Below are positions 1-64,000 of a stretch of DNA of 64,000 bases, piece by piece. Positions within the stretch are counted from its first letter, which is position 1, and the number at the start of each line of letters is the position of its first letter. Source of the stretch: Oscillospiraceae bacterium (GTDB lineage: Bacteria > Bacillota > Clostridia > Oscillospirales > Oscillospiraceae). The DNA lies in assembly GCA_031261745.1 (NCBI GenBank), contig JAISJC010000083.1, positions 22,772 to 86,771 of the forward strand, read 5' to 3'. The notes beneath the pieces were generated by a model. It ran no database searches, was not told where the DNA came from, and saw nothing but the letters and a program-made list of their open reading frames with translations. The position numbers and the translations under genes are program-made.

Positions 1-115
1 TACGGATTTTCACAGTCGCCGGGGTGCCGTCCTCGTTCTTAAAACGGTCGGACACGATAACCTCCGCTGTGTTTTCCGTATATGTCGGAGAGAGGAATGC
101 CTGTAAACTGCTCAT
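1..115 (-). CDS. Tail assembly chaperone, XkdN-like position (N-terminal part only; gene runs off the window)
   Basis: ATG at 113-115 preceded by SD AAGGAGAA. Begins MSSLQAFLSPTYTENTAEV. Lies directly downstream of the tube gene, as xkdN does in PBSX. Confidence 0.45.
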   Translation of the reverse strand, partial: MSSLQAFLSPTYTENTAEVIVSDRFKNEDGTPATVKIR

Positions 116-130
116 ATTGTTTCTCCTTTT

Positions 131-601
131 TTAGTCGCTGCCGAGTTCGGCAGGGTCATTGAACCGCGAGAGAACCTCGAAACTCGTGAAACTGAACCCA
201 ACGTCCATTGTGAGGGCATCGGTATCCGCGTCGAGCTGCGTAATCGGCAACTTCTGCAACTTCACATTGTAGAAAGCTACCGTTTGCGTTCCGACCGTCG
301 TTGACGGGTCGTTGTTGGTAATTTGCAGCGAGAAGTACGGGAGCCGCCCCGTTTTCAGATACTGCACCAACAAATCGAGGAAGTACGGCGTTCCGTAGTA
401 AATCGTCATCGTACCGTCAAGTTTCACGCCGGTCGTTTTCTTTTGAACGAGGCGGGTACCGACGACTTTGAAATCCGATTCCTCAAACGACGCGTTTGTA
501 TTGAACTTTTTGATGTTGAACATCTCGTGGATAAGACCGTCAATGGTGAGAAAGCCTTTCCCCTCTTTGCCGTTTACGGCATCACGTTCTAACAGAAACA
601 T
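131..601 (-). CDS. Phage tail tube protein (XkdM-like)
   Basis: 156 aa ORF abutting the sheath gene stop. Sequence pattern resembles XkdM/DUF2001 tube proteins, and the sheath-tube order fits. Confidence 0.7.
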   Translation of the reverse strand: MFLLERDAVNGKEGKGFLTIDGLIHEMFNIKKFNTNASFEESDFKVVGTRLVQKKTTGVKLDGTMTIYYGTPYFLDLLVQYLKTGRLPYFSLQITNNDPSTTVGTQTVAFYNVKLQKLPITQLDADTDALTMDVGFSFTSFEVLSRFNDPAELGSD

Positions 602-2035
602 TTATACCGCCTCCTTTTTGACCACAACGGTCATATAGACCTTTTCGACGGAGTCCACGGGCTGAATCGCCACGTTGATAAGAATTGCGTCAACATCGTT
701 GCCCGGCAGCACCTCAATGTCCTCCGCCGCGAAGTCCTTAATCGCGGGCGGCGACATTCCTTGAAGCGTCATTATCTCGGCGATGCACTCCGCTTTGTAG
801 AGGTTGCGTCCGTCGTCGTCATTATTGACCTCGCCGTTGTAATTCTGCGCGAAAATGCGGTACACGTCATTTGCGATTGTGTACAGCACGCGAATCACGC
901 GGTTTTTTGAAAACTCCTTGCCCTTGTCCGGCGAGAACGACGTGTAGGAGTTAATGTCGGTCAAGACTTTCACCGCGTCAAACTCAATGAAGAAAGTGAG
1001 CGAACCCTCGCGGATAGCGTCGTCGAGTTGCGTACCCTTGTACAACGGCACAGCGGCGACGGCATCGGGGTGAATCTTGTTCGTGAGCGACTTGTTGACC
1101 GCTGCGCCCGCTTCCACGCCGCCGACCCACCACGTCGCGTCCTCGGGCGTGAGCGTTTCTCCCGTGTTGAGCGTAAAGCCGTTTTTAACGCTTATGAGCG
1201 TGTCGTGGTCTGCCGCGACATAGTTTGCGACCGTCGCTTGGCAATAACGCCCCTCGCCGTAACTGAGCCGCTTGACGAAGTTGGCGACGCTCGTCTTTGC
1301 GACTTGGTCGGTTCCGTCATAGACAAAATTGTCGAAGCGATAAGGCTCGATTGCATCGAGGGCTTGTGAAATCCCGCTTGCGACGGCATCGCCATCTGCG
1401 CCGCCCGTGAGCGTTGTTCCCGCAGTCGGCGTGAGCGCACTTCCGGCACTTCCCGAAAAAGCAACCCAGTTATTGTTCACGAGATCCCCGATTGTGCCGA
1501 TTTGGTAAGTTTCGTTATCCGTGAAGCTGCCCACGACCTGCGTATCTTGAATCAAGCCGTCAACGACCGTTTCAACGAAAAACACGGTGTACGCGTATGT
1601 CGTATCGTCGCCATCAGAGATGCTAATTTGCGAGTCGAGGTCGGGAGCGATGATTATCGAGATGTCATTTCCGCGCCCGCCTATGTATTTCGCCGTTACC
1701 GTGAGCGACCCTATCGTTGCGGTCGCCGCCGTGCCGCCCGAGGTCGGCAAGCGGTAGACGAGAACCTTTGACGCGCCCGGCGTTTTATTCGTTCCTCTGA
1801 ATGCTTGGCGCAAAAACAGCATCTCGTCGCTCGTAATGTCGTATCCGAGTTTGTCGAACACGTCTTTTGTTGATTCGATAACGGTGATTCCACCGGGAAC
1901 GCCCCAACTTAACGCCTTGGGGCCGGCAACGATTCCGCGCTCACCAATCGACACGAGGCTCGACGGCTTTGACCGGAAATTGATGTACACGCCGGGTTGA
2001 AGTTTGTTTTGAGTTTCCCACGTTCCTCCTGCCAT
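602..2035 (-). CDS. Phage tail sheath protein (XkdK-like)
   Basis: 477 aa. The N-terminus MAGGTWETQNKLQPGVYINF is typical of contractile-tail sheath proteins. Confidence 0.85.
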   Translation of the reverse strand: MAGGTWETQNKLQPGVYINFRSKPSSLVSIGERGIVAGPKALSWGVPGGITVIESTKDVFDKLGYDITSDEMLFLRQAFRGTNKTPGASKVLVYRLPTSGGTAATATIGSLTVTAKYIGGRGNDISIIIAPDLDSQISISDGDDTTYAYTVFFVETVVDGLIQDTQVVGSFTDNETYQIGTIGDLVNNNWVAFSGSAGSALTPTAGTTLTGGADGDAVASGISQALDAIEPYRFDNFVYDGTDQVAKTSVANFVKRLSYGEGRYCQATVANYVAADHDTLISVKNGFTLNTGETLTPEDATWWVGGVEAGAAVNKSLTNKIHPDAVAAVPLYKGTQLDDAIREGSLTFFIEFDAVKVLTDINSYTSFSPDKGKEFSKNRVIRVLYTIANDVYRIFAQNYNGEVNNDDDGRNLYKAECIAEIMTLQGMSPPAIKDFAAEDIEVLPGNDVDAILINVAIQPVDSVEKVYMTVVVKKEAV

Positions 2036-2041
2036 TGTGCA

Positions 2042-2245
2042 TTACCTGCCTTTCTCAAAATAGTTTTTGACAATCTTTTCCGCTTCTTCAACGGTATAGG
2101 AGGGCGCAGTCAGCAACGCCCTCAAGAAGTCTTGCTGATAGTTGGAAAACCGCTTACTCGTAATGAGTTTTGACGTGGGAAAAGAAAAAGCCGACTTCGC
2201 GGCCGGCGTTTGCTTTCTCGCGTCTTCGCTTTTACTGTGCGCCAT
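2042..2245 (-). CDS. Hypothetical small structural-module protein
   Basis: 67 aa ORF packed between neck genes and the sheath gene. It overlaps the upstream gene by 14 nt. Confidence 0.45.
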   Translation of the reverse strand: MAHSKSEDARKQTPAAKSAFSFPTSKLITSKRFSNYQQDFLRALLTAPSYTVEEAEKIVKNYFEKGR

Positions 2246-2732
2246 CTGTTGCTTCCTCCTTGATCGTTTCGGTTAAGCTCTGTATTTCGAGCATTTTCGG
2301 GATCGGCGGCAACTCCCGCGACACTTCCAATTCAACGCGGAACTTGTAATGTAATGCGCCCAAGTCGATACTCCAATCACGGTCGTATGTCCTTATGAAC
2401 GCGAAGTTTTCCACCGTCTCGCCTGTGATTGCGTTTTCTGTGGTATACGGGAACTTGAACAACTCTAAACCGTCGTCGAGGACTTCGGCAGCCGCTTGAT
2501 AGCGGTCGTAAAGATCGACGAGGTCAAAGTCCTCGAGATACACGAGGTCAAAGTTCAGCGTTCGCATATACCGGTTTCCAACCCCTTTTTTAATGCCCGA
2601 AAGAGGTATCGAGTTGATATGCCAACAAGGGGTATCCTCTCCCTGCTGATTGGGGTTGTTGAACACGGTGCGGTTTGGGAACCGCGACACAATAAAATCC
2701 GCGAGAGCAGACTTCACAAGTTGCGCGGTCAC
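2232..2732 (-). CDS. Hypothetical neck/tail-completion protein (XkdJ position)
   Basis: 166 aa ORF, tightly packed in the head-tail joining block. Function is assigned only by position. Confidence 0.45.
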   Translation of the reverse strand: MTAQLVKSALADFIVSRFPNRTVFNNPNQQGEDTPCWHINSIPLSGIKKGVGNRYMRTLNFDLVYLEDFDLVDLYDRYQAAAEVLDDGLELFKFPYTTENAITGETVENFAFIRTYDRDWSIDLGALHYKFRVELEVSRELPPIPKMLEIQSLTETIKEEATDGAQ

Positions 2733-2742
2733 TTCAATCTTA

Positions 2743-3246
2743 TCAATCGCCCATCACCGCCTTAATCTCTATATCCAAGGTTCGCTCGACCTCGTTTTCC
2801 CAAACGAGCGTGGCATATTCCTTAGCGTGAACGCCCGGGACGTACTTCGTCTTTGTTCCGACCATAATGCCGCCCATATCGGGGTCTACCTTTTCAAGCA
2901 AACCGCTGTACGGATTAAGCACCAACCCCGGTACAAAGTGTTTGTCCATTCTGTGGCCGTCGTTCACATAAGACGCGTAATCGACGCTGTTTGCGAGAAC
3001 CGTCGTGTACTCCGCGCCCGTTTTTCGCGGCACGGCGTCGCTGTCTTGCGCCCAATGTGATTGCATTTCGCCCGTCGTCGTGTTCGTCCCCTCGGAAACT
3101 TTTTCATCGGGCGGTGTGTACTCGATTGCGGTTTCAATCGCCCTCATTGTCGCCGCCGTGTGAACCTTTTCGATGACCTCGGGTATACGAACCCCGCGTT
3201 GCCGCAAGACGCTCATTCTTGCCCTTATTTCGTCACCAAACGCCAT
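2743..3246 (-). CDS. HK97 gp10-family head-tail joining protein (XkdI-like)
   Basis: 167 aa. The NSVDYASYVNDGH-type motif and its position after the adaptor genes fit this family. Confidence 0.55.
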   Translation of the reverse strand: MAFGDEIRARMSVLRQRGVRIPEVIEKVHTAATMRAIETAIEYTPPDEKVSEGTNTTTGEMQSHWAQDSDAVPRKTGAEYTTVLANSVDYASYVNDGHRMDKHFVPGLVLNPYSGLLEKVDPDMGGIMVGTKTKYVPGVHAKEYATLVWENEVERTLDIEIKAVMGD

Positions 3247-3255
3247 ATTGTCACC

Positions 3256-3654
3256 TCATTTTGCCCGCTGCGTGGAGCTTATCGGAACCTGCTGATGCGC
3301 CATTCCGGGGAGAACGCCGCCAAACGGCTCAAAGTAGTTATCGGGCTGTCCCGCATAGTAGACCTCGGTCGAAGTTTTACCGAGCGCACCTCCGCGCGTT
3401 ATGTGCAGTTCGTCGCCCGGAATAATGTCAACGCCATTGTCACACGCAAGCATCGTTGAGGGGTTGTACTCGGCGGCAGTCACCGTCATTTTGAGCTGAC
3501 TCGCCGATTTCTGATACACCCTGCACGGTATCGCTGTTTGTATCTCGTCACGCCTTTGTTTTGTGAGGTTACCCTCCTTGTACGGCGTGTTTCGGTAAAT
3601 CGACATCAAGTCGGTATACCAAAGGTTTTTGGGGCTTTCAAGCATACTCATCAC
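3256..3654 (-). CDS. Head closure / head-tail adaptor protein
   Basis: 132 aa ORF between the DUF4054-like gene and the gp10-like gene. Size and position fit SPP1 gp16-type adaptors. Confidence 0.45.
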   Translation of the reverse strand: MMSMLESPKNLWYTDLMSIYRNTPYKEGNLTKQRRDEIQTAIPCRVYQKSASQLKMTVTAAEYNPSTMLACDNGVDIIPGDELHITRGGALGKTSTEVYYAGQPDNYFEPFGGVLPGMAHQQVPISSTQRAK

Positions 3655-3655
3655 C

Positions 3656-4183
3656 TCAAATTACATAGGTGCCGCCCATAGCGACAAGACGCGCTTCGGT
3701 AACGAGTAGTTGCCCGTATGTTGTACCGTTCCAAGCACCCCATAACTCCGTTGCCGCCGTCACCGCTTTTGTGTCATATGACACGGAAGCGTCGCCGAGC
3801 GAAGCCGAGGCGACCACGCCGAGAACGGATCCCGTGTTCGCTGCCGCCGCCGCGTTCGGTGAGTTTTCGGCATAGGTTCGCAAATAGAGCGTTGCGTAAT
3901 GGGCAACGAAAAGCCCCATTGCGTAACTCCATTTTTCAAACCACCTATTCTCTTGAATTGCGGCATTCGCCATCGAAATGAACGAGTCGAGCATCATCTG
4001 AGGGATTAGGCTCTCGCTTGTGTACGTCGGCGGGTCTGTCGGCGGCAGCACTTCCACCTTTTTCGTGAACTGTGGAAACGCCTCCGAGAACATTTCGGCG
4101 GTATATTCTGTCGTGTTCGGGCTAACGAGATTTGACGCGTTAGCCCGTAACCCGAGAAACTGTGAAAGGCTGATTCCGCTCAT
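3656..4183 (-). CDS. Head-tail connector protein (DUF4054-like)
   Basis: 175 aa, second gene downstream of the capsid gene. N-terminal pattern ...EMFSEAFPQFT... resembles DUF4054. Confidence 0.5.
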   Translation of the reverse strand: MSGISLSQFLGLRANASNLVSPNTTEYTAEMFSEAFPQFTKKVEVLPPTDPPTYTSESLIPQMMLDSFISMANAAIQENRWFEKWSYAMGLFVAHYATLYLRTYAENSPNAAAAANTGSVLGVVASASLGDASVSYDTKAVTAATELWGAWNGTTYGQLLVTEARLVAMGGTYVI

Positions 4184-4203
4184 AACGCACTACCCCTTAT
4201 TCT

Positions 4204-4659
4204 TTACTCGGCATTTGCCGCGAGAACAGTTTGTTCCGCTTCCTTTTCGGCTGCCGCTTTGAGTTCGGCGGTCTGGGCAACATCAAACCCTTTTTCGGCG
4301 GCTTCTTGCTCTGCGGCGATGCGGGCAGCTTCGACAGCCTCGTCAACCTTGCGTTTGAGTTCGGCGACTTTTTCGGCCGCTTCCTTTTCGGCTGCCGCTT
4401 TGAGTTCGGCGGCTTCGAGGTCATCGTCTTTCGTTGACACGATTGAGGTGATGTTGCCCGCCGTGCAGTGCGCCTTGAAATACCAGTGGCTCTGCACCCA
4501 CTTCGGAACGGAGCCGATATACCCGTTGGGGATTTCAAACTTCGTTTTTCCGTCGTCGGCAACAATCACAATGTTCTGTCTGCTCGTAATGAACAGATTA
4601 CCGTTTCCGGCAGAAACGGCGACCGCAGGAGCGGTCGCCGCCTTTTTTTGATTAGACAT
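4204..4659 (-). CDS. Ala/Glu/Lys-rich repeat protein (possible head decoration or scaffold accessory)
   Basis: 151 aa. C-terminal AELKAAAEKEA repeats are encoded by a perfect 36-bp direct repeat. Lies directly downstream of the capsid gene. Confidence 0.5.
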   Translation of the reverse strand: MSNQKKAATAPAVAVSAGNGNLFITSRQNIVIVADDGKTKFEIPNGYIGSVPKWVQSHWYFKAHCTAGNITSIVSTKDDDLEAAELKAAAEKEAAEKVAELKRKVDEAVEAARIAAEQEAAEKGFDVAQTAELKAAAEKEAEQTVLAANAE

Positions 4660-4668
4660 ATTGCCCTC

Positions 4669-5679
4669 CTAAATCCCGTCGCGGTAAGCGATGGGCTGCG
4701 TATAGAACACCTCAACCTCGGAGATGTTCGCCGCGTAGATGGTATCATACGCGAACGCGTCCGTGTTCGGAGACGTCATCGAGCGCATAAGCGGCACGAG
4801 TTCATCAAGGCCGAGGAACTTGCGGTCGTTCCGATACACGACAAGGCGGTCGGTGTTCGCCGCGCCGGTTCCTTTGCAGTACGCAGTCGCGCCGATGAAC
4901 AGGTCTGAACCGTTTTTCCGTGCGATGTTGTTCTCCTCAAGGAAAGTCAGAATCGTTTTCTCGGCAAGCGGGGAAACTTTCTGAGTTGCGATATAGCTAT
5001 ACTGCTCATAAGGCATAAGCGCGTGGTTTGGAATCGCGGAGCGGTCATATGCAGATGCCGCCCACGCAGCCACAATCGCGCTGTTGATGTCCGCGAGTAT
5101 CTCGTCAGCGGTCTTGCCCTCGAATTGAGTGCTACCGCTGTCGCCCGTCGCGGCATTTTGCGCGGTTACAAACGGATTGTTGAGCAAGCCGGACGTGCCG
5201 TAGCGGGCGAACCCGACGTACACGTTGGCGTCCATATGCTTATCGTAAGCGATACGAATGCCGTCCGTGAGCAAGTCCTCAAGCGAACGCCCCGCGAAGT
5301 TCTCGCGCTGTGCATCAATCCAACCCACGCGGAGCGCGATGTTGAATATATGCGCCTTGTAGATGTCGTCTTCAAGGTTCGCTTGTACGACGGGGATCCC
5401 GTTCGCGCCGCCCGCAGAGATAACGCCGTCGTTGGAGCCGCCCGTAACGCCAAAGTCGATGTTCATAGCGTTGATGTTTTTCGCCCAACCGCCGCCGACC
5501 TTGATGTCGATGTCACGCTGATAGGTTGTGCTGTTGAGCGGCTCACGAATAAGCGTGTCGCGTTTTGCGAGTTCGCTCGTCAGAAAAGCCTGTCCCGAGC
5601 GGATTGCCGAATCACGCATACTGATAGGGCGGCCTTTCTGCCCGGCAACTCCCGCGTCGTATGTACCAACATTTTTCAT
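4669..5679 (-). CDS. Major capsid protein (DUF2184-like)
   Basis: ATG 5679 preceded by SD AAGGAGGA; 336 aa. Follows a DUF2213-type scaffold gene, as DUF2184 capsid genes do. Confidence 0.8.
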   Translation of the reverse strand: MKNVGTYDAGVAGQKGRPISMRDSAIRSGQAFLTSELAKRDTLIREPLNSTTYQRDIDIKVGGGWAKNINAMNIDFGVTGGSNDGVISAGGANGIPVVQANLEDDIYKAHIFNIALRVGWIDAQRENFAGRSLEDLLTDGIRIAYDKHMDANVYVGFARYGTSGLLNNPFVTAQNAATGDSGSTQFEGKTADEILADINSAIVAAWAASAYDRSAIPNHALMPYEQYSYIATQKVSPLAEKTILTFLEENNIARKNGSDLFIGATAYCKGTGAANTDRLVVYRNDRKFLGLDELVPLMRSMTSPNTDAFAYDTIYAANISEVEVFYTQPIAYRDGI

Positions 5680-5692
5680 TTCAATATCCTCC

Positions 5693-6199
5693 TTATGCGT
5701 TCGCGCGGGTGAGCAGCACAAGCTCCGCGACACCATTGGCATCGGGTTTGCCGCCCCACTGCGCGTTGGGAATCAAGACGTTGTTTGCGCCGTCCGCTGT
5801 CGCTTCAAAATCACCGATCTTTTTCGGTGTGTTATCGGTGATGCGGACATAGACCTTGCCGTTCGGTACGGCATCGAGAAGCGGATTAAGCACGTTAATG
5901 CTTCCGCGCTGAAAAACCGACACGGCTTCGTTCGGCGCGTACTCGCCGCCGCCGTTTTGGTCGAGATAGTCGGTCGCAGAGGTCACTTCAAACGACGCAA
6001 TTCCCTCGAACAGGGCGGCTGTCAGCGTCGCGTCGGCACTTTTCACGCCGCCTGTGGCTCCGTCAGCGAGGAGCGCGGTGCCGAACTTGATTTTTGTTGT
6101 CCCCGTATTGGGGCGGCTCTGAATAATCATATCCGGCTGCCGCGCGTAGCTTCCGGCGAAACCGTTATTCATTACGAGACCGATGACTTTTCCGGGCAT
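5693..6199 (-). CDS. Structural protein between scaffold and capsid genes (possible decoration protein)
   Basis: ATG 6199 preceded by SD GGAGGAGAA; 168 aa, begins MPGKVIGLVMNNGFAG. The upstream part of the tracked ORF overlaps the scaffold gene and is Arg-rich. Confidence 0.5.
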   Translation of the reverse strand: MPGKVIGLVMNNGFAGSYARQPDMIIQSRPNTGTTKIKFGTALLADGATGGVKSADATLTAALFEGIASFEVTSATDYLDQNGGGEYAPNEAVSVFQRGSINVLNPLLDAVPNGKVYVRITDNTPKKIGDFEATADGANNVLIPNAQWGGKPDANGVAELVLLTRANA

Positions 6200-6200
6200 A

Positions 6201-7472
6201 TTATTTCTCCTCCTTTTTCTTGTGCGGATTATGCTTGTCATAAGCCGCCTGTTGCGCTTCAATGATTGCCGATTCGGACATCTCACCGGAATCGCGCACG
6301 TTCTTTTTCGCCGTGCTGTGCGTGGTTTCAAGGACACCCGCATACGACGAATTGAGCGACTTTCTGATTGACGCAGAGAGTGCGTCCGTCACGCGCTTGC
6401 GCTCTTTCGGGTCTGCGATTGCCGCGATCGCCGGACGCGCATTTTTGATTATGCGAATCGCCGCGTCTGCGGTAATCTCCGAGACCTCGTCATCATCGAG
6501 TGCGCTTGCCGACACGGTGACGGCTTCCTCTTGCTCGGTCGGGCTTTCGCCGTCGTCGCCCGTTTCGAGTTCACCGAGCAACTTGTCGATAGCGTCCTCT
6601 TTCTGCTCGGCCGCCGCTTCCTCAACGGCAGCGGGCAGTTCGTCGGGCGTTTTTGCCGCCGACAGCGCGTCAATCTTTGCTGTCAACGCGGTGATTGCTC
6701 CGAGGAGAGCATCAAGTGCGCCGCCCTTGGCGGGGTCGCAGTCCTTGACTTCCTCTTTTGCGGCGGGCGCGGGTGCTGTTTCCTCTGCGGTGAGTTTCTC
6801 GACCGTTTCGGCAGCGTCTTGAACAAGCTCGTCGATTTCGTCCGGCTTTGCATCGCGGACGCTTTTCGCAAAAATGTTCAAGAACCCGCTTGTCTTCGTG
6901 GGTTTACTCATTTTTCGTGTTCTCCTTTCGATTTTTGTTGGTAGTTCGTCTTTTATTGAAACACTTTTACCCGCGCGTCCGTTATCAACGAGCGCGACGT
7001 GGTTACCGCGTATCTCAATCTGTGAAAATGTGCCGTCCTCGTTCAGTGTGTACTGCGCCGTGTACCCCGAGGACACCTCGCGTTTTCCCTCCTCAATGTC
7101 GGAGATGGCGCGGGGATCCGTAAAGAACAGATCCGCAACAATTTTGTCGCTGTCCTTATCCGCGCCGCGCCGCACATTCTGAACGTGTCCGACCGCATAT
7201 GTGGCATAGTTCAGCGGCTCAACATCTTTCGGTGGGTGTTCGTTTGTTGTGGGTTTCCCCTCAAACGAAGCAAGAACGGCGAGGTCAAAAATATTGTCGC
7301 CACGAATGACCGTGACGACTTCGTTCGGGGAATCCTCTAACCCGATTTCGCCCCGCAGATATTCCATAGTGCCTGTGCGCCCAATCGGTACGTTCTTGCA
7401 AATGAGAAATCCCTCGGGAGTCTTAACCATATTCGGCGATATGCGGTCGCCATAATAAGCAAGTTGTGCCAT
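6201..7472 (-). CDS. XkdF-like DUF2213 prohead scaffold/protease protein
   Basis: 423 aa. N-terminus MAQLAYYGDRISPNMVKTPEGFLICKNVPIGRTGTMEY is typical of DUF2213/XkdF. The C-terminal half is Ala/Glu-rich low-complexity sequence. Confidence 0.7.
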   Translation of the reverse strand: MAQLAYYGDRISPNMVKTPEGFLICKNVPIGRTGTMEYLRGEIGLEDSPNEVVTVIRGDNIFDLAVLASFEGKPTTNEHPPKDVEPLNYATYAVGHVQNVRRGADKDSDKIVADLFFTDPRAISDIEEGKREVSSGYTAQYTLNEDGTFSQIEIRGNHVALVDNGRAGKSVSIKDELPTKIERRTRKMSKPTKTSGFLNIFAKSVRDAKPDEIDELVQDAAETVEKLTAEETAPAPAAKEEVKDCDPAKGGALDALLGAITALTAKIDALSAAKTPDELPAAVEEAAAEQKEDAIDKLLGELETGDDGESPTEQEEAVTVSASALDDDEVSEITADAAIRIIKNARPAIAAIADPKERKRVTDALSASIRKSLNSSYAGVLETTHSTAKKNVRDSGEMSESAIIEAQQAAYDKHNPHKKKEEK

Positions 7473-8155
7473 CAGCTCACCTCAACCCAACTTAGCACTC
7501 CGTCAACAGCTTCGAGCCTAACCGTCCCGTTCAGCGGTGGAGTCGGAATAACAAGCCCCTCCTTGTCGGTCATTGCCACAAAATGCTCTGAAAGGTCGGC
7601 TCTCCAAACTGTCGGCGTTTTGTTGGAGCGTATCCGCGTCTGATTCTGCGTGTCTCCGAATTTCTCCGTGTACGGTGCGCCCTCCTCTCCGTCCGGCAGC
7701 GTTATTTGACCGCCTATTGCAAGAAAGTCGGGGTATTGCTCCCCTGCGAGTGCGAGACCGAGTTCAAAATCGCCCGTGTCGGGGTTGGCCTCCGGTATCT
7801 CGATGGAGTAGTCGCCCGCTGCCGCGTCGTAAAAGGTTAAGACGTTTCCTTGCAGCGGCACTGTCTTACCCGCGCCGTTGACGATTGTTGCGTCGCCACC
7901 CCCACCGCTCGATCCTGTTTTCCTCGTCCATACGGAGCCGTCCGACTTCAAATACTTCGTGGGTTCAACAGGGGCTTTCCCCCACAAAGCGGCTCGTCCC
8001 ACATCGGGCGGTAGCACCTGCGTACCGTTATCGTCGCTCTCGTTGGGAATGCTGTCCCAAATCGAGCCGTCCGGCGCAAGGTATTTAAGGGGCGCGAGGT
8101 TTATAGCGGCGTACAGTTTCGCCCGACCCCCGTCGGGAGGTAATATCTGTCCCAT
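7472..8155 (-). CDS. Hypothetical head-module protein with N-terminal tandem repeat
   Basis: 227 aa, with two copies of LPPD(G/V)GRA..L......P.KYL..DGS.W. ATGA-type overlap with the downstream gene. Confidence 0.5.
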   Translation of the reverse strand: MGQILPPDGGRAKLYAAINLAPLKYLAPDGSIWDSIPNESDDNGTQVLPPDVGRAALWGKAPVEPTKYLKSDGSVWTRKTGSSGGGGDATIVNGAGKTVPLQGNVLTFYDAAAGDYSIEIPEANPDTGDFELGLALAGEQYPDFLAIGGQITLPDGEEGAPYTEKFGDTQNQTRIRSNKTPTVWRADLSEHFVAMTDKEGLVIPTPPLNGTVRLEAVDGVLSWVEVS

Positions 8156-8175
8156 ATGTAGTGTCCTCCGTTCTG

Positions 8176-8427
8176 TTAATTTGTCGGCGAAAATGCTTCT
8201 TCCGGCGCAGCGGCAAGAACGCCAGTGAGTGCCTCAATGAGTAAATCCGTGTAAATCTTGATATGGTCGTTCTCGTCCATAAAGATTTCAATGAGTTTCG
8301 GCATTTTCTCTCGCGGAGCCGTCGCCATCGTCATCATAACGATTTGCATTGCAGACGCTTCCTCGTCAATCGCAATGTACAACGCCTTTATGTATTCTTG
8401 GAGTTCCTCGGGTTTCATCCTGTTCAC
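8176..8427 (-). CDS. Hypothetical small protein
   Basis: 83 aa ORF abutting the MuF gene stop. Confidence 0.45.
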   Translation of the reverse strand: MNRMKPEELQEYIKALYIAIDEEASAMQIVMMTMATAPREKMPKLIEIFMDENDHIKIYTDLLIEALTGVLAAAPEEAFSPTN

Positions 8428-9647
8428 TATCCTTTCGCGGCAGCCGTAATGGCTTTATTTTGTTGACGGTATAGTCGCTGCAACTCGGTATACTTATCGC
8501 TCCCCGCGAGTTTGTGCTTTTGGAACGTCTGAAAGGTCTTCGGAGCCTTATCGCCAAGAACTGTTTGATACCGTTTGAACTGCTCAAAGTCGTTCAGCAT
8601 CTTTGTCCGTGCGGCTTCCTTTTCGCGGTAGGCTTTGCGCTGTGCTTCCGAGCGCGGGTCAACGTCCGGCGGGTTATCCTCGAAACTGCTGAATTTCCGG
8701 GTTTCCTCGATTTCCTTTTCGGAGCGGTAATCCTCTGTGTACGGTATCAAGGTGTGCTTGCAGTTCGGGTGAATGTTCAAGTATGAGTTATCGAGCGAGT
8801 TCGGGCCGGCAGCGTCTACTTTCCCAAATGCTGACGAGAGCGGCGGGTAGTTCGGGTTCTCGCCGCTCCGGCTGTACACACGCCCCTCGAAAGGAGCGCA
8901 TATAGGACACGTTGAAGCGTGAGAGCTTATCTTGTAGAGGTCGTGTTCGGGAAATGCGAATAACGCGCCGAGGTTCGTGGACTGTCGGCTCGTCGTGCGT
9001 GTCGCCATATTCGCATAGTTGCTCAAACTCCAATTCCGACCGCTTTTATCTGTGAACGCCGTCACGCCCTGTTTCTCCATATCCTCGAGGAATATAGCCT
9101 TTGCTTTCGACAGTCCCAAACCGGACGCTTCGCTCGTCGCTACTGCCTCTCCAATGGACGTTCGGAACAGGTCGTCGCTGCGTCTGCCGAGCGTCACCGA
9201 CTGCGCCCACGTTTTATGAATATTGCTATTCGTGGTGTTTACGGCTTCGGTAAGCGTTCCCAACAGGTTAGCCGACAGCTTGTCAATCAAGGCGCGTTCG
9301 GAGATTGCCATCGCGGACGCGGCAGAGTAGCCCGATGTGTGTTTTGCTATTTGCTCGGCGGTCGATAACCCCTCTATGTTGCGGTAATCTCCGAGTTTGC
9401 CGAGGTAATACTGACGCTCAACAGCCGCAGGGACATAGTCGCCCGCTTCGTTCAGCGCGTCACGAAGTATACGCTGAACGCGTTCGAGTGCGGCTTCTTG
9501 CGAATAATCCACAAGCCCGCGTGAGCGTTTGTATTGCAGCTCCCGAATAATGTCCTGTTCCGCTTTACGGAATATCTGCTCGATTTTCAGCGATTCGGGA
9601 GAGTACCCTGCTGTATTGACTTTTTTCGGTTTCACAGGCGTTGCCAT
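8427..9647 (-). CDS. Minor head protein, Mu F / SPP1 gp7 family
   Basis: ATG 9647 preceded by SD AGAGGAGAAG; 406 aa. Signature ...STCPICAPFEGRVY...HPNCKHTLIPY. Follows the portal gene. Confidence 0.85.
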   Translation of the reverse strand: MATPVKPKKVNTAGYSPESLKIEQIFRKAEQDIIRELQYKRSRGLVDYSQEAALERVQRILRDALNEAGDYVPAAVERQYYLGKLGDYRNIEGLSTAEQIAKHTSGYSAASAMAISERALIDKLSANLLGTLTEAVNTTNSNIHKTWAQSVTLGRRSDDLFRTSIGEAVATSEASGLGLSKAKAIFLEDMEKQGVTAFTDKSGRNWSLSNYANMATRTTSRQSTNLGALFAFPEHDLYKISSHASTCPICAPFEGRVYSRSGENPNYPPLSSAFGKVDAAGPNSLDNSYLNIHPNCKHTLIPYTEDYRSEKEIEETRKFSSFEDNPPDVDPRSEAQRKAYREKEAARTKMLNDFEQFKRYQTVLGDKAPKTFQTFQKHKLAGSDKYTELQRLYRQQNKAITAAAKG

Positions 9648-9658
9648 AGCTTCTCCTC

Positions 9659-9687
9659 TTGACAATTACGGTGATCTGTGTTATAGT
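9659..9687 (+). promoter_or_regulatory. Consensus sigma-A-type promoter on the antisense strand (TTGACA-17-TATAGT)
   Basis: TTGACA at 9659-9664, 17-nt spacer, TATAGT at 9682-9687. Sits inside the 144-nt portal-MuF intergenic region. Confidence 0.4.
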
Positions 9688-9791
9688 ATGAGTAAAGATA
9701 CTGGCTCCCGACTTTCGACGACTAAACGTAGGCGAAAGCCGTGTAGGGGCGGCAGAGTACAAACCTCTCCGTCTTCACCCAGTATTTTTTG

Positions 9792-12113
9792 TTACCCAAT
9801 TTTCCACCCCGTCAGCAACCACGTCTTTTTTTCTCCGTGTTCGTCAAGCGATAGAACCGCCTCGTACCCGTCCTTTTCGACGTGAATGGTTTTCTTAGCT
9901 GCGACGTACTTCACGATGTTTCCATCAACAACTGCATCAATGACTTTCGGCACGGTTTCGGCACCGTGCCTTTCCTCAATATGTACCAGGCCTTTCTTTT
10001 TATCGCCTTGAATAAGCGTTATGTCGTTTGTTCCCCCATACCGCTCCAAGTCGTCGCGGAGATTGCTAATTGTTACTTCGCTTTCTCCGGCTGACAGACG
10101 CTCAATCGCGTTCTCAACTTGCTTGTGCTTTTCGGCACTGCTACTTTCGCCGTTTTCGCCGCTGCCCGACCCGCCGCCGCTTCCGAACTTTCCATCTCCA
10201 TCGCGCGGTTGGTCGGGGTCGAAGTCATCGGTAACGCGTGTCGTTTCGCCATCACGCGCAAGGTAGTCAGCAAGCAAGCCGAGCGACTCCTTGAACGGCG
10301 GGAATAGGTCAATCGTTTTTAGCGCAGACGGCTCCACAAGTGTAAAGTCGCTCATCTCGCCGTCCGTGGCTATTTCTCCACGGTTCTTTCCGCATTTTGT
10401 GCAAAGAAAGATATGCGGAGAGCCGTATTCCTCGGAAAGTGTGTTCAGCTGATTCAGCGGCACAAGGTTTTCGGCAAGCAAGCCGAATTCCTCTTGCAAT
10501 TCACGCCGAGCGGCTTGCTCCGGCGTTTCTCCCAAGTCTATGTGACCGCCCGCGCTTGCCCACCCCTGCCCGTCGCTACGCTTGGCAATAAGGAATTTGC
10601 CGTCTTTCATCACGATTATTCCGACAGTCCCGGGTGCAAGGCTCGTGTCCTGTGCCATACTCGGCAAGTCCGCGTCTATATCACCGCCAACGCCCGCGCC
10701 GCCCATCAGACCCATCATAGGGTCGTTCATTGATTGTAGGTCTTTTGCCCATACGCCCGCGCCCTCGGCGATCATTTCGTCCGTGATGCTTGCGTACATT
10801 CCGCTTTCGTCGCTGAGGGCTTTGAGTTCTTTCAGAAACGCCTCTTGCGTCATTCCGTTGGCGTTGAAAACCTCAATCAGCGTCATCGACTTTTTGTGCG
10901 CGATTTCGGCTTTCTCACTTTCGGTCGGATTGCGGACATTGTCGTAAACGTAATCAATATCGTCGGGCAGAACGCCCCACGCTGACAGCGCAAGGATCGG
11001 GAGCAGCTGCTCAACGACCGGTGACAACTCAATTTCGCGGCGTTCCTCGGCGTAGTCGTAATAGTTCTGCAAGTCCGACTCGCCTGTCGCGTTCATTCCG
11101 GCGGGACTTCTCCCGAATAACTTTGTCGCGGGGATATGCGATGCTCCCGTAATATCCATCATCAGCGCATTGTAAACATCGGCAAGCCCGGCGAACGTAT
11201 ACTGATACTGTTGAAGCGTGTCGCCCTTGTTGAGTATCCGCGTTCCGAGGTTTGATTCAAGAACGCTTATCGCTTGCATCTGATTCCAAAAACGCCGTTG
11301 AACCTCGCCGCCGCCAATCGCAAACATCTGGTCAATGTTGTCCATTGTGAGAACGGTTTGGTTCGCCTTGAACGTGAGCGACGCGATATTTGCAGATACA
11401 TTGTCGTGCTTTACGATTTCCTCGTAAATCGCTTCGATTTCGCTTTGCCCCCAATGCAGCTCCGCAACACGCTCTACCCACGGCAATTCGCGCCCGATAA
11501 AGCGGATGCAGCGAGAGTGATGCGCTTTGTACTGAACCGACCCGGCTTCATTCCGAATCTCGTAGAATTCGGGGTACCCGTAGTTCGGATCGTTTATATC
11601 GCTCACAAGCGACATACTCGGGTATGCACCATTCCAACGGTCAACGATATACAAGCCGCGAAAGCTGTCCGGCATTATCTCGTCGAGGTTCAGCGGCTTT
11701 TCGAGGTCGTCTTGTCCGTCAATCAAAATCAACCCGATTGCGCCACCATAAAGCCGCCCCCACTTCATACCCTCGAGGACGGACTTGCGGAGACGTGTTG
11801 TCCGCATTAGCTTGTTGAGTTTACTGAGCATATCCGGCGCGACATTGGACGTGACCTTGAACCACTTTTTTGTGATATCCTCGGGGATTGTGTTAATCAC
11901 ATTTTGAACAATCCAATTCCCGCGATAAAGGCTATTGAGCAGTTGATAATTCTGCGTCAGCCGCATAAGCGGGTACTCGGTCGCTTGCATAAGGTTTTGT
12001 GTGCCAACGCCGAGCCGCGCGGCGGGGTTGCTGAACGCATCTGATGTTCGCGCCAAGTGAGTGGACGTGGTAGGCGTTCCGCGCGACACCGCTTTTAATT
12101 TTACTGTTGCCAC
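9792..12113 (-). CDS. Portal protein (DUF1073-like) fused to a NUDIX hydrolase domain and a C-terminal nuclease-like module
   Basis: 773 aa, placed right after terL. The portal-like region covers aa 1-~480. A perfect NUDIX box GGHIDLGETPEQAARRELQEEFGL sits at aa 522-545. This is followed by a DQPRDGDGKF linker plus Gly/Ser spacer, then a terminal module with GLVHIEERHG. Confidence 0.85.
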   Translation of the reverse strand: MATVKLKAVSRGTPTTSTHLARTSDAFSNPAARLGVGTQNLMQATEYPLMRLTQNYQLLNSLYRGNWIVQNVINTIPEDITKKWFKVTSNVAPDMLSKLNKLMRTTRLRKSVLEGMKWGRLYGGAIGLILIDGQDDLEKPLNLDEIMPDSFRGLYIVDRWNGAYPSMSLVSDINDPNYGYPEFYEIRNEAGSVQYKAHHSRCIRFIGRELPWVERVAELHWGQSEIEAIYEEIVKHDNVSANIASLTFKANQTVLTMDNIDQMFAIGGGEVQRRFWNQMQAISVLESNLGTRILNKGDTLQQYQYTFAGLADVYNALMMDITGASHIPATKLFGRSPAGMNATGESDLQNYYDYAEERREIELSPVVEQLLPILALSAWGVLPDDIDYVYDNVRNPTESEKAEIAHKKSMTLIEVFNANGMTQEAFLKELKALSDESGMYASITDEMIAEGAGVWAKDLQSMNDPMMGLMGGAGVGGDIDADLPSMAQDTSLAPGTVGIIVMKDGKFLIAKRSDGQGWASAGGHIDLGETPEQAARRELQEEFGLLAENLVPLNQLNTLSEEYGSPHIFLCTKCGKNRGEIATDGEMSDFTLVEPSALKTIDLFPPFKESLGLLADYLARDGETTRVTDDFDPDQPRDGDGKFGSGGGSGSGENGESSSAEKHKQVENAIERLSAGESEVTISNLRDDLERYGGTNDITLIQGDKKKGLVHIEERHGAETVPKVIDAVVDGNIVKYVAAKKTIHVEKDGYEAVLSLDEHGEKKTWLLTGWKIG

Positions 12114-12120
12114 AGGGAAA

Positions 12121-13416
12121 TCACCCTACTTTCTGCCGTTCTTCTTTTCGCTCCTCGAAACCTATGCGCCACTTCGGCAACTTGGTAAAAACGAAATAAC
12201 GGAGCGCGTCGGCTCCGTGGTCGTTTTCTTTAATCGGTTTATCCTCGCCCTTTTGGGACGCTTTCTTATCCCACGCATAGGAGCGCAGTTCGCCGATAAG
12301 GCCCGCGCACCGTTCCCGATGCACGCGAATTTTCTTTTTCATAAACATATTGGACGTTGCGCGGATCCCGTCGTTCACCGCGTTGTCCGCTTGCGTAACG
12401 AACATTAACCTTGTCAGCAGTTCCGCAATGAAACTCGCTGCGGAGGGGTCAACGACGACCTCGCAGAGGTTATCCCCCATAAAGGTAACCATATCTGCGC
12501 CGTACTCCCCATCCGTCTTTTGAGCGCGGGGCGCACGTTTCGCTTCGTCACTTTGGCTGTCCCACCGATATTCGTTGTCAACCCATATTGTGTCGCCGTC
12601 ATCGTAAATATCGAGAAAAACGCACGGGTTTGTAGTGCCATAGTCAACCGCGATCGTGCGCTGCGATATGAGTTCAAGATTGTGCGGCCGCTCCGCGTCG
12701 TCGTAGATATTCGTTTCCGAAAAGGAATCGTAAATCACGCCCTCGGCGACGACACGTTCCCCGAGTATGTATCTGCGGTAGAAAACGCCGGTGTACTGCT
12801 TTTTCAGTTCCTCTTTGCGCTCCTCGGGAATTGCGAGATTGTCGTCAAGCGTAAAGAACCACTGCCGATACCCGGGCAGTTTCTCATTGAGGTATCTGTC
12901 CGTGTATTCCCTATAAATCCAGTGGTTAGGGTTATCGGGGTTGAGTGTCCATATGTTCTTGCGATCAACCGACGCAAAGGAGCGTTTGAACGCTTCCTCA
13001 ACGAACGACTGCGGCTGCAAATTGACCTCGTCGGCGTACCAACCGCCGACTGTTGCACCGCGCAAGGAGTTAAAGGAGCGTTCCGTATTCGCTCCGAAAC
13101 AATAGCATATCTTATCCTTGCCGCGCCCTGCGTGAACTATGAGCTGTCGAGTGTCGCGGCTCGTGATGTACTCAGCGCGACGACCGAGAACCGAAAGCAA
13201 TCCGTAATCGCCCGAAATGACATTGCGGTAAAGCGACGCGATTGTATTGCCCGACATAATAAAGAACTTCTCGGGGCTGTTGGTGATATAGTTTATCCAC
13301 GCCAACTCCGAGGCTACGGTTTTGCCGGAGCGAACCGCGCCCTCGTAAACGGTCAAGTACCCGCAGTTCGCTATGCTGTTGATTGCCTTTTGTGTCAACG
13401 GTTTAACTATCCCCAT
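12121..13416 (-). CDS. terL: Terminase large subunit (PBSX XtmB-like)
   Basis: 431 aa with P-loop-like GAVRSGKT. Overlaps the terS stop by 14 nt and is followed by the portal gene. Confidence 0.9.
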   Translation of the reverse strand: MGIVKPLTQKAINSIANCGYLTVYEGAVRSGKTVASELAWINYITNSPEKFFIMSGNTIASLYRNVISGDYGLLSVLGRRAEYITSRDTRQLIVHAGRGKDKICYCFGANTERSFNSLRGATVGGWYADEVNLQPQSFVEEAFKRSFASVDRKNIWTLNPDNPNHWIYREYTDRYLNEKLPGYRQWFFTLDDNLAIPEERKEELKKQYTGVFYRRYILGERVVAEGVIYDSFSETNIYDDAERPHNLELISQRTIAVDYGTTNPCVFLDIYDDGDTIWVDNEYRWDSQSDEAKRAPRAQKTDGEYGADMVTFMGDNLCEVVVDPSAASFIAELLTRLMFVTQADNAVNDGIRATSNMFMKKKIRVHRERCAGLIGELRSYAWDKKASQKGEDKPIKENDHGADALRYFVFTKLPKWRIGFEERKEERQKVG

Positions 13417-14359
13417 CGGTTTCGTCCTTTTTCACACCCGAAACATCGGCGATAACCTGCGCGAACTCCGAAAGCAAGCCGTCGCTGTCCTCAATGTCCC
13501 CGCCATACTTTTTCGTTTCGTGTTCGTGTTTCTCCTGTTGCATTTTGAGTTGAGCAGCGTCATAGTCGATTTTGTGCCTATCAAGCGGATTGACGAGGAA
13601 GTACCGTTCTAAGAAGTCGAGCGACTTATTGCGGTCAGCGAGTTTGATTTTTACGCCGCTGTCGCTTTCGGTTATCTCGCTTATGAGCTGCCCGTCTACA
13701 TCTGCGCTGCTCTTAATGGTGACTTCGTTGACGATTCGAGTAACAGGCACCATCGCGCCAGTGTCGGGCCGCTCCATCATAACGACGTGTCCGTTGTACA
13801 CTTTCGGCGTTTTATGTGAGCCGAAGTCCACGAAGTCCGTGATGTCGGAGAACGCAACCCTCATATGGTACTCGACGAGTTCAGCCGCGTCAAAGGTTAT
13901 GCGGTTTCTGACTTCGTCGCTCATTCGCTGAAGTAAGGCTTTAATTTCGGGTTTTTTCAAGAGTTCGCTTGCCATTGAGTACGCGCTTTTCGGTGAGTAT
14001 CCCGCTCGAATTGCCGCTTGCGTTCCGTTCTTATTGCGGAAATAATAATAACAGAATTGTCGCTGCTTTTCGTTGAGTCCGTCATCGTCGAGTGCTTCGT
14101 TAGCAGCCACCGCAATGTATTCCTCAACGGACGGTGTTTCTTTTTTTGGAACGCTCCGCACAGGTATCGGAGCGTTCCGTTTGTTTTTTGGAACGCTCCG
14201 CTCGTTTTTTTTTGCCCAATTATCTTTGTTTTTCCACGCTCTGATGGTTGATTCGGGGAGTTGAAGCGTTCCCGCTATATCGCAGAGTTTTGCCGTTCCT
14301 TTTGATTGTTCCCACATTATTCGGGCTTTTTCTCGCTTTGGATCTCTTGCCCTTGGCAT
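13403..14359 (-). CDS. terS: Terminase small subunit
   Basis: ATG 14359 preceded by SD GAGGGGTGG. Terminase_2-type segment NEKQRQFCYYYF...AAIRAGYSPKSA, plus an N-terminal HTH-like region. Confidence 0.8.
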   Translation of the reverse strand: MPRARDPKREKARIMWEQSKGTAKLCDIAGTLQLPESTIRAWKNKDNWAKKNERSVPKNKRNAPIPVRSVPKKETPSVEEYIAVAANEALDDDGLNEKQRQFCYYYFRNKNGTQAAIRAGYSPKSAYSMASELLKKPEIKALLQRMSDEVRNRITFDAAELVEYHMRVAFSDITDFVDFGSHKTPKVYNGHVVMMERPDTGAMVPVTRIVNEVTIKSSADVDGQLISEITESDSGVKIKLADRNKSLDFLERYFLVNPLDRHKIDYDAAQLKMQQEKHEHETKKYGGDIEDSDGLLSEFAQVIADVSGVKKDETDGDS

Positions 14360-14374
14360 TTCGCCACCCCTCAA

Positions 14375-15007
14375 TCAACTTGTACCGATTTGGAGCAGTT
14401 CGCTCCTTGGCAACCGCGCCGTGCCATCGAATGGCGGCTCCCACGTTGCAAATCTGTCATCTTGCGGTACGCGCTTCGCCGTTCCCGCTGATATAGCGTC
14501 CACAGCGTTGCACAGCATTTCTACGCCTATCGGGAATATCTCTGCCCAAAGACGGTGATAATCCCAATCCCGAGCGACAAAGACGGGCGTTTGCGCGAGG
14601 ATGTCCCCGCCGTCCACCTTATCGTCAAGCCAATAGACCGTCGCGCCGGTTATTGCGTCGCACATATCGACCGCCCACCGAACAGCGTCACGCCCTCGGT
14701 GCCGAGGGAGGAGCGACGGGTGAAAACCTATCGCTCCATATTTTGCCGATGATATGGTCTGCGCCGATATGTACCAATGCGAGTGCGCTGAAATAACGAG
14801 TTCGGTGTTTCGTGGTATCTGCGCCGACGTGATGTTCTCGCAGTCGCTTATTACGGGAATTTTCCGCTTCAACGCCGCGCCTGTGATTTTGTCGTAATAT
14901 TTCTCTTGCGGCGGCGGGGCGACTCCGACGATATTGTGACCGCGCTCGAAAAGGTTCACGAGGACAGCGCGACCGAAACTGCGCTGTCCGCATATGAAAA
15001 TGTTCAT
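14375..15007 (-). CDS. Formyltransferase N-domain protein (Fmt/PurN-like, no Fmt C-terminal domain)
   Basis: 210 aa with FHPSLLPRHRGRDAVRWAV and DGGDIL motifs. The usual Asn of the N-x-H motif is Gly (IGFH). ATGA overlap with the upstream gene. Confidence 0.7.
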   Translation of the reverse strand: MNIFICGQRSFGRAVLVNLFERGHNIVGVAPPPQEKYYDKITGAALKRKIPVISDCENITSAQIPRNTELVISAHSHWYISAQTISSAKYGAIGFHPSLLPRHRGRDAVRWAVDMCDAITGATVYWLDDKVDGGDILAQTPVFVARDWDYHRLWAEIFPIGVEMLCNAVDAISAGTAKRVPQDDRFATWEPPFDGTARLPRSELLQIGTS

Positions 15008-16140
15008 ATGCGCTCACCTATGTACTTGAATCCTTGTACCGCTCGGAAGTGTCCTCCATAGCCGAGGTTCATTTTTATATTGCCACGGCTTTTCGTCATA
15101 CTCCGTGCGCTGCGCGTCTTGTTATCTCCATAGAGTATTGCGCTTGTCTGTACCCACCGTTTACTGCGCCGCAGGGCGGCGCACAGCTGAGGGTGCGACG
15201 TGTGAAAGAATGTCGGTATTTTTTTGTTCTTTCTGCCGTTCCCCTCAAGGTGGTATTGGCATACCCATTCGAGAAATCTGACTCCGACTCCCGCGCCCTG
15301 CCACTCCGGCATCGTAACAAGCCGTGTCGCCCTGTACCCGTTCGCGGTGAATAGCGGAGCCACCGCGAGATGACACGCCAACTCTCCGTCCACCGTGCCA
15401 ACAAAATATTCGGCTGCGGGTGGCATCGGGAGGTCTAAATAATAATGCGGCTTAAAGTAGTGCCAATAACTGCCGTCCGTCTTGAAAACCTCAAGCTCAA
15501 TTTTCGGCCTTTGCCGAAGCCGCCCGCGCTCGAATTCTCTTGACTTTGTATCAAATACCCAGTCGGGCTGAACCCAGTCGAGAATATCGTAGTGCGGGGT
15601 AAGCAACACCACCTTTCCGTTTGGATTGGTGCGCCGCCAAGCCTTTTGAAATGCCTGTGAGCCTATGCGGGCAATTTGCCGATCAACGACGCTTGTGAAC
15701 TCGTCAACCACTACCCGTTCGGGCCTGGTGCATATGAGCCGCGCAAGACCTGCGCGGAACTGTTCACCGTTTGACAATACACGAAACGGACGGAGCCACG
15801 CCGGAACATCTCCGAGTCCCACGTTCGCAAGTGCGCCCGTGACCTCGTTAAAATCGCCGTCCGGCGCGATCTCGTCAATTATTGGGCTGTCAGCCGCCCA
15901 ACCCTGCGTGTAATCGTGAATTAAGTTTTCGCCGAATATGACTTTCCCGATTGAGGACTTGCCGGATCCGGACGGCCCGACAACAACTCCAATCTGCCAA
16001 TCTCCCGTGAGGTCAAGTTCCGCTTCGAGGTCAAAATTGCAGCCGCTTTCGGCATTGAAAAGGCTTTTTACCCGCGCGGCGCGGTAACTGTCGAAGTCTG
16101 ATGTGCGGTTATGCACCGCAATCTTTGTCAACTCGCTCAC
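15004..16140 (-). CDS. Soluble ABC-type ATPase fused to a GNAT-like acyltransferase domain
   Basis: GTG 16140 preceded by SD AAGGTGGTGG. ATPase motifs: Walker A GPSGSGKSS, signature-like LSNGEQ, Walker B VVVDEF. GNAT motif A-like RLVTMPEWQGAGVGVRFLEW. Confidence 0.7.
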   Translation of the reverse strand: MSELTKIAVHNRTSDFDSYRAARVKSLFNAESGCNFDLEAELDLTGDWQIGVVVGPSGSGKSSIGKVIFGENLIHDYTQGWAADSPIIDEIAPDGDFNEVTGALANVGLGDVPAWLRPFRVLSNGEQFRAGLARLICTRPERVVVDEFTSVVDRQIARIGSQAFQKAWRRTNPNGKVVLLTPHYDILDWVQPDWVFDTKSREFERGRLRQRPKIELEVFKTDGSYWHYFKPHYYLDLPMPPAAEYFVGTVDGELACHLAVAPLFTANGYRATRLVTMPEWQGAGVGVRFLEWVCQYHLEGNGRKNKKIPTFFHTSHPQLCAALRRSKRWVQTSAILYGDNKTRSARSMTKSRGNIKMNLGYGGHFRAVQGFKYIGERI

Positions 16141-16712
16141 GTCGCCACCACCTTGCAGTTAAGACCCTGCTCGGTAAGGCTCTCGTAAACGCCGCGTTGC
16201 TCGTCCTCATCGGCGCATATGACAATGACCCCGAATTGCTCTTGGTAGTTGAACCCGGATTCTCTGTTCGTTTCTCCGTCGTCATCATCCATATTGTCTG
16301 CATCGGGCAGCATAAACAGCTCGTCGAGTTCCGCTTGCGTGAACCCCGTGAGGCTTGCCAACATCTCATCGGCATCTGCCGCGAGTTCCTCGAGAAGTAC
16401 GCTTAACTTGTCATCGTCCCATTCGCCGGATATTTTGTTGAGGGCAATATTGAGCGACTTCTCCTGTAATTCGTCAATGTCTATGACGCTTACGTCGAAT
16501 TCGTCGATGCCCATATCGCAGAGAACGGTGTACCTTTGATGACCGCCGACGATGTTTCCGGTGCGGCGGTTCCAAACGATCGGCTCCACCATACCGAAAT
16601 GTTCAATCGACCTCTTTATCTGCTCGTATTCCGCATCGCCGGCCGCAAGTGTTTTCCGTGGATTGTATGCGGCGGGGCTGATTTCGGAGGCTTTAACGCG
16701 TATAATTTCCAT
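16137..16712 (-). CDS. ParB/Srx-like N-terminal domain protein with acidic C-terminal tail
   Basis: ATG 16712 preceded by SD GAAGGAGAA; 191 aa with EPIVWNRRTGNIVGGHQRY. First gene of the late operon. Confidence 0.8.
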   Translation of the reverse strand: MEIIRVKASEISPAAYNPRKTLAAGDAEYEQIKRSIEHFGMVEPIVWNRRTGNIVGGHQRYTVLCDMGIDEFDVSVIDIDELQEKSLNIALNKISGEWDDDKLSVLLEELAADADEMLASLTGFTQAELDELFMLPDADNMDDDDGETNRESGFNYQEQFGVIVICADEDEQRGVYESLTEQGLNCKVVAT

Positions 16713-16821
16713 TGCTTTTCTCCTTCGTCGTTGCTCCACCCGAGGTACTATCGGCGAATAGTACGACGTTGGGCAGCGACGCGCCAAGGAGCGAACGCGC
16801 CGCAAGAAAAGCCCCCTTTCA

Positions 16822-16854
16822 CAAAAGAATGCCGCCCCCGGCGAGGGGCGGCAT
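16822..16854 (-). terminator. Intrinsic terminator downstream of the RinA-like gene
   Basis: 10-bp GC-rich stem (ATGCCGCCCC / GGGGCGGCAT, 16829-16854) with a 6-nt loop. On the minus strand it is followed by TTCTTTT. Confidence 0.6.
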
Positions 16855-16934
16855 ATGAGGTTACAGGATATTATGCTGACATAATAGCACGGGTTTAGGG
16901 GTCGTTATACGCCATTTTGTGATTTTTTTACCTT

Positions 16935-17354
16935 TTATCCCCAGTACATACCAAGATTGGCGGCTACGCTTCTGATGAAATGCCCGTGCCACCGCTCGGC
17001 GGTCTTGTATGATGTCGGGATCTGCATTGCTGCGCCGTTCATCGTGTGCGTCCGTTTCCAGTACATCAAGTCAATGAGTTTGTAACGCGCCTCGCCGTCC
17101 GGCATACGAAGGCAACTCGCAATCGCGTTTGTCACCGCGTCATATTCGCTCTGCTCCCAAGGATCGAGTTCTCGTAATGCGAGGGTTTCTGTTGCGCGTG
17201 GTGTTAAGCCGCCGTTTTTGACACCGAGTCCACCCGATGGCGCGGAAAGCTGCGGTCGATGCAGTTCGTTGTACGCCTCGCGCATTTTCGGATAATTGTA
17301 CAGAACGGTTCGTATGTAAGACCACCACTTAAATCTTGTTTTACCCACTTGCAA
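16935..17354 (-). CDS. Late-gene transcriptional activator, RinA family-like
   Basis: 139 aa with LYNYPKM...YKLIDLMYW...TAERWHGHFIRSVAANLG architecture. Located just upstream of the packaging operon. Confidence 0.65.
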   Translation of the reverse strand: MQVGKTRFKWWSYIRTVLYNYPKMREAYNELHRPQLSAPSGGLGVKNGGLTPRATETLALRELDPWEQSEYDAVTNAIASCLRMPDGEARYKLIDLMYWKRTHTMNGAAMQIPTSYKTAERWHGHFIRSVAANLGMYWG

Positions 17355-17446
17355 AGCCGCCTTTCTTGTGATATAATGACTTTGCTTTCAAATATTAATT
17401 ATGTTTCACAGGAAGTCGTCCGCTTTGCAGAGTGGGCGGCTTTCGC

Positions 17447-17674
17447 TTATGCGGATAGAGCGTCGCGTTTCAAATGCCATCCGACACCATATGCGCCGTG
17501 TAGAGCTTCGGTATATCCGTGAACATACACGTCGGGCGCGATGGAGTCCTCAACTTTGCCCGTGAACGGCCCTGCATCGCACACAACGTAGATTTCCGTG
17601 CCGTCCGGGAACGGGGCAATGTAGATGCGTTTCTCGCGCATAGCGGCAAGAACAAGGGCGACAACAGCTTTCAC
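17447..17674 (-). CDS. Hypothetical small protein
   Basis: GTG 17674 preceded by SD GGAGGT at 6 nt. The upstream part of the tracked ORF overlaps the neighbouring gene. Confidence 0.4.
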   Translation of the reverse strand: MKAVVALVLAAMREKRIYIAPFPDGTEIYVVCDAGPFTGKVEDSIAPDVYVHGYTEALHGAYGVGWHLKRDALSA

Positions 17675-17699
17675 GGTATTACCTCCAATGTTGTGATAA

Positions 17700-18140
17700 T
17701 CACTTCTCGCTCCTTGCCCTGTCGTATTGAGTACACCAACAATTCTTATCCATAAGGCTGCACCTTTTCCTTTGGCAGAACCCTCCGCGTATGTACTTTT
17801 CGCAGCTTTCGGGGCCGCCCTTTGTGTAGAGTTCGCACTCGCCAAGCTGCTCACAAATATCGAACCGCTTCTTACACTTTTCGCATTTAACGCTCCTCCA
17901 CCAGTCACCTACATTCGAGTAATCATAGCCGCTCTCAAGGTCAATCAGGTCTTGGTCGTTGACGAAGTCGTCGAGAACTCCCGCGCATTCGAGGTGCAGC
18001 TTTTCCGTGAAAAAGTCGCCGTCAAATGTGCCGATTCTCACGCGATACCGCGTCCCTTTTTGCACTGCCTCGCCGCACAGTTCGCACTTATGCTCTTTTT
18101 TCGCGGTCGGGAAGCTCTCCCTAAATAGTTCATAACTCAT
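17700..18140 (-). CDS. Cysteine-rich hypothetical protein (several CxxC pairs)
   Basis: 146 aa with CELCG...CEKCKK...C motifs. Overlaps the next gene by 4 nt. Confidence 0.5.
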   Translation of the reverse strand: MSYELFRESFPTAKKEHKCELCGEAVQKGTRYRVRIGTFDGDFFTEKLHLECAGVLDDFVNDQDLIDLESGYDYSNVGDWWRSVKCEKCKKRFDICEQLGECELYTKGGPESCEKYIRGGFCQRKRCSLMDKNCWCTQYDRARSEK

Positions 18141-18331
18141 TTTGTGGACATTCCTTTCTTGCGCCGCTCGGCGCGGTTTCTCGGCTTTTCGTCTGCCCTA
18201 ACAAGTATAGGCTTCGCGGGTGCTACATCAAATCCATCGCTGATAATAACGCGAAATTGCTTATCAAGATTGGGGAAGTCTTGCTTAATAAAAGCGTACT
18301 CCTTTGATGTCATTACCAAAATATCCATCAC
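18137..18331 (-). CDS. Hypothetical small protein
   Basis: 64 aa ORF with a 4-nt overlap onto the downstream gene. Confidence 0.4.
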   Translation of the reverse strand: MMDILVMTSKEYAFIKQDFPNLDKQFRVIISDGFDVAPAKPILVRADEKPRNRAERRKKGMSTK

Positions 18332-18467
18332 TTACGCGTCTTTTTGCAGCCGCGCAATTTCCGTTTCCGATGCGGCGGCTTGTACACACGGATCGCCTTT
18401 GCCGGTTTCCACCCAAATCCGTCCACCAAATAATGGCTGCTCGGCAAGATTTTTTCATCTTTTCCTC

Positions 18468-18896
18468 TCATTCCAAATCCTCCTCGTCATCGCCATAGTC
18501 GCGCTCATAAAATTTCGGGTTGTCATAGATGTTGCCAACGACTTCCGGCACTCCACTTCCGTTATCTCCCCACCAATACGCCATTATCTGCGGCACGTCA
18601 TCGCGTTCTGTCTTAGCAAATCCGTTTGAGCAAACCGCGACAAATGCGCCCTCTGAAAACTGAACGAAGTATAGGTAGTTCGGATCCCTCAGAAACCGTA
18701 CAATGTCACCCTCGAATATCCGCTCACCGTTTTTATCATTGAAGCCTGTAAATTGCCCTACCGTCGCAGGGTCTACCTGCGGTCGTCGATTAGGCGCGTC
18801 GATACGCACGTCTGAACCGACTGACATTAGGTTTCCTTTCACCCACATACCGTTGTCTAAAGCTATACCCCGAAACAATATCTCACGCATTTTCAA
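18468..18896 (-). CDS. YopX family protein
   Basis: 142 aa with REILFRGIALDNGMWVKGNL...FEGDIVRF, the typical YopX pattern. Confidence 0.75.
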   Translation of the reverse strand: MKMREILFRGIALDNGMWVKGNLMSVGSDVRIDAPNRRPQVDPATVGQFTGFNDKNGERIFEGDIVRFLRDPNYLYFVQFSEGAFVAVCSNGFAKTERDDVPQIMAYWWGDNGSGVPEVVGNIYDNPKFYERDYGDDEEDLE

Positions 18897-19104
18897 TCAC
18901 TCCTTTCGCACATATTGCCGCTTCCCGCACAAAATCGTCGCAAACGAATTTATGCCCGAAGTTCAGCTTGTGTTTTTTGTTGCATCGCTTATCGGGTTCC
19001 TCGGGGCCGGTGACGAGTAGTTCACCGCGCGGGCAATGCCCACACACTAAGCAGATAATTTCCCTCGGTTTGCGCTTAACGCGCTGTACGACAACTTTTT
19101 TCAT
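18883..19104 (-). CDS. Small zinc-ribbon-like protein
   Basis: 73 aa with CLVCGHCPRG...C motifs. Overlaps both neighbours. Confidence 0.4.
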   Translation of the reverse strand: MKKVVVQRVKRKPREIICLVCGHCPRGELLVTGPEEPDKRCNKKHKLNFGHKFVCDDFVREAAICAKGVIENA

Positions 19105-19412
19105 TCCTTACTCCAATCAAGTCTCTGCCCGCAGTAGGGGCAATAGTCGGGGCGGTTCATTTTTTGCCCACGGTTGAATATTTCATAATCATTTATGCGT
19201 TGGCAGCAGAAGCAACCGCTATTTGACCATAAGATTGCGGATTGCGTAAGCGCAAAAGGCTGAACTGTTTCGGGTTTTATTCGCGCACCGCGTTTCTCTA
19301 CCGTTATCATATATTCTCGCCCGTCGTTGATATAATCCCCGACATAAAACCCAGTGACTTTTTGTGCGCTTTCGTACCGTTCAGCAGTTACGAGAAATCT
19401 GTATTCATTCAT
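19101..19412 (-). CDS. Zinc-finger hypothetical protein
   Basis: ATG 19412 preceded by SD GGGAGG. C-terminal CFCCQ...CPYCGQ motifs. Confidence 0.45.
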   Translation of the reverse strand: MNEYRFLVTAERYESAQKVTGFYVGDYINDGREYMITVEKRGARIKPETVQPFALTQSAILWSNSGCFCCQRINDYEIFNRGQKMNRPDYCPYCGQRLDWSKE

Positions 19413-19423
19413 CCCAAGCCTCC

Positions 19424-19783
19424 CTAATACCACTCGCCCACACGGACAATCCAAACCTCGAACCACCCCGGTAAATTCTTTCCGCTATTATCAAGGCGTT
19501 TTTTGCTGCCGAAATCCTCTACAACGTAGCCGCCACGCGGTGTGCCGTCGCCATCTAACCAGTCCGTGCGGACTTGGTACTTGCACCACCCGCTAATAAC
19601 ATCCGCTTCGGAGAGGTGCGCTCCAAGCTCCGGGTTGAGGCATTCGGGCGAGAGGTAATCTTTATCCACAATGAATTTCGGCACCTCCGCTTTATTCGGG
19701 CATAGGTCTTTTCGTATGATGTAAGCGTTTCCGTCGCCATCGTAATCCCAAGCGTTCCACTCAAATTTAGGCTTTCTGCTCAT
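19424..19783 (-). CDS. Hypothetical protein
   Basis: ATG 19783 preceded by SD GGGAGG, with ATGA overlap onto the upstream stop; 119 aa. Confidence 0.45.
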   Translation of the reverse strand: MSRKPKFEWNAWDYDGDGNAYIIRKDLCPNKAEVPKFIVDKDYLSPECLNPELGAHLSEADVISGWCKYQVRTDWLDGDGTPRGGYVVEDFGSKKRLDNSGKNLPGWFEVWIVRVGEWY

Positions 19784-20637
19784 TTTTCTACCTCCCACGG
19801 AAATTCTTGTATCAGCGGTTCGCCCCATATCACCCCGAGCGAGGATTTCATAAAGATTGGTACCAGTTCCCACCTCGCCGCATCGACAATATCCTCGACC
19901 CACCCACGCTGCGGAATTATCTTGTCTTTCCGATTGCCCGTTTCCGCTCCGATTATCAGCCAGTCGAAATAGGTTCTCTCGTAGTTGTCTGTTATCGACT
20001 CGTGCAGAGGTTCAATACTCGCAAAGGCATTTACACTCGGCGTGAGGGAGCCTATTGCGTCGCTCGCACGCTGCGCCGACACCTTATCCGTTATACTCGC
20101 GCCATACCAAAAGTTCTCGTAGCGAGGCAGTAACGCCATCTCGTCAAGGTCTTGGTACCGTCCCGGATTCTTTGTTAAAAACAGGTACCGATGCTGCGGA
20201 GCCGCCGCGCAAGCGTCAAATACGTCTTTTATCCACGAAGTCGGAACCCAACTCCCGAACAGGTCGCACATACTGCCGACAAATATCGTGCGCGGTTCTT
20301 TCCACTTTTGCGGTTCGTCGAGGCGATAGCGGTGGAGCGTCGGCTCAAAGCCGAACGGGTATGGGTCAATTTTGCCGTTTTGCGGGTTGCCGAGCGGCAC
20401 ATCTAACTCCTTTTTCAAGAAAACCTTGTCGGCTTGCTCTTTGGTGAACCTCGTTTCTCGGAGAATGCGACCGCGCGGATCGCTTGCTGTATTCTCGAAA
20501 TACGTCGCTTTCTGCGACAGACACGAACCGCCGAACCGCCGTGCCATACTCCGCGCGTAGCAATACTCGCAGTCGTGGCGGCAACCGGTGACGGGATTCC
20601 AAGAGGCATCAAAAGTTTCAATTTTCGTTTTATTCAT
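19780..20637 (-). CDS. Gp37/Gp68 family protein (DUF5131) with radical-SAM-type CxxxCxxC motif
   Basis: Begins [32 protein letters not shown] overlap with the HNH gene stop. Confidence 0.7.
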
Positions 20638-21146
20638 TGCGCTTTTCCTCCCCACGTCCACGTTTTTCCTTTTGTGTTGTGACCACGAACATTTTTTCGT
20701 AATCTTCCCTTGCTGTCACGGCATTCAATACGTTGACCGCATCCGCAAGCGCAAAGAACTAACTCACGAGATAGCTTGCGAACTTTTTGATATTGAACTA
20801 ACCCCGTAGCCATTGCCGATTTCTGCTCCGATGTCATTTTCGACATATGCAAGCGTTTGTGTTCAGAGTTTCCGAGCATTTCAAGGTTTTCAATCCGATT
20901 ATCCGTTTTATCTCCGTTGATGTGGTGGACGTGTTCATCTTTTGTGAGAGGTCTCCCTAAATGGTTAGCCATTACCAAACGATGTTCAAAGACATAACCG
21001 CCCTTGCCGCTTTTATTAAATTTTGCCGCAGGGTATGTCGGCGCGTGTACCAATACATATCCCTGCTTTATATGAACCTTTTTTCGCGTAGGTGTGGTTT
21101 CCCACGGCGCGCTCGAATCGCGCCAGTCAATCTTTGTCTTGTTCAT
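20634..21146 (-). CDS. HNH endonuclease
   Basis: 170 aa with [26 protein letters not shown]. Confidence 0.8.
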
Positions 21147-21160
21147 ATACCTGTAACCTC

Positions 21161-21544
21161 CTATGCGCCTGTTTTTTCTATTTTAATTATCCATTTCGCG
21201 GGGATTTTCCCTTGGTAGATGTACCAATTTTGATTGCCCGCCCACGCCGTTACAATTTTCTGCTGCTCGACAGGCAGATCCTTTACGAAAGCAACCGCCG
21301 TTTTGAGCTTCCGCAGTCTGCCCATCGGAATATCAACTGTGAGCCTGTACGCCGTTCGGCTGTACGGTATGAGGACGCTTGTCGCCCAACTCTGCGCCAT
21401 TGGATTTTCGTCAGCGGTAAGCCATTGAACCCCGTCAATAAACGACATATGCCCATCGCCGAGCAGTGGAAACTTTCCGAGCGTTAATCCGTTTCTCTGT
21501 ATACCCCCCACCATATGGGCGGGGCAGAAATGATAGAGTTTCAT
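21161..21544 (-). CDS. Hypothetical protein
   Basis: ATG 21544 overlaps the upstream stop (ATGA); 127 aa, begins [14 protein letters not shown]. Confidence 0.4.
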
Positions 21545-21927
21545 TCCCCGAACAACTCCTCTCGCATATCGGTGACCCTGTATTTGTGGGACGGCCAAAG
21601 TCCCGAATAATCCGCACTTTCCTTGTGACAGCAGAACGAACGGCATATGCTCGGTCGGTTTTCGTATATTCTGCAACGCTTGTCTTGTGACAGCAGCGGA
21701 CACGTCCAGTCAACGCCTATTTGCGGGATTTTTATAAACGTGTTCGACTTGATGTTCTCCTTTGCAACCATCGCTTTGAGCCGCGCCAGTTCATCCGATG
21801 TCATTGGCAGCATTCGGCTGCAACACTCGGCGCAGCTCACGCACTCGCCGTTTTGCGTGTAATCGGTTATTTTTTGATTCCCCTCGCGTATGGCGATAGC
21901 AATCGCCGCGCGTTCCAACGCATCCAC
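21541..21927 (-). CDS. YkgJ-family cysteine-cluster (zinc/iron-chelating) protein
   Basis: 128 aa with CVSCAECC...CPLLSQDKRCRIYENRPSICRSFCC. Confidence 0.6.
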   Translation of the reverse strand: MDALERAAIAIAIREGNQKITDYTQNGECVSCAECCSRMLPMTSDELARLKAMVAKENIKSNTFIKIPQIGVDWTCPLLSQDKRCRIYENRPSICRSFCCHKESADYSGLWPSHKYRVTDMREELFGE

Positions 21928-21930
21928 GCG

Positions 21931-22314
21931 CTACACCTCCGAATCTATATTGCCTATCCAACACCAATGCGCGTCGTCATAGCAGTCGTAACACATACTT
22001 TCGGGATTTTGTCGACCGTCCCATTCGTGAACACACACGTCGCAAACATTCGTAATTGCGCCGGGTTTCGCGGACAACACTCTACATAGCCGAACGATTC
22101 GCCGTCTTAATACCGCAACTTCTAATTTGAGCGAGTTTATTTCGTCGGGGTCATTATTTCTGTCCTCGTATGCGCCGAGTTTAGTGATCGCTTCGCCCAA
22201 AACGCCATTCACTTCTGCGCTCGTGAAATTTCCGAACAATGGCGGCAGTTTTTTCAGTTTGTATCCCTCGGTACCGGGAATATTTTCAGTCAACCGCACA
22301 TCATTGCTTTCCAT
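21931..22314 (-). CDS. Hypothetical protein
   Basis: 127 aa ORF, tightly packed, Cys-rich at the C-terminus. Confidence 0.4.
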   Translation of the reverse strand: MESNDVRLTENIPGTEGYKLKKLPPLFGNFTSAEVNGVLGEAITKLGAYEDRNNDPDEINSLKLEVAVLRRRIVRLCRVLSAKPGAITNVCDVCVHEWDGRQNPESMCYDCYDDAHWCWIGNIDSEV

Positions 22315-22817
22315 TATGCGTCCCCCATTGCTTCAAGGCACGTTATATAGTTCTGCTGCAAAGCCTCAAACGCCGCGCTCGTGCCGCCCGCGTCGGGATG
22401 TAACACTTTCGCCAGTCGGCGGTATTGCACCCTAACCTCCTCTGCCGTTGCCGGATGCTCGGTAAAGCCGAGAGCGATAAACCACGGGTCGAGGTGTGCG
22501 ACCGACTCCGGCAGCGATGGCAATCCGCTGATTATCGTTGCAAAGTCGTACAGTCCGCGCTCCGATGCCCGCGCCAAGTCCTCAAGCATAAGCACAATTC
22601 GCGCGAAAACGTCCGACACAGCGGTTATCTTTTCGCCACGGATCCTCGCGGCTTCAAGGCTGTCGGAAAAGTGGAACACGCGCCCCTTGCAGAGCAGCTC
22701 CACGAAACAGTCTTGACGCGTCCAGTCATAGTTAAATTTCTCGACTCCGAGCCGTGCCATTACTTTTTTGAGCTTCCCCTCATATTCGGGGAAACCGCCT
22801 GTATAGAACTTTGCCAT
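22314..22817 (-). CDS. J-domain (DnaJ-like) protein
   Basis: 167 aa. The C-terminal EEVRVQYRRLAKVLHPDAGG contains the HPD tripeptide. Confidence 0.6.
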   Translation of the reverse strand: MAKFYTGGFPEYEGKLKKVMARLGVEKFNYDWTRQDCFVELLCKGRVFHFSDSLEAARIRGEKITAVSDVFARIVLMLEDLARASERGLYDFATIISGLPSLPESVAHLDPWFIALGFTEHPATAEEVRVQYRRLAKVLHPDAGGTSAAFEALQQNYITCLEAMGDA

Positions 22818-22820
22818 AAT

Positions 22821-23615
22821 CTATTCCTCCCGTTTTAAGTGCCGAAACCTTTTTGCGTCGTTTTCCATAGTTTCAAACGTAATCGGCAGATTTGCCATAA
22901 GCACGTCGTTGAAGTCCTGCACATACTTCTTGACAATCTCAAAGCCGTATGCCTTGCGCCCGAGTAGTTCCGCGCAATACAGCGTCATTCCGCTGCCCGC
23001 GCAGGGGTCAATCACCACATCGCCTATATCGGTGAACGTCGTTATCAGTTTGTTAATGACGTGTTTCGACTTCTGCGTCGGGTGCAGCTTCGGCGTTTCG
23101 TTGTCGCGTACATAGTCAATGCAGTTGAACACCATTTCGCCGCCATTCCGAAACTTCGGCAGCTTGTCCCGATAAAGCAGTACGGCGTATTCGCAGTTCC
23201 CAACCACTTTCATATTCGCTTTCAGTACTTGCGCCGACCAGTTTTTACGAAAGACGAGGTTTATGTAGTGACCGAAACCGTACTTTTTCCCTTGCTCTAT
23301 CAGCATAAACTGTTGTTCAAATTCGCAGAACACTATCATACAGCCCGCGTCGGACTTGCTTTTCGGCTCCGGTTTCAACATACGATTTGCGAAGTGCATA
23401 AACTCCGCGATGTTAAAGTTGCTGTCGGTGTTAAAGAATTGTTTACCCGCGAACTCGCTCTTGCCGTTTGCGTTATCGCCGTCCTTGTACCACTTCGGGT
23501 TGCTTGCGTACGCGTTTATACCCAAATTAAAGGGGATGTCCGCGATGATGAGCTGCGCCTTGGGGATTTGATAGGTTTTGAAGTTTTGGAAACTATCGTG
23601 AAACAGTTCAGCCAT
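22821..23615 (-). CDS. DNA methyltransferase, amino-MTase (N6-A or N4-C), beta-class motif order
   Basis: 264 aa. Motif IV-like IIADIPFN lies near the N-terminus and motif I VIDPCAGSGMT near the C-terminus. Confidence 0.75.
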   Translation of the reverse strand: MAELFHDSFQNFKTYQIPKAQLIIADIPFNLGINAYASNPKWYKDGDNANGKSEFAGKQFFNTDSNFNIAEFMHFANRMLKPEPKSKSDAGCMIVFCEFEQQFMLIEQGKKYGFGHYINLVFRKNWSAQVLKANMKVVGNCEYAVLLYRDKLPKFRNGGEMVFNCIDYVRDNETPKLHPTQKSKHVINKLITTFTDIGDVVIDPCAGSGMTLYCAELLGRKAYGFEIVKKYVQDFNDVLMANLPITFETMENDAKRFRHLKREE

Positions 23616-23618
23616 TTT

Positions 23619-23798
23619 TTACTCATCCTCTTGGCAAGTGACGCACACGTCCTCCCACTCACCGTTTGTTTTGCGGCTTTTCCACCCCGCCGTCTTTTTT
23701 GCCTGCACCGCGTCGTAGAAGTCAAACCCGCCGTCAAGTTCCTCGCCGCAAATGTCACACGTTGGCGTGAATATCCCGCCGAACTTTTCAATGCTCAT
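23619..23798 (-). CDS. Small zinc-ribbon protein (below the ORF-track size cutoff)
   Basis: Read by hand as MSIEKFGGIFTPTCDICGEELDGG...DVCVTCQEDE. ATGA overlap with the MazG-like stop; fills the 180-nt gap. Confidence 0.35.
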   Translation of the reverse strand: MSIEKFGGIFTPTCDICGEELDGGFDFYDAVQAKKTAGWKSRKTNGEWEDVCVTCQEDE

Positions 23799-24232
23799 AC
23801 GATTTTCCCTCCGTGGCGGTACGGCCGCGACTTGTTGTACTCCATTTTCAAGCGCACAACTTCGTCAATGTCAATTCCCTCTGCCGCGCAGGTATCGAGT
23901 ATGCGTATCAAGCAATCAGCAAGTTCTACCGCCACGCCCTCGGGTTTTGCTTTCGCGCAATGTTCGCCTCTGCCGTTGCGGAAATGGCACGGACTCTTAT
24001 CGTCATCGCATAAATAGCTCTCCTTACCGACCGCGTCATTAAAAGTATCGCACCCGAAGTAAAGCATCGGTTTTCTGTCGCGGTACTCCTCCATAGCTTC
24101 CGAAAGTTCACCGACCATATTCATAAGCGCGGCCGGCAACGGCGGGTTTCCGTTTTCATACCACCCGTGGTCGATTGCGTTTTCGTGTATTTCACGAGCA
24201 AGTCTGCCGAACGCATTTTCATTACTGTTCAT
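23795..24232 (-). CDS. MazG-like nucleoside triphosphate pyrophosphohydrolase
   Basis: ATG 24232; 145 aa. Motifs MVGELSEAMEEYR and VAVELADCLIRILD, with a ...KMEYNKSRPYRHGGK tail. Confidence 0.65.
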   Translation of the reverse strand: MNSNENAFGRLAREIHENAIDHGWYENGNPPLPAALMNMVGELSEAMEEYRDRKPMLYFGCDTFNDAVGKESYLCDDDKSPCHFRNGRGEHCAKAKPEGVAVELADCLIRILDTCAAEGIDIDEVVRLKMEYNKSRPYRHGGKIV

Positions 24233-24590
24233 CGCTTTGATTCCTCCCGCTGTATTGCTCCGATAATTCCTTAAACGAAAACCACTTGTCCTCAATGAGG
24301 TTACCGATTTTTTCGATTACGCCTCCCAGGCCGGTATGTGCCACACGCACAAATGCCCCTTTCAGATCTTCCCACTTTTCGACGCCAACCGTGTCTAAAA
24401 TGCGGATGATGCATTCGGTTCCGAATGCTGTACCGACACGCCGCTTTTCGCCCGCGCTCCAAGAGTCAAGCGAATAACCCCCGAAAGAGCAACCACCCGA
24501 CGCGAACGTAATCGTCAGATATGCGGACAATATACCGTGGTCTTCAATGCCGAGCATCGTTGAGGTGATTTTCCCGTTTTCAATCGTCAT
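24222..24590 (-). CDS. Hypothetical protein
   Basis: 122 aa ORF overlapping both neighbours by a few nt. Confidence 0.4.
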   Translation of the reverse strand: MTIENGKITSTMLGIEDHGILSAYLTITFASGGCSFGGYSLDSWSAGEKRRVGTAFGTECIIRILDTVGVEKWEDLKGAFVRVAHTGLGGVIEKIGNLIEDKWFSFKELSEQYSGRNQSDEQ

Positions 24591-25462
24591 TTCTCCAACC
24601 GCTCCCTAAACGCCGCGCGAATTTTATTCGCCACAAGCTCGGTCTCCTCGCGCGTTCTGTAATAGTTTCCGTTCTTATAGCGGTCGTTATCAATGTAGAT
24701 ATGGGTATCGATCACGTCCATAACCGAGATGTAAAAGTCATCGGGGCCAGCAAAATAAACGCAATAATATGTGCCGCCATACTCCGCCCGCCACCTCGGC
24801 GACTCCACAGGTTCCCATTTATTGGTGTAGCTGTTAGCACAATCCGCACACGGATATTCATTCTCGCTTTTACCCTCATATTTACAAGTATCGCAACCAC
24901 GGGCATCTGCATCCTCGTCAGATGGCAGAGTGTCAGAGGAGCAGACTTCAAGGCAGGGCCGCCACCCGATGCGCGCGTACGCGGTCGACGACGTGTAGTT
25001 GTTCCAATAGCGGGCGGAGAAGTAGCCGCGAAGCGCGCGGTTCGCACTTGAAACGTAGTTGCTCGTCCACGAATAGCAATTATCCCAATTCATCAACGTT
25101 TCGTTCGGCACAACCCACTTATCCCATTCCTCGCTTGACAGCATACGCACCTTGCATTGCAACCAGTCAATAGTCGTTTCAACGCCCTCCACAAAGCCGT
25201 TTTCGTTCAGCGTATCCCACGATATGTCAACGAGGATATTTCGGTCAGCAATCAAATACCACTTTCCGTTCTCGCACACGGGGAGCCAATTAATCGCGGT
25301 ATCCGTATTCCCGCTGTCCGTGTCGCCAATGTCGATGTCGCCGCCATCATACGACGGAATATCTCCGTCGTTGCCGTAATACGGGTGTTCGGGATTCGGC
25401 ATCGGATGCCCGTCAATCCATAGTGTGCCGAGCGACACAATTTTCCCTTGCTCAAATTCCAT
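24587..25462 (-). CDS. Hypothetical protein with DUF1566-like segment and Cys-rich middle
   Basis: ATG 25462 lies 8 nt after SD GGAGGG. Contains a YSWTSNYVSS...YARIGWRPCLEV pattern. Confidence 0.45.
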   Translation of the reverse strand: MEFEQGKIVSLGTLWIDGHPMPNPEHPYYGNDGDIPSYDGGDIDIGDTDSGNTDTAINWLPVCENGKWYLIADRNILVDISWDTLNENGFVEGVETTIDWLQCKVRMLSSEEWDKWVVPNETLMNWDNCYSWTSNYVSSANRALRGYFSARYWNNYTSSTAYARIGWRPCLEVCSSDTLPSDEDADARGCDTCKYEGKSENEYPCADCANSYTNKWEPVESPRWRAEYGGTYYCVYFAGPDDFYISVMDVIDTHIYIDNDRYKNGNYYRTREETELVANKIRAAFRERLEK

Positions 25463-25898
25463 TGTCATTTCCCTCCAAGTCTTTAATATCAAACACGATT
25501 CCGACACAGAAAGAGTCGCCGTCGTCGTAAATCTTGAATACCTCGTGCGGTATGTCGGTTTCAAACGTCCATACCGCTTCCGCATCGGGCAGACACCAAC
25601 GGACAATTATCGTGCGGCTCCGCGCGAGTTCGCGCTTGTAGAACTTGCAATCCTCACACGCCTCCCTGTCATCGTATGGGCTTTCGAGAAACCCCTCTGC
25701 CGTGAGGTGGAGCGTTGTCCCCTCATACGCGCCGTATTCCTCGTTGAACGCGCCACGCACTTCTACGTTGTCGTCGCTGTACCCAAACATTACGACAAGC
25801 CCCGCCTCTTTTGCGGCTGCTTCCTCTGCCCGGGTGATTTCGTTCCCGTACTCGCGCCCATAGAGTATCTGCGCGAGTTCCTTTGCCGTCATTGCCAT
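25452..25898 (-). CDS. Hypothetical protein
   Basis: ATG 25898 preceded by SD AAAGGTGGA; 148 aa. Confidence 0.4.
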   Translation of the reverse strand: MAMTAKELAQILYGREYGNEITRAEEAAAKEAGLVVMFGYSDDNVEVRGAFNEEYGAYEGTTLHLTAEGFLESPYDDREACEDCKFYKRELARSRTIIVRWCLPDAEAVWTFETDIPHEVFKIYDDGDSFCVGIVFDIKDLEGNDNGI

Positions 25899-25900
25899 TT

Positions 25901-26587
25901 CTATTCCACCTTTCCGATATTCTCTTCTCCCGCATAGTTTTGAACCCAGTCTGTGCAAGTACCATTGAGCCGAACCTTTACCGGCGCGTCCTCGCGTCCG
26001 TCTTTTAACACAGCGCAGTACAACCCGACGAACGGATACGACATAAATTCCGTTTTCTTGGCCTGGGAGCCGTCGAGGTATAAAATTACGCCCACGCCCT
26101 CCGGCACGAGGTCTTTTATTTGCGGATACAGTTCGCGCGGCACGACGTAATAATTCAGATTGCCGACGAAGTTATGCCCGTTCTTGCTGCCGAAGTCCGC
26201 TTTCGTGATTTTGATTTCAAAGCAAACAACAAGGATTTTCGGTACACCGCGTTTTATTTGATGATTATCGCGGCATCGCGTGTGTTCACATTCCTCCGGC
26301 TCTTGCCCGGGCGGCACTCCCAACGCGCAATCGTGCGGGAAGTCTTTACCTCGGATCCCGCTGCGCTTGTACACCGGCCATCGGCAGCAGTTCCTATATT
26401 CAATATCTCCAAAGTATTCAAACACTTCGACAGCGTCCACTAAACCGAATCGCGTCGAGCCGCACTCCACGGGAACCTCAAATGCGATGTGCCGGCCACG
26501 AAACGGGTTAGTCTTGATGCCCCCGAGTACTGACGGACTGTAAGCGCGGAGCGCGTTCTCAATCGTAAGGGTTAGGTCTGTTTTCAT
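25901..26587 (-). CDS. PD-(D/E)XK nuclease-fold protein (MmcB-like)
   Basis: 228 aa with GLVDAVEV ... VVCFEIKITKADF, a D...ExK arrangement. Confidence 0.5.
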   Translation of the reverse strand: MKTDLTLTIENALRAYSPSVLGGIKTNPFRGRHIAFEVPVECGSTRFGLVDAVEVFEYFGDIEYRNCCRWPVYKRSGIRGKDFPHDCALGVPPGQEPEECEHTRCRDNHQIKRGVPKILVVCFEIKITKADFGSKNGHNFVGNLNYYVVPRELYPQIKDLVPEGVGVILYLDGSQAKKTEFMSYPFVGLYCAVLKDGREDAPVKVRLNGTCTDWVQNYAGEENIGKVE

Positions 26588-26759
26588 TTTGCCCTCCCTT
26601 TTTGTAGAGGTTCTCTAACACCTTCAAGCATAGTTGCAGAGCCTCCGTGCGCGTGAACCCCTGCGCGAGAAATGCTTTCATATAGGCTCCGAGTACTTCG
26701 CTAACGACTCCGATACCGTCAAGGATCCCTCTGATTTTCCCGTTTTCGTAGTCCGTCAT
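26559..26759 (-). CDS. Hypothetical small protein
   Basis: 66 aa ORF with a 4-nt overlap onto the upstream methylase ORF. Confidence 0.4.
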   Translation of the reverse strand: MTDYENGKIRGILDGIGVVSEVLGAYMKAFLAQGFTRTEALQLCLKVLENLYKKGGQNENRPNPYD

Positions 26760-27328
26760 CCCAACATCTCCCTAAATATCGCTTCGAGTATGTCCACGAC
26801 TATGGAATTTCCCGCTTGCTTGTAGAGCTGCGAATTGCTGTTGACCGCCGCTGCCTTGTCGAAGTCCTCGTCCAAAAAGCCCATAAGTCGCCACGTTTCT
26901 CGCGGGGTGAGTTTGCGTATTCGCAATGGCGGTTCGATTACCACATTGTCCTTTTGCACAGTCGTCACCGCGTTACTCGTGCCGCCCGGCTTAATCTCTA
27001 ACATCTGCTGCGTCGGTTCACCCGCGTTACGGCTTGTCGGGTCGTCGGGGTTGCGCCCGCGAATCGCGCCAATCGTCGGCTCCGCAACAAAGTTGTTGTT
27101 TTGCCACTTGCCGCCCGCCGTCAGCGTTGGACTTTGCTCGTAATTGACGCTCCCCGCGTTGAAGCCGTGCGGGCGGTTTATGATAACGGGTTCGACAATT
27201 TTGATTTCTTGATTGCCGCCGCCCTGTGTATGTATGGTTGGAGAAATATAATCGGCATCGTAAACCCGGCGGGATTGCTCTATCATTTTTGAATACCCCC
27301 CCCCGTTAGCATTCCGACACATCGGCAC
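26756..27328 (-). CDS. C5-MTase C-terminal part (TRD motifs, motifs IX and X)
   Basis: Motifs ISPTIHTQGGG, SPTLTAGG, RKLTPRETWRLMGF, GNSIVV. Start is GTG 27328 or ATG 27322, overlapping the middle frame by 23 nt. Confidence 0.65.
   Translation of the reverse strand: MPMCRNANGGGYSKMIEQSRRVYDADYISPTIHTQGGGNQEIKIVEPVIINRPHGFNAGSVNYEQSPTLTAGGKWQNNNFVAEPTIGAIRGRNPDDPTSRNAGEPTQQMLEIKPGGTSNAVTTVQKDNVVIEPPLRIRKLTPRETWRLMGFLDEDFDKAAAVNSNSQLYKQAGNSIVVDILEAIFREMLG
27296..27304 (-). repeat. Homopolymeric G9 tract inside the C-terminal MTase ORF
   Basis: Counted directly: C at 27296-27304, read as Gly-Gly-Gly. Confidence 0.95.
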
Positions 27329-27520
27329 TTGTTATGACTACCATAGGGATGTGCTTGTAGTCCGTCGCACTCAAACATTGCGAGATACCTCCAACTTTCA
27401 TAACGTCACCACTTTGATGCGGCTTCCCGTCGCGGCTAATATTGCCGCCTATTTCCACTCTCGGCGACGATGTCCCACATATGGCGGTCAACGCTTCCGC
27501 GTCCGCCGCTGCGGACTGTT

Positions 27521-28261
27521 TTAGAAATCCCCCCCCCCCGCATTATCGCGTAGGGTAGCAATCAGCTTGTCGGCAGCTTCACCGGTGAGGTAATACTTCT
27601 CGTCAACGTGTTCCTCAAGTACATCTTTGAGCCGTCGTTCAAGCGGTATCGGTTCGGGAAAGTCGTAATAATAGCTGCCAAGCCACGACGCCATAAATAT
27701 CCTTTCGCGGTTCTGCGGCACTCCGTAATCGCAAGCATTAAGGACTTGATATTCGTTCGTGTACCCTTTGGATTCAAGGAATCGGCACCACTCGGAAAAC
27801 TCGTCAATATTTTTCGGCGACAACACGTCCGCCACGTTCTCCATAAGTAGGATTTGCGGTAACTCCGCGCACTCGGATAGCAGACGTTCGACTTCCCACA
27901 GCAGACTTGACGCGGTGCCGCTGTCGCGGCTCATACCCTCCATTTTGCCGGCCTTTGAAATCGAGGTGCAGGGATACGAATATGTCAGTATGTAGCAGCA
28001 ATCCTCGGTGCGCTCAATGCCCAAGTCCTCGCCGCGCCACTTCGTTACATCGGACGGCTCCCACGCGGTGCCGTGAACCGCGTTATAGGAATTAACCGCA
28101 AATCTATCAATCTCGCAGAGGCGATAATGTTCAAACGGAACACCGAGGTTGCGGGGAGCCATTGCCTGTGAGCCGATACCGCCGAACAGCTCAATCAGTC
28201 GGATGGGCTTGCCAATCCGCAGCGGCGACTCACCGTCAAAGAAACTTATCTGATGCGCCAC
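27521..28261 (-). CDS. C5-MTase N-terminal part (motifs I-VIII), terminated just after the G11 tract
   Basis: GTG 28261 lies one nt after the rusA stop, with SD GAGGGGAG. Motifs LFGGIGS, YPCTSIS, ENV, QNRERIF. Ends ...NAGGGDF*. Confidence 0.7.
   Translation of the reverse strand: MAHQISFFDGESPLRIGKPIRLIELFGGIGSQAMAPRNLGVPFEHYRLCEIDRFAVNSYNAVHGTAWEPSDVTKWRGEDLGIERTEDCCYILTYSYPCTSISKAGKMEGMSRDSGTASSLLWEVERLLSECAELPQILLMENVADVLSPKNIDEFSEWCRFLESKGYTNEYQVLNACDYGVPQNRERIFMASWLGSYYYDFPEPIPLERRLKDVLEEHVDEKYYLTGEAADKLIATLRDNAGGGDF
27529..27539 (-). repeat. Homopolymeric G11 tract (C11 on the plus strand) inside the C5-MTase
   Basis: Counted directly: C at 27529-27539. The frame switches here. Confidence 0.95.
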
Positions 28262-28262
28262 A

Positions 28263-28685
28263 TCAGCCCACTCCCCTCGTCGCCTCGGTTTCCTCAATGA
28301 CAATGTGCAGTTTCGGAACCTCGGCATAATATTTTCGGACATACATTTCACAGACTTGCGCGTCGTCCGCATACGCGAGTTTGTTCAGAGCGTCGGCAAC
28401 GATTTTCAACACATTGTCGAGATCCGGCTTGACGATCGGCATTGCCTCGTCGCGTATCATCGCTTCTCGCCGCACCTTGCTGACGCTTTTCGGTATCGGG
28501 TACCCCGCGAATATTTGAAGCGTCAGCGGAATTCCCTTGTCAAACTGTTTTCCGTGCGCCGCGCGGAACGCCCATTTGATTTTTTCCTCATAGGCGACGG
28601 TTTCGGGCGGTGTATACGCGTGGCCCGCAAATCGCGGGCGTTGTTTCCCGAACGGCTGCCCCGGCACGTCAAACTCAATTCGCAT
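28263..28685 (-). CDS. rusA: RusA-family Holliday junction resolvase
   Basis: ATG 28685; 140 aa. MRIEFDVPGQPFGKQRPRF...VKPDLDNVLKIVADALN is the typical RusA pattern. Confidence 0.8.
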   Translation of the reverse strand: MRIEFDVPGQPFGKQRPRFAGHAYTPPETVAYEEKIKWAFRAAHGKQFDKGIPLTLQIFAGYPIPKSVSKVRREAMIRDEAMPIVKPDLDNVLKIVADALNKLAYADDAQVCEMYVRKYYAEVPKLHIVIEETEATRGVG

Positions 28686-29073
28686 TATTTTCACCCCGCA
28701 TAATTGCGCGTTTCCTACGCTGATACGCCAAGTCCAACAAACGCTCGTCGCGGTTTTCGTGATATGCTTTCCGTTGCCGATCGCATTCCGCTTCGTGGTG
28801 CGACTCGTAATATCTGCGATTTTTCGCCGAGATGTCACGCTTTGACTCACGTTCGGCACGCCGCTCGGCGGCTTTGCCGTCCCACTTGTGTATGTACGAC
28901 GAAGCTTTGCATTTGTCCGAACAGAAGTAAATCGTTTTCTGAACGCCGCCCGTTGACGCATTTTTTATGCTTCTCACGAACGGCGTGTCGGCTGTCGTTC
29001 GGATGCGCTTTCCGCATATACCGCAATCTCTAAACAAAATCCATCTGTTCGTCGTTGCCCGTCTAACACTCAT
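28675..29073 (-). CDS. Hypothetical zinc-finger / basic protein
   Basis: 132 aa with CGICGK...CSDKC and an Arg/Glu-rich tail. Confidence 0.4.
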   Translation of the reverse strand: MSVRRATTNRWILFRDCGICGKRIRTTADTPFVRSIKNASTGGVQKTIYFCSDKCKASSYIHKWDGKAAERRAERESKRDISAKNRRYYESHHEAECDRQRKAYHENRDERLLDLAYQRRKRAIMRGENNAN

Positions 29074-29098
29074 TGACTTTCTCCTTTGCCGACTTTGA

Positions 29099-29197
29099 AA
29101 GGGGCGGCGGGAATTGAACCCGCTCTTCCGGCACTAATCACGGCGTGCATTGAAGCTGCCGTTTATCTCCGACGCTCTTCCTTTGAGCTACGCCCCC
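29099..29197 (-). tRNA. Aberrant tRNA-like gene: canonical acceptor, D and T arms, but a 45-nt extended helix in place of the anticodon arm
   Basis: Hand fold of the minus strand, 5' to 3'. Acceptor GGGGGCG, then TA, then D-arm GCTC-AAAGGAA-GAGC. A 45-nt imperfect hairpin tipped by CUUCAAU follows, then AAGA. T-arm is GCGGG-TTCAATT-CCCGC and the 3' acceptor strand is CGCCCCT. No CCA is encoded. Confidence 0.5.
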
Positions 29198-29363
29198 GTG
29201 TCGCCGTGTACCGCCTCAACCCGCCACGGCTCGGTAATCGTAAAGGTGCGGCTCCCACTCGCTATTTTGCAAACTCAAACGCCCTACTGCACTCAAGCCT
29301 CGCTGCTCGTTTGCATATTCACGAATCGCCCACGAGGTCATATGCCCTCATAGTGGGACGTAC

Positions 29364-29436
29364 TGGTGCAGGGGTTCGGAGTTCCACCGAACGCTATAAC
29401 GGGTTTCACGCCGCCAACTGCATAATGGCACCCTGC
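29364..29436 (-). ncRNA. Second tRNA-like element ending in an encoded CCA, without a recognisable anticodon arm
   Basis: Hand fold. Acceptor GCAGGG pairs with CCCTGC, followed by A-CCA. T-arm GTTCGG-TGGAACT-CCGAAC. D-arm-like ATGC-AGTTGGCG-GCGT. Only 15 nt remain where the anticodon arm should be. Confidence 0.35.
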
Positions 29437-29472
29437 ATATTGGCAGTTATCGTACTGCCGGACGTTGATTTT

Positions 29473-29676
29473 TTAATCTTTGTTTGCCTTGAACGCTTCG
29501 CGGTATGCCCTGTCCGAGTAAGCGTATTTCTTGCATAACGGCTTACTTTGTCGGAGAAGCTGTTTCGAGTACACGCACTCGCCCGTTGTTCGCGGCATAT
29601 TATTCAGCGATTGGCTATATCTCTTGAAGTGTTTGCAGCCGCCGCAGGTATACGGCTTATAGGACAGATACGCCAT
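29473..29676 (-). CDS. Small Cys-rich protein
   Basis: ATG 29676 lies 6 nt after the G11 tract; begins MAYLSYKPYTCGGCKHF... Confidence 0.45.
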   Translation of the reverse strand: MAYLSYKPYTCGGCKHFKRYSQSLNNMPRTTGECVYSKQLLRQSKPLCKKYAYSDRAYREAFKANKD

Positions 29677-30337
29677 CAATTACCCCCCCCCCCGCAGGGG
29701 TAACAACCCACACATCGCGGTTCGAGGTGACAGCGAAGCAGTCCTTGTCATTGTCGAACGCAATATCAACCATCGCGTCGCCGACACCCCTATCCTCGAC
29801 GACGTATTCCCCGAGTCCGTCTATGTAAATCACCGTGCCGAATGGGAGGTCTTTCATAGCCACGGTGCGCCCAACCGTCACCTGTACGCCGCTTTTGGTG
29901 ATTCCGTCAGCTTTTTTCTTTCCGACCTGCTTCGGGTCAGTCCAGTTATACCCGACGATTTTGTATTCGCCGAGATAAGTCATTCCCTCGCGGTACACGC
30001 CCCAGTCCTCCTCGACACGCTGATTATAGGCATCAATGCCGCGTCGCGCGTCTTCCGCTGTCAGCGTTCGTGGTTCCGGCTCCTCCGGCGTGGGTTCTAC
30101 TTGCTCGGGTGACGGCGTAAATGTCACGATCGGCGCGACAGTCGTTGCAACTGCGGGGCTTTCGTACTTGACCGTAACTTGCTCCGTCGGCGCAATCGAC
30201 GGTTCCGGCTCCCTCACGTCCTTGTGCTGCGTCGTCAAAGCCGCTGCCGCTATTGCGACGATGCAGCAAAATACGACTCCGACAAACTGTGAGTCGGCAC
30301 GTTTGCGCCCTGTGTAGGGCTTTGTCTTTCGTTTCAT
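29657..30337 (-). CDS. Membrane-anchored 3D-domain (MltA/YocH-type) protein
   Basis: 226 aa. N-terminal TM segment VGVVFCCIVAIAAAAL, a Pro/Glu-rich linker, and a C-terminal GRTVAMKDLPFGTVIYIDGLGEYVVEDRG pattern. Confidence 0.6.
   Translation of the reverse strand: MKRKTKPYTGRKRADSQFVGVVFCCIVAIAAAALTTQHKDVREPEPSIAPTEQVTVKYESPAVATTVAPIVTFTPSPEQVEPTPEEPEPRTLTAEDARRGIDAYNQRVEEDWGVYREGMTYLGEYKIVGYNWTDPKQVGKKKADGITKSGVQVTVGRTVAMKDLPFGTVIYIDGLGEYVVEDRGVGDAMVDIAFDNDKDCFAVTSNRDVWVVTPAGGGVIDGVSVL
29683..29693 (-). repeat. Homopolymeric G11 tract at the 3' end of the 3D-domain gene and the SD position of the next gene
   Basis: Counted directly: C at 29683-29693. Confidence 0.95.
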
Positions 30338-30744
30338 AAGTCCTCCGTTTCGTCCGTTTGGGACGACTCCATTTTTGCAATTAGATTTTGCATACGCTCA
30401 AAGTCGCGCCGAGCGCGTTCGGGAGCCTCCCTGCGGTCTTTTGCTTGGTCGATTTCGGCAAGAACAGCGGGCAAGCTCGGAAAGAATACCGCGTCCTTTG
30501 ACCGTTGCATTCTTATCGCGTCGATTGCGGTGCGTACATCAGCAGGGTTTTCCCGTTCAAACGCAATAGCCCAAGCGATTACCATCATTTGACCGTCGCG
30601 TTTCGACAAGCCGCGAAGCTGATTCGGGAAAGACGCTTTGAGGAGTGCAAGCATCTCCGTTGTGTGTCGGACAACCTCCGCAGACGCGCTTTTTACGATC
30701 CCCTCTTGACGCTCGGCGGCTATTGCCTCGCTATTCGTTCCCAT
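30334..30744 (-). CDS. G39P-like replicative helicase loader
   Basis: 136 aa. LLKASFPNQL...W...DVRTAIDAI....FFPSLPAVLAEI resembles the 'loader and inhibitor of G40P' pattern. Follows the DnaD-like gene. Confidence 0.5.
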   Translation of the reverse strand: MGTNSEAIAAERQEGIVKSASAEVVRHTTEMLALLKASFPNQLRGLSKRDGQMMVIAWAIAFERENPADVRTAIDAIRMQRSKDAVFFPSLPAVLAEIDQAKDRREAPERARRDFERMQNLIAKMESSQTDETEDL

Positions 30745-31633
30745 TGTTCATATCCCCCATAATGCTTAGAAATACGTTGTCCTCTTGGGGTGAAGCCCGC
30801 GCCCCGCCGGAAGCGGTGCCGCTCCGAGCATTTTCAAATCGTTCGGCATATGCCGCAACATCGGCAAGCGATATAACGCCCGCCACTTTCCACTTTTTCA
30901 GAATGCCGTTTATGTACGTCCAATTTCGGCTCCGTTTGGCTGCGGCAACTCGAAACGCTTGAATAAGCACGTCGGACGACATCCCCTCGTCGAGATAATA
31001 CTGAACTCCCTCGATAGCCATTGCCGGTGGTATGCTTTCGATTTCTTGCATATAAGCGGTCATCGCCGCGCCGAGTTCGGGGTTCACGCTTTCGCGCGTG
31101 TGCGCGTTAAAATTACTACTACTATCGTTATCCTTGGTTAGGTTGGGTACGGTTGGGTTGGGTACGGTAGGCGCGTTACATTCCGTTTCACTTGCGTTAC
31201 ATTGCTCGTTGTAACGCGTTACATCTGCGTTACATTCCGTTTTTTCTTTGTTTTCAACGGGTTTCTGCCGCTTTCTATAATTCTCAACGCGCTTTTTTGA
31301 CTGTGCTGTAACGCGTTCCCTACGCTCCATTAGCTTCCCGGCGTAATCGTCCCAGTCGTGAAGCGACATAATTCCGTCACTATCCTTGTCAATGAATCGC
31401 GTTTCAATTAGTGCCTCGGTGAACGCCACTGCGTCCCCGTCCCATTCCGCTGCGTCTGCTATATCGTGTTCGTCAAACCCCACGAGGCTCCCGCTCTGCG
31501 CGTAATCCAATGCCCACCACCAAAGAAAATGTAGGTGTCCGACCGCAGTCGGTAACGATATTTGAAGTGTCCGCGCAAGTCGTTTCGTTTTTGGGTGTCG
31601 CCCGAGTTGTTGGTGGCTTTCAATCCACGCCAT
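30731..31633 (-). CDS. Replisome organiser / DnaD-domain replication protein
   Basis: 300 aa. C-terminal SSDVLIQAFRVAAAKRSRNWTYINGILKKW is DnaD/DnaB_2-like. Internal iterons are present. Confidence 0.7.
   Translation of the reverse strand: MAWIESHQQLGRHPKTKRLARTLQISLPTAVGHLHFLWWWALDYAQSGSLVGFDEHDIADAAEWDGDAVAFTEALIETRFIDKDSDGIMSLHDWDDYAGKLMERRERVTAQSKKRVENYRKRQKPVENKEKTECNADVTRYNEQCNASETECNAPTVPNPTVPNLTKDNDSSSNFNAHTRESVNPELGAAMTAYMQEIESIPPAMAIEGVQYYLDEGMSSDVLIQAFRVAAAKRSRNWTYINGILKKWKVAGVISLADVAAYAERFENARSGTASGGARASPQEDNVFLSIMGDMNNGNE
31141..31235. repeat. Iteron cluster (putative phage replication origin) inside the organiser gene
   Basis: GGTTGGGTACGGT occurs twice (31141, 31156). GCGTTACAT occurs four times (31173, 31194, 31216, 31227), plus an inverted GTAACGC at 31211. 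Confidence 0.6.
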
Positions 31634-31636
31634 AGC

Positions 31637-32353
31637 TTACTTCCTCCATTTGAGGATATCGCACAAATGCTCGTCGAGTGCGATGCTCTCTGTATGATAC
31701 TTGTCGTCAAACGACTTTTGCCCGATCGTTCCGACCTCGTTATGGTGTTCACGACAAAGCGGTTGCACCCGCAAGCCGAGGTTATGTATCTTGTGCCTAT
31801 CGCGCAGCCCGACGTGGTCAACGTGATGTATGTCGGCGCGAGTTCCGCAGATGCAACAGCGTCGGTTTGCAACGCAAGAGTAAAGGTATCTGCCTATGTC
31901 CTCACATCGGTTGAGTAGCGTGTCCTCGCACGGTATGCCGTGGACGACGCAAAGCTCAACGAGATAGTCTATAAACTCCCGCGCCGTCGTCATATCTACG
32001 TCCGAAAGCGAAAACAGGTCAATCTGCGACAACTCGCAAAAGTGATAAGTGAGCCGCCGCCGTACCGCTTCACTGTCCGTGCGGTCGATAAGATATAGCA
32101 GCTGCATTTGACGGAGCATTTCGACGTTCTCGCGCTTTCGGGCCGCGGGCATCGGCGCGGACACGAACTCGGTGATGTCGTGAATAAGGGCGAATGTCTT
32201 GCGCCGTTGGTCGCTCGAAATCGTGCGCCCGTCGTCGATCCGAACCTCGAATTCGTTTATCATATGTTTCTGAATCCAGTCGGTGTCGGAGAACGGCACA
32301 AACACAGAAAACCCGTTCTCGGTTACGTCTTGTAAATATCCCGTGCCGTTCAT
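31637..32353 (-). CDS. Putative HNH-type nuclease (HNHc_6-like C-terminus)
   Basis: 238 aa with CCICGTRADIHHVDHVG...LCREHHNEVGTIG. Confidence 0.5.
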   Translation of the reverse strand: MNGTGYLQDVTENGFSVFVPFSDTDWIQKHMINEFEVRIDDGRTISSDQRRKTFALIHDITEFVSAPMPAARKRENVEMLRQMQLLYLIDRTDSEAVRRRLTYHFCELSQIDLFSLSDVDMTTAREFIDYLVELCVVHGIPCEDTLLNRCEDIGRYLYSCVANRRCCICGTRADIHHVDHVGLRDRHKIHNLGLRVQPLCREHHNEVGTIGQKSFDDKYHTESIALDEHLCDILKWRK

Positions 32354-32365
32354 TCCATCACCTCG

Positions 32366-33106
32366 TCAAAATGGTTGCAGGGTCAATTCGATATGCGTCC
32401 CGGCATTTGCAGCACTCGTGGTTATTCCTGTGAGGTTCTCTATCTCGCGCACCATACGGCGTTCGTCTGCGTTGCCGCTCGAAAGGTGTATCAACAGGAT
32501 TCGGCGCGTGTCGGTTAGATCGCAAGCTGCGAGAAATTCTTTCAGATGTTCAAGCGACATATGAGAGGACATCAGCCTATCGTAAACCGCCCTGTGTAGG
32601 TCGCCGCTCTCGAATCGCTCAACCGCAATATCGCGGCTGTAATTGCACTCAACAAGAAAATAGTGAACGCCTTTGAACGCGGATTTGAGATAAAACGTAT
32701 CCGTGGCGTAAAGTAAAACTTCCCTCGTCGGTCTATATGTCACGAGAAAGCCTAACGGCTCGGCGGCATCGTGTTCCGTTTCAAACGGGTAAACGGTAAA
32801 GTTTCCGACCGCGAACACGGTATCGGCAGCGACAAGGCGTATTCTGTGGCTTTGTTCGCGCATTTTCGCCGCTGTACCCATAGACATAAAGCAATCAATA
32901 CCGGCGCGCACAGCGTCGGGAATTGCCCTCGTGTGGTCGCCGTGTTCGTGCGAAACAAGGCACCCTGCGACATTACGCGTATCGAAACCGAGCGCGGTCT
33001 GTATATCTCGCCACCGCGCTCCGCAGTCAAGCAGTAGGCGGTCGCTTCCGGCCGTCAATATATACGCGTTTCCCGAGGAGCCGGAAGCGATAACGTCCAA
33101 TGTCAC
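32366..33106 (-). CDS. MBL-fold metallo-hydrolase
   Basis: 246 aa with the VSHEHGDH motif. Lies adjacent to recT. Confidence 0.7.
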   Translation of the reverse strand: MTLDVIASGSSGNAYILTAGSDRLLLDCGARWRDIQTALGFDTRNVAGCLVSHEHGDHTRAIPDAVRAGIDCFMSMGTAAKMREQSHRIRLVAADTVFAVGNFTVYPFETEHDAAEPLGFLVTYRPTREVLLYATDTFYLKSAFKGVHYFLVECNYSRDIAVERFESGDLHRAVYDRLMSSHMSLEHLKEFLAACDLTDTRRILLIHLSSGNADERRMVREIENLTGITTSAANAGTHIELTLQPF

Positions 33107-33109
33107 GGC

Positions 33110-33988
33110 TTAAAACGGCGCGGATTTCTGCGTATCCGAGGGCGGCGCGTCGGTAGTGGACGCGCCTTCGGGTTCGTCATCGGGTTCGTCATACTCGTCG
33201 TTCCCAACGACCGACGACGCGTCAATCAGTTTCTTATTGGCGTTCGCGGAAATCTCCGCGTTCGACACTTCGTAAGCGTCAACTTCAACATACTCGGTGT
33301 TATTGAACGCTTCGATAATGAGGTCGGAATCGTCCGAGGCGTTGACAAAGCGTTTCGCGCCCCTGTTGATAACGGTACGCATCGCCATTTCCTCGGGGAA
33401 TTCCTTTGCGACACTACCGCCCGTTTTCGACTTACCCCAAGACACGTCGATTTGCTTTTTGCTCATAAGCTCGGTGAACGGTTTGCGATCGTCGTCAAAT
33501 ATAATGACGGAGTACGCGCCGACGATGGGCCTGTCGAGGGATTCGAGTGTCTGCTTATGCTCAACAACAGAAATCACAGCGTTGTCAATTTCATAGACAA
33601 ACTCGTCGCCCTCGTGAACGACCTGCGCGAACACGTCTTGTACCCCGTTCATCCGTTTCAGAACGGCTTTCGTTCCGTGATAGCTCCGCATCGTCGTGAG
33701 CTTGTCGCCATAGACGATAAAGTAGCATTGCTTTTTCGCCGGGGAAAGCCCTTGAATTACCATATCAAAGAGCGCGTTTGCGATGCTGTCCCTTGTGCAT
33801 ACTTCGAGCGCGGGTTTCTTGTTCCTGTCCTCGACCGCTTGGAGGGCTAACCACGCGCTTTTGAGCGCGTTCTGCGGGGAGTAGTTCGGCGGGAAGTGAA
33901 TATTCCCATTTTTTTGCAGAGATTCGACACGTTCAAGAACGGTGTCGCTGATGTTCTTGCTCTGCGTTGCGAGTTCCTGTGTTCCCAT
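33110..33988 (-). CDS. recT: RecT-family single-strand annealing recombinase
   Basis: 292 aa. RecT-like pattern with an acidic C-terminal tail. Confidence 0.8.
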   Translation of the reverse strand: MGTQELATQSKNISDTVLERVESLQKNGNIHFPPNYSPQNALKSAWLALQAVEDRNKKPALEVCTRDSIANALFDMVIQGLSPAKKQCYFIVYGDKLTTMRSYHGTKAVLKRMNGVQDVFAQVVHEGDEFVYEIDNAVISVVEHKQTLESLDRPIVGAYSVIIFDDDRKPFTELMSKKQIDVSWGKSKTGGSVAKEFPEEMAMRTVINRGAKRFVNASDDSDLIIEAFNNTEYVEVDAYEVSNAEISANANKKLIDASSVVGNDEYDEPDDEPEGASTTDAPPSDTQKSAPF

Positions 33989-35979
33989 TACGCTACCTCA
34001 GCTTTCTTTTTTGATTCGGTTTCGATATACAACGTACCCTTTGCACCTTGCAGCGCAATCGCCCCGTCAACGGGGTTCTTGTCTACTTTCATACAAATCA
34101 TCTGCGGCGCAATAGATACGAGGTCTACAATACTTTCGCATTGGTCTACAAAAACAGGTGCAAAAGCGTCATAGTGCTTGCAGAGGGCATCTATGATTTC
34201 CATACCGGCGTTGAATTGCCCCGCGCTGTTCGCGTCGCTGTACGGTACGCCGTCAATTAACGCCTCGCACGTCGGCTTTAGACCGCCGTTTATTTGGTCA
34301 TCGAACATCTTGAAACGCACGGTATTGAATTTTTCGTTGACAGACGTTTCAAGTAATTCGGCTTCTGCACGGACATAGGTTTCGATAGCAAACAACTGCC
34401 CGTCAAGTTCCGCGAGTTGGTCGGCAAGTTCACGCTCACGCGCCGAATATTCGTCAATCAATGCGCGTGACTTTCCGGCAGCATCGCGCTCGGCGATTAC
34501 TTTCATAAGCTCCGCCATACGCGCATTAACGTCGTTTCTACGCGCGGAAATGTCGGCGGTGGTGTCATCGGACGACGCGTCGATTTGAGCCTGTAACGCC
34601 ACATAGTCGGGCTGCGAGGTCGGGTCATATGCTCCCTCGGGACGCATATGCTCAATATCCGCGCGGAGATTTGCCGCCTCAACCATAATCGCGGCCTGTT
34701 TTCCGTCAAGTTCAAGCAGCGACTGCTCGATTTTACCGAGGTTCTCGGACATCACTTCGCCATACTTTTTCTTGTCCTTGCCCTCATTGGCGATGCGGTC
34801 GAGCCGCGCGTTATGTTGCTCATTGAACTTGCGCTCCAACTCGCGGAAATGCTCCTCGCGCTTATCCGACGGGAGGGCTTGTCCGCAATGGCGGCAAGTA
34901 AACTCGTCGTCGCTTGGGGTTTCAAATGCCGTCGCGTATTCCCGGTTGTATTCATCGCGCAGTTCGTCAAGTCCGACTTCGTTTTCCGCGATTTTCGGGG
35001 CAAGTGCCTCGCGGTCAGATTTGAGTGTCGCAATCGACCTGCCGATTGCCGTGAGTTCTCCTTGCAATTTTTCGAGGTTCTCACTTGCCGTGGTAAAACC
35101 GATATTTGCGAACTTTTCAAGCGCGTCGCCAAAGTCCCGCTGCTCTTTTTCGAGCCGTGCGAGTTCTCGCCCTTTCGCGCGGATAGTTTCGACGGCTCGG
35201 CTTGCGCTTGACATTTCCGCATCAAGGCTTTCGATTTCGCTTTGGCACCCTTTAATGTCTGACTCAACTTTTGCGTAATCACCCAACAGTTCGGGTATCG
35301 TGCGCGTGACCGCCTCAATCTGCGCGGGTATTTTCGTGAGTTCGTCATTGATTTTGCGGCGGCGGTCGTTCAGCACTTTCCGTGTGTCGTCGATGCTGCG
35401 GTCGCCCATAATATCGCGCAGGCCGGAGAGCCGCACGTCGGAGCCGATAACCGCATCGACCGAGATCTCGCCGCAGAGTTCGAGCAGAAGTTTTCTGCGT
35501 TTCTCCCAGTGCAGCTGCACGTTAAAATATGTCGGCGAGGTCAAAAGCCGGAACAAGTCCTCGTCAATCAGCCCCGCGATGTACTTCTTGAAGTCGCCCG
35601 CCTTGGTCGGCACGTCGTCAATCCAATAGTCTGTCGTATGCCCGGAAAAGACCTGCTGCGATTCACCGCGTTTCTTTTCCCACTTCTCGCGCAGAAGTTT
35701 GCGGAGCGTCACATCGCGCCCGTCAATGGTAACAACAGCCTCTACTTCGTGTTCGAGGTTGTGAATCGGTTTGTCGTCCGCATCAAGCGTCTTGACGTTG
35801 AAGTTCGACGACCCCTTGCTATCCTTGTCGAAAAGGAGCCACAGGAAAGCGTCGATAACGCTCGTCTTGCCCGCTGCGTTGGTGCCGCTGATGGTTGCGT
35901 CGCGTCCGTACAGGTTCAGCGAAAGGTCACGAACGCCCTTGAAATTGTGCAGCGTGAGTTTTTGCAGTTGAATATCCAT
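33988..35979 (-). CDS. SbcC/Rad50-like AAA ATPase with long coiled-coil
   Basis: 663 aa. N-terminal Walker A GTNAAGKTS, a central coiled-coil, and a C-terminal FVDQCES Walker B-like motif. Confidence 0.7.
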   Translation of the reverse strand: MDIQLQKLTLHNFKGVRDLSLNLYGRDATISGTNAAGKTSVIDAFLWLLFDKDSKGSSNFNVKTLDADDKPIHNLEHEVEAVVTIDGRDVTLRKLLREKWEKKRGESQQVFSGHTTDYWIDDVPTKAGDFKKYIAGLIDEDLFRLLTSPTYFNVQLHWEKRRKLLLELCGEISVDAVIGSDVRLSGLRDIMGDRSIDDTRKVLNDRRRKINDELTKIPAQIEAVTRTIPELLGDYAKVESDIKGCQSEIESLDAEMSSASRAVETIRAKGRELARLEKEQRDFGDALEKFANIGFTTASENLEKLQGELTAIGRSIATLKSDREALAPKIAENEVGLDELRDEYNREYATAFETPSDDEFTCRHCGQALPSDKREEHFRELERKFNEQHNARLDRIANEGKDKKKYGEVMSENLGKIEQSLLELDGKQAAIMVEAANLRADIEHMRPEGAYDPTSQPDYVALQAQIDASSDDTTADISARRNDVNARMAELMKVIAERDAAGKSRALIDEYSARERELADQLAELDGQLFAIETYVRAEAELLETSVNEKFNTVRFKMFDDQINGGLKPTCEALIDGVPYSDANSAGQFNAGMEIIDALCKHYDAFAPVFVDQCESIVDLVSIAPQMICMKVDKNPVDGAIALQGAKGTLYIETESKKKAEVA

Positions 35980-35988
35980 AACGTCCTC

Positions 35989-36444
35989 CTATATCGCCGC
36001 CGCAGCGGTTGTTTCCAAATTCAAGTGGCTCAACAGCACGATTGTATTTGTGAGGTTGTCGAGCAGTTCGCGCTGATAGTTCTGCCACATATCCCATTCG
36101 CCGAACCGAACGAGCCGCCGTAAGTCGGGGATTAACTTCTCGCTCTCGCTAACATCGTGTTCAAAAGCGATAAACGCCTGTTCGAGCGACATTCGGGGTA
36201 GTTTCGCGCCGCCCGTCAATGCAGAAAACATCGGGTCTTTCTCGTAGTAGAGCGAAATCAGCTCCATACTTTTGTAAACCCAAGCGGCTGTCGTCCAAAT
36301 GTCGGGAGCCGTCTCCTTGACTTCGCCGCTCTCGTGCCGAGCCAACTGCCGTTCGCTAAGTCCTAACCGTGAAGCGGCAGCTTCAAGGGTCAGCCCCGCC
36401 GCTAAACGTCCGCTTTTGAGTTCGTTTGAACCGTGTAATGTCAT
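35989..36444 (-). CDS. XRE-family HTH protein
   Basis: ATG 36444 preceded by SD AAAGGAGG. HTH segment AAGLTLEAAASRLGLSERQLARHESGE. Confidence 0.55.
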   Translation of the reverse strand: MTLHGSNELKSGRLAAGLTLEAAASRLGLSERQLARHESGEVKETAPDIWTTAAWVYKSMELISLYYEKDPMFSALTGGAKLPRMSLEQAFIAFEHDVSESEKLIPDLRRLVRFGEWDMWQNYQRELLDNLTNTIVLLSHLNLETTAAAAI

Positions 36445-36519
36445 TTTCAACGCCTCCTTTGTGTGGGATAATATAAACAGCCACGCAGTCAAGCTACTGC
36501 TTGTCCGCAGTGAGCGGCA

Positions 36520-36714
36520 TTACGCCGCTCCGTCCTCCGTCCGCTTTCGTATGTTCTCCGCGTGAATCCCGCCGGCCAACTTGCTGATAGCGTCAAGTCG
36601 CCGCTCGTTTTCCTCGGGTGTTATTTCGGCGTATGTCACGGAAACTCGTGTAACCCCCTGCTTGCCGTAGTCAAGCTCGGTTCCGTCACCTTTGACCGTT
36701 ATAGTGGGTTCCAT
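36520..36714 (-). CDS. Hypothetical small protein
   Basis: 64 aa ORF in the early operon. Confidence 0.4.
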   Translation of the reverse strand: MEPTITVKGDGTELDYGKQGVTRVSVTYAEITPEENERRLDAISKLAGGIHAENIRKRTEDGAA

Positions 36715-36755
36715 AAGACCACCTCCGTTGACAATGTATTTTTGCTCGGCTTGTC

Positions 36756-37004
36756 TTATACGCCTTTGAAATACTGCTCGTACAGGTGCAACGAGTCCTC
36801 AACAAAAAGCGGATCCCGTTCACGCAACCACGCCATCGTCTTTTTGCGGAGATTCTCAAACCCGCGTTCACTTCGCTTGGCGAGTTGGAGCGAATAATTT
36901 TTCACTCCTATGCTGTTTGCAAGTTCGTTCGTCGTCAAGTTGTAACGCTCACAGTAGAGGTTTGCCACAAACCCCAAAGCAGTCAGATCATACTTTGTAA
37001 CCAC
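36756..37004 (-). CDS. Small HTH protein (Cro/antirepressor-like)
   Basis: 82 aa, SD GGAAAGGAGGG. HTH-like segment YNLTTNELANSIGVKNYSLQLAKR. Confidence 0.5.
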   Translation of the reverse strand: MVTKYDLTALGFVANLYCERYNLTTNELANSIGVKNYSLQLAKRSERGFENLRKKTMAWLRERDPLFVEDSLHLYEQYFKGV

Positions 37005-37030
37005 GAAATTCCCTCCTTTCCGTTTTACAG

Positions 37031-37059
37031 TTGACTTTTGCTATTAACTGTAATATAAT
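37031..37059 (+). promoter_or_regulatory. Consensus plus-strand promoter (TTGACT-17-TATAAT) inside the minus-strand early operon, overlapped by an 8-bp inverted repeat
   Basis: TTGACT at 37031-37036 and TATAAT at 37054-37059. The inverted repeat is TTACAGTT (37025-37032) / AACTGTAA (37046-37053). Confidence 0.45.
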
Positions 37060-37144
37060 AATGTATCGTCGTGCGGCTTCCCGCGACCGCTATTGACGGC
37101 GGTTTCGGCTGATTGCCACTCAGCTCTTGTTCAAGCAGGTGCTG

Positions 37145-37381
37145 TCAGTTGTACTTTTCGAGGACAATGCCGTAAACCGTTCTGACTTCATCGTCTGCGC
37201 GGTCCACATCAAGCCCGCGGTCGTAGTTGTAAAGGTCTTTTGTTTCTCCGACCTTGCGGATGGTGAGTTTGCTGATTCGACCGCCATCAATGCCGAACTC
37301 CGAGGCTTTCTTATAGTGCTTGACGTAGTATTGGTATTTGCCGCCCGTTTCCGGACAGGTGAGAATTCCTTGTGACCACAT
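37145..37381 (-). CDS. Hypothetical small early protein
   Basis: 78 aa ORF. Confidence 0.45.
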   Translation of the reverse strand: MWSQGILTCPETGGKYQYYVKHYKKASEFGIDGGRISKLTIRKVGETKDLYNYDRGLDVDRADDEVRTVYGIVLEKYN

Positions 37382-37384
37382 AAG

Positions 37385-37597
37385 CTATGCCCTTTCCTTT
37401 TTTCGCCACAGCGCGACTTTTTCATATTGCTCGTCGAGCATTTCCTCAAACTCGGCGGCTGAGATGTCGGTATCGAGCCGAACGTAGCGCGAAATCAAGA
37501 TGTTCTGAATGCCGCGCCGCGAAATGCCGTCCATACCCATACTTTGAATGTCCCCGGCGAGAGTATGGAGCATCTGTTCCTTATCGCTCATTTGCAA
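37385..37597 (-). CDS. Hypothetical small early protein
   Basis: 70 aa ORF, overlapping the upstream gene by 10 nt. Confidence 0.45.
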   Translation of the reverse strand: MQMSDKEQMLHTLAGDIQSMGMDGISRRGIQNILISRYVRLDTDISAAEFEEMLDEQYEKVALWRKKERA

Positions 37598-37851
37598 TCC
37601 TCCCAGTCTGCGCTTTCGACATATTCCTCGTTCTCGTCGTAGACCTCAAACGAGCCGGTCAGATGCGCTTTCCCCGTTTCCTCGTCAAAACGGACGGTCG
37701 CGCAGATGTGCTTGTAGTTGAAATCAAACATACCGTCCTCGACATTGTGTCCGTGAAGCGTATGGCACAGCGCGGCGAAATTCGGCGAACTTTCGATTAT
37801 CGCATTCAGTTCCGGCTTTAACGCCCTGCCCGCCGCCACTAACCCGGTCAT
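37588..37851 (-). CDS. Hypothetical small early protein (first gene of the early operon)
   Basis: 87 aa ORF downstream of the early promoter. Confidence 0.45.
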   Translation of the reverse strand: MTGLVAAGRALKPELNAIIESSPNFAALCHTLHGHNVEDGMFDFNYKHICATVRFDEETGKAHLTGSFEVYDENEEYVESADWEDCK

Positions 37852-37931
37852 AGTCGCTACCCCCTTGCAATTCCAAGTAATTTTGTTGCTTATTGGTTCA
37901 ATCGTTCTTTCGCAGTCGATTGTATGTATTG

Positions 37932-37960
37932 AGTATAACTCTAATTTCTCTAATTGTCAA
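37932..37960 (-). promoter_or_regulatory. Early lytic promoter (TTGACA-17-TATACT on the minus strand)
   Basis: The -35 is the reverse complement of 37955-37960 and the -10 is the reverse complement of 37932-37937. It diverges from the repressor gene. Confidence 0.6.
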
Positions 37961-37987
37961 TAAAAATAATAGAGATTTTAGAGATTT
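37939..37987. promoter_or_regulatory. Operator-like repeats at the lysogeny switch
   Basis: CTCTAATT at 37939 and 37948, inside the promoter spacer. AGAGATTT at 37971 and 37980. The cores CTCTA / TAGAG are in inverted orientation. Confidence 0.5.
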
Positions 37988-38054
37988 GGATAATATAAAC
38001 AGCAACCCCTACGAGTATCACCGCTTTTAATGTGCATATTTTACAAAGGATGGT

Positions 38055-38675
38055 GTGTTAGTTATGCCGACCATTATTGATGTCATTGACCGTTTAATGT
38101 CTGAACGCAATATAGGTTCATATTCAGAGTTGGAACGGCTTTCCGGCATTTCAAATGGCTCTATCGGGAAATGGGCGAAGAGCAACTATGAGCCATCAAA
38201 GAAAAGTTTGAACCGTTTAGCCGCGTACTTTGATATTTCTGTTGAGGAACTGCTTGTAACGCCCGACTTAATCAGCGTGGGCGTTACCGGAGTCCGCACT
38301 TGGGCTGATAACGATTTTTTTACCGAAGAGGAATCGGCAAATATAAAAGAACATTTTACTGACTTACTGTTTCGGTACAAAAATGTTGTGAATCACGTTT
38401 GCGACGCGCGCACAGGTGTACACGGGGATATTGATGTTGATGCAATACGAAACCGCGTTCATAGTGATATAGACGCCTTATTGCACTGGGTGGACCTAAT
38501 CCCGGATTATTTCTTTGGAAAGCGCAAAAAACCGACTGCCCTTGATGGGCAGCCGGCAAGCGAACGTGCAGAGCGTTTAGTTGACAAAATCATTCGTCTT
38601 TCGCCAGAGGACGCTCAGAAAGCTCTTGACTATGTAGAGATGTTAGAGTTGAAACGAAATCATCAAGGGTCGTAA
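38055..38675 (+). CDS. Phage repressor, XRE-family HTH (CI-like)
   Basis: HTH segment SYSELERLSGISNGSIGKWAKSN. Divergent from the early operon. Alternative ATG start at 38064. Confidence 0.7.
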   Translation: MLVMPTIIDVIDRLMSERNIGSYSELERLSGISNGSIGKWAKSNYEPSKKSLNRLAAYFDISVEELLVTPDLISVGVTGVRTWADNDFFTEEESANIKEHFTDLLFRYKNVVNHVCDARTGVHGDIDVDAIRNRVHSDIDALLHWVDLIPDYFFGKRKKPTALDGQPASERAERLVDKIIRLSPEDAQKALDYVEMLELKRNHQGS

Positions 38676-38963
38676 GTTCCTCGTCAGTCAGTGACGCGAG
38701 TTGCTCAATCAGCCTATACCTCGGGTCACTTTCGCGTTCGTATTTATCCATAATGCCTTTCGGCACCACCTTTCAATTATAATGACGCACGGAAAGGGAG
38801 TAGGTATACCCACTCCCGAAAGCAAATGGGCGGAGATGCGCCCAGTCCTTTCATAAAACCACCCGCGAATCATATTCCCAAAAAAGTGGGGATTTCCATT
38901 ATACGACGGCGCGAGATAAAAGGCTTTAATTTGTTAGATTATCACGGAAACAGGAGAAACGGT

Positions 38964-39761
38964 ATGGACTTGATTTATAATACTGTTGAGGAAATACTTG
39001 CAATTCCGATTCCAAAATACGAGCGGTCGTCGGAAATATCGTCACCTCACGAAAATATCGAGTACATTTTACAGCGGATGGCTCTCCCGTATCGACACGC
39101 GGGGCGAATGGACTTGGCTATTGCGTGTTTGCGGAAGTCAAACGAAATATTCCCCCATTCAAATTTTTCTTGGTCTGCTGATGATTATTTGCGCCTTGTT
39201 ATGTACCTTCGGCTCGACGGTAAACCCGATGAAGCGAAAACAGAGTTGCGCGGGCTTCGAGAGCAATTCGCGCCCAAGGACGGTGAGCGCGATACAAACA
39301 GGCTTCTCTCCTACTCAAAATTCACGGAAGCCGACCTCGACAAAGCGGAACATATTCGTGCGTGCTGTAAGCGACATCATATTTTAATGAATCAGAATAC
39401 CGGCGGGTTTCCCGATCCACACGCAATAAAAAGTCTTGGCATTTTGATTTATACGGACAAGCTAACGTATGACACGTTAATTCGTGATTACCCCGGGTTC
39501 GTTGACGACATTGCAGAATCCTCCGACGCGCTCTCGGCATCCCAAACGCTTGAGGTGCTGATTGAAAATATCCGCGACAGCGAGGAGCGGCTTGCCCCAC
39601 GCGTTCAAATGCAAAACGATTACGAGGAGTATAAAGCAATGTGCGCGGCTCTCGGTGATTTAATGCCTAAAACGTTTCAGACATTCCATAAACACAAGAT
39701 CGCCAACAATGATAAGTACCGATTGTGGCACGACGAATACACCTCCGCGATCGCGGAGTAG
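38964..39761 (+). CDS. Lysogeny-module (moron) protein with a C-terminal motif shared with the MuF head protein
   Basis: ATG 38964 preceded by SD AGGAGAA; 265 aa. The C-terminal NDYEEYK...LGDLMPKTFQTFHKHKIANNDKY matches the C-terminus of MuF. Confidence 0.55.
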   Translation: MDLIYNTVEEILAIPIPKYERSSEISSPHENIEYILQRMALPYRHAGRMDLAIACLRKSNEIFPHSNFSWSADDYLRLVMYLRLDGKPDEAKTELRGLREQFAPKDGERDTNRLLSYSKFTEADLDKAEHIRACCKRHHILMNQNTGGFPDPHAIKSLGILIYTDKLTYDTLIRDYPGFVDDIAESSDALSASQTLEVLIENIRDSEERLAPRVQMQNDYEEYKAMCAALGDLMPKTFQTFHKHKIANNDKYRLWHDEYTSAIAE

Positions 39762-39795
39762 CGTTAAACGCAGAAAGGGCAGACGAGGGCGGTAT

Positions 39796-41337
39796 ATGAA
39801 AGAAACCATCGAACAGAACATTGAGCATCCGGAAATTGCTATTTATCTACGCAAATCAAGAGACGAGGAAAACGCCGGGCTTGAGGAAACTCTCGCCCGG
39901 CATCGTGCCGTTCTGCTCGGAATAGTCGATTCTCTGAAGCTCGTTCTCGTAGACATTTACGAAGAAGTCGTCAGCGGCGAGAGCCTTTTCCGTCGTCCCG
40001 AAATGCTGAAACTGTTGGAGTCCGTACAGGCGAATAAATACGACGCTGTTTTGTGTATGGATATTGACCGCCTCGGACGAGGCGGTATGCAAGATCAAGG
40101 TCTTATTCTTGATACATTCAAGCAGTCCGAAACGAAAATCATCACGCCCGAGCGCACCTACGACCTCACGCTTGATTTTGACGAGCAGATTACCGAAATG
40201 CAAACTTTCATTTCGCGGCAAGAATACAAGATGATTCGGAAAAGACTTCGGCGCGGCCTCGATACCACAATTTCGGAGGGCGGCTACGTCGCAAATCCCC
40301 CATACGGGTACCGCAGAACGACCGTCAACAAAAAGCCGTCGCTCGAAATTTACGAACCCGAAGCCCATTTTATCCGTATGATTTTTGATATGTATTGTGC
40401 CGGGGACGGAACGACAGCAATCGCCGATACGCTTAATCACCTCGGAGCCGTGCCGCACCGTTCATCTCAATGGAATCGGAACAGCGTCCGTCATATACTG
40501 CTGAACCCGACATTTTGCGGGAAAGTCGTTTGGTACAAAAAGCAACACATACGCCCCGGCAGACGCGGGAACGCAAAAACAATAACGGTCTACAACCCCG
40601 TCGAAAAATGGCTTATATACGACGGTTTACACCCCGCCATTATCAGCGAGGAGCAGTTTCAAGAAGCCGCCGAGGTACGCTCGGGACGGAGAACGCCTTA
40701 TCGACGGAATGCGGATGTCGCAAACCCCCTCGCCGGTCTTGTAGTGTGCGCCGTGTGCGGCTCAAAAATGCAACGTCAAGGCTCGAACAAGGGTACCGCC
40801 TACTTGCTATGCCCGAAAGCGGGATGCGTGGCAGGGGCGAAATTTGAGTATGTGGAAACGGTATTGATTGGGCAGCTGCACGAGGAATTGAAGAGTATCC
40901 CTGTGGACGACGCGGCTCTCGCTCCGCTCCGCACTTTTGACTACGCCGCCGTTGCAGACGGCATAAACAAAGCACTCAACAGATCCCAAGCGCAAAAGGA
41001 GCAACTGTACAATTTCTTGGAGCAGGGCGTTTACGACGTTCAGACGTACAGACAGCGAATGGCTGCTTTGTCGGAAAGAATTGCAGACCTCGAACAGCAA
41101 CTCGAAAAGAACGAGAAGTCGCGCAGAAACGAGGAGCGAAGCAGCGTCACCGCGCTCCGCTCACGGCTCACCAATGTCCTCGAAGTTTATGATGAATCCG
41201 ATGCCGCCGGACGTAATTCACTGCTGAAAAGCGTTATCGAGCACGTCTATTACAGCAAGGCGAAAAAGACTAAGCCCCGTGATTTCTCATTGCAAATACA
41301 GCTTAAACTCATACCCTCTAATTCGCGTAATCCTTAG
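39796..41337 (+). CDS. Large serine recombinase (prophage integrase)
   Basis: 513 aa. N-terminal resolvase domain IAIYLRKSRDEE (catalytic Ser), a recombinase domain, a zinc ribbon CAVCGSKM...CPKAGC, and a coiled-coil tail. Confidence 0.9.
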   Translation: MKETIEQNIEHPEIAIYLRKSRDEENAGLEETLARHRAVLLGIVDSLKLVLVDIYEEVVSGESLFRRPEMLKLLESVQANKYDAVLCMDIDRLGRGGMQDQGLILDTFKQSETKIITPERTYDLTLDFDEQITEMQTFISRQEYKMIRKRLRRGLDTTISEGGYVANPPYGYRRTTVNKKPSLEIYEPEAHFIRMIFDMYCAGDGTTAIADTLNHLGAVPHRSSQWNRNSVRHILLNPTFCGKVVWYKKQHIRPGRRGNAKTITVYNPVEKWLIYDGLHPAIISEEQFQEAAEVRSGRRTPYRRNADVANPLAGLVVCAVCGSKMQRQGSNKGTAYLLCPKAGCVAGAKFEYVETVLIGQLHEELKSIPVDDAALAPLRTFDYAAVADGINKALNRSQAQKEQLYNFLEQGVYDVQTYRQRMAALSERIADLEQQLEKNEKSRRNEERSSVTALRSRLTNVLEVYDESDAAGRNSLLKSVIEHVYYSKAKKTKPRDFSLQIQLKLIPSNSRNP

Positions 41338-41357
41338 ACAAGGACTGCATCGAGGAT

Positions 41358-42065
41358 TTGCGGCTGTACCTCACGCGGGAGTCCCAGCGCGCCGTTGACA
41401 ACGCCGTTTCCGTCCGTGCCAGGTCCGCAAAGCTCCTGTACGCGAACATTGACGTCGAGGAAGTCACGTTTAACCGCGGCTATTACTCGGTCGATATCCG
41501 CTACTACTACCGCATCCACGGCGAAGCCTTTACGCTTATCAACAAGCCCGTTGAGATCTCCGGCCTTGCCGTGTTCGACAAGCGCGTGATTCTCTTCGGC
41601 AGCGAGGGCAACGCGAAAATTTTCACCTCAAAAACGGTTCTCGGCGGCGACGACTTCGCGGAGCTTGAATACTCGAACCTTCCGACGGCGGTCGTCGAGG
41701 CCGTGGATCCGATTGTCCTCGCGATGAAGCTCGTTGACGTGACTGATAACCGCTGTGAATTCGGTGTTTCGGAGATTCCCGAACAGATTTCCGACAACTT
41801 CGGCGGCGACCTCGCGTTCGACAACCCGAACCGCCGCGTCTACGTCACAATCGGGCAGTTCTCCATTATCCGGTTGGAGCGCGACACGCAGCTGTTGATG
41901 CCTAGCTACGACTACTTCGTACCCGACAAGGAGTGCATCGGCTCCGGCGACGACGACGCCTGCACACTGTTCTCCCGCATACATTTTCCGGTTGAGGAAT
42001 TCTTCCCGCCGGACACGCTGGAAATCCCTGAGGGATACCGCGAGGCAAAAGAAAAGTACAATTAA
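41358..42065 (+). CDS. Host hypothetical protein, probably 5'-truncated by the prophage insertion
   Basis: Only a TTG start is available. The frame stays open upstream to 41331 and overlaps the integrase stop codon. No SD is visible. Confidence 0.5.
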   Translation: MRLYLTRESQRAVDNAVSVRARSAKLLYANIDVEEVTFNRGYYSVDIRYYYRIHGEAFTLINKPVEISGLAVFDKRVILFGSEGNAKIFTSKTVLGGDDFAELEYSNLPTAVVEAVDPIVLAMKLVDVTDNRCEFGVSEIPEQISDNFGGDLAFDNPNRRVYVTIGQFSIIRLERDTQLLMPSYDYFVPDKECIGSGDDDACTLFSRIHFPVEEFFPPDTLEIPEGYREAKEKYN

Positions 42066-42172
42066 TCGGAATGCGGCAAACCCGCCCGCGCGGGTTTGCC
42101 GCAAAAAAAATGCTGACCTTAACACTACTTTAACAATTGTGTGCTATAATACCCCAAATGGGAGGTGGCGCA

Positions 42173-42844
42173 ATGATACGCATACTCGTAGTCGAGGACG
42201 ACGCGAAGCTGAACCAAATCGTCCGCAAATACCTGAGCAACAGCGGTTACCAAGCCGAGGGCTGCGCGAACCCGAACGAGGCTTACGACCTGCTTTTCGC
42301 GTCGCGGTTCGACCTGATAATTTCCGACATTATGATGCCCGGCGTTGACGGCTTTGAGCTCGCCGAAACAATCCGCGAACAGGACAAGACCATTCCGATT
42401 CTGTTTATGACCTCGCGCGACGACATTTCCTCAAAGCAGCGGGGCTTCCGAATCGGGGTTGACGATTATTTGGTCAAGCCGTTCGATATGGACGAAATGG
42501 TGCTGCGCGTCGGCGCGCTCCTGCGCCGCGCCAACATCACAAACGAGCGCAAGCTGACGGTCGGTAGCCTCACGATGAACGAGGACGAACGCTGCGCCGT
42601 CGTGTTCGGCGAGGAAATTCCGCTGTCGGTGCGGGAGTTCAATATTCTCTTCAAGCTGCTGTCCTACCCGAAAAAGACGTTTACACGCAGCCAGCTAATC
42701 GACGAATTTTGGGGCTTGGAGAGCGAATCCGGCCTGCGGACGGTCGATGTGTACATCACAAAGCTTCGGGAAAAGTTCTCGGAATGCAAGGATTTCGAGA
42801 TCGTCACAATCCGCGGGTTCGGCTATAAGGCGGTGATTAAATGA
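42173..42844 (+). CDS. OmpR-family response regulator
   Basis: ATG 42173 preceded by SD GGGAGGTGG. Begins MIRILVVEDD, with DIMMPGVDG and a C-terminal winged helix ...TIRGFGYK. Confidence 0.9.
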   Translation: MIRILVVEDDAKLNQIVRKYLSNSGYQAEGCANPNEAYDLLFASRFDLIISDIMMPGVDGFELAETIREQDKTIPILFMTSRDDISSKQRGFRIGVDDYLVKPFDMDEMVLRVGALLRRANITNERKLTVGSLTMNEDERCAVVFGEEIPLSVREFNILFKLLSYPKKTFTRSQLIDEFWGLESESGLRTVDVYITKLREKFSECKDFEIVTIRGFGYKAVIK

Positions 42845-43884
42845 AACGTCGAAAAGATAAGCGCGTCACTGTGAAATTTATATCGCTGAAACAATTTTTC
42901 GCGCTGTTCGCGGCGATTTTATTCATTTGCGGTGATTACTACATTATTTATATAAATTATCTTGAAGACCATCAGGAGGGCAGTACGCTTTTCGGCATTT
43001 CGATTGTGCTGCTGCTGTCGCTCGCGGGCGCGTTACTGCTCAGTTTAATCAAAGAAGCATACTTCGACAAGCCGATAGAAATAATCTCCGAAGCCGCTCA
43101 AAAGGTCGCGAACGGCGATTTCAGCGTGCGTTTGCCGCCCCACCGAAAAGACGGCAAAAAAGACCATATAGAGGTCCTGATCGAGGACTTCAACACGATG
43201 GCATTGGAGCTTTCGACGATTGAAACCCTGAAAACGGACTTCATAACGAACGTGTCGCACGAGATTAAAACACCGCTGTCCGTCATTCAGAGCTACGCGG
43301 TCGCCATTCAGGACGACGATATTTCCGCGGAGGAGCGGCGCGAATACGGCAAAACGATTGTCGAAGCCTCAAAGAAACTGACCGAGCTTGTCACAAACAT
43401 TCTCAAGCTGAACAAGCTGGAAAACCAAGAGATTCTGCCCGTTTCGGAGCCTTACGCGCTTGACGAGCAGCTTCGGGAGTGCGTTTTGAGTTACGAGGAG
43501 CTGTGGGACAAGAAGAACATCACGCTCGTGGGCGACGACATCGGCGAGGTCGCAGTGAACTGCGACAGGACGCTCCTTGAACTTGTCTGGAACAACATCA
43601 TTTCCAACGCGATCAAGTTTACTGACACGGGCGGCACGATTACTCTGACGCTCCGCGAGGAGAACGGCCGCGCCGTCGTCACAGTGGCGGACACGGGCTG
43701 CGGGATGAGCGGGGAAACGGCGGCGCGTATCTTCGACAGGTTCTATCAGGGTGACACCTCGCATTCCGCCGAGGGCAACGGCTTGGGGCTTGCGCTCGTC
43801 AAAAGGGTTATGACTCTAATCGGCGGCGAGATTTCGGTCGAGAGCCGCGTAAACGAGGGAACGACGATTACGGTTAAAATTTAG
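42841..43884 (+). CDS. Sensor histidine kinase
   Basis: 347 aa with TM segments, a HAMP-like region, H-box SHEIKTPLS, and GNGLGLALV. Overlaps the response regulator gene by 4 nt. Confidence 0.9.
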   Translation: MKRRKDKRVTVKFISLKQFFALFAAILFICGDYYIIYINYLEDHQEGSTLFGISIVLLLSLAGALLLSLIKEAYFDKPIEIISEAAQKVANGDFSVRLPPHRKDGKKDHIEVLIEDFNTMALELSTIETLKTDFITNVSHEIKTPLSVIQSYAVAIQDDDISAEERREYGKTIVEASKKLTELVTNILKLNKLENQEILPVSEPYALDEQLRECVLSYEELWDKKNITLVGDDIGEVAVNCDRTLLELVWNNIISNAIKFTDTGGTITLTLREENGRAVVTVADTGCGMSGETAARIFDRFYQGDTSHSAEGNGLGLALVKRVMTLIGGEISVESRVNEGTTITVKI

Positions 43885-43895
43885 TTGCAAACAAC

Positions 43896-43928
43896 AAAAA
43901 CCTCCGTTCTGATGAACGGAGGTTTTTT
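43896..43928 (+). terminator. Intrinsic terminator after the kinase gene
   Basis: Stem CCTCCGTTC / GAACGGAGG with loop TGAT, followed by T6. Confidence 0.8.
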
Positions 43929-44033
43929 ACGTTTAACATTAATTTAACAAAACTCTAACGCAAGTCAAACAAAGCAGCGGTAAAATGCAATCATTCCAAG
44001 CGGAAACAACAATAAATAACGGAGGAAAGCACA

Positions 44034-44147
44034 ATGAAAAAGGTAACTGTTACAGCAATCGTACTCGGCGTTATCGCCGCCGTCGGCGTCGCCATTCGTG
44101 TCCGCCACATCACGAAGAACAGGAGCGGTAATTATGGCGGTAATTGA
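44034..44147 (+). CDS. Small membrane peptide (37 aa) preceding the ABC operon
   Basis: SD GGAGGAAAG. Sequence MKKVTVTAIVLGVIAAVGVAIRVRHITKNRSGNYGGN. Overlaps the ATPase start. Confidence 0.35.
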   Translation: MKKVTVTAIVLGVIAAVGVAIRVRHITKNRSGNYGGN

Positions 44148-44970
44148 AGTAAACAACTTGACAAAGGATTACGGACACAGGCGCGGCGTGTTCGACGTCT
44201 CCCTGCACGTCGAAAAGGGCGAGGTGTTCGGGTTCCTCGGCCCCAACGGAGCGGGAAAAACGACGACAATCCGACACCTGATGGGCTTCTCCGCACCGCA
44301 AAAGGGCAAGACGGCAATCGGCGGTCTTGACAGTTGGAAGCACTCGGCGAAAATTCTCGAAAACGTCGGCTACCTGCCCGGAGAACCCGCAATACCGGAA
44401 AACCTCACGGGGACACAGTTTATCCGAATGATGCAGGGGCTGCGGAACTCGCACGACGAGGCGCGGCTGAAATACCTGCTCGACCTGTTCGCGCTCGACC
44501 CGCGAGGGAAAACGAAACGTATGAGCCTCGGCAGTAAGCGTAAACTCGCTGTCATCACGGCGTTTATGGCGGACCCGGACATTCTCCTGCTTGACGAGCC
44601 GACGAGCGGACTTGACCCCGTGATGCAGGAACGGTTCATTGAGTTTATGCGCGAGGAAAAGAAGCGCGGCAAGACGATTCTGCTGTCAAGCCACATATTC
44701 AGCGAGGTGGACGCGGTGTGCGACAGGCTCGCGATTATCAAGGACGGCGAGATCGTGTCCACCGTCAGAACCGCCGACATTCGGCACAACGAGAATAAGA
44801 CATACAAAATCACATTCAAAGACGGCACGACGGAAACAGTCAACGTCAACGACCGCGATATAAACGGTCTGATTAAGCGGCTTGCGGCCGGCGGCGCGGT
44901 CGCGAGCTTCAAGGAAGAAAAGTTTACGCTTGAAAAGCACTTCCTGCATTTCTACGAGAAGGGGGCATAA
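44134..44970 (+). CDS. ABC transporter ATP-binding protein
   Basis: ATG 44134 preceded by SD AGGAG. Motifs GPNGAGKTT, LSLGSKRKL, LLLDEPTSGLD. Confidence 0.9.
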   Translation: MAVIEVNNLTKDYGHRRGVFDVSLHVEKGEVFGFLGPNGAGKTTTIRHLMGFSAPQKGKTAIGGLDSWKHSAKILENVGYLPGEPAIPENLTGTQFIRMMQGLRNSHDEARLKYLLDLFALDPRGKTKRMSLGSKRKLAVITAFMADPDILLLDEPTSGLDPVMQERFIEFMREEKKRGKTILLSSHIFSEVDAVCDRLAIIKDGEIVSTVRTADIRHNENKTYKITFKDGTTETVNVNDRDINGLIKRLAAGGAVASFKEEKFTLEKHFLHFYEKGA

Positions 44971-44972
44971 CC

Positions 44973-45881
44973 GTGGAGAACATCATCAACATTCAAAACC
45001 TCACAAAGGACTACGGGTTGGGGCGCGGACTGTTCGGCGTCAATCTGTCCGTGCGCGAGGGCGAGGTGTTCGGGCTTGTGGGCATTAACGGCGCGGGGAA
45101 AACGACGATGATTCGCCACTTAATGGGATTTTTGCACCCGACACGCGGCAAATGCTCCATTATGGGCGAGGACTGCTGGCGCAACGCCGAAGAGCTGAAA
45201 ACCTTCGTGGGCTATGTCCCCGGCGAAATCGCGTTTCCCGACGTAAAGAGCGGCATAGACTTCTTCAAACTGCAAGCCGAATATATGGGGATGAACGGCA
45301 TATCCCGCGCAGTTGACCTCGCAGAACGCTTCAACCTCGACGCGACGGCGCGGCTCAAACGAATGAGCAAGGGTATGAAGCAGAAGAGCGCGATTGTGAA
45401 CGCGTTTATGTCCGACTCGGATATTCTGCTGCTTGACGAGGCGACGACGGGGCTTGACCCGCTGATGCAAAAGGTTTTCACCGACTTGGTGCGCGAGGAA
45501 AAGCATCGCGGCAAGACGGTTTTTATGTCGAGCCATATGTTCGACGAGCTTGAAAGTGTCTGCGACCGCGTGGCATTCCTAAAAGAGGGACACATCATCG
45601 ACATCATAGAACTCTCGAAAATACGCGGCGACGAGCGCGTCAAGGAATATAAAATCGAGTTTGTGAACGACGGGGATTATCTTGCGTTCCTCGGAAAACC
45701 GTTCAACGTAAAACAGCGGCAGGAGGAATACAAGCAGGTGACAATCACTATTCCCGACGACGATATTAACGAGCTTTTCCGCGTCCTGTCGGCGTTTGAG
45801 GTGAAGTACATCACGCAAAAGCCGCAGACACTCGAAACCTATTTTCTTGAAAAATACAACAATACGGAGGTATCACAATAA
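44973..45881 (+). CDS. ABC transporter ATP-binding protein (second ATPase)
   Basis: 302 aa with GINGAGKTT, MSKGMKQK, LLLDEATTGLD. Confidence 0.9.
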   Translation: MENIINIQNLTKDYGLGRGLFGVNLSVREGEVFGLVGINGAGKTTMIRHLMGFLHPTRGKCSIMGEDCWRNAEELKTFVGYVPGEIAFPDVKSGIDFFKLQAEYMGMNGISRAVDLAERFNLDATARLKRMSKGMKQKSAIVNAFMSDSDILLLDEATTGLDPLMQKVFTDLVREEKHRGKTVFMSSHMFDELESVCDRVAFLKEGHIIDIIELSKIRGDERVKEYKIEFVNDGDYLAFLGKPFNVKQRQEEYKQVTITIPDDDINELFRVLSAFEVKYITQKPQTLETYFLEKYNNTEVSQ

Positions 45882-46651
45882 TGAACGGAACCTTGATGAA
45901 GCAGACAATCAAGAACAACATCTCGCTGTGGGCGATACTCACAATCGTTCAGGCGTTTTTCATCGGCGCGATGGTAATGGGCGGCAAAACGCCGGTGTCA
46001 ATGACCGCAATGAGTTACTACGCGCTGCTGCCGGGGCTAATATCGGCGGTTTACGTGATCGTCACGGGCAATAAACTGATTGCCGCGCAGGTGGATAAAG
46101 GCACGATGGCGTATGTGCTGAGTACACCGATTCGCAGAACAAAAGTGGCGTTGACGCAGGCGGCATATTTCGTCGGCTCGCTGTTTGCGATGTTCGCCAT
46201 TGCCGGTTGCACTCACATCATCGCGCATCGCCTCGGCGCGGGCGGCATCAGCGGCGACGAGGTGAAAGCTATCCTGCTCATCAACGCGGGGCTGTTTATG
46301 CTTAACTTCGCGTTGAGCGGCATATGCTACTTAGCGTCAAGCGTGTTCAATCTCTCAAAGTACGCAATCGCGGTGGGCGGCGGCATCGTCGGCGCAATGC
46401 ATCTGATGAGCCTAATGGCGAAATTCAATTCCAGCTTCGACTGGTTGAAGAGCTTTTCGGTCGTGACGCTGTTTGATATTGATTCGATACTTGCGTTTTC
46501 CAATCAGCAGGTGCTTTCAATGACGGGTCACGCGGCGGACGCGCCGGACGGTGCGGCGTTCATCTGGAAATTCTGCATACTCGCGGCGGTCGGCGCGGTG
46601 ACGTACGTCGCCGGAAGTACACTGTTTGCAAAGCGGGATTTGCCTCTGTGA
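45881..46651 (+). CDS. ABC-2 type transporter permease
   Basis: 256 aa with multiple hydrophobic segments. TAATG overlap with the ATPase gene. Confidence 0.8.
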   Translation: MNGTLMKQTIKNNISLWAILTIVQAFFIGAMVMGGKTPVSMTAMSYYALLPGLISAVYVIVTGNKLIAAQVDKGTMAYVLSTPIRRTKVALTQAAYFVGSLFAMFAIAGCTHIIAHRLGAGGISGDEVKAILLINAGLFMLNFALSGICYLASSVFNLSKYAIAVGGGIVGAMHLMSLMAKFNSSFDWLKSFSVVTLFDIDSILAFSNQQVLSMTGHAADAPDGAAFIWKFCILAAVGAVTYVAGSTLFAKRDLPL

Positions 46652-46727
46652 CCGTTGCAAAAATCACCATTTCTTGTGCCTGTAACCACACTAAATACAC
46701 AAAATATCGCAAAAATGTAATTTTCTA

Positions 46728-46756
46728 TTGCCAAAAGTTAAAATAAGGTTTATAAT
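46728..46756 (+). promoter_or_regulatory. Candidate murA promoter (TTGCCA-17-TATAAT)
   Basis: TTGCCA at 46728-46733 and TATAAT at 46751-46756, about 100 nt upstream of murA. Confidence 0.5.
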
Positions 46757-46855
46757 GTTGCAAAAGTGTTACAATATTAATGTCTCAACGCTTCGCGTTG
46801 ACCCGCGCTGTGCGCCCGTAAGCACTACTACACTTATTTTGCAGGAGAATTACAA

Positions 46856-48154
46856 ATGTCAAAATATATTATTCGCGGCGGCACGCCGCTCCGCGGTCAA
46901 ATCACTATCAGCGGCGCGAAAAATGCCGCGGTCGCAATCATTCCCGCCGCTCTCCTCGTAGACGGCGTGTGCCGCGTCGAGAATGTTCCGGACATCTCCG
47001 ATGTCGATATGCTCTTCTCAATCCTGCGCCAGATGGGCGCGTCAATCACCGACTGCGGCTCCGGCGCGTTTGAGATTGACTGCCGCGGCGTGAAAACCCA
47101 CGCCGCAACCGGCGAGGCAATGCAGAAAATCCGCGCCTCGTACTACCTGATCGGCGCGCTGCTCGCACGTTGCGGCCGCGCGGACGTGGCTATGCCGGGC
47201 GGCTGTAATTTCGGCGGTCCCCGCCCGATCGACCAGCACGTAAAGGGCTTCACCGCGATGGGTGCGGAAATTGACGTCAAAAACGGCATTCTCACCGCCG
47301 TGACGGACGGCGGTCTGCGCGGCGCGTCGATTTTCCTCGATGGAATCCCCTCCGTCGGCGCGACAATCAATATTATGCTTGCCGCCGCAAAGGCCGACGG
47401 CACAACGATAATCGAGAACGCCGCGCGCGAGCCGCACATCGTTGACCTCGCCAACTTCTTAAACTATATGGGTGCCAACATTCGCGGCGCGGGTACGAAT
47501 GTAATCCGCATTCGCGGCGTGAAAAACCTGAAAGGCGGCAGCTATTCGATTATTTCCGACCAAATTGAGGCGGGAACGTATATGGCGGCGGCAGCCGGAA
47601 CGGGCGGCCGCGTCGAGATAATCAACATCATTCCGAAGCATTTGGAGTGTATTTCCGGCAAGCTGCGTGAGATGGGCGTCGAGGTGTACGAATCCGGCGA
47701 TTCCTCTATTGTCGTTGAATCCACCCGCCGTTTCCGCAAAATTGACGTTACCGCAATGCCTTACCCCGGCTTCCCGACGGATATGCAGCCGCAGATTGCC
47801 GCGCTGCTGTGCCTTGCCGACGGGACAAGCACCGTCACGGACAATGTGTTCGACACGCGTTTTAAGTACGTTGACGAACTCGCAAAAATGGGCGCGTCCA
47901 TCCGCGTCACCGGCCGCACCGCGATTATTCAGGGGCTTGACCGCCTGACGGGCGCGCCGATCAGGGCGCACGACCTGCGCGCGGGCGCGGCTCTCGTTAT
48001 CGCCGGATTGTGCGCAAACGGCACGACCGAGGTCGAGGGCGTCAGCTATATCGAGCGCGGCTACGAGGACATCGTCGGCAAGCTCCGTTCCCTCGGCGCG
48101 GATATCATCTCCGTTGACGACGGCGGTGAGCTGTCCGAGTCCGCGGCGGTTTAG
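46856..48154 (+). CDS. murA: UDP-N-acetylglucosamine 1-carboxyvinyltransferase
   Basis: 432 aa. Begins MSKYIIRGGTPLRGQITISGAKNAAVAIIPAALL, with a full-length MurA pattern. Confidence 0.95.
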   Translation: MSKYIIRGGTPLRGQITISGAKNAAVAIIPAALLVDGVCRVENVPDISDVDMLFSILRQMGASITDCGSGAFEIDCRGVKTHAATGEAMQKIRASYYLIGALLARCGRADVAMPGGCNFGGPRPIDQHVKGFTAMGAEIDVKNGILTAVTDGGLRGASIFLDGIPSVGATINIMLAAAKADGTTIIENAAREPHIVDLANFLNYMGANIRGAGTNVIRIRGVKNLKGGSYSIISDQIEAGTYMAAAAGTGGRVEIINIIPKHLECISGKLREMGVEVYESGDSSIVVESTRRFRKIDVTAMPYPGFPTDMQPQIAALLCLADGTSTVTDNVFDTRFKYVDELAKMGASIRVTGRTAIIQGLDRLTGAPIRAHDLRAGAALVIAGLCANGTTEVEGVSYIERGYEDIVGKLRSLGADIISVDDGGELSESAAV

Positions 48155-48155
48155 T

Positions 48156-48938
48156 ATGCACTTAACTACGCTCGCAAGCTCCTCTTCGGGCAACTGCGTC
48201 CTTGTGTCGCAAGGTGAAACGCATATTCTTATCGACGCCGGAATCTCGTGCAAGCGCATATGCGAGGCTTTGCGCGAACTGGATATTCAGCCGTCCGATA
48301 TTGACGCCGTGGTTCTGACGCACGCGCATACGGACCACGTCAGCGGTCTGCGGACACTCAGCCGCAGCTTCTTTCCGAGGATTTACGCTTCCGAATTGAC
48401 GCTGTCGGCGATTGAGGGTTCCGTCTCTCCGAATACGAAGCTGTGCGCGATTGAGCCGGGTGAAGCATTCGCGGTGCGGGAACTCGAAATGTCGTCGTTC
48501 CGCACCTCGCACGATTCGCCGGGGAGCGTCGGTTACACTGTTACATACGGCGGGCGAAAGCTCGTCCTCGCCACGGATTTGGGGATTGTCACGCAGGAGG
48601 TCGCGGACGCGGCGCGCGGCGCGACGCTTGCGATTGTAGAGGCAAATCACGATCTGACAATGCTCAAATACGGCTACTATCCGCCGACGCTGAAACGGCG
48701 GATTTTGTCCGATGTCGGGCATTTATCCAACACCGCCTGCGGCGCGTTCGCGCTTGACCTCGTGAAATCCGGCACTGAAAACCTGATTCTCGCGCATCTG
48801 TCGCGTGAAAACAACACGCCGGAACTCGCGCTCCGCGACGTGCAGGCCGCCCTCACAAACGGCGGGGCAAAAGTCGGAACCGACGTGAAGCTCTCCGTCG
48901 CACCGCATTTCACGCTTGGGGAACGCGTCGCGGTATGA
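48156..48938 (+). CDS. MBL-fold metallo-hydrolase (YycJ-like)
   Basis: ATG 48156 lies directly after the murA stop. Motifs LTHAHTDHVSG and ...GHLSN. Confidence 0.8.
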   Translation: MHLTTLASSSSGNCVLVSQGETHILIDAGISCKRICEALRELDIQPSDIDAVVLTHAHTDHVSGLRTLSRSFFPRIYASELTLSAIEGSVSPNTKLCAIEPGEAFAVRELEMSSFRTSHDSPGSVGYTVTYGGRKLVLATDLGIVTQEVADAARGATLAIVEANHDLTMLKYGYYPPTLKRRILSDVGHLSNTACGAFALDLVKSGTENLILAHLSRENNTPELALRDVQAALTNGGAKVGTDVKLSVAPHFTLGERVAV

Positions 48939-49414
48939 TTGGTCTCACATTTCTGTGCGCGGGGCGCGTAAAGGAAAAACACTTCGCGGACGCGACGGCG
49001 GAGTACATAAAGCGTCTCGGCGCATACTGCGACGTCAGCTTTGCGGAGGTTCGCGAGGAGCGCACTTCCGAGAATCCGTCCGACGCGGAAATTTCAGCCG
49101 CATTGCGCCGCGAGGGCGCGGAAATACTCGCAAAAATCCCCAAGGGCGCGTTCACAATCGCGCTCTGTGTCGAGGGAAAACCGCTCTCCACGGAGGAATT
49201 CGCGGAGACGCTGCGCACAATCACGCTTGACCATTCTAAACTCTGCGTCGTTATAGGTTCGTCAAACGGTCTGAGCGGCGACGTGAAACGGGCCGCGCAA
49301 CTGCGGCTGTCGATGTCAAAAATGACGCTGCCGCACGCGCTCGCGCGCGTTATGGCCGCGGAGCAGCTATACCGCGCGTTCAACCTGTTAAACGGCGGCA
49401 AATATCACAAGTAA
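48935..49414 (+). CDS. rlmH: 23S rRNA (pseudouridine1915-N3)-methyltransferase
   Basis: 159 aa SPOUT pattern: ...VIGSSNGLS...LSMSKMTLPHALARVMAAEQLYRA. Confidence 0.9.
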   Translation: MIGLTFLCAGRVKEKHFADATAEYIKRLGAYCDVSFAEVREERTSENPSDAEISAALRREGAEILAKIPKGAFTIALCVEGKPLSTEEFAETLRTITLDHSKLCVVIGSSNGLSGDVKRAAQLRLSMSKMTLPHALARVMAAEQLYRAFNLLNGGKYHK

Positions 49415-49425
49415 TCGAGGGTTTT

Positions 49426-49704
49426 ATGGGAATTTTCGGATTTAGCTTCAAGAAGGATAAGCCGCTGCCGTGGGATTTGACGTCCGACGGCGAACTTGTT
49501 ACGCCCGCGCTCCTGAAATCGTCGGTTTACGACGATATGGACGTGGAAATCACGCTGAATCTGCTGACCGCCTACGGCATTCCGTCGGACAAAAAGTGGA
49601 CGAAAAAGACGCACGGCGTCGATATTTTTGTCCCCGAAACGCGGCTTGAAGAGGCGCGTGAGTTGCTCGCGGCGGAGATTCAGACGGAGGACGAAAACGA
49701 GTGA
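49426..49704 (+). CDS. Hypothetical small protein (DUF2007-like)
   Basis: 92 aa ORF between rlmH and the phosphomutase gene. Confidence 0.5.
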   Translation: MGIFGFSFKKDKPLPWDLTSDGELVTPALLKSSVYDDMDVEITLNLLTAYGIPSDKKWTKKTHGVDIFVPETRLEEARELLAAEIQTEDENE

Positions 49705-51353
49705 GCGCGATTGCAGAATTAGAAAAATGGCTCGCCTCCCCCGCTCTGTCGGACGCGGAAAAGGACGAGCTTAAAGCTGTCCGCGCGGACGCGGCGGAGG
49801 TTGAAGCGCGGTTTTTCGCTCCGCTGCCGTTCGGGACGGCGGGCTTGCGCGGCGTTTGCGGCGTCGGACTCAACCGAATGAACCGCCATATCATCCGCTG
49901 GACGACGCAGGCCTTTGCTGAAATAATCGCGCAAAACGGCGGCGGCGAAGTCGCGGTCTGCTACGACCCGCGCCACGATTCGCTCGATTTCGCGCGCGCG
50001 GCGGCGGAGGTTTTCGCGGGCAACGGATTGCGCGTGCGCATCTTTGACGACATTCGTCCGACGCCGGAGCTGTCGTTCGCCGTGCGCGAATATCACTGCG
50101 CCGCAGGCGTGAACGTCACCGCGAGCCACAACACGCGCGAGTACAACGGCTACAAACTCTACGGCTCCTACGGTTCGCAGCTCCCGCCGGACGACGCTTC
50201 GCGCGTCGCAAAACGTATGGCGGAACTGGATATTTTCGCGGACATTCGCCGGCTCGACTTCGACGCCGCGTTTTCCCAAGGTCTGATCACCGAAATGGGC
50301 GCGGAAACGGACGCGGCATTCCTCGCCGCCGCGCTCGGCGAAGTCACGGACACGCAAATCGTCCCTGAGGTCGCCGAAAGGCTGAAAATCGTCTACACGC
50401 CGTTCCACGGCGCGGGGCGCGTCCTCGTCCCCGAAGCGTTGCGGCGGCTGGGTGTGAAGCACCTGTTTCCCGTCGCGGAGCAGATGATTCCCGACGGCGA
50501 CTTCCCCACCGTCGCGTCGCCGAACCCCGAAAATCCGGAGAGCTTCGCCCTCGCGGTCGCACTCGCGGAACGCGTGGACGCGGATCTGATTATCGGCACC
50601 GACCCCGACAGCGACAGGATCGCGATTCTCGTGCGTGACAGCGGTGTTTATACGCATATTTCCGGACACAAAACGGGCGTTTTACTGCTCGATTATCTGC
50701 TTGGCGCGCGGAAAAAGGCGGGGCGGCTCCCCGAAAACGCCGTCGCGCTGAAAACAATCGTCACGACCGATATGGCGCGCGCAGTCGCGGAAAGCCACGG
50801 CGCGCAGTCCTTTGATACGTTTACGGGCTTCAAGTTTATGGCGGAGCGCAAGCGCGAGCTGGAACAGAGCGGTGCGGGAAAGGTCATCTTCGCGTACGAG
50901 GAGAGCTACGGCTATATGATCGGCGATTTTGTCCGCGACAAGGACGCCGTGACCGCCGCCGCCCTGCTCACCGAGATGACGGCGCACTACCTCGCGCAAG
51001 GAAAAACGCTCCTCGACGCGCTCGGCGGTCTGTACGAGAAGCTCGGTTATTACGAAGAGGCGGCTATCAGCCTCGTTATGCCCGGCCTTGACGGGCTGCG
51101 GAATATGCAGGCGCTGATGCGGCGGCTGCGCGACACGCCGCCGGCTGAAATCGCGGGCGCGCGTGTCACGGCGACGCACGACTACATTCCCGACGGCTCG
51201 GACGTTCTGCGGTTCGGGCTTGACGACGGAACGGCGATTCTCATTCGCCCGTCCGGTACAGAGCCGAAAATAAAGGTGTATGTGCTGGCGCGCGGCGACA
51301 CAAAAAAATATGCCGAATGGGCAAAAAATCTATCCGCCGCCGCGCCGGAATAA
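49701..51353 (+). CDS. Phospho-sugar mutase (phosphoglucomutase/phosphomannomutase family)
   Basis: 550 aa. Active-site loop TASHNTREYNGYK. GTGA overlap with the upstream gene. Confidence 0.9.
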   Translation: MSAIAELEKWLASPALSDAEKDELKAVRADAAEVEARFFAPLPFGTAGLRGVCGVGLNRMNRHIIRWTTQAFAEIIAQNGGGEVAVCYDPRHDSLDFARAAAEVFAGNGLRVRIFDDIRPTPELSFAVREYHCAAGVNVTASHNTREYNGYKLYGSYGSQLPPDDASRVAKRMAELDIFADIRRLDFDAAFSQGLITEMGAETDAAFLAAALGEVTDTQIVPEVAERLKIVYTPFHGAGRVLVPEALRRLGVKHLFPVAEQMIPDGDFPTVASPNPENPESFALAVALAERVDADLIIGTDPDSDRIAILVRDSGVYTHISGHKTGVLLLDYLLGARKKAGRLPENAVALKTIVTTDMARAVAESHGAQSFDTFTGFKFMAERKRELEQSGAGKVIFAYEESYGYMIGDFVRDKDAVTAAALLTEMTAHYLAQGKTLLDALGGLYEKLGYYEEAAISLVMPGLDGLRNMQALMRRLRDTPPAEIAGARVTATHDYIPDGSDVLRFGLDDGTAILIRPSGTEPKIKVYVLARGDTKKYAEWAKNLSAAAPE

Positions 51354-51452
51354 TCGCTCCCGACGCAACGGCGGCTATATAAAAGACGGCGGCGCGCCGA
51401 CGCCTATGTAATACTATGCACACAGCTTGAACTTGGTTAGGGGATATTTATT

Positions 51453-52097
51453 ATGGTTAAAATCGCACCTTCGATACTTTCTGCCGACTTTACACGGTTA
51501 TATGAGGAAATACTTAGCGTTTCCACGGCGGATTATCTGCATTTCGACGTTATGGACGGCGTGTTCGTGCCGAACATCTCTATCGGTCTGCCCGTGCTTG
51601 AATCCGTCCGCAGGGTCACGGAGATGACGCTCGACGTGCATCTGATGATTACGGAGCCGTCGCGTTTCGCCGTGAAATTCGCGGAATCCGGCGCGGATAT
51701 CGTGACGTTCCACGTCGAATCGGACGAACCGGAAGCGATTGCGCGCGCGATTACGGGCGTGCATTCCATCGGCAAAAAAGTAGGTCTCGCACTGAAACCT
51801 GCTACGCCGGCGGACGCGGTTCTGCCGTACATCTCCCTGCTCGATATGGTCGTCGTGATGACTGTCGAGCCGGGTTTCGGCGGGCAAAAGTTTATGACGG
51901 AACAGATGCCGAAGCTCAAAGCCCTCCGCGAGATGATCGAGGCGTACAATCCGCGCTGCGAGTTGGAAGTTGACGGCGGCGTAAATCCCGAAACCGCAAG
52001 GATTTGCGTGGAAAACGGCGCGTCCGTCCTCGTCGCAGGCTCCGATATTTTTAAGCAAGCGGACCGCGCGGCGCGTATTCAAGAATTACGGGGTTGA
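51453..52097 (+). CDS. rpe: Ribulose-phosphate 3-epimerase
   Basis: 214 aa. MVKIAPSILSADF...HFDVMDG...VDGG pattern. Confidence 0.95.
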   Translation: MVKIAPSILSADFTRLYEEILSVSTADYLHFDVMDGVFVPNISIGLPVLESVRRVTEMTLDVHLMITEPSRFAVKFAESGADIVTFHVESDEPEAIARAITGVHSIGKKVGLALKPATPADAVLPYISLLDMVVVMTVEPGFGGQKFMTEQMPKLKALREMIEAYNPRCELEVDGGVNPETARICVENGASVLVAGSDIFKQADRAARIQELRG

Positions 52098-52105
52098 GGT
52101 AAGCT

Positions 52106-52705
52106 ATGTCACTGTTTCCACCGTCACTCGAAAATTTAATCGAAAAATTTGCCTCCCTGCCGGGCGTCGGAACGAAGTCCGCGCAACGGCTCGCGTTTCA
52201 CGTTCTCGCCCTGCCCGATGGCGAGGCGGAGGCGTTCGCGGAGGCGATTCTTGACGCGCGACGGTCCGTTCACCGCTGCGCGATATGCCAGAATTTGACG
52301 GACGAGGATATCTGCCCCATATGCGAAAGCCCGCGCCGCGAGAAGAAAATCGTCTGCGTCGTCGCCGACCCCAAGGGCGTACTCGCAATTGAGCGCGCGC
52401 GCGAATACAACGGCGTTTTCCACGTCCTGCACGGCGTAATTTCGCCGATGAACCGCGTCGGACCCGACGATTTGCGGATTCGCGAACTGGTCGAGCGCGT
52501 CGCCGAGGGCGGGATTGAAGAGGTCATTATGGCGACGAACCCCGACACGGAGGGCGAAACGACCGCGCGGTATATCTCGCGCCTGCTCGCGCCGTTCGGC
52601 GTGAAAATCACGCGCCTCGCCTATGGAATCCCCGTCGGGTCGAGCCTCGAATTCGCCGACGACGCAACGCTCACAAGGGCGTTGGAGGGGCGGCTGGAGT
52701 ATTAA
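52106..52705 (+). CDS. recR: Recombination protein RecR
   Basis: 199 aa with LPGVGTKSAQRLAF, zinc finger CAICQNLTDEDICPIC, and a Toprim region. Confidence 0.95.
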   Translation: MSLFPPSLENLIEKFASLPGVGTKSAQRLAFHVLALPDGEAEAFAEAILDARRSVHRCAICQNLTDEDICPICESPRREKKIVCVVADPKGVLAIERAREYNGVFHVLHGVISPMNRVGPDDLRIRELVERVAEGGIEEVIMATNPDTEGETTARYISRLLAPFGVKITRLAYGIPVGSSLEFADDATLTRALEGRLEY

Positions 52706-52711
52706 ACGGCG

Positions 52712-53014
52712 TTACTGCTCACCGTTTCTGTTCTTTTCAAAGTAGTTCAGCAAGCCCATCAGCAGCATTTTTTCATCGTCCGCCAGCTCGCTGATGTCAA
52801 TTTGAAGTGTCGCGTTAAGTCCGAAGATATAGTCCGTCGTCGTGCCGAAGAGCTTTGCGAGCGCGACGATATATTGCGTTGACGGCACCGAAATGCCGAG
52901 TTCCCAAGCGTTAATTGCCGAGCGCGTAATGCCGAGCCGCCGCGCCAAATCACTTTGCGTCATTGCTTTTTGCTGGCGCAATATTTTTATTCTGTCCGCT
53001 ATCATTTTCATCAC
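52712..53014 (-). CDS. XRE-family transcriptional regulator
   Basis: HTH segment MTQSDLARRLGITRSAINAWE. The most likely start is ATG 53005, after SD AGGTGA. Confidence 0.8.
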   Translation of the reverse strand: MMKMIADRIKILRQQKAMTQSDLARRLGITRSAINAWELGISVPSTQYIVALAKLFGTTTDYIFGLNATLQIDISELADDEKMLLMGLLNYFEKNRNGEQ

Positions 53015-53019
53015 CTAAG

Positions 53020-53067
53020 ATGATATTAGTTTAACCGCTATGATATTGCATTATCATCAATGATATT
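53020..53067. promoter_or_regulatory. Three perfect ATGATATT repeats spaced exactly 20 bp apart (operator-like)
   Basis: Copies at 53020, 53040 and 53060, plus a related GCGATATT at 53082 inside the promoter spacer. Confidence 0.55.
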
Positions 53068-53072
53068 TTCTG

Positions 53073-53101
53073 TTGACAGAAGCGATATTACGCTGTATAA
53101 T
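53073..53101 (+). promoter_or_regulatory. Perfect consensus promoter TTGACA-17-TATAAT
   Basis: TTGACA at 53073-53078 and TATAAT at 53096-53101, upstream of the Cys-rich ORF. Confidence 0.65.
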
Positions 53102-53139
53102 AGAAACGTCAAGTCAGGTTGAACAGCAAAGGGATAATT

Positions 53140-53439
53140 ATGGACACAAAGTTGTTAAAAGCGTTATACATAATTGCAAAAATTGCAAAACCGGGAAAAG
53201 TTGCCATTCAATGCTTAGATATGGGCGAAGATGTCGGCAACAAGATTCCGAACAGCGTAAAGGAACGCAAGCTTTACAAAACGTGCCTAAAAAACGAAAA
53301 CAAAAGCGGCGGTGCCGCAAGTCTGGGTTCGTGCAACGGGAGATATACATCCGACGATGGCTACATATTGACAGATAAATGCAAGGGATGTCCTTACTGC
53401 GAGGACATAAGAGGGAGGATGCGTAATGGCGGACATTAA
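53140..53439 (+). CDS. Small Lys/Cys-rich hypothetical protein
   Basis: ATG 53140 preceded by SD AAGGGA; 99 aa with a C-terminal CKGCPYCED. Confidence 0.5.
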   Translation: MDTKLLKALYIIAKIAKPGKVAIQCLDMGEDVGNKIPNSVKERKLYKTCLKNENKSGGAASLGSCNGRYTSDDGYILTDKCKGCPYCEDIRGRMRNGGH

Positions 53440-54181
53440 CTTTGAAATGGTGTTAAAATCGGCGTCGGGCTTACCGCTCGTAAAAATCGACAGGGCAGAG
53501 TTTCTGCGAAAGGAACTCCGCAATCACTGCGCCGCCGATGTGGTGGACATTGCAATCGCACAATCCCCCGCGACAGCGGGTATCCCAGTAGAAACGATAA
53601 ACGCAATCGCCGACAAATGCGTGAATTTTGAAACGAACAAGGTTTCCGGCATATCGTTTGTCGCGGGCTTGCCCGGTGGCATCGCAATGCTCGGTACTAT
53701 CCCCGCGGATTTGGCGCAATTCACGGGTCACCAGCTCCGTATTGCACAAAAATTGGCGTACCTGTATGGTTGGGGTGACTTGTTCGGAAAAGATGGTATG
53801 GACGACGGAACGCAGGACATTATGACGCTGTTCCTCGGTGTAATGTTCGGGGTCAGCGGTGCGGCGGGAGCTATTCAGAAAATTGCTGCAAAAGCCGCCG
53901 CCGGTGCGGCAAAGAAGTTACCGCAGAAAGCACTTACAAAGGGAGTTATATATCCAATAGTTAAACAAGTTGCAAAACTATTAAGTCAAAGAATGACCAA
54001 AGATATTTTTGCGAAAGGCGTGAGCAAGGCAATACCCGTAGTCGGCGGCGTTCTGTCCGGCGGTCTGACATATGTCACGTTCAAACCGATGTCAAAAAAA
54101 TTGCAAAAGCATCTTCAAGCCCTGCCCCTCGCGACGGAACCGTATGCGGACAGTGCTGACGATGTTTTTGATATAGTTTGA
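53426..54181 (+). CDS. EcsC family protein
   Basis: 251 aa with an AGLPGGIAMLGTIPADLAQF...AQKLAYLYGW pattern. Confidence 0.65.
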   Translation: MADINFEMVLKSASGLPLVKIDRAEFLRKELRNHCAADVVDIAIAQSPATAGIPVETINAIADKCVNFETNKVSGISFVAGLPGGIAMLGTIPADLAQFTGHQLRIAQKLAYLYGWGDLFGKDGMDDGTQDIMTLFLGVMFGVSGAAGAIQKIAAKAAAGAAKKLPQKALTKGVIYPIVKQVAKLLSQRMTKDIFAKGVSKAIPVVGGVLSGGLTYVTFKPMSKKLQKHLQALPLATEPYADSADDVFDIV

Positions 54182-54201
54182 GCCAATAAATAGTAACCGC
54201 C

Positions 54202-54230
54202 CCCCGATTTTTATCGGGGGCTTCTTTTTC
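54202..54230 (+). terminator. Intrinsic terminator
   Basis: Stem CCCCCGAT / ATCGGGGG with loop TTTT, followed by CTTCTTTTT. Confidence 0.8.
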
Positions 54231-54241
54231 GTTATTCTCCC

Positions 54242-54270
54242 TTGAATTTCCGGCAAACATACTATATAAT
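54242..54270 (+). promoter_or_regulatory. Candidate ahcY promoter (TTGAAT-17-TATAAT)
   Basis: TTGAAT at 54242-54247 and TATAAT at 54265-54270. Confidence 0.55.
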
Positions 54271-54308
54271 GTCACCACTGACAAAAATTACCCGAAAGGA
54301 CCCACACA

Positions 54309-55565
54309 ATGTCCGACATTCGTAACCCCGCGCTCTATGAATCCGGCGAGCGGAAAATTCAATGGGCGGCGCGCAATATGCCGCTGCTCGCCGCAATCTC
54401 GGCGGAATTTGAGAAAACGCAGCCGTTTCGCGGCGTAAAAATCGCGCTCTCCGTGCATATGGAGGCGAAAACCGCGCAGCTCTGCCGCGTCCTCGCTCGC
54501 GGCGGCGCGGAGATGCACGTCACAGGCTGCAACCCGCTGTCCACGCAGGACGACGTTGCCGCCGCGCTCGCCCACGGCTCCGCGACCGACGCGCCGCTCG
54601 ACGTTTACGCGTACCACGCGGCGACGCCCGAAGAGTACGAGCGGCATCTGATTGCCGTGCTTGAAACCGCGCCGAATATCGTGATCGACGACGGCGGCGA
54701 CCTCGTGAACCTGCTGCACAGAAAGCTCACACACTTACTGCCGCAGGTGTTCGGCGGCTGCGAGGAAACGACGACAGGCGTAATGCGTCTGCACGCGATG
54801 GCCGCTGACGGCACGCTGAAATATCCCGTAATCGCGGTCAACAACGCGAAATGCAAGTACCTTTTCGACAACCGCTACGGCACCGGTCAGTCCGTCTGGG
54901 ACGGGATTAACCGCACGACGAACCTCATCGTCGCGGGCAAAATCGTCGTCGTCGCGGGCTACGGCTGGTGCGGCCGCGGCATCGCGCTCCGCGCCCGCGG
55001 TTTCGGCGCGCGTGTAATCGTCACGGAAATCGACCCCGTGCGCGCGCTTGAAGCGCGAATGGACGGCTACGACGTTGTGCCGATGACGGCCGCCGCGCCG
55101 CTCGGCGACATTTTCGTCACCGCGACCGGCTGCCGCGACGTGATCACCGTTGAGCATTTTGACCTGCTGAAAGACGGCGCGGTTCTCTGCAACGCGGGTC
55201 ACTTCAACGTCGAAATCGCTATGGACGTGTTAGAGGGTTACGCAGAGTCAAAATACGAGGCTCGGCAGAATATTGTCGGTTATAACCTTAAAAACGGTAA
55301 TACTATCTTCATTCTTGCCGAGGGTAGGCTGGTAAATTTGGCGTCCGGCGACGGCCACCCCGCCGAGATTATGGATATGTCGTTCGCGATTCAGGCGTTG
55401 TCCGCGCGATATCTGCTCGAAAACCGCGCCGATTTGACCGCCGGCGTCCACGACGTTCCGGAGGCAATCGACGAAAAAGTCGCGCGAATGAAGCTCGCCG
55501 CGTCGGGTCTCGCCATTGACGCGCTCACGCCGGAGCAGGAAAAATATCTGCACAGCTGGGCGTGA
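54309..55565 (+). CDS. ahcY: Adenosylhomocysteinase
   Basis: 418 aa with CNPLSTQDDVAAAL and the NAD-binding VVVAGYGWCGRG pattern. Confidence 0.95.
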   Translation: MSDIRNPALYESGERKIQWAARNMPLLAAISAEFEKTQPFRGVKIALSVHMEAKTAQLCRVLARGGAEMHVTGCNPLSTQDDVAAALAHGSATDAPLDVYAYHAATPEEYERHLIAVLETAPNIVIDDGGDLVNLLHRKLTHLLPQVFGGCEETTTGVMRLHAMAADGTLKYPVIAVNNAKCKYLFDNRYGTGQSVWDGINRTTNLIVAGKIVVVAGYGWCGRGIALRARGFGARVIVTEIDPVRALEARMDGYDVVPMTAAAPLGDIFVTATGCRDVITVEHFDLLKDGAVLCNAGHFNVEIAMDVLEGYAESKYEARQNIVGYNLKNGNTIFILAEGRLVNLASGDGHPAEIMDMSFAIQALSARYLLENRADLTAGVHDVPEAIDEKVARMKLAASGLAIDALTPEQEKYLHSWA

Positions 55566-55569
55566 TTTT

Positions 55570-55926
55570 ATGGAGACGATTTTCATCGCCGTTGCGGGTA
55601 CGGCTCTGCTCGCCGTCGTCATTGCGACCATCGTCCGTACGAGCCGCAAATCCGATGCGGATCCCGATGTAACGCAGGACGGCACTCCGAAAACGCCGGA
55701 GGCGGAGCGTGCGATGATTCGCGACGGTCTTATTCGCGCGTTTATTTCGATGTTTTTCACGTTTTTGCTTCTGCTGCTCGGAATTGTGACGCTTATCAGC
55801 AACAAGGAGCTGCTGTGCCTCATTCTTATCGCGCTCGGCGCGATCGGAACCGCGTACCAAATCCGCCTCGCCGTACTCGGTTTTCGCCGTCTCGAAGCAA
55901 TAAAGAGAGGTGAATCTGACGAATGA
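55570..55926 (+). CDS. Small membrane protein
   Basis: ATG 55570; 118 aa with three hydrophobic segments. Confidence 0.55.
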   Translation: METIFIAVAGTALLAVVIATIVRTSRKSDADPDVTQDGTPKTPEAERAMIRDGLIRAFISMFFTFLLLLLGIVTLISNKELLCLILIALGAIGTAYQIRLAVLGFRRLEAIKRGESDE

Positions 55927-56045
55927 GAAACCCTCACCGCACCGTATTTCGCCGAAGTTGAGGCGAGCGGCGGCGAGGATTGGTGGAACGTCTGGATAAC
56001 CTCCGACGAGTGGATAGCTTTATATGAAAAGGAGCACGGAATATC

Positions 56046-57155
56046 TTGAAGAAAATCACCCTCGTTTTCGGGACGCGCCCTGAGGCCATAAAAATGTGTC
56101 CGCTCGTGCTGGAATTGAAGTCCCGCCCGCGCGAATTTGACGTGTCCGTCGTCGTCACGGGACAGCACCGCGAGATGCTCGACTCCGTGTTGCAGGCGTT
56201 TCGCGTCGTGCCGGATATCGACCTGAATATTATGAGCGTGAGCCAGACGCTCTTTGACGTGACGCAGCGCGTCCTCGCCGAAATGCGGCGCGTGCTGACC
56301 GAAAACCGCCCCGACGTGCTGCTCGTCCACGGCGACACGACGACGGCGTTCGCGTCCGCGCTCGCGGCGTTTTACCTTGAAATTCCCGTCGGTCACGTCG
56401 AGGCCGGCCTGCGGACCTACGACATTCACGCGCCGTACCCTGAGGAATTCAACCGCGCCGCGATTGACGCGTCCGCCGAATACTTTTTCGCTCCGACGGC
56501 GGCGACGCGTGAAAACCTGCTGCGTGAGGGCAAGCCCGCAGAGCGGATTTTCGTCACCGGCAACACGGAGATTGACGCGCTCCGCTTCACCGTGCGCGGG
56601 GAATATTCCCACGCGGAGCTGGACTGGGCGGCGGATTCGCGCCTCGTCGTGATGACGGCTCACCGCCGCGAGAATTTGAAGAACGCCGCGAACCCGGAGG
56701 GCGCGATGCGTGGGATTTTCCGCGCGATTTTACGCGTCGTCAACGAACACCCCGACGTGAAAATCGTCTACCCCGTCCACCTCAACCCCGCCGTGCGCGA
56801 CGCGGCGGAGCTGCTGCAAAACCACCCGCGCATACACTTGATTGAGCCACTCGGCGTGCTGGATTTCCACAATTTCTTGGCGAAAGCGCACCTCGTCCTG
56901 ACCGACAGTGGCGGGATTCAGGAATCCGCGCCCGCGCTCGGTAAGCCCGTTCTCGTCCTGCGCGACACGACGGAACGCCCTGAGGGCTTGCAAGCCGGCA
57001 CCCTGCGCCTCGCCGGAACGGGCGAGGACGGCGTTTACGCGGAATTCACGCGCCTTCTCGACGACGAAAAACTGTACGCCGAGATGTCTGCCGCAAAAAA
57101 CCCTTACGGCGACGGCACGTCGGCGCGGCAAATAGCGGATATTCTCGCGAAATAG
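56046..57155 (+). CDS. wecB: UDP-N-acetylglucosamine 2-epimerase (non-hydrolysing)
   Basis: 369 aa from a TTG start. MKKITLVFGTRPEAIKM...HGDTTT...DSGGIQEE-like pattern. Confidence 0.9.
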   Translation: MKKITLVFGTRPEAIKMCPLVLELKSRPREFDVSVVVTGQHREMLDSVLQAFRVVPDIDLNIMSVSQTLFDVTQRVLAEMRRVLTENRPDVLLVHGDTTTAFASALAAFYLEIPVGHVEAGLRTYDIHAPYPEEFNRAAIDASAEYFFAPTAATRENLLREGKPAERIFVTGNTEIDALRFTVRGEYSHAELDWAADSRLVVMTAHRRENLKNAANPEGAMRGIFRAILRVVNEHPDVKIVYPVHLNPAVRDAAELLQNHPRIHLIEPLGVLDFHNFLAKAHLVLTDSGGIQESAPALGKPVLVLRDTTERPEGLQAGTLRLAGTGEDGVYAEFTRLLDDEKLYAEMSAAKNPYGDGTSARQIADILAK

Positions 57156-57193
57156 GCGCATAATAACCACACATCTTTAATGTGGAGGTTACT

Positions 57194-57475
57194 ATGAAAA
57201 CCAATTACAGACCCAAAAACGCGAACGGCGTCGCGAGCGAAAATGTCGCCGGCAACGGCGTTCTCGTCGGCCCCGACGGCTCCGGCTTCGCCGTTCCCGA
57301 TTGCTGTGCGGCCGTTGCCGCGCAGGATATGACAGGCTCCGTGCCGACGCCGATTATCAGCGAGGCCGACGCGCAGGCCTACGCGGCTCTTTCCGGCGTC
57401 CCCGTTGCCGACGTGAACAGGAACGTGGGAACGCCGCGCTCAAAACAGAGCGGTGCAAATTCAATCAATGATTGA
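57194..57475 (+). CDS. Hypothetical small protein
   Basis: ATG 57194 preceded by SD GGAGGT; 93 aa, Gly/Ala/Val-rich, with no obvious signal peptide. Confidence 0.45.
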   Translation: MKTNYRPKNANGVASENVAGNGVLVGPDGSGFAVPDCCAAVAAQDMTGSVPTPIISEADAQAYAALSGVPVADVNRNVGTPRSKQSGANSIND

Positions 57476-57521
57476 TATTGAAACAACTGATTGATTATTG
57501 CTTTCCGCGCGAAATAACATT

Positions 57522-57567
57522 ATACTGCAATCATCGGCCGAAATTTTTTGGGAGATGATTGCAGTAT
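57522..57567 (+). promoter_or_regulatory. Perfect 14-bp inverted repeat covering the SD and start codon of the XRE-TPR gene
   Basis: ATACTGCAATCATC (57522-57535) pairs with GATGATTGCAGTAT (57554-57567), with an 18-nt loop. Confidence 0.55.
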
Positions 57568-58396
57568 GTTTATTAAAATAGGTGAACGGATTAAGCAGCT
57601 CCGCCGAAAGCGCGACGTGACGCAGGAGCGGCTTGCGGAATACCTCGGCATTACGCCGCAGGCCGTTTCCCGCTGGGAATCCGAGCTTGCGTACCCCGAC
57701 ATTGAGCTTCTGCCCGCCGTCGCGGACTTCTTCGGCACGAGCGTTGACGAGCTGCTCGGCGTGGACGCGGGAAAACGCGAGGCGGAAATAAATTCGTATC
57801 ACACGCGTTCCCGCGCCCTGTGGGAGAGCGGGAAATACGGCGAAGCCGCCGCGCTGTTCCGCGAAGGCGTGAGCCGGTTTCCGAGCGACGACGGGCTGTG
57901 GAGCGAGCTTGCAAATTCGCTGTCCGCGTCGCAGAACGAGGAGGAGCTGCGCGAGGCCGTCACGATTTACGAGCGCGTGCTGTCGGACGGCAACCCCTCG
58001 CCGAAGCTCCGCGCGTCAATTCTCGGCAATTTATGCCTGCTGTACGCAAAAGTCGGTGAGCGCGAACGCGCGATAGACCTCGCGCGGACGCTGCCGCATA
58101 TTTATGAGAGCCGCGTGGCGACGCTGCCGCTTGTGCTTGACGGCGAGGAACGCGAAGCCGCGTTGAAGAGCGCGATTTTCAGTGCGGTTGACCTGCTGTG
58201 CGTGTCGATTTATTCGTTGGCAAGCGGCGATACGTTTGAAATCGGCCCCGACCCCGTGCATAAGGCTGAAACCGCTCAAAACAGAAATTGCAAAATGGCG
58301 GTCGAAGTGCGTGACGGCGACAAAAGCTATTCCTTTGACTTTGATTGGAGCAACAACCGGCGCAACGTCAGCATAATGAGCTTCTCGCCGTCATAA
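57566..58396 (+). CDS. XRE-HTH plus TPR-like repeat transcriptional regulator
   Basis: HTH segment VTQERLAEYLGITPQAVSRWE, followed by a helical-repeat region. Confidence 0.75.
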   Translation: MFIKIGERIKQLRRKRDVTQERLAEYLGITPQAVSRWESELAYPDIELLPAVADFFGTSVDELLGVDAGKREAEINSYHTRSRALWESGKYGEAAALFREGVSRFPSDDGLWSELANSLSASQNEEELREAVTIYERVLSDGNPSPKLRASILGNLCLLYAKVGERERAIDLARTLPHIYESRVATLPLVLDGEEREAALKSAIFSAVDLLCVSIYSLASGDTFEIGPDPVHKAETAQNRNCKMAVEVRDGDKSYSFDFDWSNNRRNVSIMSFSPS

Positions 58397-58462
58397 TCCC
58401 TGTCCGCTCCGCATACAATCACACATCACTGTCAATACGATTGCACGAGGAGTGGACAATTT

Positions 58463-60004
58463 ATGGAAATAACTCTCACACGCGAGAAGCTGAATTACGC
58501 CGAACGGATACAGAACGAAACGCGCCGCGCGGAGGAGAACACCGAGATGATAGTACCCGACGCGCTGCCGGATATTCTGCGTATTGTCGGCACGGACGCG
58601 GAGGTCACGGTGCGCTCCAAGGACCTTTCCAACGGCCGCGCAACGGTCAGCGGGAACGCCGCCGTCACCGTCGTCTACGCGCCGGACGGCGAAACCGGTC
58701 TGCGCCGCGTGAACCTCGACCTCCCCTTTTCCGTCGTCACGGAACACCCCGACATCAACCAGAACAGCCGCCTGACCGCGCGCGTGAGCCTCGACAGTGT
58801 TGACGCGAACGCCGTGAACCCACGCAAAATCGCGGCGAACGCCGCCGTCCGCGCGGAGCTTGCAGTCTACAACAACGCGGAGGTCGAAATCCCGACGGGC
58901 ATTGTGCCGAACGCCGACGCGGACATCGAGCTGCTCACGGACAATTCAGAGCTGTCGCTCGCGACCGACGTGCGTGAAAAGACGTTCACCGTCACCGATG
59001 AGTATCAAATTCCGGCGGCAAACCCGCCCATCGGCGAGCTGCTGCGCTCAAATATCGCGATTACGGCGGACGACACGAAGGTCGTCGGCACAAAGCTGAT
59101 TTTCAAGGGTACGGCGCACGTCAATCTGCTCTATTCGGGCGCGGGCGACGGCGAGATTGCCTCCAACGCGTTTGAAACGGAATTTTCGCAGATTCTCGAA
59201 CTGGAAAACGCGAACGCCGACAGCGAATTTGAGCTGATTCCCCTGCTCACGGGCGCGCTCGTCACGCCCGACAACACGAACGGCGCGGACGGTCGCCGCG
59301 TCGCGGCGGAGTTCCATATCGCGGCGCAGGCCGTCGCGCGCTCCAAGACGAAATTTTCGTTTATCGGCGACGCCTACGGCTCGCGCCACGCGCTTGAAAC
59401 CGAGAATTCGCAGCTGTCCTTTGAGAACAATCTCGGCACGCGCTCGGCTAACACGATTCTGCGCGGGACACTGGACGCGCCAGACCTCGCGCGCATAATC
59501 AGCGTTTCGGCGCGCCCCGGCGCGGTCGAGCATAAAACCGACAACAACGCCCTCTCGCTCAAATGCCCCGTGCGCGTGGACGCGCTCTACGTCGCGTCCG
59601 ACGGAACCGTGCGCCCCGCGTCCGGCGATTTCACGCTTGACGCGAGCATTCCGGAAGCGAACGCGAACAGCGGTTACAGCGTCCGCGCGGAAACCTCGCG
59701 CGACGTCTACGGCGTCGCCGCCGACGGCGGGATTGAGCTGCGTATTCCCGTCGATATCCGCGCCGAGGAAACGCGCCGCGGCTCTTATTCGCCGATTTCC
59801 GCGATTACGCTCGACGCGGACGCCCCGCTGAACCTGTCCAATCTGCCGTCGCTCGTCATCTCCCGCACGAACGCGAACGCGTCGCTCTGGGACCTTGCGA
59901 AGCGGCACCACTCCACGCGTGAGCTGATTTTGCAGGCCAATGGCCTCGACGATGAGGATGCCGCAAAGGGCGCAGAGAGCCTGATAATTCCCAAAAAAAG
60001 GTGA
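58463..60004 (+). CDS. DUF3794-repeat protein with C-terminal LysM domain (SpoVID/SipL-like sporulation protein)
   Basis: 513 aa. C-terminal SLWDLAKRHHSTRELILQANGL...LIIP is LysM-like. Confidence 0.6.
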   Translation: MEITLTREKLNYAERIQNETRRAEENTEMIVPDALPDILRIVGTDAEVTVRSKDLSNGRATVSGNAAVTVVYAPDGETGLRRVNLDLPFSVVTEHPDINQNSRLTARVSLDSVDANAVNPRKIAANAAVRAELAVYNNAEVEIPTGIVPNADADIELLTDNSELSLATDVREKTFTVTDEYQIPAANPPIGELLRSNIAITADDTKVVGTKLIFKGTAHVNLLYSGAGDGEIASNAFETEFSQILELENANADSEFELIPLLTGALVTPDNTNGADGRRVAAEFHIAAQAVARSKTKFSFIGDAYGSRHALETENSQLSFENNLGTRSANTILRGTLDAPDLARIISVSARPGAVEHKTDNNALSLKCPVRVDALYVASDGTVRPASGDFTLDASIPEANANSGYSVRAETSRDVYGVAADGGIELRIPVDIRAEETRRGSYSPISAITLDADAPLNLSNLPSLVISRTNANASLWDLAKRHHSTRELILQANGLDDEDAAKGAESLIIPKKR

Positions 60005-60006
60005 CA

Positions 60007-60035
60007 AAAATCCCCCGACTTTGTCGGGGGATTTT
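60007..60035. terminator. Bidirectional intrinsic terminator between convergent genes
   Basis: AAAATCCCCCGAC-TTT-GTCGGGGGATTTT. Confidence 0.85.
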
Positions 60036-60043
60036 AACCGTCC

Positions 60044-61723
60044 CTACATCTTTTCCTTCGCCGCGACGCCGACAATTCCGAGGCAATTCGCAAGCACGCT
60101 GCGCGTCAGCTCCGCGAGTTTCAGCCGCGCGGCGAGGATTTTTTCCGGCTCGCCCTTTATGCGGCAGGCGGTGTAGAATTTGTGGAAACGCGTCGCAAGC
60201 TCAATCACATACCTGTTCACGCGCGACGGGTCAAGCTCCCGCGCGGCGAGCGCAAGCTCGTCCGGCAGCGCGGCGAGGGTTTTTATCAGCTCGCGCTCCT
60301 GCTCCCCGTTCAGCACTGCGAGGTCAAGCTCAGCCGTCGGTTTTACCGCGTTTCCCTCGGCTGCGAGCGCGGCGAGCAGGCTGCAAATCCGCGCGTGGGC
60401 GTACTGGACGTAATACACGGGGTTCTCGGAATCCTGCCGCACGGCGAGTCCGAGGTCAAATTCGAGGTGGTTGTCCGGCTTCGCGTTGAACACAAAGCGG
60501 CACGCGTCAACACTCACCTCGTCGAGCAGGTCGTTGAGCGACATCGCGCGCCCCGTGCGCTTTGAGACCTTAATCGTTTCACCGTCTCGCGTCATCCGCA
60601 CCATCTGCATAATCAGAAAGTCGAGCTGCTTGCCTTTAAGACCGAGCGCGTCCGCGCCCATTGTCTGCTTGAACCGCACGGCGTGGCCGTGGTGGTCCGC
60701 GCCCCAGACGTCGATTACGCGGTCAAACCCGCGCACGACAAATTTATTGCGGTGGTAAGCGATATCGGACGCGTAGTAGGTAAAAAAGCCGTTGGAGCGC
60801 GTCAGAACCTCGTCCTTGTCCGCGCCCAGCTCAATGTTTTTCAGCCAGACCGCGCCGTCCTTTTCGTATGTCAGCCCCGCGTCCGTCAGCAGCTGCACCG
60901 TTTCCGCAACGTAGCCGCTCTCGTGCAGGCTGCTCTCGCGGAACCACTCGTCGTAGCGAATGCGGTACCGCTCCAAATCCACGCGCATTGCCGCGATGTT
61001 GCGCGGCAAGCCGTATGTGACGCAAATTTTCTCGCGCTCGTCCTCCGGCAGCGCGGCGAGCGACGGGCCGTATTCGTCCAAAATGAGCCGCGCGAGGTCC
61101 TTAATGTCCTCGCCGTGGTAGCCGTTTTCGGGGAATTCCACGGCGTCCTCACCGAGAACGAGCTGCATATACCGCGCGGAAATGGACTTGCCGAACAAAT
61201 CCACCTGGTTGCCCGCGTCATTGATATAAAACTCGCGCCAAACGTCGTATCCGACGCGCTCCAAAACGCTCGCCAGCGCGTCGCCGAGGACGCCGCCGCG
61301 CGCGTTGCCGATTGTCATCGGACCCGTCGGGTTCGCGGAAACAAACTCGACCATCACGCGCTCACGGCTACCGTCCGCCTTGCGCGCGAGATCCGACGTG
61401 CCGTAATTCACGCCCTCACTCTCAACGGCGCGGAGCGTCTCCGCGTACCATTTCGGCGCGAGGGTAAAGTTAATAAACCCCGGTCCCGCAATGCTAACCG
61501 CATCGAAAAACGAGCCGTCGAGGTTGATATTATCGACGAGCGTCTGCGCGATTTCGCGCGGGTTTTTGCCGAGCTTTTTTGCCGCCGCCATTGCGTGCGT
61601 CGCGGCAAAGTCGCCGTTTTTCGTGTCCTTCGGAATCTCAATGCTGCCGCTGAGCCTTTCGGGATACGCCGCGTCGATAAGCTCCTGTATCTGCAATTTC
61701 GCCTGTATAATTGTGTTTATCAT
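60044..61723 (-). CDS. argS: Arginine--tRNA ligase
   Basis: 559 aa. Contains the class I HIGH-type segment SANPTGPMTIGNARG and a C-terminal anticodon-binding region. Confidence 0.95.
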   Translation of the reverse strand: MINTIIQAKLQIQELIDAAYPERLSGSIEIPKDTKNGDFAATHAMAAAKKLGKNPREIAQTLVDNINLDGSFFDAVSIAGPGFINFTLAPKWYAETLRAVESEGVNYGTSDLARKADGSRERVMVEFVSANPTGPMTIGNARGGVLGDALASVLERVGYDVWREFYINDAGNQVDLFGKSISARYMQLVLGEDAVEFPENGYHGEDIKDLARLILDEYGPSLAALPEDEREKICVTYGLPRNIAAMRVDLERYRIRYDEWFRESSLHESGYVAETVQLLTDAGLTYEKDGAVWLKNIELGADKDEVLTRSNGFFTYYASDIAYHRNKFVVRGFDRVIDVWGADHHGHAVRFKQTMGADALGLKGKQLDFLIMQMVRMTRDGETIKVSKRTGRAMSLNDLLDEVSVDACRFVFNAKPDNHLEFDLGLAVRQDSENPVYYVQYAHARICSLLAALAAEGNAVKPTAELDLAVLNGEQERELIKTLAALPDELALAARELDPSRVNRYVIELATRFHKFYTACRIKGEPEKILAARLKLAELTRSVLANCLGIVGVAAKEKM

Positions 61724-61742
61724 CTGTGTTTTCTCCTTAGTT

Positions 61743-62159
61743 TTACGAGGGTTTTACGTTAATCTTGAAGCTGTTGCGGCTCACAAGCACGTTGTCCACG
61801 TCAAGTGCGTAAACAATCTGCACATCGCCGCCGCAATCGGTCAGGTCACGCCGTACAAATTCCGTATTGATGCCCATTGTGAGCGAGCCGTACGGCGTCG
61901 TATACAGGAAATGTTGCTTTTCGCGCTCGTCGAACACCATATTGCCGCCGTACCACGTGTCGCGCGTGAGCGTAATGCGCTCCGGCTCGACGATAAACGT
62001 CGTCTGCGCGCCTTTGAAGCCCGTCACGTCGCTGTCCTGATAGCTGATTTGCGTCGCGCCGTCCGTGTGAATAAAATTGCCCTCGGTAATCAGCTCGAAC
62101 TTTTCCTCGTCGTCGTCCGCGGACTTCTGACTGCCCAATATTGAAATCGTATAATCCAT
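61743..62159 (-). CDS. DUF1934 family protein
   Basis: 138 aa, in the usual Firmicute position upstream of argS. Confidence 0.7.
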   Translation of the reverse strand: MDYTISILGSQKSADDDEEKFELITEGNFIHTDGATQISYQDSDVTGFKGAQTTFIVEPERITLTRDTWYGGNMVFDEREKQHFLYTTPYGSLTMGINTEFVRRDLTDCGGDVQIVYALDVDNVLVSRNSFKINVKPS

Positions 62160-62171
62160 AATATATTTCCT

Positions 62172-62981
62172 CTATCCCAGTGTAATCTGTTCTACCGTGC
62201 CGGAGATGTCCGCTTCGAGGAAGCGCGAGGCCTGTGCCGCAAAGTCCTCCGCGGAATCCGTGACGAAGTATCGTCGCCTCCCCGGCTTCGCGCGGTCGGT
62301 GAGCAAATCCGCGCTCCGCAGCCGCTCCGCAACGAATTCCGCCGTCACCGCGCCCGAATCCACGAGCGTCACGCCCTCACCGAGGACGAGGGCAATCGCC
62401 CCCGCCAAAAGCGGATAGTGCGTACATCCGAGGATTACCGTGTCCGCGCCGCTGTCGATAACCGGCTGCAAATAATCCCGCGCTATCGTCGTGACGGCGA
62501 TGTCGTCCGCGCTCACGCGCCCGTTTTCCACGAGCGGCACGAAGAGCGGACACGCCGCCGAGGTCACCGTGAGCTTCGCGTCAATCCGCGCTATCGCGGC
62601 CGCGTACGCGCCGGAACGCACCGTCGCTGCCGTACCGATTACGCCGATTTTGCCGTTCTTCGTCAGGGCGGCGGCGCGCGCCGACGGGGGTTCCACCACG
62701 CCGAACACGGGAACCGCAATCTCCGGCGCGATTACGTCCAGCGCGGAACTTGACACCGTGTTGCAGGCGACAATCATCGCTTTTATGCTGTGCGAGAGGA
62801 GAAAGCGCGCGTCCTCCCGCGCGTATTTAATTATCGTCTCGCGTGAGCGCGAGCCGTACGGCACGCGTCCCGTGTCGCCGAGATAGACGATTTCCTCGTG
62901 CGGCAGAAGCTGCGCGAGCCGCTTTACGGCGGTCAGACCGCCCAAACCAGAGTCAAAAACGCCGATTGGTGAGCTATTCAT
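62172..62981 (-). CDS. murI: Glutamate racemase
   Basis: 269 aa with IGVFDSGLGGLT, ...ACNT... and ...GCTHYP. Confidence 0.95.
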   Translation of the reverse strand: MNSSPIGVFDSGLGGLTAVKRLAQLLPHEEIVYLGDTGRVPYGSRSRETIIKYAREDARFLLSHSIKAMIVACNTVSSSALDVIAPEIAVPVFGVVEPPSARAAALTKNGKIGVIGTAATVRSGAYAAAIARIDAKLTVTSAACPLFVPLVENGRVSADDIAVTTIARDYLQPVIDSGADTVILGCTHYPLLAGAIALVLGEGVTLVDSGAVTAEFVAERLRSADLLTDRAKPGRRRYFVTDSAEDFAAQASRFLEADISGTVEQITLG

Positions 62982-63095
62982 TAATAAACCTCAAATTTAA
63001 CATTTCACTATTGCAACATATGATTAAACAGGTTATAATATATTAAAGCAAAACGACACAAATTACAAGCATTATTTTCACGGAGGTGATTTCCA

Positions 63096-63503
63096 ATGAA
63101 GATTGAACTGACGGATAAGCAATTTCGGCGGCTTTTGGATATGGTCTATATCGGCAACTGGGTGCTGAATTCTACGCGCGGCGACGACCGGATCGCCGAC
63201 TACGACGACGTGGAGAGCGCGCTCTTCGCGCAGGCTCCCGCAGCCGGAATGGGCGTCGTTACGGCATTCGAGGGCGGCGTTGCCGTGCCGAGCGAGAAGT
63301 TTGAAAACGGCGGCATTTACGAGGCGATTGCCGATTACGAGGACACGGTTTTCTTTGAGATTCTCGCGGAGGAACTTGCGCGGCGCGATATGGCGTTTGA
63401 GCCGATCAGCCCTGAGAATATGCGCGAGCTGTCCAACCGCATCGACGAGTATATCGAAGAATTTGAGCAGAACGGTATGGACCACATCGTTTTGGAGAAG
63501 TGA
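63096..63503 (+). CDS. Hypothetical acidic protein
   Basis: 135 aa ORF with SD GGAGGTG. Confidence 0.5.
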   Translation: MKIELTDKQFRRLLDMVYIGNWVLNSTRGDDRIADYDDVESALFAQAPAAGMGVVTAFEGGVAVPSEKFENGGIYEAIADYEDTVFFEILAEELARRDMAFEPISPENMRELSNRIDEYIEEFEQNGMDHIVLEK

Positions 63504-63504
63504 C

Positions 63505-63942
63505 GTGAGATTGGACGTAAAAATTCTGCGCGAGGGCGCGCGTCTCCCGACATACGGCACGGACGGCTCTGCGGCGGCGGACCTCTACGCGTGCCTTGAC
63601 GCGCCGGTCACGCTGAACCCCGGCGAAACCGCGATTATCGCGCTCGGCTTTGCCGCCGCAATTCCCGATGGCTACGTCGGGCTTGTTTTCGCGCGGTCGG
63701 GTCTCGCGACGAAGAGCGACATCGCCCCCGCGAACAAGGTCGGCGTCGTCGATTCCGACTACCGCGGCGAGTGGCAGGTTCCGCTGCATAACCACGGCGC
63801 GGTTCCGCGCGTGATTGAACACGGCTTGCGTATCGCGCAGGTCGCGATTGTTCCCGTCGCGCGGGCGGAATTTGAGATTACAGACGAGCTTGACGCGACG
63901 GAACGCGGTCACGGCGGGTTTGGTTCAACGGGAGGATTTTAA
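63505..63942 (+). CDS. dut: dUTP diphosphatase
   Basis: GTG 63505 preceded by SD GGAGAAG. Motifs GSAAADLYA, ...GVVDSDYRGE... and ...RGHGGFGSTG. The upstream part of the tracked ORF overlaps the neighbouring gene. Confidence 0.9.
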   Translation: MRLDVKILREGARLPTYGTDGSAAADLYACLDAPVTLNPGETAIIALGFAAAIPDGYVGLVFARSGLATKSDIAPANKVGVVDSDYRGEWQVPLHNHGAVPRVIEHGLRIAQVAIVPVARAEFEITDELDATERGHGGFGSTGGF

Positions 63943-64000
63943 TGGAAGAAATCAAATTACAGGCGCAGGCCGCAATCCGCGAGCTGCTGTCCGTTTCTAA
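63942..64000 (+). CDS. Start of an unidentified gene (runs off the window)
   Basis: ATG at 63942 overlaps the dut stop (TAATG). Begins MEEIKLQAQAAIRELLSVS. Confidence 0.3.
   Translation, partial: MEEIKLQAQAAIRELLSVS

Follow-up and report, generated by a model that had tools for sequence, protein, structure and literature searches.

What is a phage portal protein doing with a hydrolase and a putative nuclease joined to its C-terminus? The question is raised by a gene on the minus strand at 9792..12113 of the 64,000-nucleotide stretch of DNA analysed here (the window), in a prophage of a gut-type Oscillospiraceae bacterium represented by a metagenome-assembled genome. It runs without interruption for 2,322 nt from a GTG start to a stop codon at 9792-9794 and encodes 773 aa, and an identical protein (P0016) is held at NCBI as 'MAG: DUF1073 domain-containing protein [Oscillospiraceae bacterium]'. 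An earlier note had described a polyvalent portal, portal-like for about 480 residues and continuing into a NUDIX box, a DQPRDGDGKF motif with a Gly/Ser linker, and a terminal module containing GLVHIEERHG. This architecture is supported by Pfam, hhalign, AF2 and Foldseek and by conserved His and Ser/Thr residues in the last module. The span given in the earlier note, 9792-10634, comprises the C-terminal extension only, whereas the whole gene reaches 12113.

The N-terminal portion (aa 1-465; 10719..12113, minus strand) is recognised by both PF06381 and TIGR01555. Its Phage_portal_3 core lies at aa 59-409 (10887-11939, minus strand; E 1.2e-104; 350.3 bits against a cut-off of 33.8) and is followed by a helical 'barrel/crown' region at about aa 410-465, while the HI1409-family portal model TIGR01555 gives 207.6 bits against a cut-off of 196.25. 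The portal structures of Pam3, Pa193 and E217 match the domain with E-values of 2.6e-38 to 2e-21, the closest portals are 64-68% identical to it, and alignment to relatives places the end of the portal-like part at about aa 465-476, in keeping with the earlier estimate. The gene also occupies the position expected of a portal of this family. Directly upstream is the terminase large subunit TerL (12121..13416; Terminase_6N, E 2.7e-11) and directly downstream a MuF-like minor head protein (8427..9665; Phage_min_cap2, E 5.6e-26; PHROG 'minor head protein'), whose true start is likely the ATG at 9645; beyond this lie a DUF2213/Pa193_gp24-like head-interior protein (6201..7472) and the major capsid protein (4669..5742), all on the minus strand. 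Nothing is missing from the head module, which shares its gene order with those of loci L011 and L012. We conclude that the gene product is a myovirus-type prophage portal that belongs, like those of E217 and Pa193, to the Phage_portal_3 family. From homology only, to the Pam3, Pa193 and E217 portals, it is predicted to form a dodecameric ring at the unique capsid vertex.

Beyond the barrel a glycine-rich low-complexity linker, seen in the sequence (aa 466-495; 10629..10718, minus strand), leads into a NUDIX hydrolase domain at aa 496-621 (10251..10628, minus strand), which is supported by PF00293, AF2 and Foldseek. The Pfam match covers aa 496-598 (E 1.7e-16; 60.9 bits against a cut-off of 21.1). 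Within the segment GGHIDLGETPEQAARRELQEEFGL at aa 522-545, the Nudix box GHIDLGETPEQAARRELQEEFGL (aa 523-545; 10479-10547, minus strand) is an exact match to the strict pattern GX5EX7REUXEEXGU, just as had been claimed. The AF2 model of the domain has a pLDDT of 82, falling below 50 at its start, where the linker ends, and Foldseek relates it with probability 1.0 to more than 500 NUDIX chains. The domain is a predicted pyrophosphohydrolase that looks catalytically intact. As a separate matter, an internal translation start giving a free NUDIX-RNase protein was considered and ruled out, there being no Shine-Dalgarno sequence before M486.

The best PDB match of the NUDIX family profile is E. coli MutT (E 4.8e-16; 62 bits), with MutT and MTH1 ranking first, against about 42 bits for ADP-ribose pyrophosphatase. 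When a profile of the portal-fused NUDIX domains was used in hmmsearch, MutT scored 57.6 bits over its full length and T4 NudE 8.7 bits; a Jiaodavirus nudix protein scored 35.5 bits, in the box region only. In the same search, the Asn of the MutT FPPANE segment, which we take to be the base-recognition residue, aligned with a non-Asn position in the portal-fused family. The MutT equivalog TIGR00586 gives 38.6-41.7 bits against a cut-off of 97.9, and all other NCBIfam equivalog matches of the domain likewise fall far under their cut-offs. Since Foldseek does not separate NudI, Ap6A hydrolase, ADPRase, RppH and MTH1 for the model, while the PDB ranking is headed by MutT/MTH1 and no equivalog reaches its cut-off, these matches do not assign a substrate. 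By profile the domain is nonetheless closer to enzymes of the MutT/MTH1/RppH type than to ADP-ribose- or NAD-type enzymes, and far closer than to T4 NudE, which somewhat weakens an earlier emphasis on NAD and ADP-ribose. Head-fused phage Nudix domains have been placed in a T4 NudE-like clade (Iyer et al., 2022; PMC9503650), but the present domain does not fit there, and membership was rejected on 8.7 bits for NudE against about 58-62 bits for MutT.

The NUDIX domain is joined to the terminal module by a junction (10140..10214, minus strand) that was already described in the earlier note: DQPRDGDGKF at aa 634-643 (10185-10214), which GSGGGSGSGENGESS follows at once, and a Gly/Ser linker at aa 644-658. 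The motif [QH]PRDxxG[KRQ]F is present in 19 fetched relatives, always right ahead of the next module. What follows it here (aa 659-773, 115 aa; 9795..10139, minus strand) contains the GLVHIEERHG segment at aa 708-717 and matches PBECR1 (PF18809) over aa 697-771 with 15.7-16.2 bits against a cut-off of 27.6. Because this score is below Pfam's cut-off, the module is best described as a divergent PBECR1 sub-family. Four of ten members of the module family match the PBECR1 model, again below the cut-off (best E 3.7e-4). Comparison of the family by hhalign with the PBECR1 domains of two portals, P0017 and P0023, gave a probability of 95% and E 3.6e-8 over 78 columns, against a thin template profile of two sequences. 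The likeness to PBECR, previously put at motif level only, is thus now one of homology and of fold, although the Pfam threshold is still missed; in the Pfam check of the extension that had been suggested, NUDIX lies above its cut-off and PBECR1 below.

In the AF2 model of the terminal module (pLDDT 87.8), two helices (aa 708-716 and 720-730) come before four strands, which is the order of the BECR fold: one or more helices, then an antiparallel sheet of four to five strands. Its best Foldseek match in the PDB is the CdiA-CT chain 7m5f_C (E 5e-5), followed by RelE toxins. H711 is retained in 92 of 98 relatives and 94 of the 98 have Thr or Ser at the T768 position, which aligns with the Ser/Thr of PBECR1; R686, D688, K741, K763 and T764 are likewise conserved in this set. 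A His in the N-terminal helix together with a Ser/Thr in the C-terminal strand is the arrangement that characterises PBECR domains, and makes H711 and T768 candidate catalytic residues. From profile, model and conservation the module is predicted to be a PBECR1-related, metal-independent endoRNase; the endoribonuclease activity of the PBECR family as a whole is itself a prediction (PMC5512222). A PHROGs search with the terminal 122 aa alone gave no match, and a widespread BECR module evidently slips under Pfam's PBECR1 threshold.

Both the NUDIX domain and the terminal module recur in other settings. Sister portals combine the NUDIX domain with PBECR1 (P0017; 42 bits, above the cut-off), with PBECR3 (P0020) or with no further module (P0018, P0019), and P0037 is a portal that carries the same terminal module as the 773-aa protein; LPD13 is a further cargo of sister portals. 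Proteins with the same domain order come from independent metagenomic samples at 53-61% identity. Nine of ten long NUDIX relatives sampled were portal fusions, some with additional ADP-ribosyltransferase (ART) or Zeta-toxin domains. The terminal module was found in 95 of the top 150 representatives, in proteins of 77 to 5626 aa, with DUF2213, ART-PolyVal, MuF_C and LPD23 as partners; it is fused to the head-interior protein DUF2213/Pa193_gp24, and it sits within proteins of 1,100-5,626 aa alongside ART-PolyVal, MuF_C and LPD23. Module identity is uncoupled from portal identity. The NUDIX domain and the BECR module fold independently behind flexible Gly-rich linkers; together with the short junction motif they are mobile cassettes, carried by other portals, by head-interior proteins and within giant polyvalent proteins, and also encoded by genes of their own. 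The 773-aa protein itself has the two traits of a polyvalent protein, namely at least two unrelated effector-type domains in a virion gene context (NUDIX and BECR behind a portal) and membership of a shared, shuffled domain network.

As a class this architecture is not new, and it belongs to the kind described in 2017 and 2022. Portal-PBECR and MuF-PBECR fusions were reported among the 'polyvalent proteins' (Iyer et al., 2017; PMC5512222), and a later study described fusions of phage Nudix domains with MuF, the portal or the head protease (PMC9503650). With the former the 773-aa protein shares a head protein bearing a C-terminal BECR predicted RNase with the helix His and last-strand Ser/Thr, a late-gene virion context, and a module that also occurs solo and in giant polyvalent proteins; it differs in that its module is divergent (15.7 against 27.6 bits) and lies behind an extra NUDIX domain. 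The order Phage_portal_3 then NUDIX is already modelled by phrog_15528 and is present in the portal of Faecalibacterium phage FP_Brigit (AUV56649.1), which aligns through the NUDIX domain (36-38% identical) and the PRD motif, kept there as HPRDENGQF, but ends in an unrelated terminal module. A phi24B preprint and the MuF APK paper contributed nothing on portal fusions. The locus provides a well-supported case, in an uncultured gut-type Firmicute prophage, of a portal serving as the carrier of swappable enzyme cargo. Its two-enzyme cargo should be easy to express, the portal that bears it belongs to a family for which virion structures have been solved (E217, Pa193, Pam3), and the short conserved junction motifs are testable candidate sites of cleavage or recombination.

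A structural guide to where such cargo resides is offered by the Pseudomonas phages E217 and Pa193, whose gp19 portals (PDB 8FVH, 9B41) are of the same family and whose head modules are syntenic (MuF, DUF2213/Pa193_gp24, cement protein, major capsid protein). The E217-type portal of 765 aa carries a phosphohydrolase-type InPase domain at aa 635-753; residues 529-765 of the E217 and Pa193 portals have no cryo-EM density, and the E217 barrel points into the head. The cargo of these proteobacterial phages is a single InPase rather than a NUDIX domain and an RNase, and in the text consulted the published structures make no mention of it. In E217 and Pa193 the C-terminal barrel of the portal reaches into the head interior, so the extension of the 773-aa protein would lie inside the capsid, in up to twelve copies per virion. 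The fusion of the terminal module to the head-interior protein DUF2213/Pa193_gp24 in other proteins points to the same location.

On balance we lean towards a model in which this NUDIX and RNase cargo is capsid-borne, released, and enters the host with the DNA, there to weaken host RNA and nucleotide responses. Since an extension tethered to the portal cannot pass down the tail, we propose that the cargo is probably cut at a linker or at the junction, either as the head matures or once the DNA has left and the barrel unfolds. The freed domains would accompany the DNA into the host, the route proposed for polyvalent effectors and those fused to MuF, and would act ahead of any phage gene expression. 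The NUDIX domain may hydrolyse a substrate of the nucleoside tri- or diphosphate type, either free nucleotides or triphosphate- or NDP-capped RNA 5' ends, a choice we favour because the profile resembles MutT, MTH1 and RppH more than the ADP-ribose enzymes; the RNase may cleave host or defence RNAs, so that the two jointly weaken RNA- and nucleotide-based responses. Proteins that are stored in the capsid and become active in the host before the phage expresses its genes have precedents in T4 Alt and the T4 internal proteins, P1 DarA/DdrB and the N4 virion RNA polymerase (summarised in PMC5512222). Those proteins are free or protease-processed and experimentally supported, whereas the portal cargo is a covalent part of the portal, known here from sequence and models. 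If both delivery and an anti-defence activity were demonstrated, enzymes tethered to portals could be counted, alongside T4 Alt and P1 Dar, among the infection effectors that a phage brings pre-loaded.

Several observations weigh against this model. A protease is not firmly identified, the DUF2213 protein being labelled 'head maturation protease' by PHROGs but considered a putative scaffolding protein, kept in the virion, in the Pa193 cryo-EM paper; the unseen C-terminus of the E217 and Pa193 portals could have been removed rather than disordered; and no immunity gene adjoins the putatively toxic RNase. The substrate proposed is also open to objection, in that NUDIX fold and profile matches do not separate substrates and the ART and Zeta-toxin fusion partners point to NAD or nucleotide-sugar chemistry rather than to RNA ends.

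The most serious competing explanation, though we judge it unlikely, is that the cargo is never delivered. Tethered or trimmed, it would act late in the producing cell on nucleotides or RNA, or have a structural or packaging role, the fusion simply ensuring late co-expression. This would fit the inability of a tethered domain to pass the tail, a cleavage site and protease that are not proven, and an equivalent region in E217 and Pa193 that is simply unseen. The extension is also absent from most close portals and is therefore dispensable for assembly. However, several head-interior carriers bear the same modules (portal, DUF2213, MuF-context and giant virion polyvalent proteins), and capsid targeting is the best explanation of this distribution; each cargo is preceded by flexible linkers and a conserved junction motif; and the injected head proteins of T4, P1 and N4 are precedents for such a route.

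We also find it unlikely that the NUDIX domain is a specific counter-defence enzyme that destroys ADPR-derived Thoeris signals, cyclic oligonucleotides, ddhNTPs or ITP, or removes NAD caps. This is the line that the earlier note took when it suggested destruction of nucleotide immune signals or decapping of RNA on entry. NUDIX enzymes cleave a pyrophosphate bond, which is absent from cyclic oligonucleotides. The family profile, with MutT at 62 bits, ADP-ribose pyrophosphatase at about 42 and T4 NudE at 8.7, has MutT/MTH1 as its best match, and a literature search found no report of an experimentally shown virion-borne NUDIX anti-defence enzyme, nor of Acb1-portal links. On the other side, related portal-NUDIX proteins often include NAD-using ADP-ribosyltransferases or Zeta-type kinases, and portal-fused 2H and InPase domains have been predicted to degrade signalling nucleotides (PMC5512222). 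Improbable as a whole is the fuller scenario in which portals of this phage group are general carriers that target cargo to the capsid, the junction is a maturation cleavage or release site, twelve MutT-like NUDIX domains and their RNases are injected along with the DNA, and the NUDIX domain is pre-loaded counter-defence against poison NTPs (ddhNTP, ITP), NAD/ADPR signals or RNA 5' caps that acts ahead of phage transcription.

Still more doubtful is a prophage polymorphic toxin, in which the portal would carry a swappable antibacterial BECR RNase and lysogens would gain as virions poison competitors. A framework exists in the MuF polymorphic toxins (Jamet et al., 2017; PMC5576092), which share a conserved head-module carrier, a variable C-terminal effector and a temperate phage or prophage setting; there the carrier is MuF, in few copies, rather than a portal in 12 copies. 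The swapping of C-terminal cassettes behind a conserved junction is in line with this idea, as are a stand-alone chromosomal homologue followed by a small Cys-rich ORF and the best structural match, the contact-dependent inhibition toxin CdiA-CT of Serratia marcescens BWH57 (PDB 7M5F). There SGLQHIVEEHG, including the proposed active-site His, resembles KGLVHIEERHG, within the limits of a TM-score of about 0.42-0.45 and 23% identity. CdiA-CT BWH57, however, is delivered by contact-dependent secretion and is paired with the immunity protein CdiI, and the gap of about 145 nt between the portal stop and the MuF-like gene contains no ORF that could encode a counterpart; nor does a small ORF follow the portal in L011, which has the same module. 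NUDIX, InPase and LPD13 cargos would moreover be atypical toxins. Immunity is not strictly needed either way, as late genes are silent in a lysogen. By Pfam, the MuF-like protein of the window has no toxin extension. The small ORFs beside related cassettes that were examined as immunity candidates (66 aa in L003, 76 aa in L012, 83 aa in the window) proved mutually unrelated, and those of L003 and L012 have no counterpart in the window.

That the fusion is a frameshift, an assembly chimera or a decaying pseudogene is scarcely credible: although the source is a metagenome-assembled genome and the closest relatives of each module alone are stand-alone genes, the ORF is intact, the independent relatives described above share its domain order, which excludes the separate-gene artefact raised earlier, the Nudix box matches its consensus exactly, the BECR residues are retained, GC3 is alike across the parts of the gene, and the head module is complete and syntenic. 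A word-index search with the NUDIX segment returned only three matches, all of them stand-alone chromosomal NUDIX genes.

The portal fusion is a single unbroken ORF of 773 aa with a GTG start (9792..12113, minus strand), and the protein has been deposited identically as 'MAG: DUF1073 domain-containing protein [Oscillospiraceae bacterium]'. Pfam assigns Phage_portal_3 to aa 59-409 (E 1.2e-104) and NUDIX to aa 496-598 (E 1.7e-16; 60.9 bits, cut-off 21.1), while a match to PBECR1 at aa 697-771 falls below threshold (15.7 bits against 27.6). These domain matches are far beyond chance. An earlier note on this DNA had read the protein as a polyvalent portal extended by a NUDIX box and a PBECR-like module, and its landmarks lie where it placed them: a perfect Nudix box (GHIDLGETPEQAARRELQEEFGL; aa 523-545, nt 10479-10547), DQPRDGDGKF (aa 634-643) followed by the linker GSGGGSGSGENGESS, and GLVHIEERHG (aa 708-717). 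That structural reading proves correct, given the domain matches, the recurrence of such fusions and a profile link to PBECR1.

The likeness of the terminal module to PBECR, recognised in the note at the level of motifs, now stands on firmer ground. Its AlphaFold2 model (pLDDT 87.8) consists of helices followed by a four-stranded sheet, and the top PDB match is the CdiA toxin domain of Serratia marcescens BWH57 (7m5f_C, E 5e-5), with RelE toxins next. The depositors of 7M5F describe a BECR-fold RNase with candidate active-site residues H47, E51, H52 and R89, and a sequence profile aligns SGLQHIVEEHG of CdiA-CT BWH57 with KGLVHIEERHG of the portal fusion. The relatives of the module are small proteins without Pfam annotation, the alignment of which reveals a strongly conserved core; in a profile-profile comparison it matched the true PBECR1 domains of two sister portals with a probability of 95% (E 3.6e-8). 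H711 is present in 92 of 98 family members and the T768 position is Thr or Ser in 94 of them, with R686, D688, K741, K763 and T764 also conserved; the PBECR clade is defined by a His in a helix and a Ser/Thr in the last strand (PMC5512222). On the basis of the profile match and the His/Ser-Thr configuration we class the module as divergent PBECR1-like, a domain that the Pfam threshold fails to catch. It is probably catalytically active, as a predicted RNase.

A stand-alone homologue of the module (P0003, 118 aa) is chromosomal, lying between mnmG (gidA) and rsmG (gidB) in a JGI metagenome contig (L003:5383-6099), where a Cys-rich 66-aa ORF follows it; two other contigs (L004, L005) are arranged alike. 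The two genes may constitute a toxin-immunity or toxin-antitoxin pair. No homologue of the 66-aa ORF was found in the window.

The fold of the NUDIX domain is confidently predicted (pLDDT 82). A profile of portal-fused NUDIX domains matches E. coli MutT best (62 bits, over nearly the full length), followed by MTH1, BdRppH and others, with ADP-ribose pyrophosphatase at about 42 bits and T4 NudE at just 8.7 bits. Head-fused phage Nudix domains have been labelled 'T4 NudE-like' (PMC9503650), a label that the T4 NudE score makes unfit for the portal-fused domain. All NCBIfam equivalogs scored far under their cut-offs, and Foldseek did not discriminate among NUDIX subfamilies. The profile favours a putative substrate of the NTP or RNA-5'-end type; the frequent ADP-ribosyltransferase and Zeta-toxin partners of the relatives hint instead at possible NAD or nucleotide-sugar chemistry.

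The majority of portals 53-68% identical to that of the window are 455-500 aa long, and a minority bear C-terminal extensions with varied cargo. Among the retrieved relatives this cargo is NUDIX with PBECR1 (P0017, 822 aa, where PBECR1 scores 42 bits, above the cut-off), NUDIX with PBECR3 (P0020, 837 aa), NUDIX (P0018, P0019), PBECR1 (P0023), PBECR3 (P0024) or LPD13 (P0026, P0048). P0037 (615 aa), with a portal just 47% identical, carries the window's own terminal module at 69% identity. The 828-aa portal of FP_Brigit, a cultured Faecalibacterium phage, can be aligned up to and including the NUDIX domain and the PRD junction but diverges beyond them, and a portal+NUDIX family is already present in PHROGs (phrog_15528). 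A HMMER scan with aa 467-773 over 1.84 billion representative proteins gave 2,712 matches, the best 150 of which were classified. Fifty-five were NUDIX-type, with a detectable portal domain in 22; nine of ten long NUDIX-type matches sampled were portal+NUDIX, some with extra ADP-ribosyltransferase or Zeta-toxin domains. The other 95, ranging from 77 to 5,626 aa, were of terminal-module type; stand-alone genes and N-terminal fusions to DUF2213 occur among them, as do giant polyvalent proteins that also contain ART-PolyVal, MuF_C and LPD23. None of the best 150 of 2,712 matches joined the window's NUDIX to the window's terminal module, so the exact triple is rare and each pairing common. The fusion is genuine, and fusions of this kind recur.

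The junctions between modules are themselves conserved. The motif [QH]PRDxxG[KRQ]F with a Gly-rich stretch occurs in 19 retrieved relatives (window copy 10140-10214, minus strand), and an alternative, GSGNFGHxGRPG followed by a Gly-rich linker, in 14. Both directly precede the next module, whether the protein is a portal fusion, a giant polyvalent protein or a 'stand-alone' cassette, in which they sit on the N-terminal side; examples include P0021, P0024, P0026, P0129, P0191, P0202, P0208 and P0212. They may serve as sites of cleavage or as handles for recombination. The window NUDIX is 42-50% identical to the NUDIX domains of close portals (portal part 64-68%) and distant ones (27%) alike, and the terminal module shares 66-69% identity with solo genes and with the copy on a portal that is 47% identical. 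Modules and carriers vary in identity independently of each other, which is cassette exchange of the polymorphic-toxin/polyvalent-protein kind.

The portals (gp19) of the Pseudomonas phages E217 and Pa193 bear on where the extension would reside. In the E217 cryo-EM structure the C-terminal barrel of the portal points into the head and unfolds post-ejection, and only residues 97-528 of 765 were built; in that of Pa193, residues 529-765 lack density. E217 gp19 (765 aa; L013:9124-11421, MF490240.1) contains an InPase domain (PF18823, aa 635-753, E 3e-43) that falls within the unseen stretch, residues 529-765, and by homology the Pa193 portal is predicted to carry a C-terminal InPase too. No mention of this enzyme domain was found in the accessible text of either paper. 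By homology, the extension of the window's portal should lie inside the capsid, in up to twelve copies. Fusion of the terminal module to DUF2213/Pa193_gp24 also supports capsid targeting, as this protein is seen on the inner capsid surface; the Pa193 authors regard it as a putative scaffold, whereas PHROGs labels DUF2213 a head maturation protease.

The best explanation, which we put at slightly better than even, is that the extension would be held in the capsid as pre-loaded cargo and released on infection after cleavage from the portal, whereupon the NUDIX domain would serve as a pyrophosphohydrolase of nucleotides or RNA ends, alongside the predicted endoRNase module. Because this cargo is tethered to the portal, delivery to the host would require its cleavage by a candidate protease at a candidate site. 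That the extension instead acts solely in the producer cell or capsid is a minor prospect, worth keeping in view. The earlier note's own proposal of a dedicated immune-signal hydrolase gains from the NAD or nucleotide-sugar chemistry hinted at by the relatives' partner domains, but is unlikely in view of the profile's preference for MutT over ADP-ribose pyrophosphatase. A polymorphic antibacterial toxin is improbable, since no immunity-like ORF was found 3' of the portal fusion.

For PBECR fused to portal or MuF proteins, and for portal-InPase fusions, the description dates from 2017 (PMC5512222), and portal/MuF-Nudix fusions followed in 2022 (PMC9503650); this kind of fusion is therefore already known, and the window protein is a further example. 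The additions are small: a widely distributed, sub-threshold PBECR1-like family, the finding that the portal-fused NUDIX resembles MutT and not NudE, the motifs at the junctions, and a tie to portals of known structure, the cargo domain of which passed unremarked in the accessible text. The significance is modest, and would be higher if packaging, release and counter-defence activity were true.

The fusion gene is part of a complete, minus-strand head module, with genes for the small terminase (13403-14374), large terminase (12121-13416), a MuF-like minor head protein (8427-9665, the real ATG at about 9645), a DUF2213/Pa193_gp24-like protein (6201-7472), the major capsid protein (4669-5742) and the tail sheath (602-2035). 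The head genes are syntenic with two related loci (L011, L012) and with the E217/Pa193 type. Further prophage genes encode a DUF5131 protein (19780-20661), a C5 cytosine DNA methylase (27521-28372), a DnaB_2 replication protein (30731-31633), RecT (33110-33988) and an SMC/AAA_23-like ATPase (33988-35979), and a prophage end is recognisable by its genes for a CI-like repressor (38055-38675) and a serine recombinase (39709-41337). Host genes, among them those for a histidine kinase and EPSP synthase, begin at about 42.8 kb, and GC climbs beyond 46 kb. The gene content of the head module, the repressor/recombinase end and the host genes together identify a myovirus-type prophage.

Two small ORFs of no known function lie between the MuF-like and DUF2213 genes. 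One, of 227 aa (7472-8155, minus strand), has no Pfam or PHROG match; in it an internal repeat (ILPPDGGRAKLY...KYLAPDGSIW / VLPPDVGRAALW...KYLKSDGSVW) precedes a stretch rich in Gly. The other, an acidic ORF of 83 aa (8176-8427, minus strand) directly 3' of the MuF-like gene, has PHROG 29883 (unknown function) as its sole match; it shows no relationship to the small ORFs beside related cassettes, and nothing supports a role as an immunity protein. Upstream, a triad adjoining the small terminase gene (14375-16805, minus strand) encodes ParB_N-like (16137-16805), ABC_tran-like ATPase (15004-16140) and Formyl_trans_N (14375-15007) proteins; it is kept in a related phage contig (L011:1201-3441) and may be an accessory module for DNA modification or packaging. 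In the phage encoding P0017, the 719-aa MuF-like minor capsid gene (L012:8896-11055) contains an intein (PF14890 Intein_splicing).

Follow-up and report, generated by a model that had tools for sequence, protein, structure and literature searches.

The DNA-packaging operon of a prophage in the window (the whole 64,000-nucleotide stretch of Oscillospiraceae DNA that was analysed) is headed by a three-gene module encoding a ParB-like protein (gene 1), a fusion of an ABC-type ATPase to a GNAT acyltransferase (ABC-GNAT, gene 2) and a formyltransferase (gene 3). We tentatively read the module as a late, post-replicative N-acyl or N-formyl modification system for phage DNA, in which gene 3 may make a formyl-thioester donor. 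No published description of the module was found in the literature, in agreement with an earlier note on this DNA, which knew of no described phage system of such composition.

The three minus-strand genes (16712–14375) overlap, are translationally coupled and are flanked by a strong terminator and by terS (Table 1). Gene 1 runs from an ATG at 16712 to a stop codon at 16137–16139 (191 aa, containing EPIVWNRRTGNIVGGHQRY), gene 2 from a GTG at 16140 to a stop codon at 15004–15006 (378 aa, with GPSGSGKSS, LSNGEQ, VVVDEF and RLVTMPEWQGAGVGVRFLEW), and gene 3 from an ATG at 15007 to a stop codon at 14375–14377 (210 aa, containing IGFHPSLLPRHRG and DGGDIL). These are real genes, and chance open reading frames can be dismissed. 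Genes 1 and 2 overlap by GTGA at 16137–16140 and genes 2 and 3 by ATGA at 15004–15007, while 15 nt including an RBS (ttgaggggtggcgaa) separate the gene 3 stop codon from the terS ATG at 14359; the earlier note had described this coupling and spacing correctly in every coordinate and motif. The terminator-like hairpin parts an activator-like gene from gene 1, and no further minus-strand terminator-like site was found between this hairpin and terS. This arrangement supports the earlier claim that the trio is expressed with the terminase genes, genes 1–3 forming a single transcription unit with terS and terL. The hairpin had been placed after a RinA-like activator; the hairpin stands, but the RinA-like label is weak, a Pfam search of the activator-like product having given no match. 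With the window terL as seed, related loci proved to carry terL homologues downstream of their modules. A tRNA-like gene lies at 29099–29197 in the same prophage.

Table 1. Coordinates of the module and its flanking features in the window.
Feature	Position	Strand	Remarks
terL, large terminase (context)	12121..13416	-	ORF and translation; overlaps terS end
terS, small terminase (context)	13403..14359	-	Pfam Terminase_2 1.5e-37, Phage_terminase 2.7e-17
Gene 3, stand-alone formyltransferase catalytic domain, 10-formyl-THF-dehydrogenase N-domain type	14375..15007	-	
Gene 2 residues 206-378 and stop, GNAT-fold acyl-CoA N-acyltransferase domain	15004..15525	-	
Gene 2 residues 1-205, soluble ABC-type ATPase domain	15526..16140	-	
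Gene 1 residues ~152-191 and stop, conserved ~40-aa tail domain	16137..16259	-	PHROG 28816 3.7e-11
Gene 1 residues 134-151, acidic linker	16260..16313	-	Poorly conserved, LPDADNMDDDDGETNRES
Gene 1 residues 1-133, ParB/Srx N-terminal domain (NTP-binding type)	16314..16712	-	
Terminator-like hairpin (intrinsic)	16829..16854	-	11-bp stem, 8 G-C pairs, T-run
Activator-like gene (context)	16935..17354	-	Upstream of terminator; PHROG 248 'transcriptional activator' E = 1.8e-4

The assignment of gene 1 to the ParB/Srx type, already proposed, is borne out by a match to PHROG 620 (5.8e-48) and by a Pfam ParB_N score of 23.9 bits, slightly below the cut-off of 26.3. In an alignment to Spo0J (4umk), GGHQR occupies the Box II position, and gene 1 has neither an HTH nor the ParB C-terminal dimerisation domain. 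Since the protein is very acidic (pI 4.1) and lacks an HTH, its ParB-N may not itself contact DNA. The best phage homologues of this domain are the N-termini of ParB-DNA-methyltransferase fusions (45–58% identity), and 29 of the best 45 matches listed are annotated as methyltransferase or methylase. ParB-N matches PHROG 498 (ParB-methyltransferase) at 1.8e-42, and gene 1 matches PADLOC MTase_II at 3e-44, strengthening the earlier argument that ParB-like genes beside terminase genes pair with DNA modifiers. What had been called an acidic tail comprises the acidic linker and a conserved domain, Y-x-x-Q-[YF]-G-V-I-V-I-C-x-D-E-x-x-Q-...-Y-x-x-L-...-G-...-K-V-V-x-[VT], to judge by this pattern probably of beta-alpha-beta topology. 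This tail domain is always the C-terminus of its protein, directly before or overlapping the start of the ABC-GNAT, and in ParB-less phages it forms a separate protein of 45–75 aa (gp28 of phiE255). We regard it as an adaptor for gene 2 or a subunit coupled to it.

Gene 2 begins, as the earlier note had recognised, with a soluble ABC ATPase (Pfam ABC_tran, 32.5 bits, cut-off 25). Invariant across 107 homologues are the Walker A motif (G55–S63), signature residues S123 and G125, Walker B D146 with the catalytic Glu E147, D-loop D153, H-loop H183 and an N-terminal helix (S18–N29). AlphaFold2 modelling gave a pLDDT of 87.4 and a pTM of 0.80, and the top Foldseek matches are ABC nucleotide-binding domains. 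The suspected GNAT character of the C-terminus was likewise confirmed by fold: all 50 of the best PDB matches to the model of residues 206–378 (pLDDT 85.9) are GNAT acyltransferases, e.g. RimI, Naa60 and SpeG, viral fold matches are also GNATs, and relatives of gene 2 exceed the Pfam GNAT cut-offs. These closest folds acetylate proteins or small molecules, and TmcA is not among them, an observation that runs counter to a DNA substrate. The CoA-pyrophosphate motif Q281-G-A-G-V-G286 (Q-x-x-G-x-G) is intact, and H257, R270, R273, H316, H364, R366 and the C-terminal strand GYGGHFRAVQGFKYIG are invariant. The domain is strongly basic (on average pI 10.4 and net charge +15 over the 107 homologues), with a disordered basic loop at residues 338–361. 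Gene 2 matches PHROG 11143 over its full length (1.1e-151), IMG names the homologues P0152, P0160, P0167 and P0237 in COG style as 'ABC-type ATPase with predicted acetyltransferase domain', and the ABC-GNAT is 56–63% identical across phages of Clostridia, Burkholderia, Gordonia and Porphyromonas.

Gene 3 scored 68.9 bits with Pfam Formyl_trans_N (cut-off 26.1) and matched PHROG 9240 at 1.1e-57. It has the invariant triad His96/Ser98/Asp132 and the folate motif HPSLLPRHRG; the motif and the catalytic His and Asp are kept in 115/115 homologues. The earlier reading of gene 3 as an Fmt-like formyltransferase was right about the formyltransferase but not about Fmt. Single-sequence PDB matches gave 6.9e-25 for the N-domain of 10-formyl-THF dehydrogenase (FDH) against 1.8e-12 for Fmt, and the family profile gave 159 bits (9.5e-46) against 103 bits for the best Fmt (1.2e-28). 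Gene 3 fell below the curated cut-offs for Fmt (TIGR00460: 2.2e-22, 79.6 bits, cut-off 201.5), PurN (49.9/150.1) and ArnA (58/777). By sequence it is thus nearest to the FDH N-terminal domain rather than to Fmt. The Fmt C-terminal tRNA-binding domain is missing from gene 3, as previously stated. The reported replacement of Asn by Gly is correct, but Gly, Ile or Val occupies this Fmt/PurN position in gene 3 and its family, and absence of the Asn is common to the FDH N-domain. The protein has ~210 aa, with versions of ~150–160 aa in Bacteroidota phages. FDH transfers formyl onto 4'-phosphopantetheine, and HypX has been proposed to formylate CoA (PMC6802093, PMC8748788).

On viral and bacterial contigs, 164 loci repeat this gene order, and relatives of the ABC-GNAT form 489 clusters at 50% identity (E <= 1e-30); the module is widespread, being carried by hundreds of phages associated with many phyla of bacteria. 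The tail domain adjoins the upstream side of the ABC-GNAT in 162/164 loci, a formyltransferase follows in 128/143, and ParB-N is present in 56/152. The obligatory unit is therefore the tail domain plus ABC-GNAT, with ParB-N and the formyltransferase as frequent add-ons, and the earlier view of the trio as a unit holds for co-occurrence in relatives but not for an obligatory trio. Because the 15/143 loci that lack the formyltransferase have an otherwise close ABC-GNAT (72–76% identical), gene 3 is not the sole donor source. Of 132 loci with enough flanking sequence at either end, half (66) bear a formyltransferase and no ParB. ParB-N, tail domain, ABC and GNAT are joined in one polypeptide in P0280, P0301 and P0340, and in one metagenomic protein, P0384, the ABC-GNAT is joined with a homologue of TerL. 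Whether ParB is present follows phage lineage and adjacency to terL, which lies <=4 kb downstream of the module in 50/65 ParB-containing loci versus 13/99 ParB-less ones (p = 8e-17); this pattern would also suit a role in packaging.

Genomic context links the module to DNA. In the Mu-like phage phiE255 the module closes the tail (late) operon, a position whose Mu counterpart we take, from the Mu gene map, to be mom. Enterococcus phage 9184 carries ABC and GNAT between DNA polymerase and dG kinase genes, and SPL-type radical SAM genes stand beside the module in 26 loci. Javan630 has the order SAM synthetase, ParB-methyltransferase, terL, which by analogy appears to follow the same logic as the module, a cofactor supplier and a ParB-guided modifier before the terminase. 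A phage DNA thymine dioxygenase has been shown experimentally to require a phage ParB, which activates it (PMC13229309). In Streptococcus relatives an ASCH domain gene replaces the formyltransferase, giving the order ParB, ABC, GNAT, ASCH, terminase in phages 315.4, MismyG and Javan141 as well as in one Oenococcus phage. The ASCH protein YqfB has N4-acylcytosine hydrolase activity (PMC6972931). Taken by analogy, this gene order and the YqfB activity hint at N4-acylcytosine; it counts against this that the phage ASCH proteins carry the general G-x-K-x-x-E-x-R motif instead of the YqfB Thr variant.

In the mechanism that we propose, the enzyme set would be expressed late and would decorate bases in the DNA of the phage itself with a small N-acyl group, either acetyl or formyl or both. 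This step would follow replication and either precede packaging or accompany it, in a manner resembling Mu Mom and the ParB-methyltransferase fusions. The gene 1 tail domain would dock on the ABC-GNAT, and ParB-N, where fused as here, would act as an activator or loader coupling the enzyme to DNA awaiting packaging. ATP binding would close two ABC domains as a dimer, and the ATP cycle would be mechanical, clamping or opening the DNA such that an exocyclic amine, with cytosine N4 as the best guess, reaches the active site. The basic GNAT domain would bind the nucleic acid and move the acyl group from acyl-CoA to this amine. Gene 3 would pass formyl from 10-formyl-THF to the pantetheine thiol of CoA, much as the FDH N-domain does and HypX is proposed to do, and the formyl-CoA made locally would be the GNAT donor; where gene 3 is missing (~10% of loci), acetyl-CoA would take its place. 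Evasion of restriction or of other defences is the purpose that we infer. It counts against this reading that N-formyl and N-acyl bases are prone to hydrolysis, and to our knowledge neither has been reported in phage DNA.

Other substrates have been considered. The ABC-GNAT could acetylate or formylate a protein of the host (from a defence system or the nucleoid) or of the phage (from the packaging apparatus or the head), with ParB and the small domain as regulator or scaffold. Its top PDB fold matches are the protein N-acetyltransferases RimI, Naa60, NatE and HP0935, the anti-CRISPR GNAT AcrVA5 is a precedent for phage GNATs hitting host proteins, a small upstream gene in Porphyromonas phages is annotated 'acr candidate', and the fusion in P0384 would also fit. 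We nevertheless consider a protein target unlikely: the GNAT charge fits a polyanion better, the ParB-N belongs to the methyltransferase-fusion type, the ASCH and SPL-type neighbours indicate nucleic acid, and the identity retained across phyla speaks against a host-protein target that evolves fast. An RNA-directed enzyme set, in which the GNAT acylates a tRNA base or aminoacyl-tRNA (cf. TmcA and the TacT/AtaT toxins) and an Fmt-like enzyme formylates aminoacyl-tRNA, reprogramming late translation, would account for the presence of Fmt among gene 3 relatives, for the TmcA-like pairing of ATPase and GNAT, for the tRNA-like gene in the prophage and for a tRNA-Met gene between gene 3 and terS in one related locus (L085). 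ASCH domains were initially proposed to bind RNA, and YqfB processes ac4C that RNA turnover releases. Among 60 loci, however, only 7 carry a tRNA gene at a distance of up to 6 kb, gene 3 lacks the Fmt tRNA-binding domain and is closer to FDH, searches turned up neither a TmcA-type helicase nor a tRNA-binding domain, and ParB-N and the genomic positions tie the module to DNA functions; the tRNA alternative raised in the earlier note thus has little support, and we judge it distinctly improbable.

That ParB-N and the ABC ATPase form a DNA clamp or pac-site organiser, with regulatory or vestigial transferases, would agree with the proximity of ParB-containing modules to terL, with Gordonia phages, where genes 1–3 directly precede the sole annotated terminase gene, and with the fusion to TerL. 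Yet the catalytic and cofactor residues of both transferases are invariant, formyltransferases persist in the ParB-less loci, most of these loci (e.g. L122 and phiE255) have no terL <=4 kb downstream, and the window already has a bona fide terS. The module is absent from all of 80 further loci that have a related terS and so does not belong to the packaging machinery; such an accessory role seems highly improbable. A moron or anti-defence enzyme pair acting on a metabolite, polyamine, antibiotic or nucleotide immune signal is also very unlikely. Fold matches to SpeG and to streptothricin and histidine acetyltransferases would suit it, as would the position of many Bacteroidota modules at or near a contig or prophage end, a common moron site, but it leaves unexplained the ABC ATPase, the ParB fusions, the basic GNAT surface and the occurrence in lytic phages (Leptospira LE3/LE4), and known defence and anti-defence families were unmatched, generic ABC similarity aside. 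Many database records label the protein a transporter component, e.g. 'ABC transporter ATP-binding protein' or 'EcfA2', and these names, together with the ABC_tran match, would make gene 2 a transporter subunit. This has almost no probability and is effectively refuted: gene 2 includes a GNAT domain, falls far short of all NCBIfam transporter cut-offs and is confined to phages (61 phage records versus 3/72,556 plasmids), and a permease gene is absent from the operon and related loci, as expected from the earlier remark that there is no membrane partner.

The DNA modification that we favour can be set against several known systems. Gene 2 belongs to the PHROG 11143 family, as does phiE255 gp29, noted in 2010 without a function; this family and its COG-type equivalent are names without attached function, partner set or mechanism. 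ParB-methyltransferase fusions share the ParB-N subtype of gene 1 and, like the module, stand just upstream of terminase genes, and in these fusions and in ParB-dependent dioxygenases (PMC13229309) ParB is the partner of a DNA-modifying enzyme. The gene 1 ParB-N bears the 40-aa adaptor where known fusions bear the methyltransferase, ParB is dispensable in most module loci, and an ABC-GNAT with a folate enzyme implies that acyl or formyl groups would be transferred, in place of methylation or oxidation. Mu Mom, which modifies adenine in DNA, has an acetyl-CoA-binding GNAT fold, late expression and an anti-restriction role, and DNA binding has been proposed for its basic C-terminus (PMC7261163). 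Mom and the module have the GNAT fold, late expression and a basic region in common, the phiE255 module lying at the late operon end, whereas Mom has no ATPase or formyltransferase partner and uses iron-dependent, non-acylation chemistry; it was not found among the best 50 viral fold matches of the GNAT domain, and a specific relationship is undetectable. TmcA/NAT10, which makes ac4C in tRNA and rRNA at the expense of ATP, joins an NTPase to a GNAT and acylates an exocyclic amine, similar to the ATP use proposed here. TmcA has a helicase-type (RecD-like) ATPase, GNAT_acetyltr_2 and a tRNA-binding domain, none of which was detected in the module proteins, and the module ATPase is ABC-type. Because the ATPase classes differ, the TmcA architecture invoked in the earlier note holds as an analogy but not as a relationship. 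Fmt, PurN and ArnA share the catalytic fold and folate motif with gene 3, which differs from them in lacking the catalytic Asn and the Fmt C-terminal domain and in scoring below all curated cut-offs. Its closest solved relative is the N-terminal 'hydrolase' domain of ALDH1L1 (9.5e-46), which has the same His-Ser-Asp triad and HPSLLPRHRG, with Ile for the Fmt/PurN Asn. ALDH1L1 hands the formyl group of 10-formyl-THF to a pantetheine thiol, and HypX, with a related N-domain, is proposed to do likewise; gene 3 lacks the second subdomain, carrier domain and ALDH or crotonase partner of these enzymes.

The three minus-strand reading frames of the module were found where the earlier note had placed them, with every quoted motif present and with the GTGA and ATGA overlaps at the junctions of genes 1 and 2 and of genes 2 and 3. 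Gene 1 encodes a ParB-like N-domain (ParB-N) and a small C-terminal domain, gene 2 an ABC ATPase fused to a GNAT domain (ABC-GNAT), and gene 3 a formyltransferase. The 15-nt spacer from the gene 3 stop codon to the terS ATG (14359) carries a ribosome-binding site, and terS gave a Terminase_2 match of 1.5e-37. A terminator-like hairpin precedes gene 1. Because no further minus-strand terminator-like site was found between this hairpin and terS, genes 1–3, terS and terL are taken as one unit.

The window is a prophage within a Clostridia genome; a protein identical to gene 2 is recorded for an Oscillospiraceae metagenome-assembled genome (MAG). Elsewhere the prophage encodes RecT, an SbcC-like protein, RusA, a replication initiator and an HNH nuclease, as well as an N6/N4 methyltransferase and a split C5-type DNA methyltransferase. 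The two ORFs of the latter, ~190 nt apart, match positions 206–390 and 424–490 of PHROG 116 and may represent a pseudogene, a frameshift or an intervening element. A portal-type ORF has a perfect Nudix box (GGHIDLGETPEQAARRELQEEFGL) in its C-terminal third; structural matches of this segment were NudI and MutT (E = 5e-8), which points to the fusion of a portal/head protein with a Nudix hydrolase. A tRNA-like gene scored 47 bits against the Rfam tRNA model, with no ARAGORN call, and has a 37-nt hairpin-forming insert in place of the 9-nt anticodon region. An intron-containing tRNA and a decoy are both conceivable.

Coordinates of the module and of features in the window and in related loci (L-numbers)
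Sequence	Feature	Position	Strand	Details
Window	Gene 1	ATG 16712 to TGA 16137–16139	−	191 aa
Window	Gene 2	GTG 16140 to TGA 15004–15006	−	378 aa
Window	Gene 3	ATG 15007 to TGA 14375–14377	−	210 aa
Window	Terminator-like hairpin	16829–16854	−	11-bp stem
Window	Portal-type ORF	9792–12113	−	773 aa
Window	DUF5131/"radical SAM mobile pair protein A"-like gene	19780–20661	−	~3 kb upstream of genes 1–3
Window	Split C5-type methyltransferase	26756–27328 and 27521–28372	−	
Window	tRNA-like gene	29099–29197	−	
L006	Radical SAM gene	4755–5462		before ParB gene or after formyltransferase
L122 (Bacteroides)	Radical SAM gene	7494–8564		before ParB gene or after formyltransferase
L151	Radical SAM gene	7889–8932		before ParB gene or after formyltransferase
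L085 (Oscillospiraceae MAG)	tRNA-Met (CAT) gene	7725–7800		between shortened formyltransferase and terS
L251 (Streptococcus phage Javan630)	SAM synthetase, ParB-adenine-methyltransferase fusion	2848–5236		shortly before terL
L252 (315.4)	ParB-N / ABC / GNAT / ASCH / small protein / terL	3004–6826		
L253 (MismyG)	same order			
L004 (Javan141)	same order			
L166 (Oenococcus)	same order			
L254 (Enterococcus phage 9184)	Region with ORF024, after ABC gene	3537–4978		276 aa

The proposal that gene 2 is a soluble ABC-type ATPase fused to a GNAT domain was upheld for both halves. The Pfam ABC_tran score (32.5 bits, cut-off 25) places the protein in the ABC superfamily, and GPSGSGKS, LSNGE, VVVDEF, SVVD and H183 were invariant in 107 homologues. 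In the AlphaFold2 model (pLDDT 87.4, pTM 0.80) the best Foldseek matches of the N-terminal half were ABC nucleotide-binding domains. For the GNAT domain a fold search was needed, since its sequence alone found nothing significant in the PDB. When residues 206–378 were modelled separately (pLDDT 85.9), the best 50 PDB matches were all GNAT acyltransferases (probability 1.0, TM 0.5–0.68), and the best 50 BFVD matches were GNATs too. In the CoA-pyrophosphate motif Q281-x-x-G-x-G, Q281, G282 and G284 were invariant and A283 and G286 were present in at least 90% of the 107 homologues. The Pfam GNAT score of the window protein was 16 bits, below the cut-off of 27; more distant relatives passed (P0373, 34.6 against 20.7; P0388, 31.1 against 27; P0280, narrowly, 27.1 against 27). 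Because of these fold matches, the CoA motif and the Pfam-passing relatives, we regard the C-terminus as an acyl-CoA GNAT, one of the points on which the earlier note had made its reading depend. Across the 107 homologues the GNAT domain is basic (mean pI 10.4, net charge +15), with a basic disordered loop at residues 338–361; the ABC domain is acidic (pI 5.3).

Membership of better-known families was rejected for gene 2. An ABC transporter is contradicted by the GNAT fusion, by the restriction to phages and by the fact that neither the operon nor related phage loci contain a permease; the best NCBIfam match, FtsE, scored 36.5 bits against a cut-off of 264.85. The protein is not a TmcA/NAT10, having an ATPase of ABC type and no matches to GNAT_acetyltr_2, the helicase-type ATPase or tRNA-binding Pfam families, nor a Mom, which was absent from the best 50 BFVD fold matches of the GNAT domain. 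TmcA and Mom may serve as analogies for the module, not as families to which it belongs. Against the PADLOC models of anti-phage defence proteins the module gave only weak generic matches for the ABC part (mad3, 3.2e-8 over 40 residues; AriA, 0.012), and gene 3 gave none. Gene 2 falls into uncharacterised families, PHROG 11143 and the IMG/COG "ABC-type ATPase with predicted acetyltransferase domain". No recognisable domain was found in the C-terminal extensions of the longer homologues P0300, P0351 and P0373, and Hint/LAGLIDADG inteins lie within the ABC domain of P0388 and P0338. In P0384 (856 aa) the ABC-GNAT continues in frame into a ~515-aa TerL homologue, which matches Gordonia and Pseudoalteromonas phage terminases at E = 1e-9; this may be a true fusion or an artefact of gene calling.

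Residues 1–133 of gene 1 probably form a ParB/Srx N-domain, with a Pfam ParB_N score of 23.9 bits, slightly below the cut-off of 26.3. Gene 1 matches PHROG 620 at 5.8e-48, and its GGHQR aligns with Box II of Spo0J (GERRL), a single Arg being retained. It also matches ParB-methyltransferase families (PHROG 498, 1.8e-42; PADLOC MTase_II, 3e-44). When residues 1–133 were compared with 50,697 phage records by tblastn, the best matches were 45–58% identical, and 29 of the best 45 rows were annotated as DNA methyltransferase. Judged by sequence, the nearest kin of this domain are ParB-methyltransferases, not partition proteins. A partition ParB was rejected, as the protein has only 191 aa, matches through its N-domain alone and has no adjacent ParA gene; residues 2–129 scored 35 bits with the Noc model against a cut-off of 315. 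An acidic linker leads to residues ~152–191, a conserved domain of its own (the small domain; PHROG 28816, 3.7e-11). Gene 1 is acidic (pI 4.1).

The catalytic motifs of gene 3, described earlier as an Fmt-like formyltransferase, are intact, but the protein is not of the methionyl-tRNA formyltransferase (Fmt) type. Its Formyl_trans_N score was 68.9 bits (cut-off 26.1) and the folate motif HPSLLPRHRG is kept, HPS-LP--RG, H96 and D132 being invariant in 115 of 115 homologues and Ser98 kept in all examined. Where Fmt and PurN have Asn, the family has Ile, Gly or Val, and never Asn. Fmt was rejected on a TIGR00460 score of 79.6 bits (cut-off 201.5) and on the end of the chain at residue 210 without a C-domain; PurN and ArnA were rejected on scores below their cut-offs and on the missing C-domain and Asn. 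The nearest solved relative was the N-domain of 10-formyl-THF dehydrogenase (FDH), at 6.9e-25 with the single sequence and 9.5e-46 (159 bits) with the family profile, compared with 1.8e-12 and 1.2e-28 (103 bits) for the best Fmt; ArnA, HypX/HoxX and PurN came below both. The FDH N-domain has the same His-Ser-Asp triad as gene 3 and Ile at the "Asn" position. The physiological acceptor of the FDH domain is a 4'-phosphopantetheine thiol, and CoA formylation has been proposed for the HypX N-domain (PMC6802093, PMC8748788). No carrier domain is encoded near gene 3.

The module is real and widespread. At the level of 90%-identity clusters, 7,405 of 8,000 scored candidates matched the gene 2 family, and 489 50%-identity clusters did so at E ≤ 1e-30. 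At least 574 of the first 600 IMG/VR pattern matches listed were confirmed, as were 381 of 420 in GTDB species genomes; GenBank phages contributed 61 records, and 3 matches were found among 72,556 plasmids. The hosts include Clostridia, Akkermansia, Bacteroidota, Planctomycetota, Spirochaetota, Chloroflexota, Alphaproteobacteria and Actinomycetota, and the Clostridia, Burkholderia, Gordonia and Porphyromonas versions of gene 2 are 56–63% identical. Carriers include S. pyogenes 315.4 and phiNIH1.1, L. lactis P335, Burkholderia phiE255 and many SEA-PHAGES Gordonia phages.

In 162 of 164 loci the small domain is encoded immediately before the ABC-GNAT. In 56 of the 152 loci with room upstream it is the C-terminal part of a ParB-N protein; otherwise it is a protein of its own (45–75 aa), as in phiE255 gp28 and a Porphyromonas phage "acr candidate". 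A formyltransferase is next downstream in 128 of the 143 loci with room on that side. Its long form (~207 aa) occurs with ParB in 56 of 62 cases, while a short form (~150–160 aa) without the α1–β2 segment is ParB-less in 70 of 77. Where the formyltransferase is missing, a ~70-aa protein and then terS follow an ABC-GNAT 72–76% identical to that of the window. P0280, P0301 and P0340 unite ParB-N, small domain, ABC and GNAT in a single chain. terL lies at most 4 kb downstream in 50 of 65 ParB loci versus 13 of 99 ParB-less ones (p = 8e-17, kinship ignored). ParB-less modules occur in Mu-like elements, as at the end of the tail operon of phiE255; that of Bacteroides L122 comes after head genes and adjoins a transposition gene.

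In 26 of 164 loci the module has an SPL/PA0069-type radical SAM gene beside it, on one side or the other; this gene may be a fourth, optional component. The window itself has a DUF5131-type gene upstream of the trio, and in L085, whose gene 2 is 85% identical to that of the window, a tRNA-Met gene has been found within the cluster (see table). Enterococcus phage 9184 has its ABC and GNAT genes flanked by those for DNA polymerase and deoxyguanosine kinase. ORF024 of this phage, labelled "DNA polymerase", belongs by structure with the GNAT-like relatives of the gene 2 C-domain (BFVD match A0A7L8ZJV7, E = 8e-8) and is probably misannotated.

The genes of a distant subfamily (~33% identity) directly precede those of the terminase and follow closely on a ParB-like gene. 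This subfamily occurs in Streptococcus 315.4, phiNIH1.1, MismyG and Javan141, Lactococcus P335 and Oenococcus phages, and further Pasteurella Pmp13 and Leptospira LE3/LE4; in several members ABC and GNAT are encoded separately. The Streptococcus and Oenococcus members have an ASCH-domain gene at the formyltransferase position. Since the ASCH protein YqfB hydrolyses N4-acylcytosines (PMC6972931), this neighbour hints by analogy at an N4-acylcytosine product, and the hint is weak because the phage proteins carry the general ASCH motif, not that of YqfB.

Two scans addressed whether ParB-methyltransferases occupy the corresponding slot in relatives of this terS. The one with a single protein found nothing. 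The one with an alignment yielded 80 loci whose terS is related, and none of their 135 upstream ORFs matched genes 1–3; the Pfam content there was mixed, with sigma-like regulators, SSB and helicases and single DUF4417, Lar and HNH matches. This marks the module as an accessory cassette and no more. In Streptococcus phage Javan630 a SAM synthetase gene leads into a ParB-adenine-methyltransferase fusion, so that a cofactor supplier is paired with a ParB-guided modifier.

The analysis establishes the anatomy of the module, its folds and family affinities, its fusions and co-occurrence, and that its catalytic motifs are intact; substrate, donor, use of ATP and purpose are inferred. Our tentative reading, which we consider possible rather than probable, is that the module works late and after replication as a nucleic-acid N-acyltransferase with phage DNA as its substrate. 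The small domain would be the constant partner of the ABC-GNAT, and the ParB-N, from the ParB-methyltransferase lineage, an optional activator or loader in phages that express the module together with the terminase. As a precedent, a DNA thymine dioxygenase depends for its activity on a phage ParB that likewise has no DNA-binding domain (PMC13229309). ATP-driven dimerisation of the ABC domains would do mechanical work on DNA, and acylation of an exocyclic amine would fall to the basic, CoA-binding GNAT domain. Gene 3 would make a formyl-CoA or formyl-pantetheine species as donor; as a putative FDH-type enzyme here adjoins a CoA-dependent transferase, such a supply of donor would be its most economical role, and it parallels the SAM synthetase of Javan630. 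With ~10% of loci lacking gene 3, the GNAT must also accept a ubiquitous donor, presumably acetyl-CoA. A bolder form of this reading, which we consider doubtful, would make the module the first system to N-formylate or N-acylate DNA bases, for example to N4-formyl- or N4-acetyl-deoxycytidine, in phages of at least eight bacterial phyla. The ATP-driven ABC-GNAT, loaded by ParB or the mini-adaptor, would then use formyl-CoA that the FDH-type formyltransferase makes locally from 10-formyl-THF, and the mark, chemically new and labile, could have escaped standard nucleoside analyses.

Targets other than DNA were also weighed. The fold neighbours are protein acetyltransferases, one ABC-GNAT is joined to TerL (P0384), and AcrVA5 is a precedent for a GNAT with a protein target; a protein as the acceptor is nevertheless unlikely in our estimate. 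Analogies with Fmt, TmcA and ASCH would point to RNA or tRNA, but the module has no tRNA-binding domains and no tRNA linkage, ARAGORN having found tRNA genes in just 7 of 60 related loci (three of them tRNA-Met). The earlier note had looked to the tRNA-like gene at 29.1 kb; this gene, with its aberrant anticodon arm, is 12 kb from the module. A tRNA linkage is rejected, and an RNA target of any kind appears quite improbable. A small-molecule role is still harder to credit. Least probable of all is a non-catalytic part in packaging; catalytic residues that do not vary argue against it, as do the 80 other loci with related terS, all of which lack the module.

DNA modification as proposed in the earlier note is plausible and, with these corrections, better supported, if unproven. 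The module is very common (>7,000 protein clusters at 90% identity) and exceptionally conserved, yet has no assigned function. Were DNA its substrate, acyl or formyl marks would join the list of phage DNA chemistry, ABC ATPases would gain a new role, and so would an FDH-type formyltransferase, in a formyl-CoA relay of its own making. Such a mark could account for phage resistance to restriction or other DNA-sensing defences, and might escape sequencing or mass-spectrometry work-ups with heat or alkali. Even with a protein or RNA substrate, an ATP-dependent acyltransferase co-expressed with terminase would be new phage biology. As the module resides in cultured phage–host pairs, it is testable at once.

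Full-text literature searches found no description of the module, of which an earlier in-silico prediction is possible; genes 12–13 of Leptospira LE3/LE4 are listed without function, as are gp28–30 of phiE255 (PMC2920897). As far as the literature was searched, the module is a ParB-linked phage nucleic-acid modification set with a combination of enzymes not described before. Membership tests place it outside the methyltransferase, Mom, TmcA, Fmt and partition-ParB families. To our knowledge, cases of ParB-linked or GNAT-based DNA modification are few, namely ParB-methyltransferase fusions, ParB-dependent thymine dioxygenases and Mom. In kind, the module is like the ParB-associated phage DNA-modification cassettes and Mom.

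What the first reader, a model, noticed from the sequence alone, without database searches (positions are those of the whole stretch)
26756..28261. Cytosine-5 methyltransferase interrupted at a G11 tract, with a separate overlapping C-terminal ORF: phase-variable and/or split methylase
Seen in the sequence:
- Frame 1 starts at GTG 28261 and carries motifs I (LFGGIGS), IV (YPCTSIS), VI (ENV) and VIII (QNRERIF). It enters the G11 tract (27529-27539) and stops two codons later.
- Frame 2 opens inside the tract (27542) and continues with target-recognition-domain (TRD)-like sequence (GISQCLSATDYK) down to 27306.
- A G12 or G9 tract would fuse frames 1 and 2.
- A third ORF runs from 27328/27322 to 26756. 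It is in the same frame as frame 1 and overlaps frame 2 by 23 nt, with no homopolymer at that junction.
- The third ORF carries two more TRD-like motifs (ISPTIHTQGGG, SPTLTAGG), motif IX (RETWRLMGF) and motif X (GNSIVV). It also contains the G9 tract.

Established knowledge:
- Homopolymer-driven ON/OFF switching of methylase genes (phasevarions) is known in Haemophilus, Neisseria and Helicobacter.
- M.AquI is a natural two-subunit C5-MTase split in the variable region by overlapping ORFs.
- Bacillus phages SPR, phi3T and rho11s encode multispecific C5-MTases with serial TRDs.

Inference: this may be a prophage methylase that switches ON and OFF by G-tract slippage and is currently OFF, possibly with an alpha/beta split. 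The trivial alternative is a homopolymer sequencing error.
Basis: partly seen in the sequence, partly recalled or inferred. Interest (0 to 1): 0.7.

Follow-up and report, generated by a model that had tools for sequence, protein, structure and literature searches.

The report
Repeat-switched split phage cytosine methylase
A prophage cytosine methylase gene is built as two separate subunits, and slippery G runs appear to choose which DNA-recognition module is attached; the same design recurs in hundreds of phage contigs and seems to be undescribed.

Summary
On the minus strand there is a G11 run (27529-27539) and a G9 run (27296-27304) inside a C5-methylase locus of an Oscillospiraceae prophage. 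The N-terminal ORF has motifs I-VIII and the C-terminal ORF has motifs IX-X.

After G11 the three frames give a stop after 2 codons (present state), recognition module TRD1 then stop (G10/G13), or a linker plus TRD2 then stop (G9/G12).

This layout is a family trait.
- 81 of 110 related loci carry a repeat whose unit is not a multiple of 3, placed 42-82 nt after the catalytic domain. Types include polyG, (GACA)n, (AGAGC)n, (GA)n and an octamer.
- Close relatives differ almost only at these repeats.
- All three frame states occur in nature (26, 22 and 15 contigs).
- In the largest clade, both alternative-frame modules show codon-position signatures of purifying selection.
- The C-terminal ORF has its own conserved ATG and ribosome-binding site.

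Best reading: an M.AquI-like two-subunit multispecific methylase whose repeats act as a reversible three-way selector of specificity. Biochemistry and tract variation in this particular strain are untested.

The parts
27521..28261 (-). Alpha ORF (246 aa, GTG start): catalytic large-domain part with motifs I, IV, VI and VIII. As sequenced it ends ..RDNAGGGDF*.
   Evidence: (PF00145, 1e-40, profile positions 2-211). NCBI and JGI annotate it as a 246-aa DNA (cytosine-5-)-methyltransferase, MDR0905802.1. It matches M.HhaI and M.HaeIII chains in the PDB.
27529..27539 (-). SSR1: G11 tract, 45 nt after the end of the catalytic domain (..VDEKYYLT). It selects the reading frame of the alpha tail.
   Evidence: The same position carries a repeat with a non-3n unit in 81 of 110 related loci.
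27436..27531 (-). Frame T1 (read if SSR1 is G10 or G13): TRD1, ISKTVRSGGRGSVDRHMWDIVAE, then SGNRRQY and a stop.
   Evidence: 84% identity to intact homologues. The same module sits in the same relative frame in L038, L040 and L041.
27306..27530 (-). Frame T2 (read if SSR1 is G9 or G12): a 22-aa non-homologous linker overlapping TRD1, then TRD2, PRVEIGGNISRDGKPHQSGDVMKVGGISQCLSATDYKHIPMVV, then a stop.
   Evidence: It is equivalent to the ..ATTLMARDYKG.. module of other lineages.
27388..27392 (-). GGAGG, 9 nt upstream of ATG 27378: candidate ribosome-binding site of the long beta ORF.
   Evidence: upstream sequence aaagttggaggtatctcgca|ATG. This is inference; the same bases also encode VGG of TRD2.
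27283..27378 (-). 5' part of the long beta ORF (MFECDGLQAHPYGSHNKCRCVGMLTGGG..). It is cut short by the G9 state (..GGGIQK*). With G10 it would run on to 26756, giving 207 aa.
   Evidence: (KCRCVGMLTGG aligns to RCRCIGTLTGG of P0001). L041's beta starts at the homologous place (MSRVVGILCGEKW..).
27296..27304 (-). SSR2: G9 tract inside the first recognition module of beta. It lies 9 nt upstream of ATG 27286, where it could also serve as a ribosome-binding site.
   Evidence: G7-G10 tracts occur in the same part of beta in many relatives and are often out of frame.
26756..27328 (-). Beta ORF as sequenced (190 aa from GTG 27328; 188 aa from ATG 27322 in NCBI; 176 aa from ATG 27286 in JGI/Logan). 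It holds three recognition modules (27271-27188, 27151-27086, 27064-26939), motif IX (26917-26876) and motif X (26812-26795).
   Evidence: (PF00145, 5e-13, profile positions 222-322).

Best explanation
The locus encodes a two-subunit (alpha/beta) multispecific C5-cytosine methylase of an Oscillospiraceae prophage, and its specificity is set by hypermutable repeats.

- Alpha (28261-27521) carries catalytic motifs I-VIII.
- Beta (ending at 26756) carries three recognition modules plus motifs IX-X, and is translated from its own start.
- The G11 tract just after the catalytic domain works as a three-way frame selector through slipped-strand changes in length. One frame stops at once (G11, the present state). 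One appends recognition module TRD1 (G10/G13). One appends a linker plus TRD2 (G9/G12).
- The G9 tract in beta decides whether beta is made in its long form from ATG 27378 with its first module complete (G10), or only as a shorter form from ATG 27322 or 27286.

A phage population would therefore hold several reversible methylation repertoires. This would be a bet hedge between escaping restriction enzymes and avoiding methylation-dependent nucleases.

Shown: the anatomy, the conservation of the layout, length variation of the repeats among close relatives in the family, and selection on both alternative-frame modules in the largest clade.

Inferred: that alpha and beta assemble, that tail modules on alpha are active, that the tracts vary in this strain, and the ecological role.
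For: 1. Anatomy of the window.
2. 81 of 110 related loci have a repeat with a non-3n unit 42-82 nt after the catalytic domain: G8-11, (GACA)3-18, (AGAGC)4-15, (AGCAG)5-10, (ACAGACGG)5-6, (GA)16-18 and others. Density is 3.8 per kb, against 0.17 per kb in the flanks.
3. Close pairs differ in indels almost only at these repeats.
   - L019 and L020 are 100% identical apart from one G.
   - Against L021 (96.6% identity), 5 of 6 internal indels are at G tracts.
   - L068/L077, L057/L070, L052/L056 and L064/L084 show the same pattern.
   - L038 (G9) and L040 (G8) sit in different frame states.
4. The three-frame layout (stop; module; linker plus module) is found in 63 of 70 loci that carry this repeat. 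The same cyclic order holds in all but five of them, whatever the repeat type. State counts are 26, 22 and 15. In the largest (GACA)n sublineage the state follows tract length with period 3 units.
5. Diversity by codon position in 36 distinct sequences is 0.163/0.142/0.275 for module 1 in its own frame and 0.252/0.240/0.438 for module 2 in its own frame. The junk tail gives 0.55/0.52/0.57. In L020 versus L021 the catalytic domain has 41 synonymous and 5 non-synonymous changes, and the modules 16 and 11.
6. 74 of 83 loci are split. In more than 25 of them beta starts at an ATG directly after an in-frame TGA, with GGAG 7 nt upstream. Split state and repeat co-occur (63/11 versus 3/6, Fisher p=0.002).
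7. C5-methylases split in the proximal variable region are active, both naturally (M.AquI) and as engineered fragments (PMC3404938).
Against: - No close relative of this particular prophage was found (best about 65% protein identity) and no reads are available. Tract variation here rests on analogy with the family.
- The window's beta lacks the clean TGA-ATG/GGAG start seen in other lineages. Its candidate start, ATG 27378, lies 73 nt inside the T2 frame, and its GGAGG also encodes part of TRD2.
- As sequenced, both tracts are in the least productive state. This also fits an inactivated gene.
- Nobody has shown that a recognition module on the catalytic subunit works when motifs IX-X come from another chain that has its own modules.
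- The selection tests come from other lineages and are affected by shared ancestry.
- In three loci (L048, L051, L113) the T2 frame runs through to motif X. In some lineages the switch may therefore be closer to ON/OFF.
Confidence: 0.6

Rival explanations
1. Classical ON/OFF phase variation. One tract length restores a single functional methylase, and the other lengths switch it off.
For: Repeat length varies among close relatives in the family. In L048, L051 and L113 the T2 frame does run through to motif X, giving one full-length protein. A few fused alleles exist.
Against: - In the window no length of G11, with any length of G9, gives one ORF from motif I to motif X. G10 stops at 27436, and G12 stops at 27306, upstream of G9.
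- The frame that would count as OFF still encodes a conserved recognition module under purifying selection.
- All three states are about equally common in nature.
- Beta has its own conserved start.
Confidence: 0.12
2. Decaying pseudogene. A once full-length multispecific methylase was inactivated and is accumulating frameshifts, and the G tracts are incidental.
For: Relative to intact homologues there are four frame changes within 250 nt. Both tracts are in non-productive states. No population data exist for this strain.
Against: - The same supposedly broken layout is conserved in about 70 loci from lineages that share only 38-66% identity and use different repeat types.
- The catalytic domain and both out-of-frame modules show purifying selection in relatives.
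- Divergence in the module region (2.5%) is below that of the catalytic domain (6.1%), not above it.
- In the window, alpha, T1, T2 and beta contain no internal stop codons.
Confidence: 0.12
3. Homopolymer sequencing or assembly error. The true tracts are all G10, which would give alpha-TRD1 and a full-length beta as an ordinary, fixed two-gene methylase.
For: G10 at each of the three tracts would give the tidiest products: alpha of 274 aa with TRD1, beta of 207 aa, and the 3D-domain gene ending ..AGGG*. Long G runs are error-prone on most sequencing platforms (own knowledge).
Against: - Two assemblies give identical lengths, although they may use the same reads.
- Other genes in the window are intact and no other homopolymer is unusual.
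- Related contigs differ by 2 nt at G tracts and by whole 4-, 5- or 8-nt units at the same site, which is not an error signature.
- Even if the lengths are miscalled, the selector architecture would remain.
Confidence: 0.1
4. Recoding at the RNA or ribosome level. Transcriptional slippage or programmed frameshifting on the G runs produces the alternative products from one fixed DNA sequence.
For: Runs of G allow tRNA-Gly re-pairing, and G-rich runs resemble ribosome-binding sites that stimulate frameshifting (own knowledge). All three frames downstream are meaningful.
Against: DNA-level length differences between near-identical contigs are observed directly. Many lineages use tetra-, penta- and octanucleotide repeats, which are classical DNA slippage substrates rather than ribosomal slip sites. 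The two mechanisms could coexist.
Confidence: 0.06

Closest known systems
M.AquI (and M.EcoHK31I): natural two-polypeptide C5-methylases
   Same: The alpha chain carries motifs I-VIII and the beta chain carries the rest of the variable region plus motifs IX-X. The two ORFs are adjacent or overlapping, and the split lies in the proximal variable region, where fragment complementation is known to work (PMC3404938).
   Different: The known enzymes have one specificity, are host-encoded, and have no repeats. Here beta carries several serial recognition modules, alpha can gain one of two extra modules, and repeats sit at the split. Sequence relatedness to M.AquI was not tested.
Multispecific C5-methylases of Bacillus phages SPR, phi3T, rho11s and SPbeta
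   Same: Both are phage-borne, have no partner nuclease in view, and have several short recognition modules in series between motifs VIII and IX. Intact homologues of 400-800 aa with varying module numbers exist. One 111-nt module is present in one close relative and absent from another.
   Different: The Bacillus phage enzymes are single polypeptides with all modules in one frame and no repeats (own knowledge). Here modules lie in different frames behind a repeat, and the enzyme is split.
Repeat-driven phase-variable methylases (Type III mod phasevarions; Type IIG cj0031; polyG in hsdS of NgoAV)
   Same: There are intragenic repeats whose unit is not a multiple of 3, length polymorphism among close relatives, and a predicted reversible change of the methylome (PMC13076061; PMC4889913, listed).
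   Different: Those are adenine methylases of cellular restriction systems, and most switch ON/OFF. Here it is a phage C5 enzyme, all three frames are used, and the switch selects alternative recognition modules rather than gating expression.
Hypermutable tracts in phage genes (polyG in Campylobacter phage receptor-binding proteins; contingency loci of T2/T4; polyG noted in a methylase gene of Bordetella phage BPP-1)
   Same: Phage-borne slippery tracts create population diversity (PMC12633550; Sorensen 2021, cited).
   Different: Those affect receptor binding or other genes. The BPP-1 methylase tract was noted but not analysed. A conserved three-frame module selector has not been described in the papers searched.

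Membership tests
DNA (cytosine-5) methyltransferase (PF00145) | Conserved motifs I (FxGxG), IV (PC), VI (ENV), VIII (QxRxR), IX and X, in the canonical order | tested here: met
   Motifs were read directly from the sequence. Pfam matches are 1e-40 (profile positions 2-211) and 5e-13 (positions 222-322). PDB matches include M.HhaI and M.HaeIII.
Multispecific phage C5-methylases (SPbeta group type) | Several recognition modules in series between motifs VIII and IX | tested here: met
   Five module-like segments each align to modules of intact multi-module homologues.
Multispecific phage C5-methylases (SPbeta group type) | Single polypeptide carrying all modules and all ten motifs | tested here: not met
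   No tract length gives one ORF. 74 of 83 relatives are split.
Multispecific phage C5-methylases (SPbeta group type) | Methylation of several unrelated target sequences | not testable with these tools
   Needs methylome mapping of expressed protein.
M.AquI-type two-subunit C5-methylase | Alpha carries motifs I-VIII, beta carries motifs IX-X, and the split lies in the variable region | tested here: met
   A conserved independent start for beta is seen in relatives.
M.AquI-type two-subunit C5-methylase | Both polypeptides are made and are needed together for activity | not testable with these tools
   Supported only by analogy with fragment complementation (PMC3404938).
M.AquI-type two-subunit C5-methylase | Descent from, or close sequence relatedness to, M.AquI | not tested
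   No M.AquI sequence was compared. The resemblance is architectural.
Simple-sequence contingency locus (phase variation) | Intragenic repeat whose unit is not a multiple of 3, far longer than chance allows | tested here: met
   G11 and G9. The expected count of runs of nine or more G is 0.14 per window.
Simple-sequence contingency locus (phase variation) | Repeat-length polymorphism within a population or among near-identical relatives | tested here: inconclusive
   This is met in the family. It could not be tested for the window's own tracts: no close relative was found, and the only other assembly has the same lengths.
Simple-sequence contingency locus (phase variation) | Length change alters the product in a functionally meaningful way | tested here: met
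   There are three distinct predicted alpha tails and two beta forms. Both alternative modules are under purifying selection in relatives.

The most novel reading that the evidence does not exclude
A widespread family of phage C5-methylases uses a slippery repeat as a three-position reading-frame selector. Each frame behind the repeat encodes a different outcome for the catalytic subunit: no extra module, module A or module B. Further tracts in the second subunit toggle additional modules. One phage genotype would then continually generate a combinatorial set of methylation specificities. Different lineages have placed different repeat types (polyG, di-, tetra-, penta- and octanucleotide) at the same site.
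Probability: 0.5. Interest if true: 0.85.

Novelty: new variant of a known kind. Interest (0 to 1): 0.75.

Why it matters
Phase-variable methylases are known mainly as ON/OFF adenine methylases of bacterial pathogens. Multispecific phage cytosine methylases are known as fixed single proteins.

If this reading is right, gut and rumen phages combine the two ideas in a new way. A repeat does not switch the enzyme off; it chooses which DNA-recognition module the enzyme carries, using all three reading frames. That would give phages a cheap, reversible way to vary their protective methylation between hosts that have different restriction and methylation-dependent defences.

It also explains why these genes look 'frameshifted' in most viral contigs and are annotated as two unrelated fragments. 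The idea is directly testable with a handful of constructs and 5mC mapping. In addition, it offers natural split, modular C5-methylase parts for engineering.

Tried and rejected
- Close relatives of the window's gene were sought in order to compare tract lengths. Searched were INPHARED phages, IMG/VR, GTDB genomes, JGI metagenomes, the 5.8-billion protein set and the 90% clusters. Nothing was closer than about 65% protein identity, apart from the same contig and a Logan assembly identical to it.
- An exact look-up of the 283-aa ORF version found nothing, because gene callers use the GTG start.
- I first read the four frame changes as four frameshift mutations and looked for slippage contexts at the two that are not at G tracts (GAGAG near 27460, ACAAG near 27330). 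I dropped this once the family showed these to be the ends and starts of separate conserved frames and ORFs.
- A coarse tblastn frame-path plot was uninformative because gapped alignments bridged the middle region.
- A first selection test used motif-based extraction that could bias the result. It was repeated on an unfiltered alignment.
- Stop-codon reassignment was considered and rejected, because the parts lie in different frames.
- A poly-G sequencing artefact joining unrelated DNA was rejected, because the flanks continue the same gene.
- Literature searches found no description of repeats selecting recognition modules in phage C5-methylases. The library does not cover most subscription journals.
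Full report
**1. What is in the window**

On the minus strand an ORF starts at GTG 28261. It carries C5-methylase motifs I (LFGGIGS), IV (YPCTSIS), VI (ENV) and VIII (QNRERIF). It then enters a G11 run (27539-27529) and stops two codons later. A second ORF (27328-26756) carries three recognition-module-like segments, motif IX (RKLTPRETWRLMGF) and motif X (GNSIVV), and contains a G9 run (27304-27296).

Pfam PF00145 matches the first ORF over profile positions 2-211 (1e-40) and the second over positions 222-322 (5e-13). Runs of G this long are not chance. Apart from these two and a third G11 at 29683-29693, no G or C run in the 64 kb exceeds 6. Shuffles expect 0.14 matches to G9, against 7 observed.

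The window is part of a 101.6-kb contig of an Oscillospiraceae MAG. NCBI annotates the two halves as separate methylase genes of 246 and 188 aa. The locus lies in the early/replication module of a prophage:
- SbcC-like, RecT, DnaB_2 and RusA genes lie upstream.
- A second N6/N4 methylase, HNH, YopX and ParB genes lie downstream.
- A portal gene and a tail sheath gene lie further on.

**2. The middle region uses all three frames**

I compared 120 intact homologues (about 50% identity, 400-800 aa, variable numbers of recognition modules) with the 250 nt between the two ORFs. Each frame holds real methylase sequence.
- In the frame reached with G10 or G13 lies GGISKTVRSGGRGSVDRHMWDIVAE, 84% identical to homologues, followed by a stop at 27436 (frame T1).
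- In the frame reached with G9 or G12 lies a 22-aa non-homologous stretch, then PRVEIGGNISRDGKPHQSGDVMKVGGISQCLSATDYKHIPMVV, followed by a stop at 27306 (frame T2).
- In the present frame (G11) there is a stop after DF (frame S).

Upstream of G9 the homologous reading (KCRCVGMLTGGG) is again a different frame. That frame opens at ATG 27378, which has GGAGG 9 nt upstream. G10 would join it to the C-terminal ORF to give a 207-aa protein, whereas G9 ends it after 31 codons. No combination of tract lengths gives a single ORF from motif I to motif X.

**3. The tracts are a family trait**

No close relative of this prophage exists in the collections searched. A Logan assembly of SRR14710919 is identical, tract lengths included. 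More distant relatives are plentiful, with 579 confirmed stretches in IMG/VR alone.

In 81 of 110 loci a simple repeat whose unit is not a multiple of 3 sits 42-82 nt after the end of the catalytic domain (..VDEKYYL.). The repeat types are:
- G8-G11 in the window, L006, L019-23, L038, L040 and L041
- (GACA)3-18
- (AGAGC)4-15
- (AGCAG)5-10
- (ACAGACGG)5-6
- (GACAGGCA)4
- (GA)16-18
- (GT)8
- (ACGA)10

Repeat density at this site is 3.8 per kb, against 0.17 per kb in the flanking DNA. Further G7-G10 tracts lie in the module region downstream.

**4. The repeats vary between near-identical phages**

- L019 and L020 come from different samples. They are 100% identical over 2.6 kb except for one G in one tract.
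- L021 is 96.6% identical to them, and 5 of the 6 internal indels are at the five G tracts, some differing by 2 nt.
- Four other close pairs differ internally only at the repeats: (GA)18 versus 16, (GACA)4 versus 5, (ACAGACGG)5 versus 6, and (GACA)7 versus 6 plus a G-tract change.
- L038 (G9) and L040 (G8) are the lineage most like the window. They sit in different frame states.

**5. A conserved three-frame design**

I examined 70 loci that carry this repeat. In 63 of them the three frames behind it give:
- S: a stop within 10 codons, usually 1-7.
- T1: about 25-50 codons, with recognition-module homology from the second residue, then a stop.
- T2: usually about 75-85 codons, in which a non-homologous linker overlaps the T1 module and a second module follows, then a stop.

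The cyclic order S, T1, T2 is the same in all but five of these loci, and the window follows it. In nature the catalytic domain is in frame with T2 in 26 contigs, with S in 22 and with T1 in 15. In the largest (GACA)n sublineage the state follows tract length exactly:
- 19, 31, 43 or 55 nt gives T2.
- 23 or 35 nt gives T1.
- 27, 39 or 51 nt gives S.

**6. Both alternative-frame modules are under selection**

Across 36 distinct sequences of the largest clade I measured nucleotide diversity by codon position.
- T1 module, read in the T1 frame: 0.163, 0.142, 0.275.
- T2 module, read in the T2 frame: 0.252, 0.240, 0.438.
- Short tail after the T1 module: no periodicity (0.55, 0.52, 0.57).

In L020 versus L021 the catalytic domain has 41 synonymous and 5 non-synonymous changes. 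The modules, each read in its own frame, have 16 and 11. The module region is less diverged (2.5%) than the catalytic domain (6.1%). This is not what neutral decay looks like.

**7. The enzyme is genuinely split**

Of 83 loci with both halves, 74 are split and 9 are fused. Split state and the repeat go together (63/11 versus 3/6, Fisher p=0.002; shared ancestry inflates this).

In more than 25 loci the C-terminal ORF begins at an ATG that directly follows an in-frame TGA, with GGAG 7 nt upstream (..aacGGAGtgattgaATG..). This start overlaps the end of the T2 frame (..NGVIEWK*). L041, a polyG lineage, has GGAGG and an intact 198-aa beta. In L048, L051 and L113 the T2 frame instead runs on to motif X.

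Natural two-chain C5-methylases (M.AquI, M.EcoHK31I) are documented. So are active fragment pairs split in the proximal variable region (PMC3404938).

**8. Interpretation**

The best-supported model is an M.AquI-like alpha/beta multispecific phage methylase in which the first repeat is a reversible three-way selector of alpha's tail (nothing, module 1 or module 2). Tracts within beta toggle beta's first module or its long form.

For the window, the present state is alpha without a tail plus a beta that can start only at 27322 or 27286. The G9 run lies 9 nt before ATG 27286 and could act as its ribosome-binding site.

Several points remain inferred: that alpha and beta assemble, that tail modules on alpha are active, that the window's tracts vary, and that the purpose is bet-hedging between restriction escape and methylation-dependent defence.

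Four rivals remain possible at lower probability and are set out separately: plain ON/OFF switching, pseudogene decay, miscalled G10 tracts, and RNA-level recoding.

**9. Novelty**

Phase-variable methylases, split C5-methylases, multispecific phage methylases and hypermutable tracts in phage genes are each known. A polyG tract in the Bordetella phage BPP-1 methylase gene was noted without analysis.

I found no description of a repeat that uses all three frames to choose recognition modules of a split phage C5-methylase. The paper library is incomplete, so this absence is weak evidence. I class the finding as a new variant of a known kind.

Noticed in passing
window 29683-29693 (minus strand): A third G11 tract lies at the 3' end of a 3D-domain gene (29657-30337), 6 nt upstream of the ATG of a 67-aa CxxC ORF (29473-29676). 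Lengths G10, G11 and G12 change only the last 0-8 residues (218, 226 and 220 aa). The tract may act mainly as a ribosome-binding site for the downstream ORF.
   Followed up: partly
window 29099-29197 (minus strand): Rfam finds a tRNA (47 bits; the gathering score is 29) with 37 nt where the model has 9 in the anticodon stem-loop, i.e. a 28-nt insertion. ARAGORN does not call it. It could be an intron-bearing or disrupted phage tRNA, in the 370-nt gap upstream of the 132-aa ORF.
   Followed up: partly
L045, L048, L049, L058, L062, L064 and many others, about 425 nt before the end of the catalytic domain; also L007, L009, L024: In the gut-phage clade a second tetranucleotide repeat, (ACTT)4, (TTAC)3-5 or (TACT)3-6, encodes TYLLTY just before the catalytic motif IV (PC). 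Copy number differs between contigs (for example TACT x6 in L007 and x3 in L009). It is a possible true ON/OFF switch of the catalytic subunit. The window lacks it.
   Followed up: no
L038 5150-5260 versus L040: A 111-nt in-frame block (..LAYDEQNGYVRQDGTVGTLTCDGSSPKHNNRVVEP..) in beta is present in one contig and absent from the other, which is 94% identical. It appears to be a whole recognition module gained or lost.
   Followed up: no
L098 3900-3990: A G9 tract is flanked by a direct duplication of about 23 nt (CAGATGAACATCTTTGATTACAT). It lies at the junction between an upstream methylase-like gene and the start of this C5-methylase.
   Followed up: no
window 22821-23615 (minus strand): The same prophage module holds a second methylase gene of a different class (264 aa, PF01555 N6_N4_Mtase), and a ParB_N-domain gene lies further downstream.
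   Followed up: no
window 27164-27189: The Logan assembly of SRR14710919 breaks into two contigs here, overlapping by 26 nt. The break is inside beta, about 110 nt downstream of G9. The cause is unknown (a coverage drop or a strain variant).
   Followed up: no
L019-L021 (for example L020 3263-4418): This lineage has five G8-G10 tracts in the module region, and at least eight module-like segments spread over all three frames. Some have stop/start overlaps (GTGATAGAATGAAC = ..VIE* / MNIPF..). The frame order after the first tract is S, T2, T1, the reverse of the main clade.
   Followed up: partly
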